NCBI GenBank assembly: GCA_973895155.1
Contig: OZ316894.1
Coordinates: forward strand, 15,864,699 to 15,928,698
Direction of reading: 5' to 3'
DNA: 64,000 bases
Source: Marsupella aquatica
Lineage: Eukaryota > Plantae > Marchantiophyta
The translations under genes were made by a program, and so were the position numbers. Of this stretch, positions 1 to 64,000 are shown piece after piece (positions within the stretch are counted from its first letter, which is position 1; each line of letters begins with the position of its first letter). Under the pieces are notes generated by a model, which ran no database searches, was not told where the DNA came from, and saw nothing but the letters and a program-made list of their open reading frames with translations.

Positions 1-175
1 AATGCTACAATTCGGGCAAGCCTTTCCGTCAAATGGCTAAAAGAAATCGGAATAAATGGAAGGTAAGAATTAAATGAAGTTAAAAGTGTGATGTTCGCTT
101 CAGTTCTGCGTTACCAAGTTTAGAAAGTAACCCTAAAAGTGCAAAACGTGAGAGCCAAAGATAACGCTTACGTAC

Positions 176-727
176 ATGGAGTTCTCGTTCGTATCCGAGT
201 CTAACAGCTGTTGATTCATGGCCAAGTTTGTCAAGGAGCAGAACTTTCTTTAAACCATACTGGCGAAGAATTCTTGTGAGACAAATGAATGAAACAGCTC
301 CCAAAGCCGATTCTGAGAAGTCGACAAGCTGCTGGAAAGGATGACTGTGATTGTAATCGCATTTCTCACAAGAAACGTACACCCAACTCAGCACAGGTAC
401 AATAAGGGTAAAGAATAGGAAAATAATCCATGAGCAAACGAGCCGTGTTGTTGTTGACTGATCGAGTGTCAAGAAGAACAAGTAGTTTTGAAATCGTTCA
501 AGCTCAACTACACTTGTCATCCTACTAGAGGAGAGTAGACTCCTATATATTCTTCGTACCACATTTAACCGAGGAGATCCTCCTGAACCCCGTAAACTCG
601 AAGCCTTCTCCTCTTGACCAGAAGATTCTCCGGGCAGAGATGTAGGTTTCAATTGATTCTCCTCGGGCCCTTCATTCTCCACCTGTTGTTCAGGGTCCGG
701 AGCCAACAACGGCTCGCCTGTCCCCAT
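176..727 (-). CDS. First coding exon of a plant DUF3537-type multi-pass membrane protein; the gene continues off the left edge
   Basis: Translation ELERFQNYLFFLTLDQS...SWIIFLFFTLIVPVLS...C..CD..HSHPFQQLV...LRQYGLKKVLLLDKL..ES..VRLGY resembles my recollection of DUF3537 proteins. The exon ends at a GTACGT donor at 175 (minus strand). Confidence 0.8.
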
Positions 728-2530
728 ATCCGATGCCTTTCTCCGTCCTATCTAGCTCAACCCTCCTTCAATTCAATCCCAAAGTGTTCAGGAGCTGTGG
801 TAGAAGTACGAAAACCTGCCTAAGTCTTCGACCATTTGAAACCGAGGGAACTTCTACATGTCAGAGTTTGAGCAAGCCCGGAGACAGAAACGGCGAATTC
901 TCCCAACCAGAATTTTGAGCAACGCACAGCATGCAGGTTGACTTCGTCAATGGTTCCAATTTTGTCCCCAGTGGCCAATGAATTCAATGATCCCATTCTT
1001 CGAAAGACGATCGATTGAGCACCAGAAATATCAGCTCAAGTTCTCACCAGCAACGCATTATATAATCAGCAAACTCCTCCTCCGCATTACGCAGCCCCTG
1101 ATATAAAAGGTTACGTGACTTTCCAAGACTTCATAGAGAGTACTCGTAACCCGTGTCCACTGTTCTCGTCTGCCACCTCTACGTGATGACTGACGAAATG
1201 TCTCGTCAACGAAGGACAAGTCGGGGACCGCAAGCGCACCATTTACCGTTCCTCCAGCCGACAGCTTCACGTAATTAATGATGACAGGGACCAGAACATT
1301 ATGAGTCACAATACCACGCAAGTACACACATACCCCGAACACGAGAGAGATGGGAAGGGAGGGAGGGACACAGGCTGCCCGTCACCCTGATGTGAATAAT
1401 ATTCAAGGAAATCCCTCCACGACACCGGTTACCACGTTCACATCACAAGTCCAAAGGTCGGTAGCGTGAGATTCCTGCTCTCTCGAGTCTTCAGAAGCAA
1501 CCTACGGTACATGCACGGCACATTGCGCACAAGAACGAAAATCCACGAAGACGGACGAAATGGCCACAAATCCCGGAGCAATTGTGCAGGCCTCAGGACG
1601 CCTATTCCCGGCCATGACGAGCAGCAGCAGCGGACCAGGAACAGAGCAGGTCCACTCCTACTAGTAGGTCAGAAGTATATACCGTCGAAGTAGAAGGTGG
1701 CCCAGATGAGGCACATGAAGCCGAAGCATACGCATCGCCTGTATCAGAGCAGCCACACCTTGCAACAACCGACCCATCTTTCTCTCTCTCTCTGGCGCGC
1801 TCTCTCGCTAATGGAATAAAAATCTCTCTCGCTTCGAAAGGAAAACCGGACGAAGAATGGGATACCGGGAAGAAAGAACACGAAAGAGAAACCAAACGGA
1901 ACAGGACTGATGTTCTAAAGCAACGCAATTCTCGAAGAGAGAGAATCCAAATGGCTTCAAGATCGCTGAAAGACAAGAGAAGAAACGGCTGCGGCAGCTT
2001 GTGTAATAAATTATTGATTTGGCACGAGAAGAAGAGAAGTGAAGAGAAGAGGTGGATTGATATTGAGCTGTGCGACGAGGGAGGCAGGGGGAGCAGGGAG
2101 GCAGGGGATCCGTCCCATCGACAAACTCCCAGAAACAGTCCACCAAAGGGCTTCAATCCTCAAAAATAGGGCGAACAAGGTCTGGTCAGAGCTTCCCACT
2201 AAACAGGCCCGTGACCCAAGGGGGTTAGGTCACATTAGGCTGAACAAAGTGGAAAAAAACAAAAAGAATGAAGTAAACACAAAAGACAAATCATTAAATG
2301 TTCCCCTCACCTCTTTCCTCTGCCTACCTTAAGCCATTATGATCTTGCCTGAATACAAATACTGTATGCAATACATTGGATTTTGTTTTGTTCCCTTTAG
2401 AACAAGGAAAACCGTATAGAAATCTAGTATTGCACTTCAGTATTTCAGTTCGTATGTATTTCTGACAAAAGTATCTTGGGGGCTTTTTTGGTGCCCCTAT
2501 CACATAGCTGAACATAGTTCAGCCCATAAC

Positions 2531-3077
2531 TACTGTAGTAGTATATGTGGAGTGAAGCTGGTCTAAGTGCAGCATGAATAAGTGCATTCCATGCATAAAT
2601 AATTCCCTAGCATTACAACCATAACCTTTGAAAATGCACCAAAAATACAGTGTGTGTAAAGTGCATATAGACCCTCAATATTGGCATTAACAGCCAAAAA
2701 TATAAATTCTTCTAATGTATGATTGCACATTTATCAGTTAGTGCAATGCATACATAAGAAGCATTTATTGATAAGTGCAGCAAACAACTACATAAAAGTA
2801 GTTTCATGCACTTATCTAGTTGAAATGTGCAATATGAGGGCTCCGGTATGAGAGGTCTGATGTGCGTGACCCAATAACACAACTGGGAAGTGCATAAGTG
2901 ATTTCCCATGCACTTAGTAGACAACGCAGACCATGCACATATGGAGAAATGCATAAATGAAATCCCGTGCACTTGTAGCATAGTAAATTTCATGGATAAG
3001 TGCTGGCTGGTGGTGTCTGCCCAGGAGCCTTGCACTTTAGACAAAGCTCACTTTGATCCACTCTATCTTACTAGTAA
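2531..3077. mobile_element. Degenerate pogo/Tc1-like MITE
   Basis: Imperfect inverted ends (AGTGAAGCTGGTCTAAGTGCA at ~2551 versus TGCACTTTAGACAAAGCTCACT at ~3031) resemble the TIR of the 7630-8605 element. About 10 internal TAAGTGCA-like motifs occur in both orientations. Confidence 0.4.
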
Positions 3078-4846
3078 AGTGCGAACTACAGCCTACTGTT
3101 CACAGCCTAGGGTGTAGAGTGAAGCCCCTAGACCGTAACTCTGGGGGCATAAGAAAATTGGGGGTGCGGGTGGAAAGTAAGGGTGAGCCAGTGTAAACTA
3201 ATAGGTTTTGGAAGGAGAAGCGGCACGGCGGATCTGGCTCTGTCACTTGGTAACACTATAATTGGCAATGGTACATGGAAAAGCAGGGAAGTGCACGCAT
3301 GTGAATGCAAACCAGGGAAGTCCAAGATCAGCTGCATGGTCGATTTGATCAATTCGCCGTTTGATTTTGCTTTGCCGTTTGATTTTGAATTTGTGTGAGT
3401 GGACTGTTATAAGGATTGATCGATGTTTTGCAGATTTGTCGGTAGCAGCATTTTCTCTCAACAAAAAGGCAAGGATAGCAATTAAGCTGCTGGAGATGTT
3501 GCGACTAGACGATGAGAGGCCGCTGCAGGACCAACTTCCTACGTAGCTCAGAACTTCCTCTGTAAGCTGGATAGGCTTTGAGACATCGAACTTGAACTTC
3601 GGCCTTGGAAAGGGTCCAACAAAGTGAAGTCGCTTATTTGTGCAGGGCTGATGAATGGCTTACTCTTTGCTGCTGCAAATGCTTCCAAGCACAACCACCA
3701 CCTCCAAGCAAAACCACTTAAACGGCGTGCTTTGAGCTTGGTTGCCTGGCCGTTTTCCTGTCTCTGATTTCCGCCTGCTCTTCATGGTAAGAGAGAGGTA
3801 ATGTCTGCTTTAACAGGATTTGAGTTCGCTGCAGGGATCCGGGAGGGACTCCATCTATTGGCCTTGAGTATAATTAAGTCCTGCTAGTGAATATAGGAGT
3901 AGCACATCTAGCCTTAAGCACACACTTGATATGATTAGACTAATTGAGGTAACATATAGTAATAAAATTAAGAAATCTGTGAAACAGTCAGCCACAACAT
4001 TTGAACTCAAGACATATGAGTCACTACTCAAGTGAGCTGCCACACAGCCATGCTTCTTTGGGCATGTTACTTAGTAACTCTATCCCTAGAGTAAGTATAT
4101 GCCCAACACTCACTGCACACAAACATGTTAGGACATATAGACCCAAGCACCCCATCCATAAACTTTGAAATATCAATCCCCGCCCCATGATGATGAAGCT
4201 TATATTTACTTCCCAGGGCTCCATCATTCAAGCAATTGGTCCCTTTCTTTGCCCTAGCTGTCCTTAAACAGGTTGTCCCCAATTAAGTCTACCCTTTCCA
4301 TGTTCAATTACAATAAATTACTAGCCCCGACTACCCGTTCTTTGAACTTGAATAGCGGAGAGTACAATAAAAGTGTTATCAATTATATTCTCTATTCATA
4401 TTCTTTGAAGGTTAATGAAATGGAAAAAAACACATCATGTAATAGTTATATACAATATACCATTGCCTTTGTATGGACATCCTTCTTTGTATGCACATAT
4501 GTTGTGGTGGGGCCATAGTGCCCATTTTTTGAATGTAAATACTTAGAAATTATCAACAAAAAAACTTGTGTGATTGTGCCAGTTGACATACATCATAGTC
4601 ATGAGTGTTTCTCATGCACATGATGGCCATGGAGTTATGGTCTAGAGGCTTCACTCTTGACCTAGCCTCTTCAAAGTAGACTTCAATTAGCGCTTTTATA
4701 GTAAGATTAATTGATTTGTAGTCAAGATTTTTTATCTCAACACTTTGAAACTGCAGTATTAAATTGTATGGGTAATCATTTCAATTTGAATTCACCTCCT
4801 TGTGGTCCTTGATTCTCAGTACGGTGATTAACAATTTACTTGCCAG

Positions 4847-7371
4847 AGAATAATGGGTTTGTGACCAAAAAATATGGGAGCTTTGGATCACGCCCTGATC
4901 ACGCCCCGGATCATGTGGTCTTAGATAGATTGCTTCTCTCACTGGTCTGAATACACTGTAAATAATGTGGTGATTTGCTGTCTACTTATAATCACCCACT
5001 GATATCTGAATGAACACTACTATGGCATTTGGTGTATATTGACATCAATTTAAATGCTCCTGACCAACACAAGGTTATATACATCATGAATTTTCCTTGG
5101 GAATTTATACATCATGAATTTTTAAATTTGCTTGTTACTTTGGGAAGCATTTTTTACTCTCCAGGTTTATCAAGAATTTATAGTAGGAGCCTGAGTTGAA
5201 GAGTTTGTCTAAGTAACAGTTCCAGTAAGTACTGTACCTCTTGGACAAGCTCTACATAAACTCAAATTCAAAGTAGACCTTAATGTTCAAGACTACTAAG
5301 TGGTGATTTCATTATAGCTGTCTTATTCAATTTATTGAAGGTCACTATTTGTGGAAGCCAAACAACTTGCCTCCAAAATCAGTTCACTGGGAATTTCTTG
5401 CAACAGCATAATTTTCTCAGTATTGAGCTGCTGTTGCAATGTAGTAGAGCATTATTTCAAGAATCAACTCAGTCAGTATCCACAAATATCTAAATCAATG
5501 TTCAATTAGAGTTCACATGCCAACTAGTGGCTGTCATTTCCTATTTTTTTCAACCTTGGAAAAGCACATCATATTTAAAGTTGACAGGATAAAGATGCAG
5601 GGAATTCAATGGTTGTTTTTCAGCTCCACTTTATAATCCATGGAGCTTAAGTAAGTGTCATTACCACAAAGTTGATGGGTGGGAATTTCAGATTATTTAC
5701 AGTCCTCATTGGAAAATGTATTATAGTGGTGCTTTTGTAATTAAATAGAGTCATAAAGCTCCATCATGAATGTCCTTGAACTTGCACTTTCATAGACTTT
5801 GGGATCCACATAGTATAAACTGTGGGCACAAAAGATGGTCGAGAATCATAAACTAGAAGCTAGATGGTTGATGCAAACAGCATATGAGCTTGTTCATATC
5901 AATCAACTAAACTACTTCATTACAGATTTTGGCCGACCTTGATCGTACAAACCATCAAGCCAATTTGATTATTGGCTTGCTTGTAATCTATGCTGCCCTC
6001 AATGCGCCATTGGGTGTTGGGGACCTGCTACGGTACATCCTTCACAATCTGTGGCCTTCCGTCCTCATGATACACAATCAAATAGTATTTGTGCTTTTGC
6101 ATCGTCATTTCCATATTGACATAATGATCTTTGCATCTAGCAGCACCTACCCCTGGCAAAAAACAAACAAACAAAATAGACAATGAGAATATCCTTTCAG
6201 CTGCCCATATATAGTAATATTCACATATCATGTAAACTGATTGTAACTAGTGAAAATGTATGAGGGCCACTTCAATTTGAAAAGGAATGAATGTTCTCAC
6301 ATGCAGATTTACCATAAAGTATTCTCCTAGTATTCTCCTAGTAGGCAAGTGCTAGAACATACTGACAATGAGTCTTACACAAACTTTCACATTATCTCAA
6401 CAGATTCCAATTGATCATATGGTCGGAATTATGGAATGAAATGAAGAATAGACACACATGCAACTTTCACATTATCTTACTTTCCAATCCATGTGATTGA
6501 AAATCATCAACATGCACAAGCCAAAAACCACCCAAAGATTATTAGTGTAAGATCTATTCAGGAGTATTCTAAGGGAAAAATATCAATTTTAGAGGTCAAG
6601 AGATGATCATAGCTTTATCCTTGGACATGTATGGTAATCCAACTGACTGCAATGATGTCTGAGATTCCTTGTCTAAACCTTAATTGATGTTACAATTAAA
6701 TTGGTTGTAGAGACCCTGCCAGAGTTTTAGTAAGTAACTGATGAAACAAATGAGATTTGTGGGCTTACAGTACGTGGGGAGATGGGAAAATGGATTGCTT
6801 GTGCCGCATTATCCTTGTACATATTCTTCCCAATGCTTGCACCAGGTGAGTTCAATCTCATATAGATTCCTGTACGTGGTCATCCCATAGCATGACCTCA
6901 GAGTGGTTTAGAGCTTACTACATTGTTGTCTTCATTGGAGTTAGCCATATATATGAAAAAGTAATGGATTACCCAAAAATAAAGAGATGCTTTATGTGAT
7001 TGAAACAAATATGACACATCTTGCTGGTAACTCAATGGCTGACATAGATACTATATCTGTTGACAAAAAGGAAAATGGACGATAACTTGAATTGTTCTTT
7101 GGGTTTCTTGCTACGCTTACAGAGGACTTGGACATACCGGCAGCATGGGGCACTCTTGGTTGCATCCACTCCAAAAGCATTGGTGCTGGAGCTCAGGAAA
7201 TCAAAAGTAGCAATGCTCATCAATGTGGCCATTGCAACCTATTTGTTCTATCAGCATGTACAAAATGGAGGCCTAAGAAAATGCATCACAGACAGACCTT
7301 CAATTCGTGTCACTATTGGCATAGTTCTCATGTTCATTGCTCCATTTCTTGAAGTATTTCGTACAGGGTAA
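4847..7371 (+). pseudogene. COR413: COR413/WCOR413 cold-acclimation membrane protein pseudogene
   Basis: Exon remnants: ~4847-4947 (GLR*IASLTGL), 5926-6032 (LDRTNHQANLIIGLLVIYAALNAP..LR), ~6771-6845 (RGEMGKWIACAALSLYIFFP) and 7121-7371 (DLDIPAAW/ALLV..P...YLFYQHVQNGGLR...TIGIVL). These follow the COR413 motif order LDRTNW..GE.GKWIA..FFP..HI...GG.R..T.GI.L. There is a TAG stop and there are frameshifts (an extra G at ~7147-7150; 4 extra nt at the ~6771 acceptor). Confidence 0.75.
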
Positions 7372-7629
7372 TTGAAATTCACCTGAATCGTATGAACATA
7401 ATGTTTAAGCCATCACAGTTGTCAGTAGCATTCCTCAACTTCAGTTACATTAACAAAAGCTTTTCCAACCAGTAATAATGAGCTTGGCCATGACATTGGC
7501 AGCAACTGTATTGACTAATATATTGACCTTGTCTCCTTACAGCAGAAGCTTGCAATCACCTTTGAGGTTCAAACTGTATTGAGAGACTAAAACCTACATC
7601 CTCCTTAATGTGCTTGAGCAATTGGACTG

Positions 7630-8605
7630 CAGTGAACTCTGGATAAACGCACCTTCTCGGGAAGACAGATATGGCGTGGACTAAACCAGGCGTTGCATGA
7701 CTTGATAAGTGCACATCCGGCTAAAAGTGCTGTAATAGATAAGTGTGCTTAATTTGGGATCCTTTGTTAAATGTGTAATTATCCAGGGTTTTGAATCCAT
7801 GCAACCAACCAGAGCTAAACTCGCAATCCTTGACAGCCGGTACTTTCTCCAAGAGTCGGGCTTGCAATCCCTTAGCTATCTCAACAATCAAATCCTCAGA
7901 AATTGTCACTCGAGATTCCTGGGCAGTGAGGAACCAACGATACAAGCTTTCTTCCAGATCTGGGCAAAGTGCACTACAATTTTGATTGACTTCATTTGCA
8001 GTCACATTGGAAAGCAATGAGAAAGATTTCTTCAAGATTCTACCAACAGTAGTTTGATTTACCTTAGCACCAAATGTTTATGAAGCCCATTCAACTAGAG
8101 CTTTGTTTGTGAGCTCTGGATGCTTTTGCTTGTGGCAACACATTTCTCTCTTCTGCTTGTGAGTTAGTGTTGTCACCTTCCTTTCCTCCATGTTGATTCC
8201 ACTTGACTACCCCAATGATTCACGAGCTACAGTACCACAAGCTACAGTGCGCAGCAGTGTTCACATGTGCTATGGACCCCGTAGTCAGCCTCCTACCTTG
8301 ATCCCTGCCCTAATTCTTTGCCCAAACTCCTTAAGTGCATTGTGTATTCTACTAATAATGGGCATGCCTTTATTGGTAAATGACATTTCTGGAGTTTATG
8401 CATTTACATATAAGCGCATTCAATCACTTATCCAGGGTAAGCGCTTAGAAAGTTGTCTTTTAGCGAAATGATTTTAGCCCTATGTGCGCTTAGAAAAAAT
8501 GCTTAAAAACCACTTATCCCGTGTAAAAAAAAAGGGAAGAACAAGATGGCATGCAATAATCCAGGGTAAGCATTTATGGAGTGTGCGTTTATCCAGAGTT
8601 CACTG
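7630..8605 (-). mobile_element. Internally deleted pogo/Tigger-like (Tc1/mariner superfamily) DNA transposon
   Basis: Perfect 23-bp TIRs CAGTGAACTCTGGATAAACGCAC (7630-7652 and 8583-8605). The right flank is TA and the left flank is TG (probably a mutated TA TSD). Subterminal TATCCAGGGTAAGC-like repeats are present. Confidence 0.9.
7721..8191 (-). pseudogene. pogo/CENP-B-type transposase N-terminal HTH domains; DDE domain deleted
   Basis: MEERKVTTLTHKQKREMC...LVEWAS*TFG..VNQTTVGRILK...CPDLEESLYRWF...ISEDLIVEIAK...FSSGWLHGFK is a CENP-B-like HTH plus Tc5 HTH signature, with one in-frame TAA. Confidence 0.85.
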
Positions 8606-9774
8606 TAGTTTACCAGCATGGTGCACATGTGGGAATCTATACATACAATACTAGCAGGAAGTCCATTTCTTTCCTTGCAATAATGTGTACCCAAAATAAA
8701 CATCTTTTTTTTGTGTGCCTTGAAACAGAAAGCTGACCCATCCAACAGAGGATAGACGATCAATTCCAGAGCATGCACCTCTGTAGGGTAGCCCACAAGG
8801 GGGGTCATACCCAGGACCAGGAGGGAGAGAGGGTTGGACCAGAACCCAAAGAAGATCAGCCAGGGCTGAACATAAACCAATACTCCCACCACTACACCCC
8901 ACCCACACACACACTCTTCTTACCCACTCATGACATGATGATATTTTGGACCGATCAACAGTGAGATGAACAAGCTGCATGCTTGGCCAAATCTTTGAGT
9001 ACCCATTCTGTTTAGAGAAGAAAGCAAAATAATATAACACTGGTAATAGCAAAGATAAAAAAGTATTCAATCATGCTATATCCATGTTTTAATCACATTT
9101 AAGTGGAGTCCATTCTCTGTGGACCATTTAGGTTTTCTGATAAAGAAAGGAGTTTTATCAACAAATCAAGTAATACACATATCACTTAAATAGTTTCAGT
9201 GTATCCAAACATGCTTGAACCTCTCATAGTGTTTTGTCAAATTTCTAGTATGACCATGCCATTGAGAAGAGAAGATTGAGTACCAATACTCCAAAGCTAA
9301 CCCTGAACTTTATTGTGGATAAACTAAAACACTTGTGTCCTAGAACTGGCCAGCTATAACAAAAATCTTGGGGGTCTCACTTTTTGTTTGTTTTTGGGGG
9401 GTCTCACTTTTGCGTAGGATTATTTATTGGTTCTAAGGGACTACTGGGAGCTTTTGTAATTAAGGAACACTAGGGTCCTTGAAATCCAGTGTTGAGACTT
9501 ATAAAAAAGGGGACTATTTTAAAACCAAAATTTGGAATATTCCAAGAAGATTCCAAATTAATTGGGAAAACTCAACATTTTCTTGCGTTTTAGGATGCCT
9601 AAGCCTTCAAAATGCCGCATGCAATTGGGCAAGATCTCCAATTAAAAAAAACCCGAATTTCTTCATGCACCATGGGTCGGAAAGAAAAAAAGCGAGGACC
9701 CTGCCTGGGCCTCTCAAACTACTAAGAATTAGTTACTAGTGGCCCCACACAGTCCAATTACAACCAGCACTCAT

Positions 9775-10450
9775 GAGTGATTAGACCGACATTTGTATTG
9801 TGTGGGGGGCGACATCACACTTCGCCTCCTCTCGGACTTGATAATACAGAACTGGACTGTGTTTCGCGAGAAACGATCTACATGTTTCAAAGTTCCACGG
9901 ATCTTCCGGTTTGTGTAAAGGTCAGCTAGATTTGGGGCGAATTGGCCTGGCTGGCTTCGATTCTGTGGTTTGTGCCGCCAGTGGGTTTCTTAGGGCGGAG
10001 CCCTCGTCCATTCCTCATGATGGTTTGTTTTCCTTCTGACATAACCATTTTCTTGCTTTGATATTCTGCTCTGAGGGATTCTGTTGGCCGAATCCGATGG
10101 CGTCACTAGTGTTGTAGGACGAGACTGTTCGTTTCAGGGTTCGGTTTAAGGTTTGATGCGTTCCTCTGTGTTACAACCGTTGGTACCGTCAAGAAAAGCT
10201 ATAGACTTCTTCGTCCTGTTCTTCTCCGTTCGTTAACACTCGTTCGGTGGTGCGATAGACGGGGAGAGTCACTTTTGTGTGAAGGAGACGAAGATTTATT
10301 TGGTTATTGTCACGTCTAACAGTTGGGGTCGTCCACCTGCAATTTTCCCCCAACACAACTCTGAAAGTATGTGTAATTTTCCAAAGTGATCTTGTTTGGT
10401 GTGAAAATCACTGCTACTACAGTTCAATGATATTCCGATAGTTGGGAGAC
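9775..10450 (+). repeat. Copy 1 of a ~680-bp dispersed duplication (putative 5' leader)
   Basis: Colinear similarity with 19893-20571, including GGGGCGACATCACA, GAATTGGCCTGGCTGGCTT, AGGGTTCGGTTTAAGGTTTGA and GTGAAAATCACTGCTACTACAGTT. Many small indels suggest it is non-coding. Confidence 0.9.
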
Positions 10451-10800
10451 ATTGCCACAATACTGCACACTTCCATCGTCGTCCATCGCCTATCATTCAC
10501 ACCACCCGCCCCTTCTGATTATGGTAGAGCTTGCCCATCTACCGATTGGTCTGCAAGGAGCAGAATTGTGGAACATTAGAGCGGGAATCTGACAAAAACC
10601 TATGACCTGTGGATTTGAGGTTTTTCGGCTGCCTCATTGGTAACGCTACTTCAAATGATTTTCGTAGTTTTGGTCCGAGGTTTGTTGTTGTCAATATTAC
10701 GGAGACGGCCGTTGTGGAGAGCATCTGGATGCCTGCCAGGGTTTCGCAGGTGACACTCCAACAAGGGATTTTTGGTCTCAAGCTTTGAACTGTCGTGCAG

Positions 10801-12540
10801 GCAACTCCTGGTGGACCACTAATCACCGTGGCAGATATGCTCCGGGATTTATCGGAGGACTTGTGTGAACAATTGGTTGTCGTTCCACCGTCTTCTCCAG
10901 GCTCAACTTCTGGAGTCCTGGCTGGGACGAAAGATCTCAAATCAGGTCTGCATTTCCTTTTGGGAGTTAATAGCTGAAAACCGAGCATTGTGGGGATCCG
11001 TGAACACGTATTGAAGATAAGAAATTGCCCAAAATTTAAGGGTACTTATGGGCCATGCATCTATGCATTTTGCTCGTCTGAAGTTGCCGGAATGGCGAGT
11101 GGTTTTCATGGGATTGTGTCTTGTGGTCCTCTGAATCTTTCCACATTTCGCAGAAAATCAAGGTAGGAAAGGTTTGGGGAAATATGGGCGACTTTGCGTT
11201 CGGGTATAGAAAGGGTTCCTTGCATTCGATTGGTTTTTGGTTTTGTTTTCCTTGTCAGTACGGTACCGTAGCTATTGATTGACCTACAATAAATGCTTGA
11301 GTGGATTTAGATATGAAGTGTAGAGGTTTTACGGTATTTGGTCTGGAGAGCAGAGGAAGTTGGTGGCTTAACGGGGGGAAATGAGGCGAGAGATTTTTTG
11401 GGGGTTTGAAAGATTCCTCAACATCAGCCTTATTTCCTTTGATTATATTCTCTTGGAGTAAACACTAGGATGTTACAAAGTTGAAATCTTTAGTGTTTGG
11501 TACCTCTAGTCTGAAAACGGTCTGCTCTTTGGCAGGATTTACTGAGGAAGATCTGCCTAAATCTTTTGAGGTAAGCTCAGCACTGGTGTGGCTGTGGATC
11601 GGCCTAACGTCCTGCAAGCAATTGTTGTTATACAATTCCCAGTTTCTGGTTATTTCCAAAAGTGATACCTGGGTTTCAGTAGGTCCTGAATAAAAATATG
11701 GATTGCTTGCTTTCGCATCTCGAAAGTGAGATCTTAGCAGGGTATCGGTACTCTGTTGAGTAGGAAATCAAACTCCAGACGATGAGCCTCGATAACTGAA
11801 GACTAATACGATAACTTGGGTTTAGCTCAATTCTCCTCCGAATGAGTTATATGCACAAGTCATGGACAGCACGGACCAACATCCTACTGAGCGAACAGTG
11901 TGCTTTGTTTTGTGGCGCAGCAAACTTACAAACAGCTGGATGCAGCATTGCAACAATCAGGGCATACGTGGACAGGACTCACACAAGAGGTAGTTTTTGG
12001 AACCTTGTGCTAAATATTGAATTGTCATGTCGTCCAATTCAGTTAAATCTTCGAAAATGTGAGGAATTATGTGACAGATGTAACACCCTGGCTGAAAAGA
12101 AGAAGCCTAGGAACAACTTTCCCCCCTCAGATTACTCCTTAAATTCATTATGACAAAGTAAACGTTGACGTGGTTATTTTCTTAACAGTTTTATATGGCC
12201 CTTGGCATGACTTCAATTCACTAGTTAGAGTGTATCTCTGCAAGTTGCGGACAGAGCACCAGTGTTTTATGTCAGAACTGCTTACTGTGGTCGATAGATT
12301 GCATAGTGCAATGGGCTTACACTTCACTTTGGTAATACGAGGTTGAATGTTTGCTGGTTGCAGTTATGTGCGGCCCTGACAACAGCAGACAAACTGGTTG
12401 CCACAGCGCACTCCAACCTTGGACAACTTACTCACGAAGTCAAGAGACTGGACGAATTAGTGGATCGAGGGCAAGTTGCAATGCTTAAGCTGCATTCTAC
12501 TCTTGGCTTGGATACCAACGTTCCACTCCCCAGTAGCTAG
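10801..12540 (+). CDS. Small plant protein of unknown function with a C-terminal coiled coil; start codon uncertain (possibly ATG 10602)
   Basis: Phase-compatible GT-AG exons 10801-10945, 11536-11570, 11921-11989 and 12364-12540 give ATPGGPLITVADMLRDL...FTEEDLPKSFEQTYKQLDAALQQSGHTWTGLTQELCAALTTADKLVATAHSNLGQLTHEVKRLDELVDRG. This resembles a conserved uncharacterised plant family as I recall it (WT.LT..LC.AL.TA.KLV...RG). Confidence 0.7.
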
Positions 12541-13971
12541 CATGTCCTATTTCAAAGAAGTCATGAATCTAGCCACTTGAAACGGGCCTCACGTGCTTCA
12601 GAGCTGCACCCAGATCTTGTAATTTATCAACTTAAGAGGTGACTTAGCCTCTGGTCGGCTAGAGAAGATTGAGGTGGACCATACAGGGCAGTCTTCAGTG
12701 AGCATTTCGTAAGAATGCTGGCCGATTTCGTCTTCAAACAAGATCGAGAGTCTTGTAGGAACGAAGAAGAGCATAATACGGCAGAAGACATGTCCAGGCA
12801 CGAAATTTCCTAGCCCAGGCACGTTGACATGAAAGCGAAAGTGACTATGATTGGATACGTTACTGGTCTCTTTCGAAAGGGCCTCGACTTCTTCTGTTGC
12901 TCGATTGAATGCTATCGCGAATTGACAGGAACAGATTAATTCTGAGAATTCTTCGTCGAGAACCCATCAAGAAATAGCTATGAAACAAGATCAGAGATCT
13001 GTATTTTGAAAATTTAAAGTGGCAGGCAATAAGATTCTACGGCGAGCCGTCTCGTTTCGTGATTCGAAGGCTGCCGCCTGATTCGAGATCTTTTTGAGGT
13101 ACCGCACGTAAGTCTGTTGTCACGTTGCTCCACATTCAGCCAAGCTACTGTATCTTGATGATGTCGGAAACTTGCAAAGACTGCTTACTTAGAATACTTG
13201 TCTGCCATCAAGAAGTGCTTGTCAGCCGTCAAGAAGCCAAGGCACCAATTGCAGACCCAGCTACCAAGTTCAGCATGTGCTGCATTTAGTGCGTGACTCA
13301 GTGTGGATGTGATTGCTTGCCATCTCAAGGCCGAATTAGTCACACATTCTCAAAGAAACCTGTTGATTGTAGATTCATCTCGCAAAACTTTTCTTGTAGC
13401 TCTTCCGGGAGCTCTTGTCATTCTCGACAGTGGTTCTGGCTGAGAAGAAGCGAATACACCTGCTCTTCTAGTGCCGGAGCCTTCAGGCCGGAGCCATGGA
13501 CGTTCAATGACGGATTCTAGAACAATTTGGGGAAAGACTAGCCTTAAACCCAACCGATGACAGAATCATCATGGAAGTATAAAACCGTGAAAACTCCAAA
13601 AATTCTCAAGAAGTGTCTCTGCATTGCATTGGAGGCCGAGGAAGAGGATGTAAATAGCTCTTTTTTTTTGCCTTGAAAAATGTAAATAGCTCTTGACATT
13701 TTCTCCTGCAACTCTTCTCTCTTCTCATCCTCAGACGCGCAGCGAGTTTTGACACTACAACGTAGGAGGGACGTGACAGTAAGCCCTTTCTCACACTCAC
13801 CCGCGGACCGTGTCAAAATAGCTCCTCGGTTTGGTTACTGGTTTGGTTATTGGTTTGTAACCAAACCAAACCACTTTGACAACACCCTTGACTGGTTTAT
13901 AACCAAAGCACTTCGATAGCGCCCTTGATGTAGTTAACTGTAACTCTTGTATGGCACTTCAATAGCGCCCT

Positions 13972-14165
13972 TTTCTACTCCATGTTGCAATTCTCATATC
14001 CTTGAACATACAATAGAGGTGAACATTTCTACTCCATGTTGCAATTCTCATAACTAGCCTGATTATCCCTTCCTTGAACATACAATAGGGGTGAACATGT
14101 CTACTCCATGTTGCAATTCTATAAGTAGCCTAATTACCGGTTCATGAACATAAAATAGAGGTGAC
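13972..14165. repeat. Three-copy tandem repeat (units ~54-73 bp)
   Basis: CTACTCCATGTTGCAATTCT...TGAACATA.AATAG.GGTGA occurs three times. Confidence 0.85.
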
Positions 14166-16028
14166 GACAAAAGAAAGTTCTTTACAATTTCCCCTTTATC
14201 TTTGCCCCCATCCTTCTCGTCTATTTGCACCCACTTTCAGTGGTGTCGTGAGTCACCAGGCTTCACTACAGACAGCAGGCCCAGGGAACTTTTGGATTAG
14301 AAGAGGAGGAGCAAAAAAAATTGCATGCCCCTTCCTATTTTCTGTTTTTTGGTCTACATCCCTTACTCTTTGTGTGCACCCTCACACCCTTACTCTCAGT
14401 TATGCCCTCACTTAAAGGTACAGACTAGAGGCTTCATTCTAGAGAGTAGGCCCAGGAAGCAGCTTCCTGTTGTGCTATATTAGTAAGATTTCACGCCTGA
14501 AAATTGTAGTTGTATCACCTTTCTCTGGACAAAAAGTTTGCACAAAAATTAATATATCTTTGAGGTGGAATGGGGAGGGGTTCTGGTCTGTTACCCTGGG
14601 TCTGGAATGATCAAAAAAGCTTCCCAGGTTGCCGCTGATTAAGTTATTCCCACATTCCCAAGATAGGGTTTCAGCTCAGTAACCCCATGCCAGACCTTGG
14701 TTATCCAACAAGTCTTTGCTGACTGCCCATTTTTTGAGCATAAATAGAGACGAGTACATTCAACCAATTACCCCTTCATCAATTTGCGTTGGATTGGTTT
14801 CTAGTGAATACACATACACTGCACCATCCCCAGAGACTCACTCTGCCCACTATCTCCAACTTCAGGTATGCCCCTAGAGTCACAATCTAGAGACTTCACT
14901 CTAGGCCATAGACCCTAAATAGTAGGTTTGCATCTAAACTATTCAATTAGATAGTAGTCATGGTCAGATGAAACTCAGCCCAAAAGTTAGGCCAAAAATG
15001 ATGCAAACATGATGGGGGTAGTTTTTTTAATCAGAAAAAAAAGTTGGTTTTGTTGCTCATGTTGGTGACATGGTGCACTCTGGTGCCAAATATTTTACAA
15101 GGGACCTCTCATGGGGGTCTCCAATAACTCTCTATTGCAAATTATACATTCTAACTAGTGTAGTCCCTTAATTAACAAAGTTTCTGCACTTTTTACGGGT
15201 CTAGTTAGAGACTCTTGTAATTGCAAAAAATCTGTGAAAAATCCACATCATCCCATAAATTCTAAACCATTGGATCTGTGTAATTGGACCATCTAGATTC
15301 TTTTCATGTGTGAGCACTTGTGTGAACACTCATGTGAGACAAAAGTGAGAACTTGATTCTCAGCCATTGGATGTTTCTAATTGGAGCATCCAGATTTCTT
15401 GCATGTGGGAACTCTTGTATATTCCTTGGATGTGGGACACTTGTATGCAGAATCATGTGGGACAAAAATGAGAACCCGGCATTAGAATATTAGACAATGT
15501 CCATGCAATCATGTCACACCAAAATAGATGCATGTACGTCATTTTTATTAACCATGTCATAATGAATGAGTGGACATGTCCAATTAACTTACCCCTCATT
15601 CCATGTCTCCACATCCATTTTACATCAACTTGTCATCAAACAATATGATACACTACTATCCCCCAAAAGCACTGTCATTTTTACAAAATGAGGAAAAAGT
15701 GAGAGTAAATCCTAGCCCTTTATCAAAAATTAATTTTTTTGGCACCATCAGATCCACCTAGACACCCCACTAGACACTCCTCCCAACTCAAATGTCTGTA
15801 AGAATGCCTGCTCGCATTTGCCAAAAATGAAAATTATAATAAATTTTGGAAATTTTGGAAAAATCTGAATATCTAAACTATTATTTAAATACACATATCA
15901 AGAGTCACCTACAGATAAAATAAATAAATAAACACTCCCTCATATTGTGCGACCATAAATGGACACCCGTCACATGTGCCCATGCACAGACCTTTTCCCT
16001 CCCCAATAGCAACACTTTCACAACAATA

Positions 16029-16361
16029 TGTTAAGGATTGCTCTTAGTCTTGTGACTCAAAGGTTACGGCACTTAGGCTAACCACAGTTAGGGTCTTAGC
16101 TGAGGTTAGGTTAGTCGTGTGTGACCTTGTATATACCAGGGCTAGTGTAATCCGCTGGGGTTGTGTGCTTACTCATTTGTAACGGAGCAACTTGAGGAAG
16201 AGGGAGAGAATGTGTGTTCATCTACTCTTGAAGTCAAACTTGAGTGTTCGTGTGGACGTAGCCTTGGAGAAGAGGTGAACCACGTAGAGATTGTGTCGAC
16301 TACGTGTGCATGGAATGAGTCATGGTTGCATGGTCGTTGCGAATGACGTCTTAGTTCAACA
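16029..16361 (+). mobile_element. Solo LTR (333 bp), probably Ty1/copia
   Basis: TGTTAAG...TTCAACA termini flanked by a 5-bp TSD CAATA (16024-16028 and 16362-16366). It has an internal TATATA and a GTGGACGTAGCC...GGTGAACCACGTA motif typical of plant copia LTRs. Confidence 0.85.
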
Positions 16362-17769
16362 CAATAACCTCGAGGGCCTCACGCCAAGGGGTCTCATATC
16401 AAGCGCAAAGTTTTTGGGGAAAGACACATTAAACATAAGTAAAAGTTTTAATCACTGATTTTTTAAACACAAATTCTTTTGACTTTTTAGAATCTTCTTA
16501 TAATTTTCAAAAATTGATTAAAACAGCCCTAATGTTCTTCCACAAAAATCTATTAGTCTTTCACAAGATCCTATAAAAAAACCTTTACTTATTCGTACAT
16601 TATGGGTAGGAAGAAAATAAGCGAGGACCCGTGGACAACAATGACCAAACTGATAACAGTTTTACAACATTAACAACCCAACCAAAATGAGGAGACTTTT
16701 GCACCCATGAAGTATGACAAACAATCAGGCCCGTGCTTTTTAATCTGATGCACTATCATGGTTGTTTTCCAAAATTTGACTTTTTTCATCCCAACAAAAG
16801 ACTGTGAAGCAAAACATGGAAGGGGTCAAAGAGACTGGAAAAAGGGGAGGGGCAATGATCAAGGAGAAAGTGGGAGGCACATGGATGGGAAGACATGGCC
16901 TTCGAAGCTCAATGGATGAGAAAAGGGGAATGCAATGATAACTTTTATGCAACACATTCTTTTACATACCTACATATTGTATGCCACTGTAACATCCGTT
17001 GCACAACATCATACTTTCTGCAATTATATCTTTTGTACATCTTTTGCACAATGACATCTTTTATGCAATATCATCTTTTATGTCATGTCATCTTTTGGGT
17101 AATGACATCTTTTACACTAGAACATTTTCAATTTGCATAACAATATCTCTGGTGTAATACACAGGTATTGAGCTAGTTTTGCATAACAACCAATCACCCA
17201 AAACTTCATTATGTTCTGTAGAGCCCTTAATGGTGGATGATAGGAATTTTATAACATTACCAAAACTAAACCTCAACTAATATTTTACCCTCGAGTCCTT
17301 GCAACACTCAATGGTTTCACCATTGGGTCGTTCCAAACTAGCCAGAGTTACTTTGGTTAATCAAGAGTGGAAAAAGGTGGGATTATCATGATTTAACACA
17401 AAATAGTGACATAGTATCCAATTCTATCATTTTGGTGCCCCTCGAGCCTGCAGTTGACCAAGGATGCACTACACAACAAGGGCACATGAGAACCTTCAAA
17501 TCAGGTTGGACTTATCTAGAGAGTATTTGTAGTAGTGTTACCAGTTTGGGACAGGCTCCTTCTTGGGCTTCTTGAGGCATGTGGGTATCAAATTATGTGT
17601 TAGTTGGCTTGCAGTAACAACTTGTTGGGTGTACTTGTGTGCAGCTCTTCAGAACTTTTCTTACGAGGACTCTAAGTGGATTGCAGGAGTGTGATTCCCC
17701 ACCAATCAAGCAAAACTTGCTTGTGCATTGAAGCTGACTAAGCCAACTTTGTCATTTAGATCATCTTAG

Positions 17770-18760
17770 TTTGTGCTTTTTAAATTCATTTTATTGCAAT
17801 GGATAGAAATAGCTCCAACTTAGTTTATCACTTACAGAATAGACATGGTGGACTATTTTAGTAAAATCTTAGTAAGTACCAATGAATGTCAAAGTTAAGA
17901 ATATCACAAACACAAAACTAGTCAATGATTAGTTTTCCACAGAAGACAGATGTTGTGACACAAATGCCTTCTAAGTAATTTACCTAAGCCCACCTTAAGC
18001 CAAGTTGACACAGGCAGATCAGACCTAAGCTGACCTCAACTGAGCCAATCTGACCAGAAAAAACCTTGTCTAAGCCAAGTTGGCCTTTGCCAACCTAATC
18101 TATCTAAGCTAACTTCAAAATTTAAGACCAATGTTGTGCATTTTTTAATTTCATTTCTATTGGATAAAAAAAGTGTGAGTCTACTATTTAATAGTATAGA
18201 CATAGCCGGATACTCTGGTAAAAGCTGAGTACCCGATTGGAACTTGAAGTTGAGACATAAAAACAGATATTCAAAGATATATAAAATAGACAAAGATAGC
18301 CAATGATCAGTTTGCCACATATACACAAATCCGGGCACAAAGGTGATTTACCTGAGATCATTTCACTTAAGCTGCTTTACCTAAGCTGACCTTAAGTCAA
18401 CCTGACCTAAGCAGATCTGACCTCAACCAACCTTACCTAAGCCAAATTTACATATGCTGACGTTACATACGCTGAATTCAAAACTTAGAGCATGGTTGAG
18501 CATTTTTAACTTTCATTCGTACTTGATTTAAAAATTGAAAGTTTTAGAGCTCATAGAATATACATGGTGACCATATACTGTGGCAAAATCTTAGTACCAA
18601 TGGAGCATGGGGTCAAGAAAAAAAAACAGGCAAAGATAGCCAACATTTGTCGGATTAGTATGCCACATAAGACATAATTAAATGCCTTTTAAGCTGATTT
18701 GACCCAGGCAGATCTAACCTGAGCCGACCTCATCTATGCTGATATGACCTAGGAAAACTT
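17770..18760. repeat. Degenerate tandem array of about three ~360-bp units rich in ACCTAAGC micro-repeats
   Basis: An anchor of the form ATA(G/T)ACAT....G(T/C)AAAA.CT.AGT recurs at ~17839, ~18196 and ~18558. Blocks of (G/T)ACCTAAGC(C/T) lie at 17980-18110, 18350-18470 and 18690-18750. Confidence 0.6.
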
Positions 18761-19892
18761 AAAGAAAAACAATATTCATTATGGGAGCTTGTTTGTTTGG
18801 GTTTGAGTGGTCCTCACCCTCTTTCCCCCTTTATTCCTAAAAAAAACAGAAAAACAATTCAATCAATCTACAAATCAATGTGGCATGGAAGAACTAGGAA
18901 ACATTAAACCTTATAACTCTTTCCATGATATGTGAAGGGTAGTGAAATGAATGTCTTTTTGCATATGAATGGACATCCTTATTGCTAGTTGTGTTGAGAT
19001 ACATGTGTTGAGGAACCAGGGTTCAACGCACAATCTATCTTGAATTAAAAGATGTTTGGTTCACCCATTTTAGGGTGCGTCCTTGACCAAAAGGAAAAAT
19101 TGACTATATATATTAACACCATACATTGGCCATAGCTTAATAGCACTAATTCATGGTAAAGTACGCTGTGTTCAGAGAGTTAACCTATTTAACCACTTGC
19201 TTGAGTTAGGTATCAACAAGTTGTTATCCCTTGCTACTCTCAACAATGTTGTTATAAATGGGGCACTTGTTGAAGAACCCTACATCCTAATTCTCCCTCA
19301 CCCACCTTCCCTTACCACATCAAAGAACTTTCCTTTTGGTTTAGTGGTCTCTTCCAATTGAGAGAAAAGTGGTTAGAAATTTAGAGTTCAATAATGTTAC
19401 CAACAACTCACAACTAGACCCACATACTGGTTCGTTTGGTTACGGTGCTGCTTAAGCTCTCTTCGTTATTCGTGGGTTTTCTTTGTATTCTCGCCTAATT
19501 GGGTCGCGTCTTCGCCGATCCTGTCGTCCGATTGGCCCCTTTGTTCTTAATTAATATTAAATTCTGTGTGAAATACTATAAAATTCTTGCCGGGGAACAT
19601 CTGCTCATTTGCCGCGTGGGGACTCCGTTCGGAAAGACTTTACCAAATAGAGAATTGGCTGAGGCGACTCAATTAGATTTCCAGTGGAGTGGTGCTCCTG
19701 AACACTCTTGAATGTTCTAGTAAGTGTTTTTCCCGTTGCACCGGGTGAGAGGGTTTGGCTTCTCGCTTTCCTAAAACCTGTCGAAGATTTTATTGTACAA
19801 TAGTTGTTCATTCGCTGATTTGTTGCGGAGCGGGCGGTGGACTTCTTCTGTGTTCTTCGAGGACCTTGGAATTCTTCATTATCTTGAGAACA

Positions 19893-20571
19893 GAGCGATT
19901 GGACCGGCAGCGTATTGTTGTACGTGGGGCGACATCACAGTTGGCGTCTTCTCGGTCTTGATAGTACAGAACAGGACTGTGATTCGTGATAGACGGCTTA
20001 CATCTTTCGAAGCCGTGCCCCGGACCTTCTGGTTTGTGTGAAGGGCAGTGAAATTTGGGCGAATTGGCCTGGCTGGCTTGGATTCTGGGGTTTGTGCCGT
20101 CAGTAGGGTTTCTCTTGGGGGCGCCTTCGTCCATCCGTTATCATGGTTTGTTTCTATCTGACCCAACCTTTTTCTTGTTTTTGATTTCTGCTCTTAGCGA
20201 TTCTGTTGCAACCCGATGGCGTCACGAGGCTTGTAGGATGATAATGTTTGGTTTAGGGTTCGGTTTAAGGTTTGAGATTTGTTCGTCTGTGAGAAAACCG
20301 TTGGTACTGTCACGAAAAGCTATCGACCTCTTCTTCTTGTTCTCTGTTCCCTGATGGTAACGGTGGTGCGATAATTGGGGAGATTCACTTTTCTGTGAAG
20401 GAGACGAGGATCTATTCGGTTACTATCATGTGTAACAGTTGGGGTTGTCCACCTGAATTAACCTCCCCCCAAAAAACTCTGAAAGTATTTGGGTAATTTT
20501 AGCAAAACGTTCTCGTTTAAGGTGAAAATCACTGCTACTACAGTTGAATGGTATTCCGATGGTTGGTAGAG
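19893..20571 (+). repeat. Copy 2 of the ~680-bp duplication; 5' leader/intron of CCDC130
   Basis: Aligns with 9775-10450 and ends at the candidate ATG|GTATTC at 20548. Confidence 0.9.
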
Positions 20572-22987
20572 TCCACTTGCTTCGCTCGATTCTCTCTTCG
20601 AAAGAGAGTCCTCTGTGGAAGAAACGTGTCTTCGTACTTACAGGTTACCACTCCCGCACTTGTGGTTTGTAAATTTAGTTTTTCCATCCTGTCTTGCTTG
20701 TCCACCCCAACCTTGCCACAGGAAGAAAGGGCCTTTCGCGTCAACCGTAAGGATTTCTCGACAATGTAAACGATGACCATATCAACCGTCCTATGTTGTT
20801 TCCTGAGTTGTAGGAACTCCTGCAAAATTTGCCTCTTAATGGTCTATGGATTATTCTGTGGAGTTTATTTGGTTCTGCCCTGACACCGTTTCTTTTGGAA
20901 TTGCAGTCGACTCTTGCAGCAGCGAGAGCTGATAACTTCTACTATCCGCCAGAATGGGACCCAAGCAAGGTACGACCCTGCTGATCATGGTTAAACTTAA
21001 AATACGGTTCATGTCGCGTTTCGGGTGAAAGCAGTAAATTTTCCTGCGACGCGGTCAGAGTTTGGCGATGTCAGAGCCGCATCTGTGCTGTCAAGCCGTC
21101 TTGCGTGGATGGACATGGTTGCACAGACTTATTAGAAGTAACAATTGTAATTATACATTTTACGACGTCGATTTCTGAGATAGGTGGTGTATTCTGTAAT
21201 GATCCAAGTGTTTTCTTTTTGATGAACATTGTAGGGAAGTCTCAACAAGTTCAATGGGCAACATCCGTTACGAGAGAGGGCCAAAAAAATCGACCAGGGC
21301 ATCTTGGTCATACGGTAAGTTTATTGTCTGAAGGACAGCAGCCCGGTGCACATTCGAACGAATAGTTGATTGACTCTTTTTGGAATTCAAGTACGTGGAT
21401 TAGGTTTTTCGATGCTAACAATCACGAAAACATTAGTGGCAGTGTGGTGCGTGTGACCTCTTAGCAGCTGGAGATTGGAACAGAGAGATTTCATAAATGA
21501 TGCATCTCTTCCCGACATATGTACATACACTTGGTTCACAGGGCTTGTGTCTTATTCTAGGATATCGTATAGCTTGACAGGACAAGCAGATAACTGGCTG
21601 TGGATTCCAGTTGGTCGTGAATGTACCTGAGACAGTTTGTATTAATTCATCTTTGTGACACACCTTTACAGGTTCGAGATGCCCTACCACATATGGTGCG
21701 GAGGTTGCGAGTCTATGATTGCCCAAGGGGTCCGTTTCAACGCCGAGAAGAAGCAAGTGGGAAATTATTACTCTACGAAGGTACTTACTTCTTCATCACT
21801 CCCTTGAAGTTCAGGTTCTGTACTTATTTCAACTTTATCAGTGACAAGCAGTTGTTTTCAGAACTCGCAGTTTTAGCTGCCTTCGTTGCTTGCTGATTGG
21901 GTATGTGTGTGTGAAGATATGGAGCTTCAAGATGAAAGCAGCTTGCTGTGGCCAAGAAATTGAAATTCAGACGGACCCAAAGAATTGTGAATACAAGATT
22001 ATAAGTGGGGCAGTTCAGAAGACTGTGACGTATGATGAAGTTGAAGCAGAGTCAATGTTACTTCCGGAGCCAGGAGGTAAGCGTCTAAAAAATTAAGAAC
22101 GAACCAGCTGTTATTCTGGCTAACCAGCCTCAATGGGAACTAATTGAGCCTGATTACAGCGGAGCCTCATTTGACCGTGACTGGTAATTTCCTTCTAGTG
22201 TTGCTTTTAGCAGTTCTCTAGACCTAAGTTCGTGCGTTCTTCCCTACAGATAGGGAAAAGCTTGCCGATCCTATGTACCGGCTAGAGCATCAGGGAGAAG
22301 ATGAAAGGAAAGGGAAGGAGTCTGAACCTCTCCTGGTTCGGTTGCAACGATCTGCTGACTTGAAGCACCGTGACAGTTATAGCCGAAATAAGGCTCTTCG
22401 AGCTGGGCTAAGGGTGGGTATCGCTTTTCTTTGTAGATCACTACGTCCAGATGCTTGTAAGAGCTCGGTCTATGTATAGTATGATTTGATGCTGAAATGA
22501 GGCTTTGGAAGTTGTTGAAAACTTTGCACGTTCAGATTCCATGTCTTGATTTATGTAATTTCATCTCTGTTTTGATGTTATCCAGGCTCAAAAGAAGCGC
22601 GTGGCCGCAGAAGAGGCAGAAGCAAAGAGTAAGGGTCTTGGCATCAGATTACTGCCTGCGTCTGCAGCAGATGCAGAAGAAGCTGCGAGTGTGACATTTG
22701 CACAGAAGTTTGAACGTAACAGGAGGAACAAGCGAGCTGAGATCCGCGGATCATCAATCTTTTCTACTAGCTCTGTTTCACAGAGCAGGGCAGGTATGCT
22801 GAGAAAGGTTCCGCATAGTTCATCAGCTAGCGAAAAGCTGCACCTACTAGCGAAGAAGAGGCAAATGAATTTGCTTGGTGTTCGAGACTTGTTGATCGGC
22901 AAAGTCAAACCTTCTTCCAAATCCTTAATGGTTAGTTCTATTCATGGTGGGTCTGCAAAGCAATCTGTAAAAATAATACCTGTGTAA
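20548..22987 (+). CDS. CCDC130: Splicing factor CCDC130/YJU2B (CWC16 family)
   Basis: Exons (ATG probably 20548-20550), 20907-20969, 21235-21314, 21672-21780, 21917-22076, 22250-22413 and 22586-22987 give STLAAARADNFYYPPEW..GSLNKF.GQHPLRERA..ILVIRFEMPY.IWC.GC...[37 protein letters not shown]...DPMYRLEH. All introns are GT-AG and in phase. The position of the ATG exon is inferred. Confidence 0.93.
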
Positions 22988-23630
22988 AGCGTTAGTTTTA
23001 ATCGTCTTCCTCTTTGCGAGTGAAGATTCCTGATGCTGTAATTCCGGCTAGATGTGTTCAATAAAGACACATACGAACAAAAATGATACACAGCACTCAG
23101 ATGTAGCAATTTTTGTACCAGACTGGCTAGTCATCCTAGTTTTCCCATAGGATTCCTAATTCACCTTTGGGCAACCCTCAAAACTGCTCGAAGTGGCTGA
23201 ATAATCGTTGCTTGTATAGCAGATCTCCCATGCCAAACCATTTGTACAAATCTCTTAGGCTCCTTATAAATAGCAAGAAATGGAGTGATTCTTATGACAC
23301 TTGCGTACCCTTGTTATGACTGTTCTGGAATGCATTCGTGACTACCTGAAGTCTTTGTTTACATCGATTGTGCCGTTCCTTTGACAATGGCGTTGAACGT
23401 ATGAATGTTCGAACGGACATATTGATTGTGTAATGCATTTCACTCAGATCCCACGTAGGAACAATGTTCTGATGGTGATGGCATTAATTAATGAGTTCAC
23501 CCAGACGTTGAACATCATATTTTAGTTTCAATCGAAATATTTCTTAAGCACGATTCGAAACTGGAGGATTTGGCATAATACTGAATTTCAATCGGACTGC
23601 AGTAAATTGAAGGCCTGCATCATAGACCAT

Positions 23631-26600
23631 TCAAGCTAGTATATATACAAGATCATCCGGGTTGACGATACAATCTTTCGGTGGATTAGTTAGCACATAA
23701 GCTGTTGGAGCACCAAGGGTTCCTCGAACGCGATACAAGCCAAGAGCCAAGATGCCTCTGTCTTGAAGAAGCGAGAGGAACAGAAAAGAATACACTTTGT
23801 TGGCGTAAACTAGGGGAACCGGGATCTGATCAAGAACTCGTGGACGGTCAAAACTCAATCCTTCCTCTTTGGCAATAAAGCCTCCTTGCACAAGTTGCTC
23901 CACTATGGACATCGCGTTTTTGTTGTAAAAAGTTGAACGCCTGCAAGGTTCACCAACCAAAGAAATTACGTCAAACGCGAACGAACTGTCTTCGCAACGA
24001 GGTTGTGGTAAATGTTTCTTTGATAAGTACTGTACGAACTTGTGCTCCTTTGTTAGCGACACATTTACGGTCGTCGTTAAACACGCAGTCAATCTTTTTG
24101 TTGTTTTGAAAAGAAGTGTGTATATAGATACTTGACGTACAAGAGGAATCCAAGCATAGTGGAAGAGAGTGCTCTCCCTTCCATATACGGGGGCCCAAAG
24201 TGGACAAGAGCATCTTTATTTCGGCTGATATCCTTCTTGACAAAATGGTGAAGTGAGATTTTGTATTGAGGTTGTAAGAAGTGGAAAGCCTCGGCATGTT
24301 GCATTTCTACCAACATTATCCCAGTTGCGCTGGGGCCATGCAGTCTCTGCACATTAGCTGCAACAACAATGTTCTCCACATCACTTGTAAACGCAGCGGG
24401 AGGCCGTTTCTTATATCTGAGACTGTCTTGCAGTCCTACTTCTCCTAGATCCACGGGTATTCCCTGATCGGCGAGTATGACTACTTTCACTGCGCAAGTG
24501 AACGTTCAAGCTCAAGTCAATACATACACCTGTCCAAGGATTGTTGTCTGAGATCAATTCATGCCCAATTTTGCAGCTCTGCTATGGTGGCTCCGACACC
24601 CTCTTCGACAAATACATTATTATGTTGGTGATATCTGCAATTGGCCTAATGTACTTAATCTGCAAGATTTACAGAGCAATATTTGTGTAGGATAATACAC
24701 TCATTTGGAAAATTGGTTTTTCCACCAGAGCAGCATTGCCCAACTCACTGCAACAATGAAGCTCTACTGAAGATCAAAATCTGATCTGTGACTTTTCCCT
24801 AATTCTTTTTCAGATTTCTGAATCGGTGGCCTTACATGCCTGTAGAACTCCGCCTCGCATCAAGTCCAGTTCGTATATTGGTGAGCCTTTTATGAAGAAC
24901 ACATCTGGAAAGATGCCTACTGGGCCCCATTGTTGGGCAGTCGGGTCACGAGGGTACAGAATAACGACAGGAGGATTTGGGAATCTGGGCTTCCGATGCT
25001 CTCCCAGAAAATAGAACAAATTTGCAGGCCAACCAGCTTGGCAGCAAACCAATATATGGGGCACATTGAATGCCACCATAGCGACCTTCCTCTCTTCCAG
25101 GTTTTCCATGATCAAGTCTTCTCTTCGTTCAATCACGACAGGGTGGGGGCGCTCATCTTTGGACAGAGGAGGCCAAGCTAGAAGTGTTTCAGCAGCTTCC
25201 TCCAAAGACATTCCTTTCGGAAAGCGGAATCCAGTCTTACTCTTAGAACGCTCATTGACTTTGAATTCATCCTTTTTATTGCCTACATTCTCCAAGTCCA
25301 CTTTGGATGTGACATGGTCTCTCCAATCAGGAAACTCCTTGCTAGTGTAAACGCTCTGAATAGCAGTTCTCAAGTCACTCTCCAATCTAAATTGACTGCT
25401 TTGATCATGATGGTGCGTGGGAAACACTTGAGAGCCCTCAACGCCGAAAGTGTTACTCGGCACCAGCGAAGCCCGCCGATGTTTTTCCATGCCAATACTG
25501 CTCCTTCTCCAGGTACGAGTTCTTGGATCTAGAAGCTGAATGCCCTCTGTAGTCGTGCGTCTCATGTCGACATTTGTTGTGAGATTCTCCCATAGCCTTC
25601 CACTAGGTGGAATGTCGTCGTCACTGTCTTTATATACTGCAATTGCAAATGCTATGCTCAAATCAGTCGCGATCACCATGCCAACATCATCCTGCCGAAT
25701 TAGATAGTCTTTTGGAAAAAGTAAGACCCTGCGTGCTCTGCTTCCAGTTGATTTTGTTACCACTTCAGTGTCCACTGCAAACAGTGTACTACTAAATTTG
25801 ACGTAGACGATTTCTGCAACCTGTCCGTCCCCGAATCTCTCAGCAGAGTAATGGTAATAATTATCGGATTCTAGTGAATATTAACTAGGAAATCTCATTT
25901 ATCAGAATCGGTAACTGTGAAGTGATTCAATATCGTACTTGCTCCAAAAACTGAACGTTAGTCTTTTTCCTTGGTGCACTGACAGACTAAGTGAAGGGAA
26001 GCAGTCACTGTGACTGAGTAAGGCCCTTCAATAAAGAATGCAGTATCTCAGTTTGCCTGTTTCCAGTCATACGAGGAACGTTCCTTAGCGAACTTTGTCT
26101 GTCGATACATCAAAGATACTTTAGATTGTTTTGCAGTCTCTCTTTCTTACTTGCGAAAGACTAATTTGAGAAAGAGACTACTTCAACAACCCTTTGTAAA
26201 CCTCTCAATGAAGAAAATCACACCTCTTCAAACTTCAGATTGTGAAATGCCGCTGGTAGAATGACTGGATAGACCTCGTTGTCGAAGCTATGAAAGTACT
26301 CTGTCAAGAAATGCGGGCTCGGCGTATACTTGAGCCTGAGCTCTGATGTGAACAAATTCGTGATGAAAGTGTACAAGCCCTTGACAAAGCAACTGTCAAG
26401 TGCATGTAGAAAACACTGTCAGAACCAAAATATGAAGTCCCACCACCAACAAATCAGTCATTTGCGACTTTTTGCACACCGTCAAAAGATGAAGTAAAGA
26501 CATGAAATATAGCTACTGGAAAGAACCACAATAAATCTTTGGCCGGGCCATTTGCAAGGAAGCCAATTTCGATTAAGAGCTTCTCACAATTTACGAGGGG

Positions 26601-29600
26601 AAGGAGACTCTTAACTTACTTAGACAGCAGGCAGGACTTTTAAACTCTCTGATAATGTTTGAATCCAGAAGTAATTGAAAGATGACCAGCTCAAGTTTCT
26701 TTCTCAATTTGGATATTCAATCCCAGCGTAGCGTCAAAATTGCATAGCGTCAAAATTTTCGGAAATGAATACAACTGCAATGATTAATTCGAGTCTGACC
26801 TACGTGCCATCATTTTGTAGTGAGTTTTGGCAGGGCAAATCACTTCAACGTATCCGGGATTCACTTCATCCCAAACCGCACTTCGTTGAGTTTCAGGATC
26901 CAGCACTTCCACAATGATTCGTGATTGTCCCTTATCGTGACAGTTCGCCCTACAAAATCGGTGCACTGCTAGTGCTCGAACAATTTGAGCTGAATCTTCA
27001 ACTTTCCGGTCCTGAGAGCCCATTAAGGAAAACAAAGGTTCTTCAAAACTGACAGATTCTGGGGATGCAAGAAGAGCAAATTTCCACATCTTTTGAGAAT
27101 GGGGGTTTACAATGCTATGCGATGTGAACCAATGCCTGGATGTACTGGCACATTGTCCATGGCAACTAGTATGGACTATTATTGTGGCTACACTTAAAGC
27201 CTATAGCTAGTCCTGGTTAAGCCCGATGTGTCGTGGTTGTGTGGGCTCTGCTATAGCTAGTCCAAGTAAAGCCCCCACAAACTAGGACTAGCTGCAGCAG
27301 AGCCCACACAACCACGACACATCCTGCCCAGGGGAAAGCAGAGGTCGAGGGTTCCAGGGAAACTCATTTATACAACGTTTGGGTCCCATTCTTAGATGCT
27401 GTTCACCTGCCCATTTCCACTTAGGTGATAAGCAAGTGATATCCATTTATTCTGAGTTTCACGTCCTTTGTGTGCAAAGGGCTTTGGTGAACTACAATTT
27501 GGGATGGAGATTGTGCAAAAGCCAGTCGACTTATGAAGTATAAAATTGGAACTCCGCGTGCTGCAATGAAGGTTGGTATTGCTGGGCTACTCTTGCTGGG
27601 AAGACTAATGTCGAGCATACTCTGCGCTTGGTGTGGATCCACGCATTGTAGAATGTTATATTTGTCAACGTATGTGCCTTCGATCAGATGGATCAGGGCC
27701 AAAAGCTGGAGTAGCTATTATGACAAACAACATAGTTAGGAATCCAGAAATGAGCTTTAAGGCTTACTTCCGCATTTCGATCCGCAAGCAAAAATATGGC
27801 CATTGCTTTGTGAGCACTAACACGTGCCAAGTCAGGCTGGCGAATAGGTGACCCCTCTATGAACTCGGCTAATCCATCATAGCAAGACAAGAGCTGCTTT
27901 AAGTCGAATCTGAGAGCAAGAAAACAAACAAAACTTCAAGACTCCAAAAAGTTCACACCAGAATTTCCTTATGGCCCAAACTAATCAAGTTGTGCTGTCT
28001 CGGGAGTTCAAATTGACTGTTACGACTTATCGAAGAGTACAATCAACCATATTACTGAGGTTTAGGGCTTTTGAGATAATTATCAGACTCAAGTGATTAT
28101 AAAGGTATATGAATTTTGAGATATCCTCTAATTATGATTGCAAAAATAAGTTTTAACCAAGGGGAGGGGTTGGGGGAAGGGAATCATCATGCAAGATAAG
28201 CCAATATTGGTATACTAACTGGACCCTCAATGGGATTCTTTCTTATGGGGAAGGTTATCCTCTGCATATAATGAACTGACTTAAAATTATGCATCCAGAG
28301 AATTTGAGCTAGATTGAAGCTTAGGAAACAAGATATATGTGTACCCTCTTGAGGCTGCTCACTTACGATGGCACAAATGGAGCCAAAATGATCACTCGCA
28401 GGGGATAAATCTCAAGTTCTGATAGATCAACCAAGGGACAGTTTCAATTTCAAAAGCAACTTCCAACTAATATGAGGTGATTTGAAAGATTAGTGCAAAC
28501 TGAGCTTCTAACACTCATTTGAAGGAATGATACGAGCGAACTAGGATTAAATCAATTAAGCCAAAATGTTTTTGAAGTTTGCATCTGCCAGACCCTCTTT
28601 TTGCTTGAAAGTTGAGATAGGTACCTTGGCGATGAGTTGGTTTGAAGAATTCTGCTAGGAAGCTTTGAACCCCTTGAAAGGTGACGCTCCCAGTCAGGAC
28701 GAGAAATCGCGATCCTACTATCTTGCGTGTGCTAAACGAACCTCCATATGGTCTGTACAGGGGGAACCAGCTCTAGGATTTATTTTGACAAGATGACTGG
28801 AAACTCAAGTAAAATCTTTGTCGATAGGTCATGCAAGATATTCAAATTCAGCAATCTTGGACCTGTGATGCAAACGGTTTTGCCAGCATGGAGAGTAGAG
28901 ACTGTTGTTCGGAACTAGCTGAAGAACCAGATCAGAATACGCCCTTCAACACATAGGTAGCTGTAGCGCTTGCTTGCAAGCTCACCATGGGACTTTCAAA
29001 AGCAAGCAATCAATTTTAAAACACTCTTCCTGAGCAAGTGCAAAGAATACTAGGCCACAAACAGCAATGGGTTGTAAGAAAGAGACCTTCTAGAAGCCAG
29101 AGCATGAATTTTTCGAATTCTTAGCGGTATGAAAACAAGTGCGCAAACAATGGTCAAACATGTAAGGGCTTGACCCATCTGAGTTTTTGGAGATAAATCT
29201 CCATAACCCACCGTTGAAACCTACATATATGAAGTTCGAAGCACATGCCGAAAAATCAACTTAGAACCAGAAAAATAATGTCAAGATTTTAGACTCCACT
29301 GCAATTGTCATTATGACTATTGAGAACTAAGACATGATTGATCTTTGAAACTATGACTGAACATGATAGCCCTGTTTGTGACACAAAGGGCGAGACAAAC
29401 GGTGGCTTAGTTTGCGCTTCCAGAACATTTGCAACTATTTAGGAATTCAGGTCTAGTATTTGCCCCTTTGACTATATATAACCATGATAGCTGTTTTGAG
29501 GCAATGATAATGCTTGGAAATTCTAGCTTAATCTCACTACACATCGAGAGCTCAATTTTCACGGTCAAGATTCCAAGTGGTTGGAAAGTTGCAATCCGTG

Positions 29601-32600
29601 AAATTGTTATTGGCAAAACAGTAGTCAATGAGGTAACTAAAAAGCTATTACAAAGTGTGTTGTTCGCATCTTCATGAAAAGATTCACAAATGTTTACAGA
29701 GTCCTTTAATAAATATACTAGCTATTATTGAGTTCAAAATCAAGCGAGTTTACTTAGAAAAGATCCGGTGGAGGCGATAACTCTATGATGAGCAGCTCCT
29801 ATTTTGCAGTGAACCTACCGTTACAACCAAGAAATAGAATGCCTGCCAAAAAGACAAGCATCCTTGCACAGGACACTTGTCCCTTCTATGTTGTGAAGCT
29901 GAAAAATATTCCAACCATTGGAGGACACCAGCATCAAATATTACTGCATCGTTGGGAAGGAACGAGTCAAGGAATGTTGGTTGCCACAGCATGTACGTAA
30001 GTAGAACAATTATGTCTCTTCAAGACAAATTAAAACATTTAGGGGACCAAACTGTATGGGTCATCAAGTAACTGGCTCAGGGAAATGGACTGTCACTCTC
30101 AAAATATTAGAATTTAAGCACGTTTCACAAAATAGGATAAAAGTTGCTATGAAAGATCTAAATTTACAAGATTCACCTGGTATGGGCTACAATAAACAAA
30201 ATCGTACTTAAGTATAAGAAATTAGAAAAGTAGAAAGAGGAACTTTTACTAAACAAATATTTAGTACACCAGCAAACATTGAGAAATATGGGCAAACCCA
30301 TAAATACAGGAAATATCACTACGGTGGCTGGGTTACTCAGGAGGGTCTGTAACATATCCCGCACCTATTATTCTATCAAGCGAATTAAATCCTCCAAGCT
30401 TCCTTGAAGGGTCCCTATTGATCTATGATCTACATCTACTGGGGGGAGGGAACTGTAAGGCTCAGAGGGATAACTCACTATTAGGAAACCTCCCATATCA
30501 TGTGACTTGAAACTGCTGGGAATTTATGACAGGACTGTAACAATTGTGGGCTCCTTGTGTCATTCATTGCTTTACTCAATGAATTTCCAGATGACAAAAT
30601 TGAGCTTAAGATTAGTACATACTCAGCCCCTTATTTTCACAATGAGAAAAATTTTAAGTGCTTACATATTTGAATTGTTAGATTGATTTGTAATATGAAC
30701 AACTTACTTGCACCCATGGTTGCAATGGCCAACAACAAAATTTGATCATTTACTGAGGTTCCAAGAAGCCCCAACTTTTGGATCAAACTAAATATTCTGG
30801 GAATCAATGCACACTTCACAATTAGTCACTAGCCTGAACACCCATGCATATGCAAAGGAAGGGCTCCGCATACCCGGACTCCCCATGCCCTTCCCTACTC
30901 ACAAGCATAGTCTAAATATCAAGATTTTCTGATAATAGAAAACTTATGGTCCATAGTTTCACTCTACCCAGAATGTCATGAATGGTAGACTTTGATTGTG
31001 AATTATAGTATAAATCTAACATCTAACATAGTGGTGTCATGGCTTCATTTGGTGTGAGGGATGAGGTTCTAGGTAAGGATCACTTAATACTGTCCTGCAA
31101 TGGCCCATACTAAGTGGACTTTCTTACACAATGTAAGCTACAATATAACTAACCAATCATGCATTGACATGTGGCACTAGCTAAGGCAATACTAGACATT
31201 CAAATGGCATAGTAAAATGTTGCTTCTTGGAGAAAAGGACCAATCTACTAAACAATGGAGTAAAACAAAAAGGTCCAGAGAGACAAACCTCGAATTAACT
31301 CATGATTGTTGCCTAGCTAGATAACTTATAATAATAAAATGAGTTTTACCACTGACCCTTGTTTCATTCTCATCTGAGATAAAGGAGTTTAAAACTGACC
31401 CCAGTTATAAACCACTCCCTGCTGTAGATAATAATTGATCTAAAAGACAGCTTCAGTTGGTATACTGTTAAACAACTCAAAATATTCTCAAATTGAATCC
31501 TACAACATTACTACATTTTAAAATGTTTATAAATATAAATTTGTTTAATACTCTACGAGTTCATTGATAGAGAATAGATGTACCTAATGGACCCCCAAAT
31601 TCAAAAGTGTTACTTGATAGATCCCGTGAGTGAACAAGATTATTTGTTGTTTGATAAACCTTAAATCAACATAGCCAAAATCTCATGTGGTTGGTTGGGA
31701 AGAAAACTTTGATTTGGGGTCCATCAAGTAAAATAATGTCTCTTAACCTTTCCCACCCTTACTCTGCATAGCACATTTGAAACACTAGATGAACATGACA
31801 ATGAAGGGTCACAAATCATTCGTGGACTCTACTGGTTTTGAATAATTATAGCAAACAAGGGTTGCATGGTTCCTATCATTCATGACCTAGTAGGTAACAG
31901 TCATATGTTGGCTTTACCGGAGAACTCTTACAAATTGTAGGAGTCTTATTACGTCTGCACCATAGATACCTGTCCTGCAAACACTGATTGGTAAAATGAC
32001 TGCACCAACACAATCTCACTTAACTCTACCACAGGGTTCAAGTGAAATAAATATCTTCAAATGGGTTGACTCAACATTACATTTCATGAATGGGAGGAAG
32101 TCACAAAGTAGAATAGTAGATTAAGCATTTTCCTTTTTCTTAATGACACAGTTTTCTGAGAAAGCATGTCATTAAAGCATTCATGAGATACTTTGCAGTT
32201 TTCACTCATTCTTTCCTGTAGCAGTTTTATTTTATTTTAGTACTACAAGTAAGTTCTGGGATCTACTTATTATTTATTCATGGTAGCCCCTCTTTCCCCT
32301 ATTTCTGATTGTTGAATCTTCATTATTGTATAGACTCCTTGAGACTTATGAACTGGAGACATTCCACTACCTCTCAATGCATACTTTGTAGATGTATTGA
32401 TCAAGAAGTTAGCAAGAGTTTTAGTATGCAATTTCCTTCTCAAGCAAGCAATCCAGGAAAGGTGATTGACAAGGGGAGCTAGCTCACTGAAAAAATGATC
32501 TTAAGGAAGGTGCCATGAACAATATGTGGACCAACGATTCTCAAGATCTCAAACCTCAAGTAGATATGGGTCAAATGTACAAATGAATATTTTCATTTTT

Positions 32601-35600
32601 TGTATCACCTGAACAGAAGAACTATGGGGATGACACTTAATGCATCGATCAATCCCCTAACTGAACAAATGTAGTAGAATCGAACAGGTTCCCTACATAC
32701 ATACAGGAAAAAGCATTAATTTGCCACATATCAGGTAGTCTGATGAAATGGACAACTTTGTAAGAGCATCTCCAATGGTTATGACTTTATTTCACTGGTT
32801 CTATTAAACAGGGCAGCCAGGTGCTAATTCCAACACTAAAGCTTGGTGATACAAGGGGGAAAACCAGTTTGCACAGGTCCTTTCCAACACAGGACCTCTT
32901 CCCTGAACAGAAGACTCTCTAAAGAAGAGGTGCAACCTTGATCTGGGACTTCATAATAAGTAAACCTCCTCAAAGGTCAATGTAGTAGCTGGCCCTCGCA
33001 ATAACTTTACTTTGTACAGCAGAAAACCCGATCCTCTAAACGTACAGTAACATTTTAGCTAGTAAAAGAGATGGACAGGGACGTTTTGCCATTTGTACAT
33101 GGTTTGGTCAAAACTGCACGATAGTCTTCCAATGCATAACCATGATTGGAGATGCTCAAAGCGCATGCATATCAAGACAGAAACTACAGAAATGCAGCAA
33201 TTAGGCCAATTTCTGGCAAGGATAGCGAACGTAATCAATTTTGGAAAGGGGCTTGAAACATCAGAATATAGTGCCTTGGATGCATGCTTTTGTCCAATCA
33301 TTGCTTCATTACATTTGGAGCCTTTTTGTTCATATGCATTATTTTGAAATACGACTGCCTTGACCGTTTTTTGGTTTGAATTAGCCACTCAGTAACCAAG
33401 CTTTGAGACAATGATTAATATGTTACTTACGTGTAAAGTCTCAATATGTAGTCACAAAGAAACCCAATACTAATAAAGTTTTGAATGTGAAAACACCAGT
33501 TTTGCCGTGCTGAAGGTTGATACCTGCACAAGGAACCGTCCCACCAAATAGCAGAGATATCTTCAACTTGCATTTGAATGTTTTGCAGCTTAAATGCAAT
33601 AGTGTATGAAATATAGTGCTTGGCATATAGCTGAATAACAACCAACGCTTATATGCTAGATAAGGATCAGACAAGATATTGCATTCAAATCCGGGTTCAG
33701 ATGTGCACAATTTATGGGTGGCTGATGAACTCACGTTGAGTAGATATACAAGCAACAAGATAGTCCAGCCAAGGAGAACTCGGCCTGCCCATCATCATCA
33801 TATATGAGAAGTACGATTAAAAGTTTGTTTTTAGAACCACTTAGGAAATGCATGAGCTTGAGTATTAAAATATTTCCTAACCAACTTACAACTACATGAG
33901 CATGATCTGTGCAAGTAAAATAATTTTGGTACAGAGTCGTCTTGACAAAAATGGGTTTCCAGTTAAGTGGATATCAATAGATATTAAATACTTTTTTGGC
34001 CAGTAGTTCAAGGAGTGAAGCTACAACTGTACGTGGACCCGGACTACTGTCTTCCCCCGAACACAACGCCCGGGCGCTGTGTTCGAATATGGTCAAAACA
34101 GGGACTTTAGGCAAAAAAGACATTTTCACTCAAACACAACGCCATATTAACACAACGCCCGGGCATTGTGTTCGAAATTGACTTTGTGTTCGAAAATGTG
34201 CACATTCAAGTGACTATAGGAGAAAGGTAACCAGGTCGCAACTACTATCCGTTACTTTAAAATCGTTCAACACATCCGCTCTTTCAACTTACAAAATCCA
34301 TCGTCCTTTGAGAAATGTAAGCTAACTTCAAAATCCTTCATTCGCGGAGAAGTGTGCGCTGTTTCCAAAATGTTAAGCAGCAATCCGGAAGTATCGATAT
34401 ATTCTTCTACTGTGTGAACTTTTGACAGACTTTCACATCAACCTCTGACTGATGCCACGACGTCTCGTCAAGGAAACCCATAGTGCCTATGTGCATAATT
34501 AGGTCTGATTACTCACTTTCTCTATTTTCAATTTTCCATTGCCTTCAAGATCAAGGCACTCAAATAGAAACAAAGCAGTCTCATGAACATTCCACACTGC
34601 ATGAAGAAAGATTAAATAATTATAGAAATAAGCAAATTGGCCACGGTAAACCGAACAACTCTGAAAAGTGGACGAATAATTATGTTTTACTAAGTGATAG
34701 TAGTACACTTGGTATGGATGGTTTGTCAGGTTTTGTTTTCTATTGCAAATTTGATTTCTCCCCTTGTGTAATTTCAGTGGTTCAATTATTTAGCTACACA
34801 TCCTTTGAATGAGCAAATATTGTTGGGAAGTAAAAAAACCAAAACTTGAACACACTCCTCTCTAATACACATAACTTTTATGCATATCATTCCTACTTAC
34901 ACTTTACATGCATCTCACAATGCCAAAATTCAAGCACATTACCTTAAATTTGAACACCACGTCACATTTCAAACACAGAGCCACAAGTCCAAAAAATGAA
35001 AACATTGACTTTAAACTCGAACACAGCGCCCAGACCTTGTGTTCGGGGGAAGACTGTAGCTATATATTCTTATATATTGCAGGGAACAGATCTTACTATT
35101 TGTTCAAATGGCTTTGTCCTCGTTCAAGTCTTTGTTAGACTAAATTAAAGGACTTGAGTGTATGTAGCCGGCTAGTACATAGGAAAATCAAATGATCAGC
35201 TAAACATATATTGGATTGCTTTTGACAGGAAGAGAACTAGACAGTTCTGGGACGTAGAGTTAATTTGGTCATCATCTTAAGTTTGACCATTAGCTTTGAG
35301 TAAATCATGTTCAAATTAATCAACAACAGCAATTGAAGAAATTGAGAATTATTATTTTGTGCCTTGTAACCAGAAAATAATCCATCCATCAGTAGGAGAT
35401 CATCTCTGAATTGGAGCATGCAACATTGCAAGGTAGCCAGTGATACGCGAGGATCCAACAAGGGACCCAGCTAGGAGGAAGAGAGTTGAAACATGGTCTC
35501 TAAGTGGGAACAAAAGGGGCCTAAGGAATCAGTACTCCCCCCACTACACATCGTTCCCCCCACAGACATATACTCTCCCCACCCCTATGTGTGTATAGGG

Positions 35601-37303
35601 AAGATTGAACCTAAGACCTCTTAGTTCCAGGCTCATCCCTTGGCCAACTGGTTAAACATTGAAAACTAGTGCCCACGTGAACATGATAGTATGATCCATT
35701 AGGATATCTCAAAGCTTAATAAATGTTATGGTCCATATCTAGTGTCCATATCTAGTGTGGTGATTAAGTCTGCCCAGTGGAACATGGACGATTCTTTTCT
35801 TCACACTTGAAGATAACCCAATTTCATGCAAGTTTAGATATCACTTTCTTTACCAAGAGACATGTGGAGAGGACAAATTGCATTATATCCTTACAATGGG
35901 TGTAATGGTCACTCTGTTCCATACGGTTCAGGAACATGCAACGATGAAAATCTAGGGAGCTAAGATCATGCTTCTCGTTTCCCTTGAAGGCAAACTCAAA
36001 TTCAGGCAAATTCAGATTTTACTTTCTTAGTACCAAGAGATAAGCAGAGGACACATCTCAAGATGCCCTTGCACTCTGTGTGATTCTCATTCTCTTCCAG
36101 AATGTTCCGAAATTTTTGCAGAGATTGAAGTACACTTCAGACATTGGGTGCGATGCTCATTCTCTTCCATAATGTTCCGAAATTCTTGGAGAGATTTAAG
36201 TACACTTCACAGATTGGGTGCGATGCTCATTCTCTTCCATAAGCTAAAGTATAGAAATACGCAAATGAGAAGTCTTGCCGGGATTTAAGTGCACTTACCA
36301 GATGCCAGACCGTACCGAGAACTCCTTCTCGAATCCATGTTTTGGCTTTCAGGGAGACAGGAACTGTGCCCGTGAGCTGTGTGTCATGGTAAGTGCGGAG
36401 CACATGCAAGCTAGCAGCCACATGTTTCAGAGTCTTCTTGTTGTTCCAATCAATGAATGCCGTCCACAGCCGATTGATTGTGTTCGTTAAATACTCCCAA
36501 CATGTGAAATCGTCCACTTCCTCCGCCAGATATTGGTTGCCATGACCAGTTGCTTCGTTTTGCTTTGCCAGCGACCGGCGCCGAGCAGCTTGAGCTTGAG
36601 CTGATGGCGCATAAGTCTCAATAGTCGCCTGTGGGAAAGAAGGATAATCTCTTATCACAAGATTTCGTGGCTTGACCTTTTTCTTATCGAAGGCGAAGAT
36701 GTGTGTACTTTCACCGCTTGTATCTTCTCCACAAGCAAGTTTTCCCATTTTTCGATCCACATTCACTTCCGGAACAGATACTTCTTGGGAGAGGTCTTGT
36801 GTTGGCAGATTCGTTCGTGTACCACGTTTTGCTTCTGAGAAGTGTTGCACGGCCAAAGGAACAGATTTGTTATGATCATCTCCTTCTGCCCGATAATGGG
36901 ACTCAATCGATGAATTCCCAGGCTCTTCGGGAGCTGCTGCTCTGTCTAGAGTAGCCTGTGCCGGTTGCTTTGTTGGAAATTTTCCCCGCAGAGTAGGTCT
37001 TCCCACAGCATTGATTGCTGGATGCCATGTGGGTGGCGCTATCTTAATTTTCCCCGGTTCGTTCTTTGAGGAAAGTTTCGTAATCGATCTAGGGTATCCT
37101 TCCGCTCGTTTGTATGGTGCTTTGACATCTACATGAGTTTGTTCAAGGTTCGATATCACATTCTGTGTCGCACCGATTTGCACATTTTGTTGAGGATGAA
37201 TTTGTTTGGCTCGAAGTTGTGATGAAATATCTTCCGCACCTGGAGGAGGAATCGGAGGCGGAACGGAGAGCCAGCGTCCTTGACCTCTCCCCGGCGAAGA
37301 CAT
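23631..37303 (-). CDS. Slo/BK-family potassium channel alpha subunit (6 TM + pore + RCK1/RCK2), about 1327 aa
   Basis: Sixteen in-phase GT-AG exons: 36299-37303, 33735-33784, 33431-33523, 32609-32692, 31918-31974, 30708-30796, 29819-29943, 29087-29220, 28625-28752, 28367-28418, 27768-27909, 26800-27011, 26224-26392, 24836-25820, 24141-24489, 23631-23940 (sum 3984 nt). S4 IRLLQFVRVLR; pore FWQAFYFLVVTVSTVGYGDLSPKT; RCK motifs FIEGSP...DLARV, EDSAQIVRALAV, HILVC, FIKGSP..LDLMRGG; C-terminal ALGLYR..YVLTNPP..D.VYIL. Confidence 0.93.
27225..27323. repeat. Near-perfect ~43-bp-arm hairpin inside a channel intron
   Basis: GATGTGTCGTGGTTGTGTGGGCTCTGCTATAGCTAGTCCAAGT pairs with ACTAGGACTAGCTGCAGCAGAGCCCACACAACCACGACACATC (3 mismatches) around a 13-nt loop. 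Confidence 0.9.
34047..35056. mobile_element. Non-autonomous pogo/Tc1-mariner-type element (~1 kb) in intron 1 of the channel gene
   Basis: ~40-bp TIRs CTGTCTTCCCCCGAACACAACGCCCGGGCGCTGTGTTCGA and TCGAACACAGCGCCCAGACCTTGTGTTCGGGGGAAGACTG, with TA on both sides (34045-46, 35057-58) and no coding capacity. Confidence 0.88.
36086..36242. repeat. 70-bp tandem repeat (2.2 copies) next to the first donor site of the channel gene
   Basis: CTCATTCTCTTCCA starts at 36086, 36156 and 36226. Confidence 0.9.
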
Positions 37304-40300
37304 CTTGGTGTCTCACACAGGGTGACTTCTTCAACTGCCTCGAACCTGAGTGATCCTCGAATCATGAAATTGCTGTATCATAATCATTCTGAACTCCATA
37401 TGTGCGGTTTCTCTAATTCGTTCTGCATCCATGGGACAAAGCAATATAATTCTTCTTTTTGACAACGGCTCGTCTAATTGATCTCCATGGTGTATTTACT
37501 GAAATATAGCGAACATCGTGCTCTTGTCATTTCCTCCGAGAGATCTCCATCCAATTATGTGTTCACTAGACTGATCCATTGAGCTGCCTTATTATCCCCC
37601 CTCTCTTTCCTCTCCTTCGTTAGAAAGAGAGATCGAGGGTTCCTTTCTTCACCACCTTCTCTGCCACCTCTTTCTTTAGATAGAGGGTGTCTCTTGGGCT
37701 TCAGAAGGCTCAGATTTTCACTATCCTCTCTAGACCTGACGGAGGCAGTTGGTTTTGGTTTTCCACTCTAGACGGAGTCCACTTTGTGACCCCATAAGTG
37801 GTTTACTCAGGAGCTTTACCAGCTTTTCAGTTCCCCGTCCACCCCCTATGTGGTTTACTTGGGAGCTTTACTAGCTTTTCAGTTCCCTTCCAAGAGGGTG
37901 TTAGTCTACCTGGCTACTTTTATGTTCCATTATTTCATAAAAAAATTAAGGATGAAATCCATGAATCCCCACAAAAAGCCGGACAACAGAAACAAGTAAT
38001 AACATTTGATCCCAAAACCTATGAGTCCCCTACTCAAGTAAGTGACCTGAGCAAGCATCTTTGCTTCTAGTTGTTTTTTGTTCCTTTGTTGTTGTGGGGG
38101 CCTAAACTTCTTGGCTTGTTGGGCCTCTTAGGTGAGTGTGCTCCCTGAGCAAGCAACTTGGTACCTCTAGCATATCCGACAATAACCTTCATACAAAGTC
38201 GCACTTGCTCCCTAATATGACCATCGCTTAACGGTCCTCACTGTTTACACAAGCAACTAGACACCTTGGTAAGTAACCTCATAGGATCTAGGAACTCCAA
38301 AACTAGTCTCTAGACTCAAGCTCAACAAAGATTGGTAAGTAAATCACTGAGTAGAACCTCTTGAGTTTGCATGGCCTTGCCATAAGCCGAAGCCAGACCT
38401 AACACCCATTGTTCTTACATAACAGCCCCTCTACAGGTTCTGCCCGTGCTTCCCCAATTCCTATTTGTTACTAGATGATTGTCTTGCCCCAAGGATACGC
38501 TCATGGCCCAAATAAGCTAGCTTGTCCCAAAGCTTGTCTTTAATGTTGGGACCAGTTGGCCCTGACTCTAGTAACCATCCCTAAGGTTCACCCAACTAAG
38601 AATCTAGGGGCCAACTGCACTTGGGCCTCAACACTCGTGTCTACTCTGCATTGTCTCCCCAACGCAAGCTCCCTTGGGAAATTGAACGCGGTTTGGCTGC
38701 TGCTTTGGCAGAATTTGGCAAGCGGGCAAGATAGCCCTCACAAACCTCGAGACTCAAAGGCACTCCAAGACCCAGCTAAGCTCAGAATGATGTACTCCTT
38801 CTCAAGAGCTTTCCAATGCATCCAAGAAGTCCTCCAATGGACTTCTCATTGAGAAATTATTGTCATTTTCGTTTGGTGTTTTGCCTTAGTGTTGCGACTG
38901 CTGCAATTCACAACTTGGGTTCGCCCTCCCCCAGGGAGACACCACTCCTATCATATATATTTATGGAGATCTTCCACCCTTGAACATGCTTTGGTCCCCT
39001 ATATGTAGCCCTCAACCTGGACTCCAACCTGCACGCATGGATATGCAACTAACTTGCTATATATGTTACGTAACTTTCTAGCTAGACGCCCATAAGTGGA
39101 ATGTCTTAGCCCATTGTGATTGGGCCAACCTAGTGCTCATGCCTAAGTAGGCCCTCAGAACCCGTTGTCAATTGGGGACCTAGACAGCCACACCTGGGCC
39201 GCGCCTTATCTCATGCGCCAAACATCCATAATTGCGCATGAAGTAAACTTCATTAGCATTGGGCCCAAGAGGAGCTCTCATTCAAGCCCTCAAAACTCCA
39301 AGTCCGTACGGGGGTCTGGACGGTCCACCATGAGCCCGGCCCTTCCCATGACCCAACCAGCTCCAAGCTAGTCTAAGTCCTTAGTGTGCGTCACCAGCTT
39401 AGCGCCTTGCCCTTGCTAGTGCAACACCTCATTGCCCACTAGTCTCCCCATACTTAGTCCCCACCGGATGTCCGTTCCAAAGGCATGGACCATAAAGGAG
39501 CTCGACATCAGAGTCAGCAACATTGGAGCTAAGTGTTAGGGTAATCAAGTTCCGCAACTCTTTTCCTCTTCCCTCCCTTTATTGGATTGTTTTGCCTTTG
39601 GGACCATGTCTCCTAGTTTGACATTTTTGTCTTTTGGCATTGTGATAAATAGATCAGTTCTAATCTGCTATATTACATGGGCTTGTCCCCTAGGGAAGCT
39701 GCGGCGCATCCTTAGTATGTTTTTGTGTTTGTGTGCCCCAGATGTAAACTGATCAGGGAAATCCCTCATGGTCACATTATTTGTCTAGTCCAAACTTCAG
39801 GCATGAAATCACTTTGTTTAGTCAAAAACATTAGTGGTGACTCACTCAAAGCTACCATTTGTTAATTAATTAAGGACTAAGTCTCTCTTAAAGCTATCAA
39901 TGTTAATTAGTGACTAGCAATAATAGTGCACAAGAACACTAGTAGACTAATACTAGTAGTGCATTGAATCTAAGCAACATTAGGGGAACACTAAGGATTG
40001 AGTATCATTAGGGTAATAGTAAGTTTTTCGGTGCATGGCAACACTATTTACGGACCCCCATTAGAGGTCCTTTCCAAAATTCCTGGCTCCACAGCGCGCC
40101 ACCTCATCATGGCACTCAGCAAACAAGAAGAGACTTGTTTTTGGATAAAATTAACTTCTACATTCGTGTTTGTGGCAACTTTGCTGTAAAAACTGGGACG
40201 CCATGCCGTAAAAAAGAATGTAAAAAAAACTAACATGCAAATCAAAAGACAAAAAAGTTGAGGTAAAACTGCTCCTAGTAACAGTTTTATTTTCATTTTG

Positions 40301-40891
40301 ATTTTATTCAAAACATAAAATTTCCCGACAACAAATTTTGATTTGACATTGCTGAGTCAAATCATAATAAAAACTCAGCATTGTCACCATTCGATAAGAA
40401 TTGAGTAAGTAATTTTGAAATATAGATTTTACCTGTGATTTCACAATCTCTAACGTGAATAGAAATCTTTGTTGTACAACCCCTGAAATGTTGACCCCTT
40501 TCATGAGAATGTAACTAAAATTAACAGATTTTATGAGTACTAAGGAGATTCTGAATTTTAGAATTTATTTAGCTTTTTAATGAACTTAACACCGATAGAT
40601 TTAGTTCTAAAAGTTGGTTTTGTATTTGATGTTAGTTATGGTTGCATTGGTAAGTTTGGCAACTATTTCAAGTGTCAAACATTGACTTGTCCATTTTTGA
40701 ATTTTGTTTTCTTTAGATTTGGAGGTCCATCTAGGCTCCAGTCTCTAGAATAACAGGGGGGTCCACGTATTAATTTTTTTGAGGGGAAAGGGCAAAGCCC
40801 AGAAACTTGGGTTCAACTATTGTGGCTGACTCTTTGCTTTCTGTTGGGTTTCATAGATTTCCCCTCTAAATTTAACAAAAAAAAAAATGAA

Positions 40892-40928
40892 AAGAAGAAG
40901 AAGAAGAAGAAGAAGAAGAAGAAGAAGA
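40892..40928. repeat. (AAG)n microsatellite
   Basis: About 12 AAG units following an A-run. Confidence 0.95.
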
Positions 40929-42072
40929 GTTGTTGCAGTACAGGTGCTCTGCAATTTGGATGAAACTGTAGTCTAGCTCAAGGGTTATTCGCTATTTAGA
41001 AAGATTCATACTCAGCGACCAGACAAGCAATTACCTGTTTGCTGTGTTACTTAGGGGTTGACATTTCTTCAATAGTGAAAGATTAAAAACCTATGTAATC
41101 CACGTGGTCAAGGCCCATGGTCATGCTCATTGCCCACTTAACAACTGACATAACTGATAAGTCATTTGTGTTAAAACAAATTCAATTCCACACTCAACTA
41201 TGTATTTTAGCAGCTGGCAATGTTAAGTTCTAGATCTCTAGATCTGACATCATATCTGCTAGTTCACTTAAGTAATAATGCAAATTCCTTCTCCTAGCAA
41301 CTCCTCATACTTCAAACAAAACTCCTACATTCCTATCCTGCTGATCCAATGAAATTGATGGTGCCCACTTGAAAAGAAACATGTACATTAGCTTGAGATG
41401 ACACCAAGAAGTCCACAAAGCTTTCCTCCTGCAGTTTTTGTTCTTGAGATGTGAACCGGGAGCCCTGAACCTCTTCCGTAGTTTAGGGTTTAACCTTGCA
41501 AAACCCGCTCCTTACCCCAAAGTAACATTTATTCTCTCGATTGAAAAATCTCCTTTCCACTATATGTACTCCTTATAAACAAACCAAAACACCATCCCAT
41601 TAGAAGATATAGTCAAGCACTGCCCGCCCCTGCTCCAACAGAAGGAAAAGAAAAACAAAAGGTATTCAACAAATAAAATATAGAAAATATTACAAAACCC
41701 AAAAGTATCCCACCCCATCGTGTCCTTTTTAATTTGCCGCATCAAAACACTGTGGCCCTCCACCACGACCCACCCCAATGGATAGAAAAACAAATAATAT
41801 ATAAACAGAGAAACTCACACGGGCATCACCACCGAGACAGGAAACAGGAAAACAGGAACCTGTACCATGAATGTTTTGAAGTTTTGAGCCCACATTTTAG
41901 CGAAAGGTAACACTTGATCGGGTTCCTTACAACAACTAAATGCAGTCACTTCTCCACCACATATACATAAACCATCGAGTGGGTCCCACCATACACTGGC
42001 TGCTGATACGAAACACACTCGAAATGTTACTTATCTTAAAAATATCATCGGAATCGGAACTGTATTCTATAA

Positions 42073-45000
42073 TATCGCTAGGTGCTAACAAAAAAACAAA
42101 CCAAGATTTCTAGCCCATTTAAATAAACTTCTTGCAAAAATACTTACTAGTGTAAGAGTTTAGATGAGAAGAATTTCCATTCCCAGAATGTTAAGAAACG
42201 GAAATTTTGGTGGCAAACACAAGTACTTTAAAGCATCCATCCGGCCCATGAAATGAAAGAGATTCACTCAGAACGGGACAAACTTATGCTAGCGCTGGGC
42301 GCTAGCCATATATATTAACCAAATGTGATCGTTGAAAAGAAATGAAACGTTGCACATGCGACAAATGAGGTTGGAGCCGTTCAACGTTACTAAATCTCTA
42401 GTCTATAAGTTTAGAGAATTCTGCCTAGCTAGAATGAGCCTCACCTCACCTACAGTCAAAATTGGCTGACTAGCCAAAGTTGAATCCACGACATCTAGTT
42501 TGAGGACGTTGGTATAAACCCAATATAGATGCTTGCAAGGCATGAAAGGCTGTCCATGAGAATGGTGACGATAGAAGTCCTCACAAGAACAGTAGGGGAA
42601 AATACAAATCTGCACCCAGTAAGTGTTTGTCGTACGAAGTTTCTCTTGGGTCTGGATCTGAAATTGTTTGCCCCAGGAGTTTCCGATTGAAACATCAAAC
42701 TGTTGAATCAGTGTCATCGGCTCCTTGTTTGCAGATTCAATTCTTTTGTTGTGTCCTTGTGAAAGATTTGAACGTGGGACTGTATTTTTACCATTCCTAC
42801 TCCGAAGGCGGATATTTGGCTCCAGGAGATTGATTTTCTCAGGGAAAACATTCACATTGATTCGCAAGTCAAATGGAGATGGAGGAGCCTGACGTCCGGC
42901 CTCTGGATTGATCGCAATCCCTTGCTGAGATAGGAATTGGACCTCAGCTTCCGAAAGATTTGTGCCCTTCAAAACGGGCAGGGTATGAGGAAACAGGGGA
43001 AGATTCACCACATTACGATGGGGCCGACTCTTATAGCATGCATTATTGGGACAGAACCAAATCATCTCAGGATGTGGTTCTCTCCTGAACATGCGGTATC
43101 CTTTGACAACAATGCCAACTACACCATCCGTTGACGGGTAACCAACCTTTTTCAGACGATTTCGACATTCATCTCGATCCGATTTACCACCAAGAGATCC
43201 ATTACATTGAGGCCCTGCACCATGTTTCGTCACTCTTCGCAGGTGCCAAGCACCTGGTCGCACATCTGTCTCCAACACAAATGAATCATGGACAACCCTT
43301 TGGAGGTTCGGAGGTGCACTATGCAGCGCTACAGAAGACCTTGTCACCCTCCTCCACGATGGAGTACTCCAATGACAGCCTTCTTTGATTTCGCTCTCCG
43401 ACAGATCCACAACGCCAATGTTATCGTGAACAGGTCCCTCTGCATTCGGGGAGAATTTGGTCTTGTTTAAGTTTTTCCTCTTCATGCCTCGAGTATTTGG
43501 TGATGTTACAAGAATAGTGTCATGCCGATGGGAGTCTTGTGCCGAGATGTTCCCAGAGGCTTGACCTTTCCTCTTCATAGACTTTGTTGTAACATCCCCA
43601 TTGAGTGGACCACTCCTTTCCAGGTCGAATTCAGCCGCACCGGAAAGAAGCATATTGGAAGCATCTTGGAAAAGTTTTGAAGAACCTGCCTGGTCCACCG
43701 AACGGAATGCCAATTCCCAAATTGTAGGTCCGGTTCCTCGGTGAAGACCTCTCTTATACGCCGTGTATGCTGCAACTTGTGAGACACCCCTGTTTTGGTC
43801 CATCTCACATGCTTCGAATAGGCCAGCCTTTTTCTTAGTTTGCCAAGCCTTCATTATGGAATGCGCCGCCTCTGAAGTAGTACAGTTAGGAATCATAGCG
43901 CTTTCCTCCACGCTTTTGTTCTGCATCCACCATAGGAGCAGAGTTTAGGAAATATGAATTAGCCACATGTACATAAAATCAATGACAGCGCCTGGCGCTA
44001 GCAACATTCAAACTAAAATTTTGTAAATTTAAGAAACAAGTGGTCCATTAATACTAGCATCGGGCGCTAGTATCAAAAACCAGATAATGATGAACAAAAC
44101 CTACGAGACCACACTAACTGAAAATAATGGTAGCGCCAAGCGCTAGTATGAGTTCGAGTGGTTACTGGATGTTGAAACTCACCAAACGAATGAAATTTCC
44201 CCATTGATGCCATCGGACCACCCACCACGCCAACCAACCTTGGAGCATTCAAAGCTTCCCTGGAACACAATTCCCAGATCTCCACCATACATCGATATCC
44301 CTTGAAATTCTGTACGCTCCAAGAAATGTGGACGCGTTCCTTAAAGAGTCCCACATCTTCCGATGCTCATCTCGTTTTTCTTCCAATACACCTTCAATCG
44401 AGTGACGATGAAACGATTGATAGAAGTGAAACGCATCCGATCGCTCCTTTTCTGGGTTAGGATGTCCTCCGAAAAACACATTCCGAACAGCATTCCATCC
44501 AGCTTGGGCATTGTCAGCCATGAATCCATGGATCACAACATTATCCAACCCATTTTCATGGCAAACCTCAATCATCAATTTCCAGGCTTTCTCTAAAGAC
44601 TCTGAATCTTTTGCTTTCAACTCACATGTGAAAATTGTGCAAAGAGCACGATAATTGTGATCATAAACATGTGCGCTAAAAGTTATCCAATATTTTGTCA
44701 TCCTCCTCATCACATCAAAACTGACCCATGCCCCTTCCAATGGACCTCCAGGCTGCATTTGGTGCAACAAATCAACTCCAGATCCGTGCCCTTTTACAGT
44801 CATTTTGAAAATATGTGGCCTATCCTCTTTACAGCCTTGACCTGGGAGCATGTAACGTTGTAGAAAGGGAAAGATTATGCATTTATGCATTTCAACAAGA
44901 AACTCCAACTCACCTTTGCCTTTTTGGTCTTGCCGAACGCTTCGAAAAAGAGATGCAAACTTTTGAGGGGTCGAAACTACCATTAACGACTCCCAAATTT

Positions 45001-48000
45001 CTCTTTCCTCCAATTCACCAATGTCATTGTTGGACACACAAAGAGCCTTCCTTAAAGATCCAGTTATAGCGTTCTTCAGACCCGATGGTGTGGCACACGG
45101 CGTAGCTTCATGTTGTTTCTTTATGAAGTTGTGAGCAATCTTTTCACCACCACGAGAAAAAACTTTTTGACTGGGATGAGCATGAGTTCCGACATGCACA
45201 GCAAGACGGGACATATGCTTACAAGTATCCTCGTCTAGAAGTAGTTGAGGGTACATATAAAAAAGCATTGCAGGACATGCTTCAGTACAAAAGGGTAATT
45301 GTTGGCAATAGTGACAAATTACGCCACCCTTGTCAATCATCTTTCCTACGGTATGTGGCCCCGCGAGTTTGGGTGTCCCATCCCAAGCTTTACAATTTCT
45401 TCATTTCTTCCACAAAAGATAATCACACTTCTGATTCTGACATTCTAGTGCTCCTGTGCACGTCACTTTACCAAATTCCCAGAACTTTTTTGGTTGTACA
45501 TTCGCAGAGGTTGGAAATATTCGAGTCCAGAAGTAGTAGTCTTTCGGCCGATCCATGTCACGGAGTCTTGAACCTTTTGAAAGAAGACCTTCTGCGGGAG
45601 GCAATTCAAATACAACGTTTCCATTGTATTTTCTTGGGAGGCAATTCACCTGCTCATGCCTGAAATCACATGTTCGGATGAATCGCGACAGTTCACTATG
45701 GCCAGTTGATTTGAGAATAGCATCCATCGCGCTTCGACGGTAGACAATACCTCCCGCAACACCCCCCACAACGTGTGTCTCCGCAACACCCCCCGCAACG
45801 TGTGTCTCGGAAGGAAACTGACCTTCCATCTTGACCAAAGTTCCCGGATTGGGCGATTTTTGCGAATGAATGGCAACATCCTCCTCATCACTATCGGAAA
45901 GGTGAATGACTGGAACCAGATGAATTTCATTCGTAACGGAATTATCTCGAAGATTGATATAGTATCTCTTCCCAGCGTTCAATTGCCAAAATCTGACTCC
46001 ATCGTCGATATCAAACAATGCGTCACCAGCCTCATCTCCAGAAGCATCAACAGGTTTGATGGAAAGAATGTCATTGATGCCAATGTCAAATCTTCTACAA
46101 AGATAGTTCTCACTAACCTGTTTGTATGTATCGAAAGAACCTAAAGGAATGCGTATAATCTCTCCAGTTCCAGAACGCAGAAGCACAACTGAATTAGACA
46201 TTGCGGAACAATAATCCCGAATTGACAAACAGAGAAAATGAGAGAATAGGAGAACATAACCCGACTTAAGTTAAGTTAATTTGTAACAAACTCCAGAAGA
46301 TTATCGTTTGTGAACGACAAAACGGGTACTAGTCGTAAAATGTAGAAACATAAATGTCGTTTATCATTTTGCCAACGTCACTACGTACTGGTAACATCAA
46401 TAATATAGTTTGAGAAACATGATCAGATATTTACTAGCGCCCGGCGCTACCATAAATAAGTCATGGAATTAAAACCTAAAAACCAAACTTCATATGCTAG
46501 CGCCAGGCGCTATCATTAATCCACTTCCATTTAAAGGTGAAAACTCTATTAATTTTATTGGAATAACAAAAATGTCAAAAGACATTGAGTTTGTTTGATA
46601 TAATTGTTGTTTATAGGAAATATACACGTATCAAATATAGTTAGCGCCCGGCGCTGACATAATTTCATGGCTGACATCAGTGTTAATGATGTTATTTTAG
46701 TGGTTTTTGAATGCTATGCCTGGCGCTAGTATCCAAAGGAATGACTTGTATTATCCCAACGGTTATATCTAACGGTAAAGTGCATGAACGTACTCATTGT
46801 TTCACGCTTTTTGTAGTTGACTTATTTAACAAAAGCCTACGGATCATCGCTCCTCCCTTACCCTAGTTAAAAAGAGGCGTTACATATACTCATTCTAAAC
46901 AGTATCGGCCACTTGTCCTTGTCATGATTGGTGAGTGAGATCCCTTTCTTCCGCATCGATCTACCTCCCATGATGTCAACCGCCCAAGTTTTAAAGGTTT
47001 CCTGCTTGTTCTTTTTGTACGGTAATTTGTTCAGAGCATGAGAATAGACACTGGCTCTGTGTCGTACAAGCACCTTCGCAAACTTTGGGGCTCCACGATG
47101 CAACCTTCAAGCGCTCCAAGCTCTCCAAGAGGGTATACCACGGTTCCGGAGGGAGATCAGGGTCATTGCAAGAGTACACAATCTTCATTCTCTGGGGCAT
47201 TCTATTCGCGTCGTGTTACAAGATCGAGCGGAGCGATTCCTTCGTCAAACATAACACTCCCAAGCCAGAAGGGGCAGAATGGAGATTGATGGCATGACCG
47301 ATTACGCTTTGGGAGAGGGCAACAAGGTAGGACTTGGAATGGATGAAGTCATCTCCAAACACATCATGTCGTTTGGGAAAGATTTCCGGGGGAATGAGAA
47401 GGAACCTCCACGGATTCCGCTTTATCGCCTGGTCCACATGGAGGTTGTTCGGACGTTACAGAAGGAGAATGCATCAATTGAGAAATTGAAAGACTCATTC
47501 CAAAGTAGTGGATACAATCCTAGGATAGGAATGCAGTTTTTTGTACAGCCGACTGATTCGGATGGTGTGGAGCAAATCTGCACTGAAGAGATCAGGGAGA
47601 GTTGGGATGCAATTTGGGTTGCTGAGAACGAGAAGTTTGAGCTGGAGTGCGAGGCAGATCCTGCCTTTATGATCTTGAAAGACAAAATGTTCTCAGTGTT
47701 CGACGGGAATCATCGACTTTACTCGTGGACGATGGTCACAAAGGAAAATCCCGACAACGTCAAGTATCATCCCAGAGTTCTCTGCACAATTTTCAAGGGT
47801 GACAAAGCTTTGCAAATTCAGATTGAGGCGGCTATGCACACTGTGAACCAGTACGTTTTTTGCCCTAACTTGTAATTAACGATTTCCGCAATACTTAGTT
47901 ATTACATAAATACAGTGTTTATGGAGTGTTTATAGAATAATATAGTGTTTATAGGCTAATTGAGTGTTTAAGTTAAGCTAGCGCCCGGCGCTAATAACTG

Positions 48001-50312
48001 AAAACCTGGCCTATTGCAGGTTAGGGCAGGCCGTTGTTGAACCGTCGTGGATCCTTGACGCAGACAGAATCCGGAGGATTCTTTCTCACGATCTAGAGCA
48101 CTACAAGTCTATCATTGACAGCGCCAATTATGCAAAGTTTGAGTATATCAAACAGAAGACTCAAAAACATTCTTGGTACACAAGAAAAATGCCTCTGGAA
48201 GCTCTAGTCTATATTTTATGCGAAAACAAAATTAAAGCTTACACTAACCAGTTCAAGATGGACATGGCACTGGCAGCAAGTCAAGGCAATCCTTGGTCGG
48301 CTGATGACATCACAAAGCGGCAATCGCTCATGTTGAAAGAGTCTACTAAAGATTGGTCCACGAAAACATCCAAAATCACTCCTCTTCTTAGTCCTGAGTT
48401 TGAAGATTTTCTAGGTACCTGTGCAGAGATGTATGTTTTGACAGAGAAAAACAAGCGAGAGAAAAAACCAGATTCGGTTGTTTGCACTATGGACCGTGCC
48501 AGACTCTTCACTGCAGTTTCGGCGCTTGATCCAAAATTGAGGTGTACATTGCTCGTTGCTCACTGTACTCCAGAGTTGAGAAAACAATTCTTCCACCCTT
48601 CGAGTGTGAACGATGATCCAGTGAAGCAGTACGTGGTGCCACACATGGCAAACATGGAATACCGTCGAGGGAATTGCAATTGGGATGCTACACTCGGCAA
48701 TTTCCACAGTGATTGAAACGCTACCGGTTGATAGGCTTGCCCAGTCAGGGTGTGACTCGGTAGAAAATCTGATTGAAGTAATTTCAAGTGAATTTCGAAG
48801 GTATGGGGATCTTGTGAAGGCAAAGTTCTTCAACACCATGTGGCCATCAAGATACCCTGATAAAGAGGTATATACCGAGAAAAATCAGAAGAGGGCCAAG
48901 AGGTATTTGTATCGTTTCTACATTTGAATGGAAATTCATTCCCCGGATGCTCTTTGGGCGTATCCAGCCGCATTTCACAAGTGGATTACTGTAAAGGAGG
49001 GAGATCTTGTTTGTGACTTATACTCGATGTATCCTGCCGAGGGTAAACTACCCCCAAGGGAAATGTCCGAGTGGGAAAGAATTCACTGCCCATGGTACCT
49101 TGACACAGACAAGTGGGATTCACCCTTTGATGAAGTGGAGAAGGATTGGTTTCTGAAACTTGCAAAGTCACAGATCCTTCCCAACATTGTTTCTGAGATG
49201 AAGCAAGGTCTCCTTAGCGACATTGATAAATCTTCTACGGAGTTACAGACAATCTGTGAGACAGTAGTTGTCCATGTAGATAGGAGCCGCAAGCCATGAG
49301 GGAAAGTTAAAATAGACACTGCAGTGCCAAGTGCCTCCACGCGATCCAGAAAGAAACGTAAGTTTTCAATCTTTTTTTCAAATGTTTGCTAGCGCCCGGC
49401 ACTGCCATTCTTGTGTTTCAATCTTCATCAGTGTTTGCTTGAAGGCCCTAATCCCACATTCTTTGCAATATGTTCATAGGTCAAAAGAAGTCAGATGCAG
49501 ATGGCATAGATGATACGAAGGTTACCCCAAAAGCTTCAAAAGCAAATACTGGCGCTTTGCCAGATCCACTTACACCAGTTAATTCTGGGAAATCGATTGT
49601 CCCAGTCGATGCAACCAGTACAAAAAAGAAAAGCAGAAGGACTCGAGATGTTGGACAATCAGAACGGGATTCTCAAGCTGTCACTGGGCTCCAACGTGAT
49701 GTTGGGGATTTTAAAGCCAAGTCGTCTCGTCATTGTTTCGTTGAGACCAGTGTCAGTGAACTTGTGGACAGTGTGTTTAATAAGGAGGAGAAGCCGGAAT
49801 GGGTAAATGATGCCGAAAAGTGGGGGAAAAACCTGATCAAATCTGGATGCCGGCTGAAAGGAGTGGTGAGGGGTGGGAAGCAAAGACCTTTTGGTGTTGA
49901 CGCTGGTTTTATTTACTTGCCAACTGGGCTAAAACCGACTTTGCTTGACAGAAAGGTCCCTAAATGGAACGTCCCCGACTGTACCCTACCCCGATCCTTT
50001 TTCCGGGCAATGGATCCTTTTTTGTCGGATGACGGAATTATTGCGATACTCCATACGAGGGAGTATGATCAAATTTCGCAGGTCATCTCCGCTTGTCAAG
50101 AGTCCAAGAAATTCCAGTGTCTATGTACACATAATGTCGTCATGGGGTTCCCAATGTACAAAGCGAAGTCTGATTTACAGGTAATTTTGTTGATCCTTTT
50201 GCTAGCGCCAGGCGCTATTCATATTATGTATTACTTTCTTTTTTTATTTGACCTTATTTCAGGTAAACTATTCAACGTGATTTTTTGGATTATTTGCTAG
50301 CGTCCGGCGCTA
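42073..50312. repeat. Dispersed 15-bp palindrome TAGCGCC-N-GGCGCTA, 12-13 copies
   Basis: Starts at 42073 (degenerate), 42290, 43986, 44055, 44131, 46435, 46498, 46642, 46714, 47979, 49390, 50203 and 50298. Perfect copies are at 46435, 46498, 47979 and 50203. Confidence 0.92.
42403..46201 (-). pseudogene. MULE-type DDE transposase with an N-terminal GCM/WRKY-like Zn domain and a C-terminal SWIM finger (~1178 aa reconstructed)
   Basis: Exons 44183-46201 and 42403-43920 (GT-AG intron 43921-44182), with in-frame TGA at 45401 and 44249. GCM-like CTGALECQNQKC...CHYC...CP...GTHAHP; catalytic WVSFD, GFMADNAQAGWNAV..F...DAFHFYQS and TTSEAAH; SWIM YWVQI...CSCEDF...PCKHLYWV. Confidence 0.8.
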
Positions 50313-50690
50313 TTGTAATCTGAGGGTCCTTCCTCTATTTTGTTCCCTTTTCAGGTATTCACTTTACGTTTGGATGTATTTTCGCGGATATCATCCAAGG
50401 TGAAAGTCCCAAAAGATCCTAAGTTCAAACCCCTTTCAAAAACAGAGGATCCTTCCATTACAAATCTGATTGGACTTCCCTTCGCGAAGGTTGATACAAC
50501 TCCAGAGCTTGAATTTGCCGGGAATGCCAGACTACATCCAGGATTCATGCAGTCTGTGTTGGAACTAATTACGTGTCCAAGAGATATTGTTCTGGATTGG
50601 GCTGTAGGTTCGGGGAGTACATTTGTTGCAGGTGATAATTGTGGTCAATTTGTAATTGGACTCGAGAATAGGAAGGAGTTTGGAGTTTGA
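47279..50690 (+). pseudogene. ParB/Srx-like domain fused to a beta-class N4/N6 DNA amino-methyltransferase-like domain
   Basis: Exons 47279-47850, 48020-49357, 49480-50180 and 50355-50690 (GT-AG, phase compatible), with a frameshift at ~48670 and TGA at 48927 and 49299. ParB-like: RIPLYRL...VR....SIEKLKDSFQSSGY and FSVFDGNHRL. MTase-like: VDAGFIYLPTG (motif IV position), FFRAMDPFLSDDGIIAI and LHPGFMQSVLELITCPRDIVLDWAVGSGSTFVAG..CGQFVIGLE (motifs X-I-II). Confidence 0.72.
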
Positions 50691-50700
50691 GCCAAGCAAA

Positions 50701-52462
50701 CATAACATTGATGTTATGCACATTGAAAAGAATATTTGTGAGAGTCTACTCAGATTCTTGTGTGGAGAGAAAGACACTGGTTCAGTGAGATCTTGAACAA
50801 AGGGGAATGAAACCCCATCTTTGGTTGAGGCCACATGCCCACAGAGCTGATGTGCTCTTGAAGTACCAAGCGCCCTATGTTATGACAGACACAGAGTGGG
50901 AACTATTTGTGCAGAGGTTGAGTTCTTTGAAGGTTCCTTCAAACTATGGCAGTGCTTTCAAGAAGCATATCATGACTAGAAAGCTTGGTAGTATGAAAAG
51001 CCATGACTACCATATGTTGATGCAACAGGTGTTGCCTTTATGCCTGAGGGGCCTGTTGCAGAAGCCTGTTCGTACTGTGATCATGCGACTCAGTGATGTG
51101 TTTCGTCGTATTTGTGTGAAGGTTTGGGATGAAACACACTTCCCACAACTGACAGAAGATGTCGCTCAGGTGCTGTGTGACCTGGAGATTTATTTTCCTC
51201 CCGCATTTTTTGATGTCATGACCCACCTACTTGTCCATGTTGTGGAAGAGCTACACCAATTTGGGCCTGTGAGTGCTCGTTGGTTGTACCCTTTGGAACG
51301 GTACATGGAGCTACTCAAAGGTCACGTGAGAACATATTACAAACCTGAAGCAAGCATGGCTAAAGGTTACATCAAGGATGAGACTCTGGGATTTCTGACC
51401 GAATACATAGCACAATATGAGCATGTGAAGACCAGGGTGTGGAATTCTGATGAGGAGGAAGGGGTGATAGGTGAAGTACTGGAAGGGGCTGCAACCACAA
51501 AGAACCTGACCATATCTATGAGAGACTTGGCACATGACTTTGTATTGCACAACACTGTGGTGATGGAACCCTGGATACAGTGAGTGCATACATGTGCTAT
51601 AATCCAGTTCATGAGCTTAAATGTTGTGTTCGTGTGGTTTTCTCCTTCAGCCTGTTCATGTTTACCCAAGCTAATGCTGTGTGGTTGTTCGTTCAGGGAG
51701 TATGAGTCATTGAAGGCGACCCATCCCACTGCAGGAACAACTTTTCCAGGTTTCATGGAGTGGATCAGAGTGGCAATTAGAGAGCATCACGAGACCCACC
51801 CAAACATGGATGCAGATGTTTACCTACTGTCTAATGCCCCTAGCCTGAAAGTGAAGACTTACAAACGGATGAGAGCATATGGGAATCACTTCCGAGTGAA
51901 GGATGGTGACAGTGCCTACAGGGTGACGAATGACTGCGGGCTCATCACTGTATTTGAGCAACAGAGCCACAATCACGACAGGGCCTGGATGGAGATGGGA
52001 TATGTGGGAGAATTAGTTGACATATGGGCTCTGGACTATGGGGCGGTGTCCAGTCCTGTGATTCTTATGAAAGGTTCATGGGTGCGGCAGGATTGGCTTG
52101 GTAACAGGGCTACCATGAAGAGAGACAACGACGGTTTCTTGCTGGCCAATTTCAGAGGGAAATTGCCCGAATGGTCTGAGCCATTTGTGTTTCCTAGTCA
52201 GGTGGAGCAAGCTTTCTTCCTGGATGTGGAAGACTCCCCAGGTTGGCGTGTAGTGTGTCATAAACAGGCCAGGCAACGTCGGATGGAAGGATCAAACCTT
52301 GAGTTTCATTTACACTCTCATAGTGCCTTTGATCGTCGGCGTTCAGACCAAGTGCCTGTAGTTCATGATAGCGGGGACTTCATTCTTGTGACAAGGGTAG
52401 ATGCATTTGCTGAAGGAGGCAAATTCAGAGATGCAGATGCCAACAGTGTGCCTGTGCCATGA
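50701..52462 (+). pseudogene. 5'-truncated CACTA/EnSpm TnpD transposase (DUF4218 and DUF4216 regions)
   Basis: HNIDVMHIEKN at 50701; KSHDYHMLMQQ.LP; FPPAFFDVMTHLLVH..GPV..RW.YP.ERYM..LK..VR...PEASMAKGY; intron 51580-51696; YVG.L.DIW.LDY...EPFVFPSQVEQAFF. Frameshift at ~50790. Confidence 0.92.
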
Positions 52463-52618
52463 GTAATGTGAATTGTTTGCATGGACATTAGTGAGGGGAA
52501 GGATGTGTAATAAAGTAATTCTGAAGCAACACAGATGTATGGATGGATGCCTGGTGATTGTGGTTGCATTGTGTTATACGGGGTGACCATAGATGACATG
52601 TTTTTGTGGTCCAATAGG

Positions 52619-55600
52619 ATGGAACAGAGTGACACAGAGATGTGTGAGTATGAAAGGAAAACTATGGAACAACGAGCATACGTGAAAGCCAAAATCGCAG
52701 AACTGGATCTGGAAAAGGATGTGGCTGAATTGTAAGGGAACGATTCTCAACTACACCCCTCCTCTGAGTTTGTGTGACATGAATAGTTCAATGTGGCACT
52801 GAAATTGTGACTGTATTCTCATATTGGAATGTCGCAGAGCCACAGCATTTTCAAAGAAACAAAAGGAGTACGCAAGAAGGGTGACCAGCACTATCTCTGG
52901 GCCTGTGCGTCAGAGTGACAGGTTGAGCAAGAAGGTCGTACCTACAATGGCAGAATGTGGAGATGACATTGATGCTGCACAGGTGGGTGCAGACACTAGA
53001 CAAGAAGATGCAGATGATGAGTATTTTCCAGAGGAAATGGATGAGGATGGGGGTTATGAAGATGAATACATTGCAGAGCAGCCCCAAAAGAAACATGTAA
53101 GTAGTTTTCCCAACAAGGTTTTGAGTTAAAAACTCTTGTTTAGAGGTTTCATATGTTCAGTACTACACATATGTACCTTGCTTAGTTCCTGACATTGTAG
53201 TTGGTGATGTGATGCAGCGTCCTGCCAGTTCTGTTTTGCCTTCGAAGCCTGTGCATGCACCATACCAGCAGGGGGGCTGACCTCTGATCAAGGTTGGCAA
53301 GGTGGTAGTAGTGGTAGATCCCAGGCTGGTGCCCAATACTATGGCAGGGGGCAAGCTCTAGGTTATGCCCGTGGTAGAGGCAGAGCAGGTCCAAACCCAC
53401 AATCTCGTGGGTATGGACGTCCACCTCAACCATGGGGATGTGAGTATATATCTATATGCCAGTTCTTTGTGAAGGCATGGCACTCCTGAATTTCAGACTG
53501 CATATCAATTTTTGACATTGTTTGGGATGTATTGGATTCAGACAACATGAAATTCTGTCCACCTGCCATTGCATGCAGATTCTGCCCAACCTGATTGGGC
53601 AAATGCTAGTAATGATCAGTTCCAATGTCCACAAGGACAGACATGGGTTGAACCAGGTTGGGAGGATGGTGGTGGGTCGTGGAATGAACAAGGTTGGGAA
53701 GGTGGTGAAGGTAATTGGCAGGGATATCAAAATTCAGTACCTACAAACGCTGGAAGAGGAGCAGGTAATGTCTGATCTTGTCAGCAATGGAAGAACTCAT
53801 TATATGTGGAGTCCATTCACGTGGGGGGGACTCTGCACATGTATAATGATAGAAAATGTATGTGTGCAGGTTGGACAGTCGAACCATCGACTCAAGTATT
53901 CACAATGCCCCTATGCAGATGCAGCACGGAAGGGGGATAGGTATGTCGGTGAATGTTCAGTTGTTTTCCTACAGTTTGTACTTAGTTTTCAGTACATATG
54001 TTTGCACACACATACCTAGAAAGTGACATCATCCGGCCCCTGTACTAGGCTGGACAGGTGGTCCAGGGTCGCAACAATTTCAGAGTGCAGTCCCTGCACA
54101 GGCATCTACAGGCAGAGCTACAGGTATGTATGTTTGAAGAATTTTTCTTGAAGTGAAGCATTGAATGTTGCCGTCATCCATTCTTCTATATGTAGTTCTC
54201 AAGCATGAATGGCATTGTATTTTCCCAGGTGGCTTCAGAACCCCAGGTAGGGTGAATGAAGGGGTGGCCAATACAACGCCCAGTACTACCGAGAGCAGTG
54301 CACGAGGGGAGGTGACAAAGAAAGGGAACGTAAAGTTGAATGAGAGACAATGGGTGGATGCTGAGTGTCCTCGCAAGAACCGATAGCATGCTGATTTGAA
54401 AGCTGAAGTATTGCGTTGGTTAGATGTGAGTGTTATTAATTTTAAAAAACAGCATCCAAAAGATTGGAAGACTGTATGTGAAAATATTGCTGCCAAATGG
54501 AATTATGTGGGTAGTGATGATGGCGTGGACATAGGTTGCCTAGAGAGTACAGCAGGTAAAATTATCAAGCAAGAGAGGTGGAGAATGCATAAGGCTTGGA
54601 AGGAAGGTGGGGAGAAGCCAGATATGCCTCCACCAGCCAGTTGTGATGATAAAGTGTGGGCAAGGTTAGTAGCTTATTTTGTAACAGATGCTTCAAAAAA
54701 GAAGAGTTCACAGATGACCGAGGCCAGGTTGAGTGTTCAGAACCCTAATCTGACAGGAAGGACCGGCACTGCACCGACAGCTAAACGTTTGGTAAGAATG
54801 AATGGCCTAGCTATGTAATTTATGCTACACTATGTACTATTTTTTAGTGTAAACCCATACATGTAAACTTTGTTTTTTAGTGTACGTTCCCTGAATATTG
54901 ATCGATAACTTGTGTTTGCCATGCATGTGCAGAAAGCCCAATTGGGGCAAAGCCCTTCAAAAGAAGAGTTGAGGGCTGAAATTGTGAACACCCGGGCTCA
55001 AGAGGGTGCATCTGAATCCTCCAAGCATGTAAGTTATATGAGTTCTGATTGGTAATTGAATGACCTGCGTTGAATTTCAGGTGTACACTGTATATAACAT
55101 TGATTGTGCATATATTGCCCAACATTTCATATGGAGTGATTGAACCTATACCCCTGTGTCATGTAGGGAGGTGGATCTTCACTTACAGAGATAAGTGGTC
55201 GTTTGAAGGCTGTCGAAACATGTCTTCCAGAGATCAATGAACGTTTGAATTCATTGACTGACTTGTTCCATGTGAACTTCAAGACATTAATGGAAGCTGT
55301 TGTGTCGGTGAGAGATAAAATTGATTCCAATTCTACAGGAGTTCCACCATCACCACTTGAGGTGGCAAAGTCGATGCACTCTTCTGGCATGCCAACGACA
55401 TGTAGGCTTGAAGGTAAGGCCTTTACAATTGTGTGGGATATGATTATTAAATGTATAGTTTGAATTGACATTGTTTGTTGAATGTGTTATTTTCAGTAAC
55501 ATATATTGTGGTTGTTGTGTCCATAGAGAATAAGACAGGTGCTACAGAGAAGAAGTATGAGAACCTGGCAAATACTCGCTGTAATTTAGAGGCAACAAAG

Positions 55601-56323
55601 TTGCAGTCTGTACAAGCAACTTGTTTGACAGAGGGCAGTCAACCATGTTTGGATGAGGATGACATTGGCAAGGGAGTGGATGATATCAATGTTGGGGCAA
55701 ATGAGGATATCAGCAAGCATGACAATGATACCATTGAGCCAGATTCATGCTATGTAGATCTTGACTCCATTGCAGAGATAAATGATTTGCAGAATGTATC
55801 ATTCTCAATGACAGGTGTGCCTCTTGTTGAGATAAATCCAACCAAAGAGTTAGTTGGTATGACACTCCCAGGTGATGAACCTGCTACTGTGACAGTCCTA
55901 ACAAAGGAACCTACTGAGCCTAGCTTCACTACTGTGAAGAGAGGAAGCATGCGCACACGAAACAAGTCTGCTGGTGGGAGCAGAGCCACGTCAAAGGTTT
56001 CATACAAACCTCCAAGAACAGTGCTGGCAGAAAGATCTAAGGTGGAAGTGGGGAAAGCACCTAATGCCGAGGGACAAAGTGGCTTGTTAGCTGTTGATGA
56101 GAGTGGAACACGAGTAGGATTTGCCAGAGTGCAGGTTGGTTCCACAACGTTCCATGGCAAGAGGATTCCCCCAGGTTATTCAGTAGTGTTAGTCACATTA
56201 CTAGTGAAACCTAAAGCTGTCCTTCCCATTCCAAACACAAATGATGATCCTCCTCAAAAGACACTTGGAGATGCTGCAGGTTCTTTGGTATTATGGCCAA
56301 GCAAGTTCATAGAGGATCCATAA
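52619..56323 (+). pseudogene. CACTA TnpA-like multi-exon ORF2
   Basis: Ptta/En/Spm-like segment (PPASCDDKVWARLVAYFVT...KKKSSQMTEAR....NLTGRTG, 54396-54791) and a C-terminal FHGKRIPPGYSVVLV...LPIP.....TLGDA.GSLVLWP typical of EnSpm ORF2. There is an in-frame TAG at 54386. Confidence 0.75.
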
Positions 56324-56824
56324 CAATGTCATGCCATTATTTGTTTGTAGTGTGAGTCATGTTATGTAGATTTTAGATGTCAAGAAGCAGTACAAGAATC
56401 ATGTCCTCTTGGAGATTCATAGTATCATGCATGTGCTTTCAGTTATCTCATCCTACAGTCATCAATTATGAGTTCCTGTTTTGTCTAAATTACATTGATC
56501 ACATTGTAAACTATTCCATTGGAATTCAAATGATCTTCATTTTTTAGCAAGATTGTGATTGTGTTTAATTCTTATGAATGTTTTATGTAGGATCTGCTTA
56601 TATGATGCTTTGTTTCATGTGGATGTCATTCATGCTATGTTCATTTCTTGTATTCAATGTGTTATATTTCTAAAGTTAGAACATCAGGTTTCTATGTATT
56701 GTAATGTCGAGTGCTCTCTCTCCTTATGAACTGTCCCTCTGTGTTCATTAGTCATGGTTATAACTTGCATGTGAACCTTATTAGTTATAAACATGAGTAT
56801 ATAGAGTCCCAAATGGTTCTGTTG

Positions 56825-57150
56825 TGTGACGCGGGCTAGGGTCTCCATTGGTCTCTCCTGTGACACTAAATAGTCACACGCTAGTCGTTGTTGAATGCGG
56901 GTAAGTCATGTATGTGACTTACGATGTGACTCGCTGAAGTCATATTGCAGTCACGTCGAAACAAGGCTAGACTCCACAATAAAGTCACAGATCAGTCACA
57001 AATGGGTATCAAGCAAGTTGCAAAGCCCAGTATCAATAGTGACTTCCATTTTTTGGTCTCAACTTTTGTAACTCCAAGGGTCACAGCGTGGGTCAAGTCA
57101 CATTGAGTCACAATGAAGTCACATGAGCCAAAATGAGTCATATATTGCGG
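56825..57150. repeat. CACTA-type subterminal repeat field (GTCAC/GTGAC motif)
   Basis: More than 12 GTCAC/GTGAC/GTCAT motifs in both orientations, downstream of the TnpA-like gene. No TIR follows. Confidence 0.65.
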
Positions 57151-57175
57151 TCTCAGTTCACCTCGGATTCTTCTA

Positions 57176-59392
57176 GTGAAGGCAGGGCTGAGTGTGGAGG
57201 ACGCAGAGAGAGTAGTCCCACTCCTCCAAACGCTGATTGATGCCTCTCGGCGTGAGGCAGAGAAGACAGCTGCTGCAAGCATTGCAAGTGAGAAGGAGGC
57301 AAAGAAGAGGAAGAAAGAGGCAAAGAGAGGCAAGGGGGATGCAGAGGAGACACTGTCTCCAAGAAAACGAGAGAAAAAACTTTGAAAAGAAGCTAGGGCA
57401 ATTGAGAAGGTGCGATTGGAGGAGCAGAGGCAAAAGGAGGCAGAGAGAGCTCTCAGGCCTGAGCTAGCTCTCAATTCGGGTGGTGATCCATTGCCTAAGA
57501 GCTACCATCTATTCCGAAGCCAATTCAAGCAGGTGCTGAGGGCCAATTTGGGGCCATTGGATTACTGGGGCAAGAAGGAGGAAGAGAGATTGAGAATCAG
57601 AGAGCAGGTGAAGGAACGGTTCAGGAACGGGGCCTACATTGATGACAGGTTCCTAAACAAATGAATTTCAGCATCACTCTCAGACATGCGCAATCATCAG
57701 CGAGAGAAATTCAGAAAGTACCTTGGAGATATGGCAGTGGATGCAGAGGTGATCAGGGAGGAGGGTTGTCCAGACGATGTTTCCCCGGATGAGTGGGCGG
57801 CTTGGCTTGAGGAGGAACTCTCAGTCCGTGCCTGGCTGAAAAGAAGACATTGGGACAACGAAATTAGGCTGGCAGAGGAGAAGCGAAAGGCTGGGGAGAA
57901 TGTTGATATCCTCCCCCTTCAACAGAACCTGCAACAATGGGCAGCTCAGGCAGCAAGACTCCCCAAACCACCAAGGCACATCATAGCAACATTGGAGAGA
58001 GTGCAGGGGAGGCCAACCATCACTCACCGGATGGGGCAAGGCGGCTCCAATTGATTGAAGGCTGAGTTTGTAAGTGCCCTCCCTCTCCTCCCCACCTCGA
58101 CTCCCTGATCACCTGACTCCTCGCATGAAGAATGAGTTGTTTGTGCCTTATGTCTTTTGTTTAAACCCTTTGCAAAACTCATTTTTGCTCTCGGGCCTGT
58201 TCTTTCCGATACTCATCCGATAGGTTTTGCATCGGAAGCAGCATCGGACACCGTGTCATGCCATTTTTCTTGTTACGCATCCGATAGACGTCCAATGCAG
58301 GCTGTATCGGACTTTGCATCGGACCCCTCGGCAAAACATTTAAATTTTTGAATGAATGTACTTAACGTTAATTTTTTACTAGGGTAGAGTATAAGTTAGG
58401 GTGAACTATGGTTTAAGGTTACATTAGGGCTATGTAGGGTGGCTTGGTTTAGGGTAGGGCACGCTAATACTAGATTTGATATTAACCTGGCCTCTATGGT
58501 TTGGATCTTTAAATTTCAGGAGCGGGAGTATGGTCGCCCTATTGCGCCATTGGAGAGGAATTTGGCAAAGACGGATGGACCCCGTGCTCTAAAGCGCCAC
58601 CTTGAGGATGAGTTGGGAGAGGTAAGTGTTCACCCTAGGGTGATATAATGTTTAAGGTTGTCATGAATTTGTTAGAGTTATGGTCGGGACCATTCATTCT
58701 AACTGCAATTAAACCCTATTGCGCAGGATGAGGAGGGGTCTGGGTTGGAGGAGTTGGACTCAGATTCTGAGCAGGATGCTGAGGCAGGGTTGGGGAGGGT
58801 GCTCACAGTCACCCCTACTCCTCAGGTCCGAGGTGTCGTTGCCCCATCAGCAGGGAGGGGTGGGTCACATGCTGCTGATGGTGTGGGCTCCCATCGCTCT
58901 GGAGCATCACGGGGTGCGGGGCCCAGGCACTCAGGGGGTAGTAGAGGTGATGGCATGGGACGAGGCGACCGCGTAGGAGTATCTGGTGCAGGTGGCCCTT
59001 CCCGACGAGGTAGTGGCGACGTGCCGGATGGTGGATCTAGAGGGCGCGCACCATCTCGTGAGTCTGGTGGGAGTACAGCACGACATGGGCCACCCACAGG
59101 ATCTGTCGGCGCACCATCCCATCACTCTAGCAGGTCTGCGGGAGGAGCTGAGGCGTCCTTTCACTCTGCCGTGTCAGGGGTTGGTGGGACATCTACCTTG
59201 CCTGACCACCCTAGCGGTGCATCTAGTGGGTCAGGGTCTAGGCCTGCATCAGGCCAACCCATGCCATCTGGTGAGCAGGTGGCTGCCACGGTCGTGGGCA
59301 GCCAGAGGGAGGAGGGCTCTCATGATGCTAGACCTGTACCCACCCTTCGTTCTTGCCCAAAGAAGAAGAAGGGACGCAACACACCTTTTTAG
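57176..59392 (+). pseudogene. Second, GC-rich CACTA ORF2/TnpA-like gene fragment from a different family
   Basis: One frame with TGA stops at 57385, 57664 and 58054: FKQVLRANLG...CPDDVSPDEWAAWLEE...THRMGQGG. It is followed by spliced exons (~58520-58621 and ~58727-59392) ending in a Gly/Ser-rich tail. Confidence 0.6.
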
Positions 59393-59729
59393 AGGTTAGT
59401 TGCATTTAGGTGGCCGGGTATCTAGTGCTAGACAGCTTTGATTAAAAGCTCACTAGGAGGTACCTTGTATATAGCTCAGTGTAGTCTCTAGTCAAAGCTC
59501 TCTTTACATCTTCTATCGTGCCATCACGACCAGGATGGGTCTACCCAGTAGGCCTAATCCATTTTGTACATATTGGGGTGATCCCCTTTTTGAATATGAT
59601 ATTTTGACCTCGTGTTTATAGCATTATCTTTGGTTCCTAATTGGTGTATGTCACCTTCAACCCTAAACCAATACCCAAACCCCCAAAAAACCACCCATGA
59701 AACCCTGTATTCCACCCCCAGAACATTTG

Positions 59730-60242
59730 ATAATCCGTTGCAAGTCCGTTACCATCCGTATCGGTAATATAGCAGTGTCCGATGCTGCTGCCTTCGAACT
59801 TTCCCATCCCCAACGCATCGGACCCCTCCTTCAAGGTTCCCATCTTAAATATATCGGATAGTCCGATACAAAAACTAACGCACTTTCCGTTATTATAAAT
59901 AACGCAATGTCCGATACAAATTACTTCGCAAATTGCCATATCAAATATATCGGACATCCCGATTTAAATAGTATCGGACATAGGAAATCGTCGTGTGCCG
60001 TCGCGTGTTAGTTATCCGATTCATTTTACATCGGACATAAAATATCCGTAACACGTTACAACGGAACGTCCGTTATCCAAAATATCGGAAAGTCCGATGG
60101 AAGTCCGATGGTCGATATGCGATGGTTTACGCATCGCAAAGTGCGTTGGGAATTGCATCGGATGATAGAAATTTTTGCATCAATTTTCCTGAAGGGATCC
60201 GATGTAAATCCTATCGAATAAAGGCCCGAAAATGTACTAGTG
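59730..60242 (+). mobile_element. Right terminus of a CACTA element: TCCGAT/ATCGGA subterminal repeats and TIR
   Basis: About 20 TCCGAT/ATCGGA-like motifs ending in AAAATGTACTAGTG (reverse complement CACTAGTACATTTT) at 60242. The same motif forms a cluster at 58200-58325. Confidence 0.85.
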
Positions 60243-61352
60243 CTTGTCATTTATCATTTATGTTTTTGCATGTATAGAGAACATCCCTTTTATTTTGACA
60301 CTACATTCTGGCCATTTTATGGACCCCATCACTGAACTGATCGAACTAAAGTTCGGCCAATGAGTCAAAGAGTCTCTTTAAGTTATAAAAAAGTGGGGAA
60401 GAGGAGCTTCTTTGTCCTCCTACAAGTTGGGCGACGGTGGAGATTTGAGGAGAAGTGTGGGCGGTATAACTTGACTGGCAGTGGCCTTGGTATGCAAACA
60501 AAAGGATTGATAAGTAAGCAAAAAGTTGGAGCAAGTGAATAAAAGAAAAACCTGTGGTAGTGAGAGTGCAGTGGAGCCGGTAGGAAGACAGCACAATGGG
60601 CATCACAGCAATAATTTGGAGGGCAAATAGCAGAGGGCAAATAAACACACAGCACAAAGGGCATCATAGTAATTCTCTGGAAACCATTAGCAAAGGGTAA
60701 ATATACAAACCAAGCAGTGGCATTTTGGAGTTTCTCTGGTATAAATTTCCGCTCCAATAAAAATCTTCTTGTCACTTCGTTTAAGCATTCCGACTTTCAA
60801 TAATAATCTCAATAATGCGTAGATTTGACTTAACAGTAATGTAAGGTATAAGATACACTCAATCAAATTTTAATGTTTTCTTCCGGCAAATGGGAAATCA
60901 ATTTTAACATCTCATTAGTTTGCGTTTGAGCCCGTGACATCATTATTTGCACTCGCAAGAATACCATCATGAAACATTCTAATCCAAAATATAGTGGCAG
61001 AAGTTCACTTTCGATGCCATTTCTCTTTCTGTATGTATTTTCAATCAATTTATATTGTACACCTTGAAGCAATCTTCATATGATGGATGGACGACATCAT
61101 CAATCGAATTACTTTTACAATTTGTTCTTTGTACTGGTCTAGAATCCCTGTACAAGACATCGATGGGGACTCCCAAGTAAACCTTCTGACACCCTTCAGC
61201 TTTAGTAAGGTCTTGAAGTGATTTTGTTTTCAATAACACAACTCAGAAATAGGGGATCGAGCAAAGTCTCTTGGAGAGGCAATGTGATATATTTAGCCGC
61301 ACAACGCTCGGTTGCTGAAGGAAATCCTGCTCTGGGCCTTCCTGGAATCAAC

Positions 61353-64000
61353 CTAGTAAGCCAACGCAGTGAATAGTGCTACTCCACGATTGATCCACCA
61401 TGCCTGGACTTGGTCAGTCTTCACCTCCATGTACATTACAAAGTTGGTAGAATGTCCAGTTGTTGACAGTGTTCCTGCACCAGACGTAAAGCACTCTCTA
61501 AGAGGCTTTCCCTTTTGATTGCTAGACCAAGTTTGGCTTGACTTAGGAGAATATGCAAGTGCTTCTACCCATGACCCGAAAGAAACGTCTTTCTTCTATT
61601 CAAAAGGTCCTGACAGGTCATTGGACACAATGTTCTAACAAAAAGGCTATTAATCCAAAAAATGCTACAAGTCTAATAATAACTTTCCTGAGAAAATGTA
61701 CAGGCATTTCTGGTACCTGCTCGGAGAAGCGTTTTGTAAACTGGACACATGTAAATCCCAGTAGGTGGAGGCTCCCTATGTTGCATAGGTTTCAACCACA
61801 TGATAGGGCACTCTGTGAACAATTCCTTTGGCCTCGATTCTGTCAATTGGTGTTTTTGGAAGTCCCAACGAGCTCCTTCAAAATACAAGCCTCTGATATA
61901 GCATCCATCTTGAGGCGGTGCTGTCAGGGTTTTCTCTGTCTGGTCATCCATGGCCTGGAACTCAAAGGTCACCGTGTCAATAGGCATTTGATGCTTCCTG
62001 GCAAAATTTTGAAGGGTACCGGTGAGAAAAGCCTGCAACCAAACCAGATCCCACATTGGTCATTTGTTCTCAAAACTCTCGACAAGATCAGGCCATGCAA
62101 AATTTCCACGAACTTGCAGTGTTCTGTTTAGGTGCTCAAGAATAAAGTTGTTTCTAATATAATTATACATGATCATTTCTGCTGAAATTGACGTTTTGCT
62201 TGCCAATCGCCTTTAAATGACATCAGACACTTTAGAATATGTACAGCATGTGGTTAGTTATATGATCACAGATAGACAAGAACTTCGACGTTCATAAAGA
62301 GACCTCCAAGTCTCAAATGCGCCTATTTGGACTTGAAGCTTGATTCACTCTCCGATTTCAGAAAATTCCATATTATCAAGCCCAACGATGAATATTGCGT
62401 CCCCACACTGAATTTGGTACGAGGCTCATCAATGCAATTCTGCAAAACTGCATGAAATGGACGGAGTAGACAAGCGACTACTACTGTAGTTCATACGTCA
62501 TTTCATACCTGAGGAAAGAAGAACCCAGAAATCCAGAATACAGCCGGTGCTCCACCCCCAATCCAGCCAGAAATAAAGCTACACCTCTCCATGAGATCGT
62601 CCATCCAAAGAGCTAGAGGCTTTAGAGATGGATACGCCTTACTTGCCCACATGTCTGGTATCTGCACATAAATAACAAACACCTTATAGATGTTCGCCAT
62701 TCGTGTAGGGGCTCCTTGGGGATCTTCCATTGTTTATGGCGCAGCTTCATACAAGAAAGAGCTTTACGCTAAACTCAGACAGAAATTTCATATACTGAGC
62801 AGCAATATCACAATCTCATGGCAATGGTCTTGGCGAGTTCTTTGTGTCTCTATCAACGTCTCATGGGCGGTTGCGACGGTCTCTAGGTCTTTCTGCTACC
62901 ACTCTTTCAATCTGATGTGCAAGTTTCGGTGCATATTAAACATGCAAAAAATGTGGAAGACAACAATTGGACAGTGTATGTGCCTTACCAGGTTGAGAAA
63001 AATGCTGTTGCAAAGCATCTCAAGGTCAGGAGACATAACAACCAGTCCCTTAAGTGCTTTGAGGGCATCTTGCATCGATTGCCTCATAACGGCCAAAAGC
63101 CCATTGTATCGTATGCACTCCTGAGTCAAAACAGTATTCATACTCTCATTGTACATAGTTGGGTAGCCTTGAAGAATCAATTCCAGGTCATAGAGAGGTG
63201 GGCACTGTGACAGCATTTCTCTGCATCTCTGTTCTATGACTTCCTCCCGTGACAATCCAGCACCTGCAGCTCGTTCTCTTGGCTGAAGAGCTAAAACAGT
63301 GGCATAAAGGTCATTTGACTCGTTCTGATCACAAGTAATGTCTGCGTTCTCGTGAAGGCCAAAGATCTCCGGCTTTGGTGCAAGCGGGATCTCTCTACAG
63401 AAGCTCAGGAAGGCATTAACATTTGCAGCGTCTGGCAGATGGAAGATACCAGATTCGCTGAAGGAATATTTCTTCTGAGTACAAACCTGATGAAATTCCA
63501 AAACAGTGCACACGTCAGAGTACATTATCATGGAGTTGTACAGGAAGGGGTCTAAGTTCTCGAGCTTTTGCACCGACACTGGAGAACTGGGGAAGCAGCA
63601 TGATTGAAGAAAAACAACTATTTCGTGCACGCAAGCAGTCATTTGCTATGTTCACATGGAGTTACCGCTCAAGGGACCTACCATCAGCTATTTGCTCGAT
63701 TGTGATTCTTGTGTGACAGATGGCAAACTAGAGCCAAACGTTACATCAAGACCACTACAACCAAGGCAGATACTGTCGCCGAGGGGGCTCAATGGACTTA
63801 CTGCTACTTATCCGTTACAGCTTTTCAATGACAGACCCCATACACTGCCTGATATCAAACTGAGCAAGAAAGCAACTTGAGGAATAGACAAGAACTAAAA
63901 GCAAAGGTTCACATATTTATATTGAGACCTCAGGTCGAATAAACGTGTGCAGAAGGGTGTTGATCAGTCTTCTGTCCTTGTCATCTGTCACTCGCCCTCC
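61353..64000 (-). CDS. Axonemal dynein heavy chain, C-terminal exons (probably single-headed inner-arm class); the gene extends beyond the right edge
   Basis: Exons 63929-64000, 62989-63486, 62509-62661, 61717-62032 and 61353-61474: GGRVTDDKDRRL, PEIFGLHENADI, YNESMNTVLTQECIRYN, KGLVVMS, WASKAYPSLKPL, FWISGFFFPQAFLTG.LQNFARK, GLYFEGARWD, CPVYKT..RAGTLSTTGHSTNFV..WINRGVAL. Confidence 0.96.

Follow-up and report, generated by a model that had tools for sequence, protein, structure and literature searches.

Within the window (the whole 64-kb stretch of DNA analysed), positions 41821-50682 hold a copy of a repeated, likely Mutator-like DNA transposon that has decayed and is truncated on the right; the source is a seed-free land plant, probably a liverwort. 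The remaining element contains a transposase gene on the minus strand, an accessory gene on the plus strand whose product is predicted to combine a ParB-like domain with an amino-methyltransferase fold, and a dispersed palindrome (Table 1). We hypothesize, with a probability of roughly 0.45, that the accessory protein binds the palindromes of its own element and coats it against host silencing by cytosine methylation, much as VANC proteins do for VANDAL transposons.

Table 1. Features of the transposon and its right-hand neighbour in the window
Feature	Position	Strand	Remarks
Remaining transposon, likely Mutator-like	41821..50682	.	Left end present, right end lost
Probable left terminus	41821..41870	+	Begins GGG; position uncertain by a few bases
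Palindrome, 1 mismatch	42290..42304	.	Downstream of transposase stop
Transposase exon 2	42403..43920	-	505 aa; SEAAH with E690, then a long linker; SWIM-like CxC...CxH finger toward the end
Transposase intron	43921..44182	-	GT-AG, phase 0; 3 palindromes
Palindromes at 43986, 44055, 44131	43986..44145	.	Transposase intron
Transposase exon 1	44183..46201	-	673 codons; Cys/His-rich region, presumably GCM-like; D496, D563, DxxH at 589-592
Transposase exon 1 in-frame stops	45401-45403, 44249-44251	-	
Divergent spacer between the two starts	46202..47037	.	3 good palindromes, 1 degenerate
Palindromes at 46435, 46498, 46642; degenerate one at 46714	46435..46728	.	Spacer
Accessory exon 1	47038..47850	+	Low-complexity start, then predicted ParB/sulfiredoxin-fold domain; DGNHR at 47702-47716
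Accessory exon 1 frameshift	near 47266	+	Probable start codon at 47038
Accessory intron 1	47851..48019	+	169 nt, GT-AG; 1 palindrome
Palindrome, perfect	47979..47993	.	Accessory intron 1
Accessory exon 2	48020..49357	+	Conserved middle region, no fold assigned
Accessory exon 2 breaks	frameshift near 48629; stops 48925-48927, 49297-49299	+	
Accessory intron 2	49358..49479	+	122 nt, GT-AG; 1 palindrome
Palindrome, 2 mismatches	49390..49404	.	Accessory intron 2
Accessory exon 3	49480..50180	+	Basic linker, then first half of predicted methylase fold
Catalytic motif IV, YLPT	49914-49925	+	Accessory exon 3
Accessory intron 3	50181..50354	+	174 nt, GT-AG; 2 palindromes
Palindromes at 50203, 50298	50203..50312	.	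Accessory intron 3
Accessory exon 4, cut short	50355..50682	+	SAM-binding half of predicted methylase fold (LDWAVGSGST ... GLE)
CACTA/EnSpm element	50683..60242	+	Separate, 5'-truncated, fused to the cut end; outside the transposon under study

Extent and copies of the element

The left boundary is marked by contig depth in public runs. Near 41.8 kb the depth steps up from 1-3 to ~90-200 in run X5 and from ~50-100 to thousands in run X1; an X5 contig of depth 108 begins at 41821, and one of low depth from X1 stops at 41848. By this measure the repeat starts near 41821, and not at 42070 as in the span of 42070-50690 given by the initial annotation. On the right side, family copies run on beyond 50682 with different sequence, and a depth step with loose contig ends at 50682 marks the junction into the CACTA element, which has Pfam matches to DUF4218, DUF4216 and Transposase_24 and terminates in TAGTG with subterminal repeats. 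The accessory gene, previously read to its own stop at 50690, is instead cut at 50682 by this junction. A search for terminal inverted repeats and a ~9-bp target-site duplication, proposed at the outset, found no inverted arm matching the left end and no target-site duplication within the window, the right end being deleted. MULEs typically have a target-site duplication of 8-11 bases and terminal inverted repeats, the latter absent from non-TIR MULEs. No ParA ATPase partner was found among the open reading frames of the remaining element, the right part of which is lost.

The proposal that transposase, accessory gene and palindromes form one three-part unit is supported by even contig depth across both genes and the spacer, by the palindrome in the introns of both genes, and by a variant of it in a related locus, L001. 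In run X5, seven of the eight listed contigs (depth 89-108, against a flank depth of 1-3) tile 41821-50076, including both genes and the spacer, and the eighth falls on the CACTA part; the spacer is bridged at 46214-47141 by an X5 contig of depth 96. Both genes and the spacer are covered in runs X1, X3 and X6 as well. These data represent four runs from at most four studies under three organism labels, one of which may be the source of the window; contig depth is not equivalent to copy number, and none of the listed contigs carries coding sequence of both main domains.

The two genes and their products

The two transposase exons encode 1178 aa, with two in-frame stops. Exon 1 matches four proteins at 50-54%, and exon 2 matches L001 at 44% over 246 columns; L001, which reaches 66% identity in its best transposase segment, has its intron at the identical position. 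Mutator transposases are recognized by a DDE triad with a C/DxxH motif after the second Asp, and the corresponding set is present here as D496, D563, D589-x-x-H592 and E690. The two Asp residues and the motif His are conserved in all nine aligned rows, and the triad Glu in both of the rows that reach exon 2. In a profile-profile comparison, 12 IS256 proteins matched over the second Asp, the D/CxxH motif and the helices after it, with E 0.0011 and a probability of 20%, against E 0.34 for the reversed control. The Cys/His pattern of the N-terminal region, which we take to be GCM-like, is conserved in six aligned rows. Pfam returned no MULE or Transposase_mut match for the window exons or seven relatives, and neither the GCM nor the MULE label was matched in Pfam, NCBIfam, PHROG or PDB. 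The gene had been described as a GCM-DDE-SWIM MULE transposase: its minus-strand location and DDE residues stand, the GCM and MULE labels are unmatched in every library searched, and the SWIM profile matches weakly (E 0.058), with the CxC...CxH pattern present. An N-terminal, DNA-binding WRKY-GCM1 domain and a C-terminal SWIM finger are described for Mutator transposases (PMC1702500).

The accessory gene consists of four exons and three GT-AG introns, and its product, 1059 aa up to the truncation with X at four breaks, is collinear with the Riccia protein P0157 (1207 aa; 26% over 1052 columns, 26-29% for exon 2). Since copies in three of four runs have eight more bases at 47266, the true start is likely to be 47038. 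The two genes are head to head as first noted: the reported distance of ~1.1 kb corresponds to 1.08 kb when measured to the open ParB frame at 47279, and is 0.84 kb to the likely start.

The ParB fold proposed for the N-terminal domain is borne out by a predicted model (pLDDT 91). In structure comparison (VIA), all 11 chains with Z of at least 2, among 48161, are of the ParB/sulfiredoxin type, the best match being KorB (Z 7.0, rmsd 3.0 over 95 residues), and the top Foldseek rows agree, with weak E-values of 0.02-0.2. Atu1540, SspE and Osa are presumed here to be members of the ParB/sulfiredoxin superfamily, in which GxxR is the nucleotide-binding motif. Among 98 aligned relatives, the DGNHR motif is conserved as G 90/96, N 95/96, H 90/96 and R 84/95, together with an upstream R (78/90) and a terminal N (65/79); a weak match to the DGQHR domain was also obtained (E 0.069). 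In canonical ParB proteins a helix-turn-helix follows the N-terminal domain and reads parS. None was found here when profiles were compared with those of 24 bacterial ParB proteins (E 0.29 and 0.8, with reversed controls as good), so the kinship to ParB rests on the fold and one motif, with the best Z below 8.

The C-terminal part of the protein is predicted to adopt a beta-class amino-methyltransferase fold, in agreement with the initial assignment. Exon 4 matches Pfam N6_N4_Mtase (E 1.4e-5, just under the cut-off) and PDB 5hfj (E 4e-4). The Foldseek comparison was made with the methylase domain of the Riccia relative, a low-confidence model (pLDDT 48), and its best match was M1.HpyAVI (E 1.6e-10), followed by BceJIV, CcrM, MboIIA, RsrI, N4CMT and PvuII. 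Motif IV precedes motif I, the permuted order of the beta class; motif I (LDWAVGSGST) and the acidic motif II (GLE) align with M1.HpyAVI, and the SAM-binding motifs are intact in the window and in Riccia. Motif IV departs from (D/N/S)-P-P-(Y/F/W) or DLPY: it reads YLPT in the window and DLPT (Riccia), DMPS, DMPT, DLPT, DFPI and DVPF in six plant relatives, so that the aromatic residue is retained in one of seven plant rows (a fern, DVPF). The catalytic Asp is kept in all six non-window plant rows; the window has Tyr at this position. No majority change in run X4 turns this Tyr into Asp, Asn or Ser; run X5 has one T-to-G change with no listed position, which could fall on the first codon of motif IV. 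A phage relative, a methylase that a plant profile finds at E 1.9e-11, has DLPY. Because the catalytic motif is degenerate, writing of 4mC or 6mA by this protein is doubtful. Of the earlier suggestion that the element marks or coats its own DNA, marking is weakened by this motif and coating fits better.

Palindromes and CpG content

The motif TAGCGCC-N-GGCGCTA occurs in the window in 4 perfect copies, 9 with at most one mismatch and 11 with at most two, all of the last between 42290 and 50312; at the same two-mismatch limit, nine of ten Markov-shuffled windows contained none and one contained a single copy. All 11 palindromes are in non-coding sequence, which makes up ~25% of the element (chance ~2e-7), and they occupy all four introns, the spacer and the 3' region, which upholds the original observation of a palindrome common to both genes. 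The mismatch at 50303 is missing from the majority of copies in runs X4 and X5. L001 has three copies of a variant with a 14-base core in the equivalent transposase intron, indicating that the motif outlasts the surrounding intron sequence; this locus is too short to reach an accessory gene and shows the palindrome beside the transposase only. The palindrome contains two CG sites and a CCNGG core. RNA hairpin folding was unremarkable in all four copies tested (z -0.4 to -1.9).

The element is richer in CpG than its neighbours. The CpG/GpC counts are 311/368 for the element, compared to 216/450 for the adjacent CACTA element (p 6e-7) and 1039/1951 for the flanks (p 1e-7); for exons only, they are 237/274 and 43/139 for the element and CACTA, respectively. 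The control is thin, being one comparison element, and a younger age of the family or its codon content might account for the retained CpG.

Candidate mechanisms and known systems

Bacterial ParB loads at parS sites and spreads from them as a CTP-gated clamp. In the mechanism that we favour, a dimer would read the two-fold symmetric site, and the binder would be the accessory protein, not the transposase. The conserved motif residues suggest that the ParB-like domain may still bind nucleotide, and perhaps close and spread as ParB does on parS. The methylase half would probably be a DNA- or SAM-binding module, possibly a site reader, instead of an active writer. The outcome would be anti-silencing in the manner of VANC in VANDAL21, which is Mutator-like; the higher CpG content of the element, an indirect measure, is consistent with it. 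In the fullest form of this mechanism, the accessory protein would work in the plant nucleus as a nucleotide-gated ParB clamp that loads at the intronic palindromes, spreads along its transposon, and excludes or reverses cytosine methylation, with the methylase fold repurposed as site reader; this is possible but on the unlikely side.

Alternatively, the accessory protein might be an active amino-methyltransferase, its ParB domain directing 4mC or 6mA to the palindrome or its surroundings, where the modification would serve as a self mark or as a block to 5mC at the same cytosines. The same idea has been proposed for Ectocarpus (PMC12477816), and it would suit the complete beta-class fold and order, the intact SAM motifs in the window and Riccia, the alignment of motif IV with the phage DLPY-type enzyme, the Asp in the other plant rows, and the CG and CCNGG sites of the palindrome. 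We nevertheless consider it unlikely, given that the base-stacking aromatic residue is gone in six of seven plant rows and motif IV begins with Tyr in the window and in the X4 majority, whereas canonical enzymes have SPPY, DPPY or DPPW. Distinctly unlikely is that the palindromes are sites of the transposase zinc-finger domain, used in autoregulation or anti-silencing, with a separate role for the accessory gene. The persistence of the motif in the transposase intron of the divergent L001 is consistent with this, as are the DNA-binding WRKY-GCM1 domains of Mutator transposases (PMC1702500) and the reported binding of family-specific motifs by the AtMu1 transposase and Spm TnpA, leading to hypomethylation (bioRxiv 10.64898/2026.08.24.746577). 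The AtMu1 and TnpA sites are described as terminal, however, while here ~470 bases separate the left end from the first good copy, 10 of the 11 palindromes are internal, and four are in accessory-gene introns; inverted repeats are also reported to accompany a ParB-type gene in an unrelated superfamily (bioRxiv 10.1101/2025.02.11.637652).

A purely mechanical role, in which the accessory protein binds the palindromes as a ParB-like clamp that compacts or bridges a long element and aids end pairing in transposition, appears quite improbable. Conserved ParB-type motif residues, sites spread across the whole remaining 8.9 kb, and the presence of related accessory genes in giant elements (PMC12477816; bioRxiv 10.1101/2025.02.11.637652) would fit such a role, but it leaves the CpG excess and the retained methylase fold unexplained, and the sites cluster at the shared promoter region. 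It is very improbable that the two genes are separate repeats joined by nesting or chance, with the palindrome a remnant or an RNA splicing hairpin. The window lacks a terminal inverted repeat pair and target-site duplication, and the element does adjoin another transposon at 50682; yet the even depth over both genes and the spacer, the clear depth step at the CACTA junction with none between the two genes, and the same motif in the introns of both genes and in an untranscribed-looking spacer argue against separate origins, and the unremarkable folding argues against a hairpin.

The ParB motif is nearly invariant and the catalytic motif of the methylase has drifted, which shifts the question from whether the protein writes 4mC or 6mA to whether a ParB clamp acts on plant chromatin. 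If the clamp operates, liverworts and ferns would host a parS/ParB-type anti-silencing system unrelated to VANC, testable in a transformable plant. Liverworts can be transformed, and with closely related multi-copy families in public runs and a candidate site (the 15-base palindrome, with its 14-base variant in a relative), binding, spreading and anti-silencing are directly testable. Such a protein would also be a possible tool for site-directed epigenome editing.

Compared to bacterial ParB/parS, Noc and KorB, the accessory system shares the predicted N-terminal fold, a GxxR-type motif and dispersed palindromes of similar length; it differs in having no profile match to ParB, no helix-turn-helix found and no ParA in the remaining element. 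Marchantia DN4MT1 and bdelloid N4CMT, to which the initial annotation drew a link, share the beta-class amino-methylase fold in a eukaryote (Foldseek to N4CMT, E 4e-7), and the link holds at the level of the fold only: these are genes of the host, encode SPPY and have demonstrated activity, and are described with no mention of a ParB fusion (bioRxiv 10.1101/2021.02.12.428880, PMC8885841), whereas the accessory protein is transposon-borne and has YLPT in place of SPPY.

The suggestion that such a family might be new is overtaken by 2025 reports of ParB and methylase accessory genes, with the self-binding idea, in brown and red algal transposons. In Ectocarpus, Sola1-1_Ec32 encodes a ~1100-aa protein with ParB-like and N4C/N6A methylase parts on the strand opposite the transposase, and its authors propose that it binds and modifies its own transposon (PMC12477816). 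The present element has the same arrangement in one protein; Sola1-1_Ec32 is a 21.5-kb Sola-1 element of a brown alga, compared here by description only, and the portion of the account available mentions neither a palindrome nor catalytic-motif decay, whereas ours is from a land plant and has a Mutator-like transposase. None of the 29 relatives looked up bears an algal name. Red-algal Plavaka elements likewise combine ParB-type and PF01555 functions in one element with inverted repeats nearby: arrays adjacent to the ParB-type PAG3 are proposed as its sites, and homologs are noted in Chondrus Mutator elements (bioRxiv 10.1101/2025.02.11.637652). In Plavaka, as described there, separate genes join ParB to a 2OG oxygenase and the methylase (PAG2) to SET, and the repeats are tandem arrays by PAG3, while here one fused protein is accompanied by single palindromes across all introns and spacers. 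No ParB-methylase helper gene in a land-plant transposon was described in the literature searched; with the present finding the class reaches liverworts and ferns (the Riccia and fern relatives being known here as proteins alone) and is paired with a Mutator-like transposase.

The closest working model is Arabidopsis VANDAL21, also a plant transposon with an accessory gene; there, short motifs in introns and in intergenic and terminal non-coding sequence are bound by the product, VANC21 (PMC5735166). The likeness is one of working mode at most; Pfam scans of the accessory protein gave only N6_N4_Mtase, and the description of VANC mentions no ParB or methylase fold; the VANC motifs are 8-9 bases long, non-palindromic and multiplied by tandem repeats, in contrast to the 15-base palindrome here. 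Anti-silencing is shown for VANC; if it holds for the present element, land plants would have a second mechanism by which transposons counter silencing, independent of the first.

Gene layout and boundaries of the element

The three-part arrangement proposed in the initial annotation, comprising a transposase gene, a ParB–methylase accessory gene and a dispersed palindrome, is present in the window: both genes could be modelled on opposite strands (see the table), together with 11 copies of the palindrome TAGCGCC-N-GGCGCTA. Splicing of both genes is predicted on the basis of GT-AG sites and collinearity with P0157, a 1207-aa Riccia protein.

Features of the window
Feature	Position	Strand	Details
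DUF3537 plant membrane protein exon	80-751		Pfam, E 3e-33
Dispersed repeat, 680 bases	9775-10449; 19893-20570		two copies, 79% identical
Slowpoke (BK-type) calcium-activated potassium channel exons	23631-25880	minus	Pfam
Tandem repeat, 70 bases	36078-36303		adjoins the open frame below
Open frame	36227-37312	minus	361 codons, no clear family
Transposase gene	exons 44183-46201 and 42403-43920	minus	1178 aa, two in-frame stops
Tandem duplication, 27 bases	45754-45807		within transposase exon 1
Accessory gene		plus	four exons, three GT-AG introns; 1059 aa, X read at two frameshifts and two stops
CACTA/EnSpm element, 5′-truncated	50683-60242		DUF4218, DUF4216, Transposase_24; end TAGTG
Additional broken gene	~57150-59400		inside CACTA
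CACTA short repeat ATCGGA/TCCGAT	~59740-60210; near 58200-58330		right subterminal; internal cluster
Dynein heavy chain C-terminal exons	62896-63645	minus	Pfam

The element stretch is contained in six public sequencing runs, none of which (0/6) is recorded as RNA. Contig depth in four runs climbs near 41.8 kb and is then level across both genes, and in run X5 seven contigs among those listed, at depth 89–108, tile 41821-50076 against a flank depth of 1–3; contig depth is not equal to copy number, and the best-matching run may be the window's own source. The left end of the element was placed near 41821. Beyond 50682, copies in runs X4 and X5 continue with sequence that would complete the last helix of the methylase, while the window instead switches to a CACTA transposase, partway through its sequence, and the right end is therefore deleted. 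The junction, at which the last methylase exon is joined to the CACTA transposase, is clean, and is likely a deletion that took one end from each element. No inverted arm or target duplication for an element end was found within the window.

Both frameshifts are missing from some or most copies in the other runs, which makes the copy in the window a decayed representative of a family in which intact members have existed. Of the 19 differences listed in the methylase exons, 7 are synonymous and 12 non-synonymous; this split is uninformative, as copy decay and family divergence are mixed in it. At the 27-base duplication in the transposase gene, copies in runs X3, X5 and X6 show the joint going back, indicating that the number of repeat units varies.

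Among the neighbouring features, a 41-base inverted repeat (46859-46899 and 58346-58386, 76% complementary) was set aside, as its right arm lies within CACTA (internal, AT-rich); its left arm is just upstream of the accessory gene, and the pairing of the two arms may be chance. The 361-codon open frame and its tandem repeat are possibly another transposon remnant, and the dynein exons are consistent with a plant having flagellated sperm. Taken with the tree of the accessory protein described below, the channel and dynein exons suggest a seed-free land plant, likely a liverwort.

The transposase and the accessory protein

The transposase is likely, though not proven, to be Mutator-like, as had been claimed from its sequence. 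The candidate catalytic residues D496, D563, a DxxH motif and E690 are present, a nine-row transposase profile matched 12 IS256 transposases in the part that includes the second Asp and the D/CxxH region (E 0.0011, reversed control 0.34), and a SWIM-like finger was detected at E 0.058. The Cys/His region of this protein is putatively GCM-like. No match to the protein was found among Pfam, NCBIfam, PHROG or PDB profiles. Its order of domains agrees with that of Mutator transposases (zinc finger, catalytic core, SWIM; PMC1702500). The core is 50–54% identical to four proteins, and two protein searches led to the acceptance of 4/1561 and 7/122 candidates.

An index-free search with exon 1 of the accessory gene returned 201 representatives at E ≤ 0.001; a word-index search of the ParB exon against longer proteins gave none from 161 candidates. 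The 29 relatives looked up among the matches listed include 12 from Riccia sorocarpa and 8 from Adiantum. Once cluster members are counted, the Riccia gene models number 17 and lie on scaffolds of at least 7 sizes, a spread that transposon cargo would be expected to show. P0157 is collinear with all four accessory exons (26% identity across 1052 columns, E 2e-78). A quick tree was built from 125 rows, leaving out rows with fewer than 110 aligned residues; in it the window clusters with the 12 labelled Riccia rows, separate from the 6 labelled Adiantum rows (support 99), while of two additional Riccia proteins one falls outside this group. A large third clade of the ParB-like domain has 40 rows (e.g. 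P0057, P0069, P0070, P0101), and all five proteins looked up from it come from metagenome or Logan contigs; our guess is that it may be another plant lineage, such as mosses. The annotated relatives may themselves be decayed copies. UniRef names P0157, P0155 and P0158 'Trimethylguanosine synthase', which is apparently a wrong label given automatically to the methylase fold.

The ParB assignment held at the level of predicted fold and not at the level of sequence. The N-terminal domain was modelled with a pLDDT of 91, all 11 chains at Z ≥ 2 in the structure comparison are of the ParB/sulfiredoxin type (best Z 7.0, KorB), and Foldseek agreed, with weak E-values. Profile comparison with canonical ParB gave no sequence-level match and no helix-turn-helix, the ParB-like profile had no match among PDB sequences, and it was not found in 301 genomes of one bacterial phylum in a run without a positive control. 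Across 98 rows, strong conservation is seen for DGNHR, for an Arg upstream of it and for a terminal Asn, which presumably correspond to the nucleotide-binding boxes of ParB. Homodimer prediction for residues 150-640 of P0157, made without the alignment, scored 0.00, which speaks neither for nor against a dimer.

The predicted amino-methylase fold of the C-terminal domain, also part of the initial annotation, is supported by a match to N6_N4_Mtase (E 1.4e-5) and by the match of a low-confidence Riccia model to beta-class methylases (E 1.6e-10). A plant profile also found a methylase from a phage, in which the motif is DLPY (E 1.9e-11). The sequence at catalytic motif IV is YLPT in the window, and in six relatives it is DLPT, DMPS, DMPT, DLPT, DFPI and DVPF. 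Its first residue is not converted to Asp, Asn or Ser by any majority change in X4; one change at an unlisted position in X5 may touch this residue.

Palindromes, CpG content and possible function

The palindromes (≤2 mismatches in 64 kb) range from 42290 to 50312, compared with 0 or 1 in each of ten shuffled control windows. All 11 are non-coding, whereas ~75% of the element is coding: three lie in the transposase intron, one, one and two in the successive accessory introns, three in the spacer and one after the transposase stop. Two more, degenerate, are at 42073 and 46714. A 2-kb contig of a divergent relative (L001; 66% identity over its best-matching transposase segment) carries an intron in the corresponding position, with three longer palindromes on a 14-base core from which the central base is absent, and the motif is thus retained while the surrounding intron diverges. 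This contig is one locus from 56 pattern matches in one metagenome scan, and stops short of any accessory gene. None of 27 pattern matches in viral contigs held up as a relative; one isolated exact palindrome in viral contigs and one short match in a genome-contig scan were taken as chance. An RNA hairpin role was not supported, the predicted folding of four copies being unremarkable, and the spacer copies argue for a DNA site rather than RNA.

The element has an excess of CpG: its CpG/GpC counts are 311/368, whereas the CACTA next to it has 216/450 and the flanks have 1039/1951 (p ~1e-7 to 6e-7), and for exons alone the values are 237/274 and 43/139. The excess is consistent with CG methylation having been lower over the history of the family, and could alternatively come from youth or codon content.

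We hypothesize, with a probability of roughly 0.45, that a dimer of the accessory protein would bind the palindromes, that its ParB domain may close and spread along the DNA, and that host 5mC silencing would thereby be kept off the element; the gene layout, the predicted folds, the motif and the CpG excess are observed, whereas the identity of the palindrome binder, the use of a nucleotide and the anti-silencing effect are what we infer. In this family, the methylase half probably serves as a binding module. Self-marking by methylation, as first suggested, would make the accessory protein an active 4mC/6mA writer, for which the SAM-binding motifs are retained but motif IV has drifted, and we regard this as unlikely. 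It is rather unlikely that the palindromes are instead bound by the transposase, for which AtMu1 and TnpA offer precedents in the available text of bioRxiv 10.64898/2026.08.24.746577. A mechanical role of the accessory protein in end pairing seems improbable, and chance juxtaposition of the two genes highly improbable; a single contig covers the spacer from 46214 to 47141 and reaches the 5′ coding part of the accessory gene.

Comparison with known systems

The cargo had been suspected to be new, and no ParB–methylase cargo in land-plant transposons is described in the literature searched, but such an accessory gene is already published for Ectocarpus; Repbase, Iyer et al. 2011 (ref. 50 of PMC12477816), the supplements of PMC4738411 and PMC12477816, and Supplemental Table 6 of the Bostrychia preprint (bioRxiv 10.1101/2025.02.11.637652) could already list the land-plant case. 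In Ectocarpus Sola1-1_Ec32, a 1104-aa ParB and N4/N6 methylase gene lies opposite the transposase, and the authors propose that its protein binds and modifies its own transposon, citing green and red algal cases (PMC12477816). The Bostrychia preprint, on red-algal Plavaka elements, describes a ParB-type PAG3 with adjacent inverted-repeat arrays, and a PAG2 that bears PF01555; homologs are also noted from Mutator elements of Chondrus. In VANDAL21, the motifs bound by VANC21 lie in introns and between genes (PMC5735166), methylases in retrotransposons are the subject of other work (bioRxiv 10.64898/2026.05.21.726589, PMC5890265), and ParB-linked methylases are listed for algae and fungi, with few in land plants (PMC4738411). 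The enzymes of PMC8885841 and of the Marchantia preprint (bioRxiv 10.1101/2021.02.12.428880) have SPPY and are without ParB, whereas the accessory protein has a predicted ParB fold and YLPT; kinship to Marchantia DN4MT1 was dismissed on motif grounds alone. As far as searched, what this element adds to these systems is the land-plant range of the cargo, a Mutator-like host carrying a fused ParB–methylase gene, an intronic palindrome of defined sequence that is conserved between families, and a conserved ParB motif set against a drifted methylase motif.

Follow-up and report, generated by a model that had tools for sequence, protein, structure and literature searches.

This locus raises the question of why a 15-bp palindrome, TAGCGCC-N-GGCGCTA, recurs in the introns and spacers of a transposon. 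The motif was searched for in the whole stretch of DNA analysed (64 kb, hereafter the window). Exact copies were found at four positions (46435, 46498, 47979 and 50203) against 0.00 expected, and allowing up to three mismatches gave 13 matches against 0.42 expected, a number attained by none of 100 shuffles. The half-site TAGCGCC occurred 20 times in the window against 1.84 expected. Twelve of the 13 matches fell within 42073-50312; the other, at 39400 (three mismatches, left half only), is not part of the element and could be a chance match. An additional copy at 46714-46728, with a perfect right half and one base lost, brought the element total to 13 copies, only four of which are exact. All 13 are in non-coding DNA, which accounts for 2205 of the element's 8866 bases (25%; P about 1.4e-8) and has a GC content of 0.38. 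At up to two mismatches, no copy was found in exons or in the other 55 kb of the window, which is all that 'elsewhere' refers to where the rarity of the motif is concerned. The palindrome described in the initial annotation is thus real and specific to the element, and the statement that full copies are absent from exons and from elsewhere in the window was upheld.

Because the motif is enriched and every element copy sits in the non-coding quarter, the palindromes were read, with moderate confidence, as binding sites for a protein encoded by the element. They would form a site array, distributed over every class of the element's non-coding DNA, through which the element finds its own copies, and the reader would be a dimeric sequence-specific protein of the element's own making. 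Binding would keep the element genes expressed, or would mark the element DNA against host silencing, in the manner of VANC and VANDAL21.

The element is a DNA transposon with two genes, present in high copy number and decayed, and the window copy is dead. The family span was placed at 41817-50682: near 41817 the contig depth rose from 103 to 1210 (X1), and 50682 was marked by loose ends. The left boundary is an estimate; on the right the family sequence breaks off abruptly against CACTA/TNP2-like sequence. Mutator elements (MULEs) are marked by long terminal inverted repeats and a 9-bp target duplication. The window lacks the right end of the element, and self-BLAST returned motif matches only, with no inverted counterpart to the left end.

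The putative transposase gene lies on the minus strand. Exon 1 (44183-46201) was delimited with P0001, P0002 and P0004, which match 46201-44174 in a single frame with 45-46% identity; it carries in-frame stops at 45398-45400 and 44246-44248, and its translation (alignment A1) has a Cys/His-rich N-terminal region and D..D..CxxH motifs. Exon 2 (42403-43920) is an open reading frame with tblastn matches to L001, L005, L006, L024 and others, P0005 aligning over 43944-42442, and has a SWIM-like CxC..CxH close to the C-terminus. MULE, SWIM and WRKY/GCM/FAR1 Pfam models gave no match at E up to 10 in the window exons and five homologues, with the exception of SWIM in P0005 (E 0.17); the GCM domain that the initial annotation had assigned to the transposase found no Pfam match. 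The transposase is therefore given no superfamily here. The intron between the two exons (43921-44182, minus strand, 262 nt, GTGAGT..GCAG) keeps its position in all relatives. It contains three motif copies on the minus strand, at 43986-44000 (one mismatch, at position 1 and common to the family), 44055-44069 (two mismatches; perfect in most X1, X3 and X5 contigs) and 44131-44145 (one mismatch; perfect in X3 and X5). Two further minus-strand copies, at 42073-42087 (three mismatches) and 42290-42304 (one mismatch), are located downstream of the transposase stop. Four plus-strand copies occupy the divergent intergenic region (46202-47037, right edge approximate): those at 46435-46449 and 46498-46512 are exact, that at 46642-46656 has one mismatch, and that at 46714-46728 is degenerate, its left half being out of register through a 1-base deletion. 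Most contigs of other family copies have an extra C behind 46717, which makes the last of these a full 15-mer with one mismatch.

The second, accessory gene is on the plus strand. Its exon 1 (47038-47850, start approximate) was recognised with P0061, which matches frame +1 over 47113-47256 and frame +2 from 47261 onwards; relative to other copies there is an 8-bp deletion at 47266. Intron 1 (47851-48019, 169 nt, GT..AG) holds one exact motif copy (47979-47993) and agrees with the open reading frames of six of six accessory homologues, which stop just after AMH(T/S/E)xN. Exon 2 (48020-48902) has a 4-bp insertion near 48629 compared with most family copies. It is followed by a possible intron (48903-48968, 66 nt, GT..AG, a multiple of 3), the removal of which eliminates an in-frame stop at 48925-48927, by exon 3 (48969-49357, with an in-frame stop at 49297-49299), and by an intron of 122 nt (49358-49479) with one motif copy at 49390-49404 (two mismatches). 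Exon 4 (49480-50180) offered weak methyltransferase-like leads only and no family match at E up to 5. The last intron (50181-50354, 174 nt) contains two copies, at 50203-50217 (exact) and 50298-50312 (one mismatch), and exon 5 (50355-50682) is cut by the junction. All accessory-gene copies are on the plus strand. The earlier tally of sites was reproduced (two downstream of the transposase, three in its intron, four intergenic, and one, one and two in the accessory introns). Its wording 'every intron' is accurate for all the other introns and would fail for the possible 66-nt intron, which is without a copy, so that the count may be four of five.

The accessory product had been labelled a ParB-methylase fusion, and the matches behind each half of the label are weak or below threshold. 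In exon 1, the string FDGNHRL is invariant in seven of seven sequences (alignment A2) and can still be made out in the pseudogenes of L028 and L043. A conserved DGxHR-type motif on a core strand-turn-helix is a feature of the ParB/Srx superfamily, and FDGNHRL is of this type. Weak ParB-like matches were obtained with phrog_1033 'ParB-like' (three of seven members, best E 0.054), with TIGR03187 DGQHR (E 0.07) and with Atlas clusters (ParB_N on 11% of members, 0.92; DUF3723 on 31%, 0.95). Against the ParB label, no Pfam match, including PF02195 ParB_N, was returned for exon 1 or any of the seven A2 members at E up to 10, nor any PDB match in a profile search with the exon-1 profile. Two AlphaFold2 models from the 7-sequence alignment (mean pLDDT 43.8 and 47.6) were too poor for a fold search. 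No helix-turn-helix was detected in the accessory protein, neither a GERRxR CTP box nor a parS-reading helix-turn-helix was seen by eye in exons 1-3, and a pattern scan gave no prokaryotic relative. The methylase label is carried by the motif-I region of PF01555 (N6/N4 DNA methylase) in exon 5, matched over 46 residues (model positions 170-215 of 221; E 1.1e-5) at 26.0 bits, below the cut-off of 26.7. NF010253 was also matched (E 1e-4), and DIVLDWAVGSGSTFVAG aligns to the SAM-binding motif I of both models. In this pseudogene copy no DPPY-type catalytic motif, (D/N/S)PP(Y/F), was recognised, the candidate place by eye reading YLPT.

Conservation was assessed over the longest distance with L001, a metagenome relative whose transposase is 66% identical to that of the window and whose sequence covers part of the transposase gene only (3' exon 1, intron and part of exon 2) and does not reach an accessory gene, a further point against the binding-site reading. 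Its homologous intron contains three TAGCGCC-GGCGCTA, lacking the central base, each within a palindrome of 22-24 nt. When the two introns were aligned with the motif cores kept, the local score was 22 (shuffles 12.8 +/- 2.2); with the cores removed it was 15 (shuffles 13.5 +/- 2.3), and outside the cores the introns could not be aligned. Both arms are conserved as sequence between the window and L001, without compensatory changes, and the centre is C, A or T in the window and absent in L001. Conserved arms around a variable centre fit sequence-specific reading of two half-sites. Judged by this comparison, the motif is under selection, the half-sites having been kept while the rest of the L001 intron was randomised, and this conservation of half-sites in an otherwise unalignable intron is a second reason for the binding-site reading. 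The spacer between half-sites, 1 base in the window family and 0 in L001, counts against that reading, as a rigid dimer would be intolerant of such a shift unless it co-evolved. The second L001 copy is centred in a longer, nearly perfect palindrome (about 60 nt), which suggests growth of palindromes at the DNA level and could mean that the copies are functionless, spread by slippage, hairpin-prone replication or tiny palindromic insertion. Such spread is extremely improbable in our estimate: three copies were retained in homologous introns that are otherwise unalignable, and neither coding DNA nor the remaining 55 kb of the window contains any.

The copies also have a direction. On the sense strand the centre base is C in seven, A in three, T in three and G in none of the 13 copies, and motif polarity agreed with the sense strand of the nearest gene in 12 of 13 (leave-one-out). 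This agreement counts against binding sites, since it also fits a role in RNA, where hairpins or inter-copy duplexes in the pre-mRNAs of both genes would assist or regulate splicing, or else supply small-RNA pathways or escape them. The transposase intron did fold better than its shuffles (-72.1 vs -57.1 +/- 4.6 kcal/mol), with copies 1 and 3 paired together and copy 2 as a hairpin, but the z-score of -3.27 is non-discriminating, since any palindrome folds well; single motif hairpins gave -8.4 to -13.8 kcal/mol. The polarity itself is confounded with the element arms because the genes are divergent. A splicing role is not obvious for the four intergenic copies or the two past the transposase stop, and the sequence conservation of the arms in L001 goes beyond mere pairing. 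A role in RNA was rated as decidedly unlikely.

Within the family, conservation was checked in contigs. Over 261 nt of the transposase intron, three of four motif-core differences restore the palindrome: 44059 A>G (X1 933/1446, X3 1506/2020, X5 108/115), 44060 T>C (X1 1446/1446, X3 1371/2020, X5 108/115) and 44139 A>G (X3 5681/6953, X5 108/108). The motif is perfect in the common form of the family and decaying in the dead copy of the window. That core changes mostly restore the palindrome again favours binding sites. An X5 contig differed from the window by 14 substitutions and 3 indels in 216 flanking nt, and its divergence was no lower in motif cores (3/45 nt) than in flanks (17/216), so that family copies argue for selection by the direction of their changes and not by how many there are. 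Two changes count against binding sites, namely 47988 G>A, which degrades the copy at 47979 in much of the family (X5 98/98, X3 3568/7727, X1 857/2100), and 43988 G>A, carried by the sole X6 contig. Conservation among family copies, the lack of which the initial annotation had named as refuting, was borne out, and it extends to L001. Since it is element-specific, keeps to non-coding DNA and is conserved in both the family and a distant relative, the motif is taken as a functional cis element, as that annotation had supposed.

The decay of the window copies bears on a further explanation, that the motif is a target of DNA modification (by the element's own PF01555-like methylase or by host CG/CNG methylation) or a borrowed host transcription-factor site. 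The motif contains two CpG and a central CCNGG, the accessory gene has the PF01555 motif-I region, and of the 12 single mismatches counted over the window's copies eight are C>T or G>A, the changes that methylated cytosines would leave behind once a copy is silenced. This pattern, however, indicates host methylation of the motif and gives no sign that attracting methylation is its purpose. Fifteen bases are long for a methylase site, a DPPY-type motif was not recognised in the accessory gene (YLPT by eye, as read from a dead copy), and we know of no plant factor site that matches. Modification or a host factor was considered very unlikely.

Which of the two element proteins would read the sites was approached through other relatives. 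A second sublineage (L028/L029 and L043) has a pseudogene homologue of accessory exon 1 and, near it, TCAACTTTTGG-N4-GAAAGTTGA in 51-nt tandem arrays. In eight transposase relatives of about 30% identity, the intron at the same site is short (about 85-130 nt) and has no repeated palindrome, and no accessory-gene homologue was found. Both the separate inverted-repeat motif of the accessory-gene sublineage and the lack of a repeated palindrome in these eight add to the case for binding sites, as do the precedents of VANC21 and PAG3. The transposase might instead read the sites through its Cys/His-rich N-terminal finger, as an aid to transpososome assembly or for transcriptional activation of cognate copies. 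The motif reverses its polarity between 44131 and 46435 and so points opposite ways on the two sides, an arrangement also shown by the subterminal transposase sites of Ac and En/Spm, and L001, the sole relative shown to share the motif, was found via its transposase. AtMu1 transposase is reported, in a 2026 preprint, to activate cognate copies sequence-specifically (10.64898/2026.08.24.746577). The eight relatives nevertheless have a transposase and no palindromes in the homologous intron, inverted-repeat arrays were seen only in sublineages with the accessory gene, and terminal concentration cannot be judged from a window copy with an approximate left edge and no right end. Reading by the transposase was regarded as unlikely. 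Most probably, as far as can be inferred, the binding sites would be read by the accessory protein, with its DGNHR, ParB/Srx-like front and PF01555-like methylase end, although the weak ParB/Srx assignment and the lack of a detected helix-turn-helix count against binding by this protein. A broader scenario, put forward tentatively and itself on the unlikely side, is that a phage-type two-domain protein (ParB/Srx-like front, N6/N4 methylase end) was captured by a eukaryotic transposon, nucleates on the palindromes of introns and spacers, marks the element as 'self' and so evades silencing, forming a widespread module together with the PAG genes.

To our knowledge, few transposons have a dedicated protein and motif for recognising copies of themselves, and VANDAL/VANC is the only such case worked out experimentally. 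For ParB-like proteins such self-recognition is so far a proposal, made from red-algal genomes (10.1101/2025.02.11.637652). The window element adds a candidate in a different transposase family and, to judge from the CACTA-type sequences next to it, in a genome of plant-like character. It comes with informative natural variation (a half-site spacer of 1 base that is absent from L001, and a sister lineage with a different inverted repeat), with a short defined DNA probe in the 15-mer and with two candidate proteins for direct binding, and makes it possible to examine whether modules of this kind work against host silencing.

Palindromes of 14-16 bp in multiple copies are read in bacteria by dimers with a ParB/Srx-type N-terminal domain (ParB-parS, KorB and Noc). 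The sites described here are likewise multi-copy palindromes of similar length (15 bp), whereas the host is eukaryotic, no significant ParB_N match or helix-turn-helix was detected, and the accessory protein reads DGNHR where ParB has the GERRxR CTP-binding box. In Ac/Ds, En/Spm and MuDR, the subterminal repeats bound by transposase stay close to the termini, within a few hundred bases. They share with the present element many short copies of opposite polarity in the two halves, but here the copies are found all along the element and in the introns of both genes too.

In VANDAL21, the 9-mer bound by VANC21 is concentrated in introns, between genes and in the terminal non-coding DNA (PMC5735166), the same distribution as seen here, so that the initial annotation overstated in calling an element-wide intronic distribution unusual. 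As with VANC-type motifs, the palindrome is element-specific, concentrated in non-coding DNA and scarce elsewhere in the window. VANDAL21, a Mutator-like element of Arabidopsis with the motif YAGTATTAY, is also a multi-gene transposon with a short element-specific non-coding motif, arrayed with one polarity and rare elsewhere, and motif and family diversify together (PMC5735166, PMC10398659). VANC recognises a 9-mer that is not palindromic and is repeated in tandem, in contrast to the mostly single, dispersed copies of a 15-bp palindrome here, and VANC binding and methylation loss are experimental whereas the present system is known from sequence alone.

In red-algal Plavaka and other transposons, PAG3 combines a ParB-like domain with a 2OG oxygenase and PAG2 a PF01555 methylase with SET; PAG3 adjoins inverted-repeat arrays and was proposed to bind and modify its own element (10.1101/2025.02.11.637652). 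The transposase differs from the one described here, and the PAG3 repeats are adjacent tandem arrays, whereas here there are one to four palindromes per non-coding segment. Common to both are accessory genes of eukaryotic transposons with a weak ParB-like front and a PF01555 domain, which in the red algae are parts of two genes with other partners and which here appear to be carried by one.

Exact matches to TAGCGCCNGGCGCTA were found at four positions in the window (46435, 46498, 47979 and 50203), with 0.00 expected from 100 shuffles. Allowing up to three mismatches yielded 13 matches against 0.42 expected, a number attained by none of the shuffles, and 12 of these lay inside 42073-50312. The match at 39400 was not accepted as an element copy, as it lies outside the element, has the left half only and may be due to chance. 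The half-site TAGCGCC occurred 20 times in the window (1.84 expected), and the half-site search exposed an additional degenerate copy at 46714-46728. Half-sites at 13917, 13963 and 37035, all outside the element, were treated as chance or unrelated. Window positions 13917-13969 contain two TAGCGCCCTT half-sites, 46 nt apart, within an unrelated direct repeat; these half-sites form no palindrome and do not belong to the element.

The putative transposase gene lies on the minus strand, with exons at 46201-44183 and 43920-42403 and an intron at 43921-44182. Three homologues with 45-46% identity aligned to exon 1 in one frame, in which the window has two in-frame stops. The same exon holds a 27-nt tandem duplication (45754-45807, 96% alike) whose unit number varies among family copies (‘goes back 52/54’ joints in the sequencing runs X3, X5 and X6). 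The accessory gene, on the plus strand, starts near 47038-47113 and has introns at 47851-48019, 49358-49479, 50181-50354 and perhaps 48903-48968. Its reading frame is broken: 8 bp are deleted at 47266, 4 bp are inserted near 48629 and a stop codon lies at 49297-49299. The gene breaks off abruptly at ~50682 at CACTA/TNP2-like sequence (DUF4218, E 4e-28). Logan contigs from four runs showed a very high-copy family with a left start near 41817; nothing matching the left end in inverted orientation was found in the window. The gene lesions, the abrupt end and the missing partner together indicate that the window copy is dead and truncated. The CACTA/TNP2-like transposase fragment abutting the truncated gene (50690-52462 and beyond; DUF4216, E 1.2e-4) had a greater contig depth than the element (49686 vs about 3400 in run X1). 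A microsatellite, (AAG)n plus an A-run, occupies 40874-40927, about 900 nt left of the element edge. Joints in X3 near intron edges (47852>48017, 50187>50348) were rejected as splicing evidence because they do not match GT..AG borders, and the X3 joints 44073>46433 and 46519>46634, with sides of 21-30 nt, were set aside as possible alignment artefacts at look-alike motifs.

The placement of the copies described in the initial annotation was reproduced: two lie past the stop codon of the transposase gene, three in its intron and four in the intergenic region, while three introns of the plus-strand gene hold one, one and two. Its further statement that every intron contains a copy held for these four introns, but the possible 66-nt intron at 48903-48968 has none. 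All 13 copies fell within the 2205 non-coding bases, out of 8866, of the gene model (P about 1.4e-8); the GC content of the element was 0.45 in exons and 0.38 in non-coding DNA. Only 4 of the 13 copies are exact; among 12 single mismatches in the rest, eight are C>T or G>A.

When each copy was read in the direction of its nearest gene, the flanks were asymmetric: position -1 was C in 10 of 13, +1 was G in only 3 of 13, and +3 was A and +4 was T in 11 of 13. In this orientation the centre base was C in seven copies, A in three, T in three and G in none. Leave-one-out scoring called the gene-side orientation for 12 of 13 copies. An unsupervised orientation search agreed with the gene-side labels for 9 of 13 and did not recover the labelling. 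As the two genes are divergent, this polarity is compatible with a connection to transcription and also with the element's two arms being arranged as mirror images.

Family contigs from the four runs were compared over 43930-44190, counting differences at a share of 15% or more. This gave 18 substitution rows and three indel rows, with four substitution rows within the 45 core positions. Three of the four restore a perfect palindrome (44059 A>G and 44060 T>C, both seen in X1, X3 and X5; 44139 A>G, seen in X3 and X5). The other, 43988 G>A, degrades a copy and was present in a single X6 contig and one minor X3 contig. An extra C behind 46717 returns the fourth intergenic copy to register; it accounted for all depth there in X1 (one contig) and X3 (two contigs), half in X6 and little in X5. 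The intron-1 copy of the accessory gene is ruined by 47988 G>A in X5 (98/98) and in a fraction of X1 and X3. The three restoring changes, and the half-sites kept in a distant relative, L001, speak for selection on the motif; 47988 G>A and the raw count of differences, which was not lower in cores than in flanks, speak against strict conservation. Our reading of these sequences is that the common form of the family had perfect copies, which dead, probably methylated copies lose through C>T decay.

The metagenome locus L001 encodes a transposase 66% identical to that of the window, and its homologous intron contains three ATTGCTAGCGCC-GGCGCTAGCAAT copies, one with an exact core and two with one mismatch each. 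These correspond to the window half-sites minus the central base. Without the cores, the two introns were no more alike than shuffles (local score 15 vs 13.5 ± 2.3); with the cores included, the score was 22 vs 12.8 ± 2.2 for shuffles. The second L001 copy is centred in a near-perfect palindrome of ~60 nt (about 1168-1236), of which the shared length is only 22-24 nt, and palindromes at this site may grow by a DNA-level process. A role of the motif at the RNA level would accord with the folding of the transposase intron, in which copies 1 and 3 are paired (z -3.27). Any palindrome folds that way, however, and the arms are conserved in sequence with no covariation. We consider such a role unlikely.

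Transposase relatives numbered 28 among longer proteins, and 94 metagenome stretches encoded one, of which 80 were retained as loci. Their alignment revealed a Cys/His-rich N-terminal region and D..D..CxxH motifs in the putative transposase, and a C-terminal CxC..CxH in P0005, the sole intron-less relative. Comparison with Pfam at E up to 10 gave no MULE, SWIM, GCM, FAR1 or KDZ match, except SWIM at E 0.17 in P0005, leaving the proposed GCM domain of the transposase without a supporting match; a profile of the alignment returned nothing meaningful from the PDB. For accessory exon 1, six relatives with 43-73% identity were found, and all ORFs stop at the same intron site. Its ParB/Srx label agrees with an FDGNHRL motif, invariant in all seven exon-1 sequences, and with weak matches, but Pfam, the PDB and two AlphaFold runs yielded nothing usable. 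The methylase label draws on a match of the last exon to the motif-I part of PF01555, which at 26.0 bits is below the cut-off of 26.7. Exon 1 had no match among the longer proteins; a pattern scan of genome contigs based on the exon-1 alignment gave nine pattern matches, none confirmed, and tblastn against phages gave one match at chance level (E 4). Exons 2-5 had no tblastn match in any of the 80 loci. The database proteins related to the transposase (P0001-P0028) and to exon 1 (P0061-P0066) stop a few residues past conserved intron sites (QWG.. / AMH..N), and are therefore not whole proteins but exon read-throughs called on eukaryotic contigs.

None of the 80 loci contained the N-centred palindrome. 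The intron site is occupied in eight relatives at about 30% identity by introns of about 85-130 nt that lack any repeated palindrome, and no exon-1 homologue was detected at E 1e-3 on the short contigs of these eight. Exon-1 homologues, all pseudogenes, were present in L028/L029 and L043, where they and the transposase lie on opposite strands. Near these pseudogenes another inverted repeat, TCAACTTTTGG-N4-GAAAGTTGA, forms 51-nt tandem arrays in L028 (1349-1502 and 4876-5440) and L043 (2164-2570); as the two loci are related, the arrays count as one extra lineage. One half-site of this repeat also occurs in the homologous intron 1 of both L028 and L043. A loose scan for inverted-repeat arrays passed 28 of 81 sources, mostly AT-rich chance groups, and only the L028/L029 and L043 arrays were used. 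Four distant relatives (L007, L024, L046 and L052) have short direct-repeat arrays of their own in non-coding DNA, for example AATCTGGTCCA, eight times in L052, and GTTTAGCCAAA-type repeats in L046.

We propose that the palindromes would form a site array for a dimeric, element-encoded DNA-binding protein. Such a binder would fit copies that have conserved half-sites and a variable centre, that are limited to non-coding DNA and that occur both in introns and in spacers which look untranscribed; it would also fit the other inverted repeat in the sister lineage. As the reader of these sites we tentatively favour the predicted accessory protein over the transposase, a somewhat less likely candidate, because of the pattern among relatives with and without the accessory gene and because of precedent.

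VANC21 binds a motif that is concentrated in non-coding parts of VANDAL21, namely its introns, intergenic DNA and terminal regions (PMC5735166; PMC10398659), and in red algae the ParB-like accessory gene PAG3 adjoins inverted-repeat arrays, with PF01555 in PAG2 (10.1101/2025.02.11.637652). For ParB-like transposon accessory genes with inverted repeats in eukaryotes, full-text literature searches yielded only the Bostrychia preprint, whose supplements may hold relevant family lists; they yielded nothing on palindromes seeded in introns. Self-recognition motifs within transposon non-coding DNA are already known. New here are a palindrome dispersed at one to four copies per segment, the apparent ParB-like and methylase fusion, this transposase family and the plant-like host.
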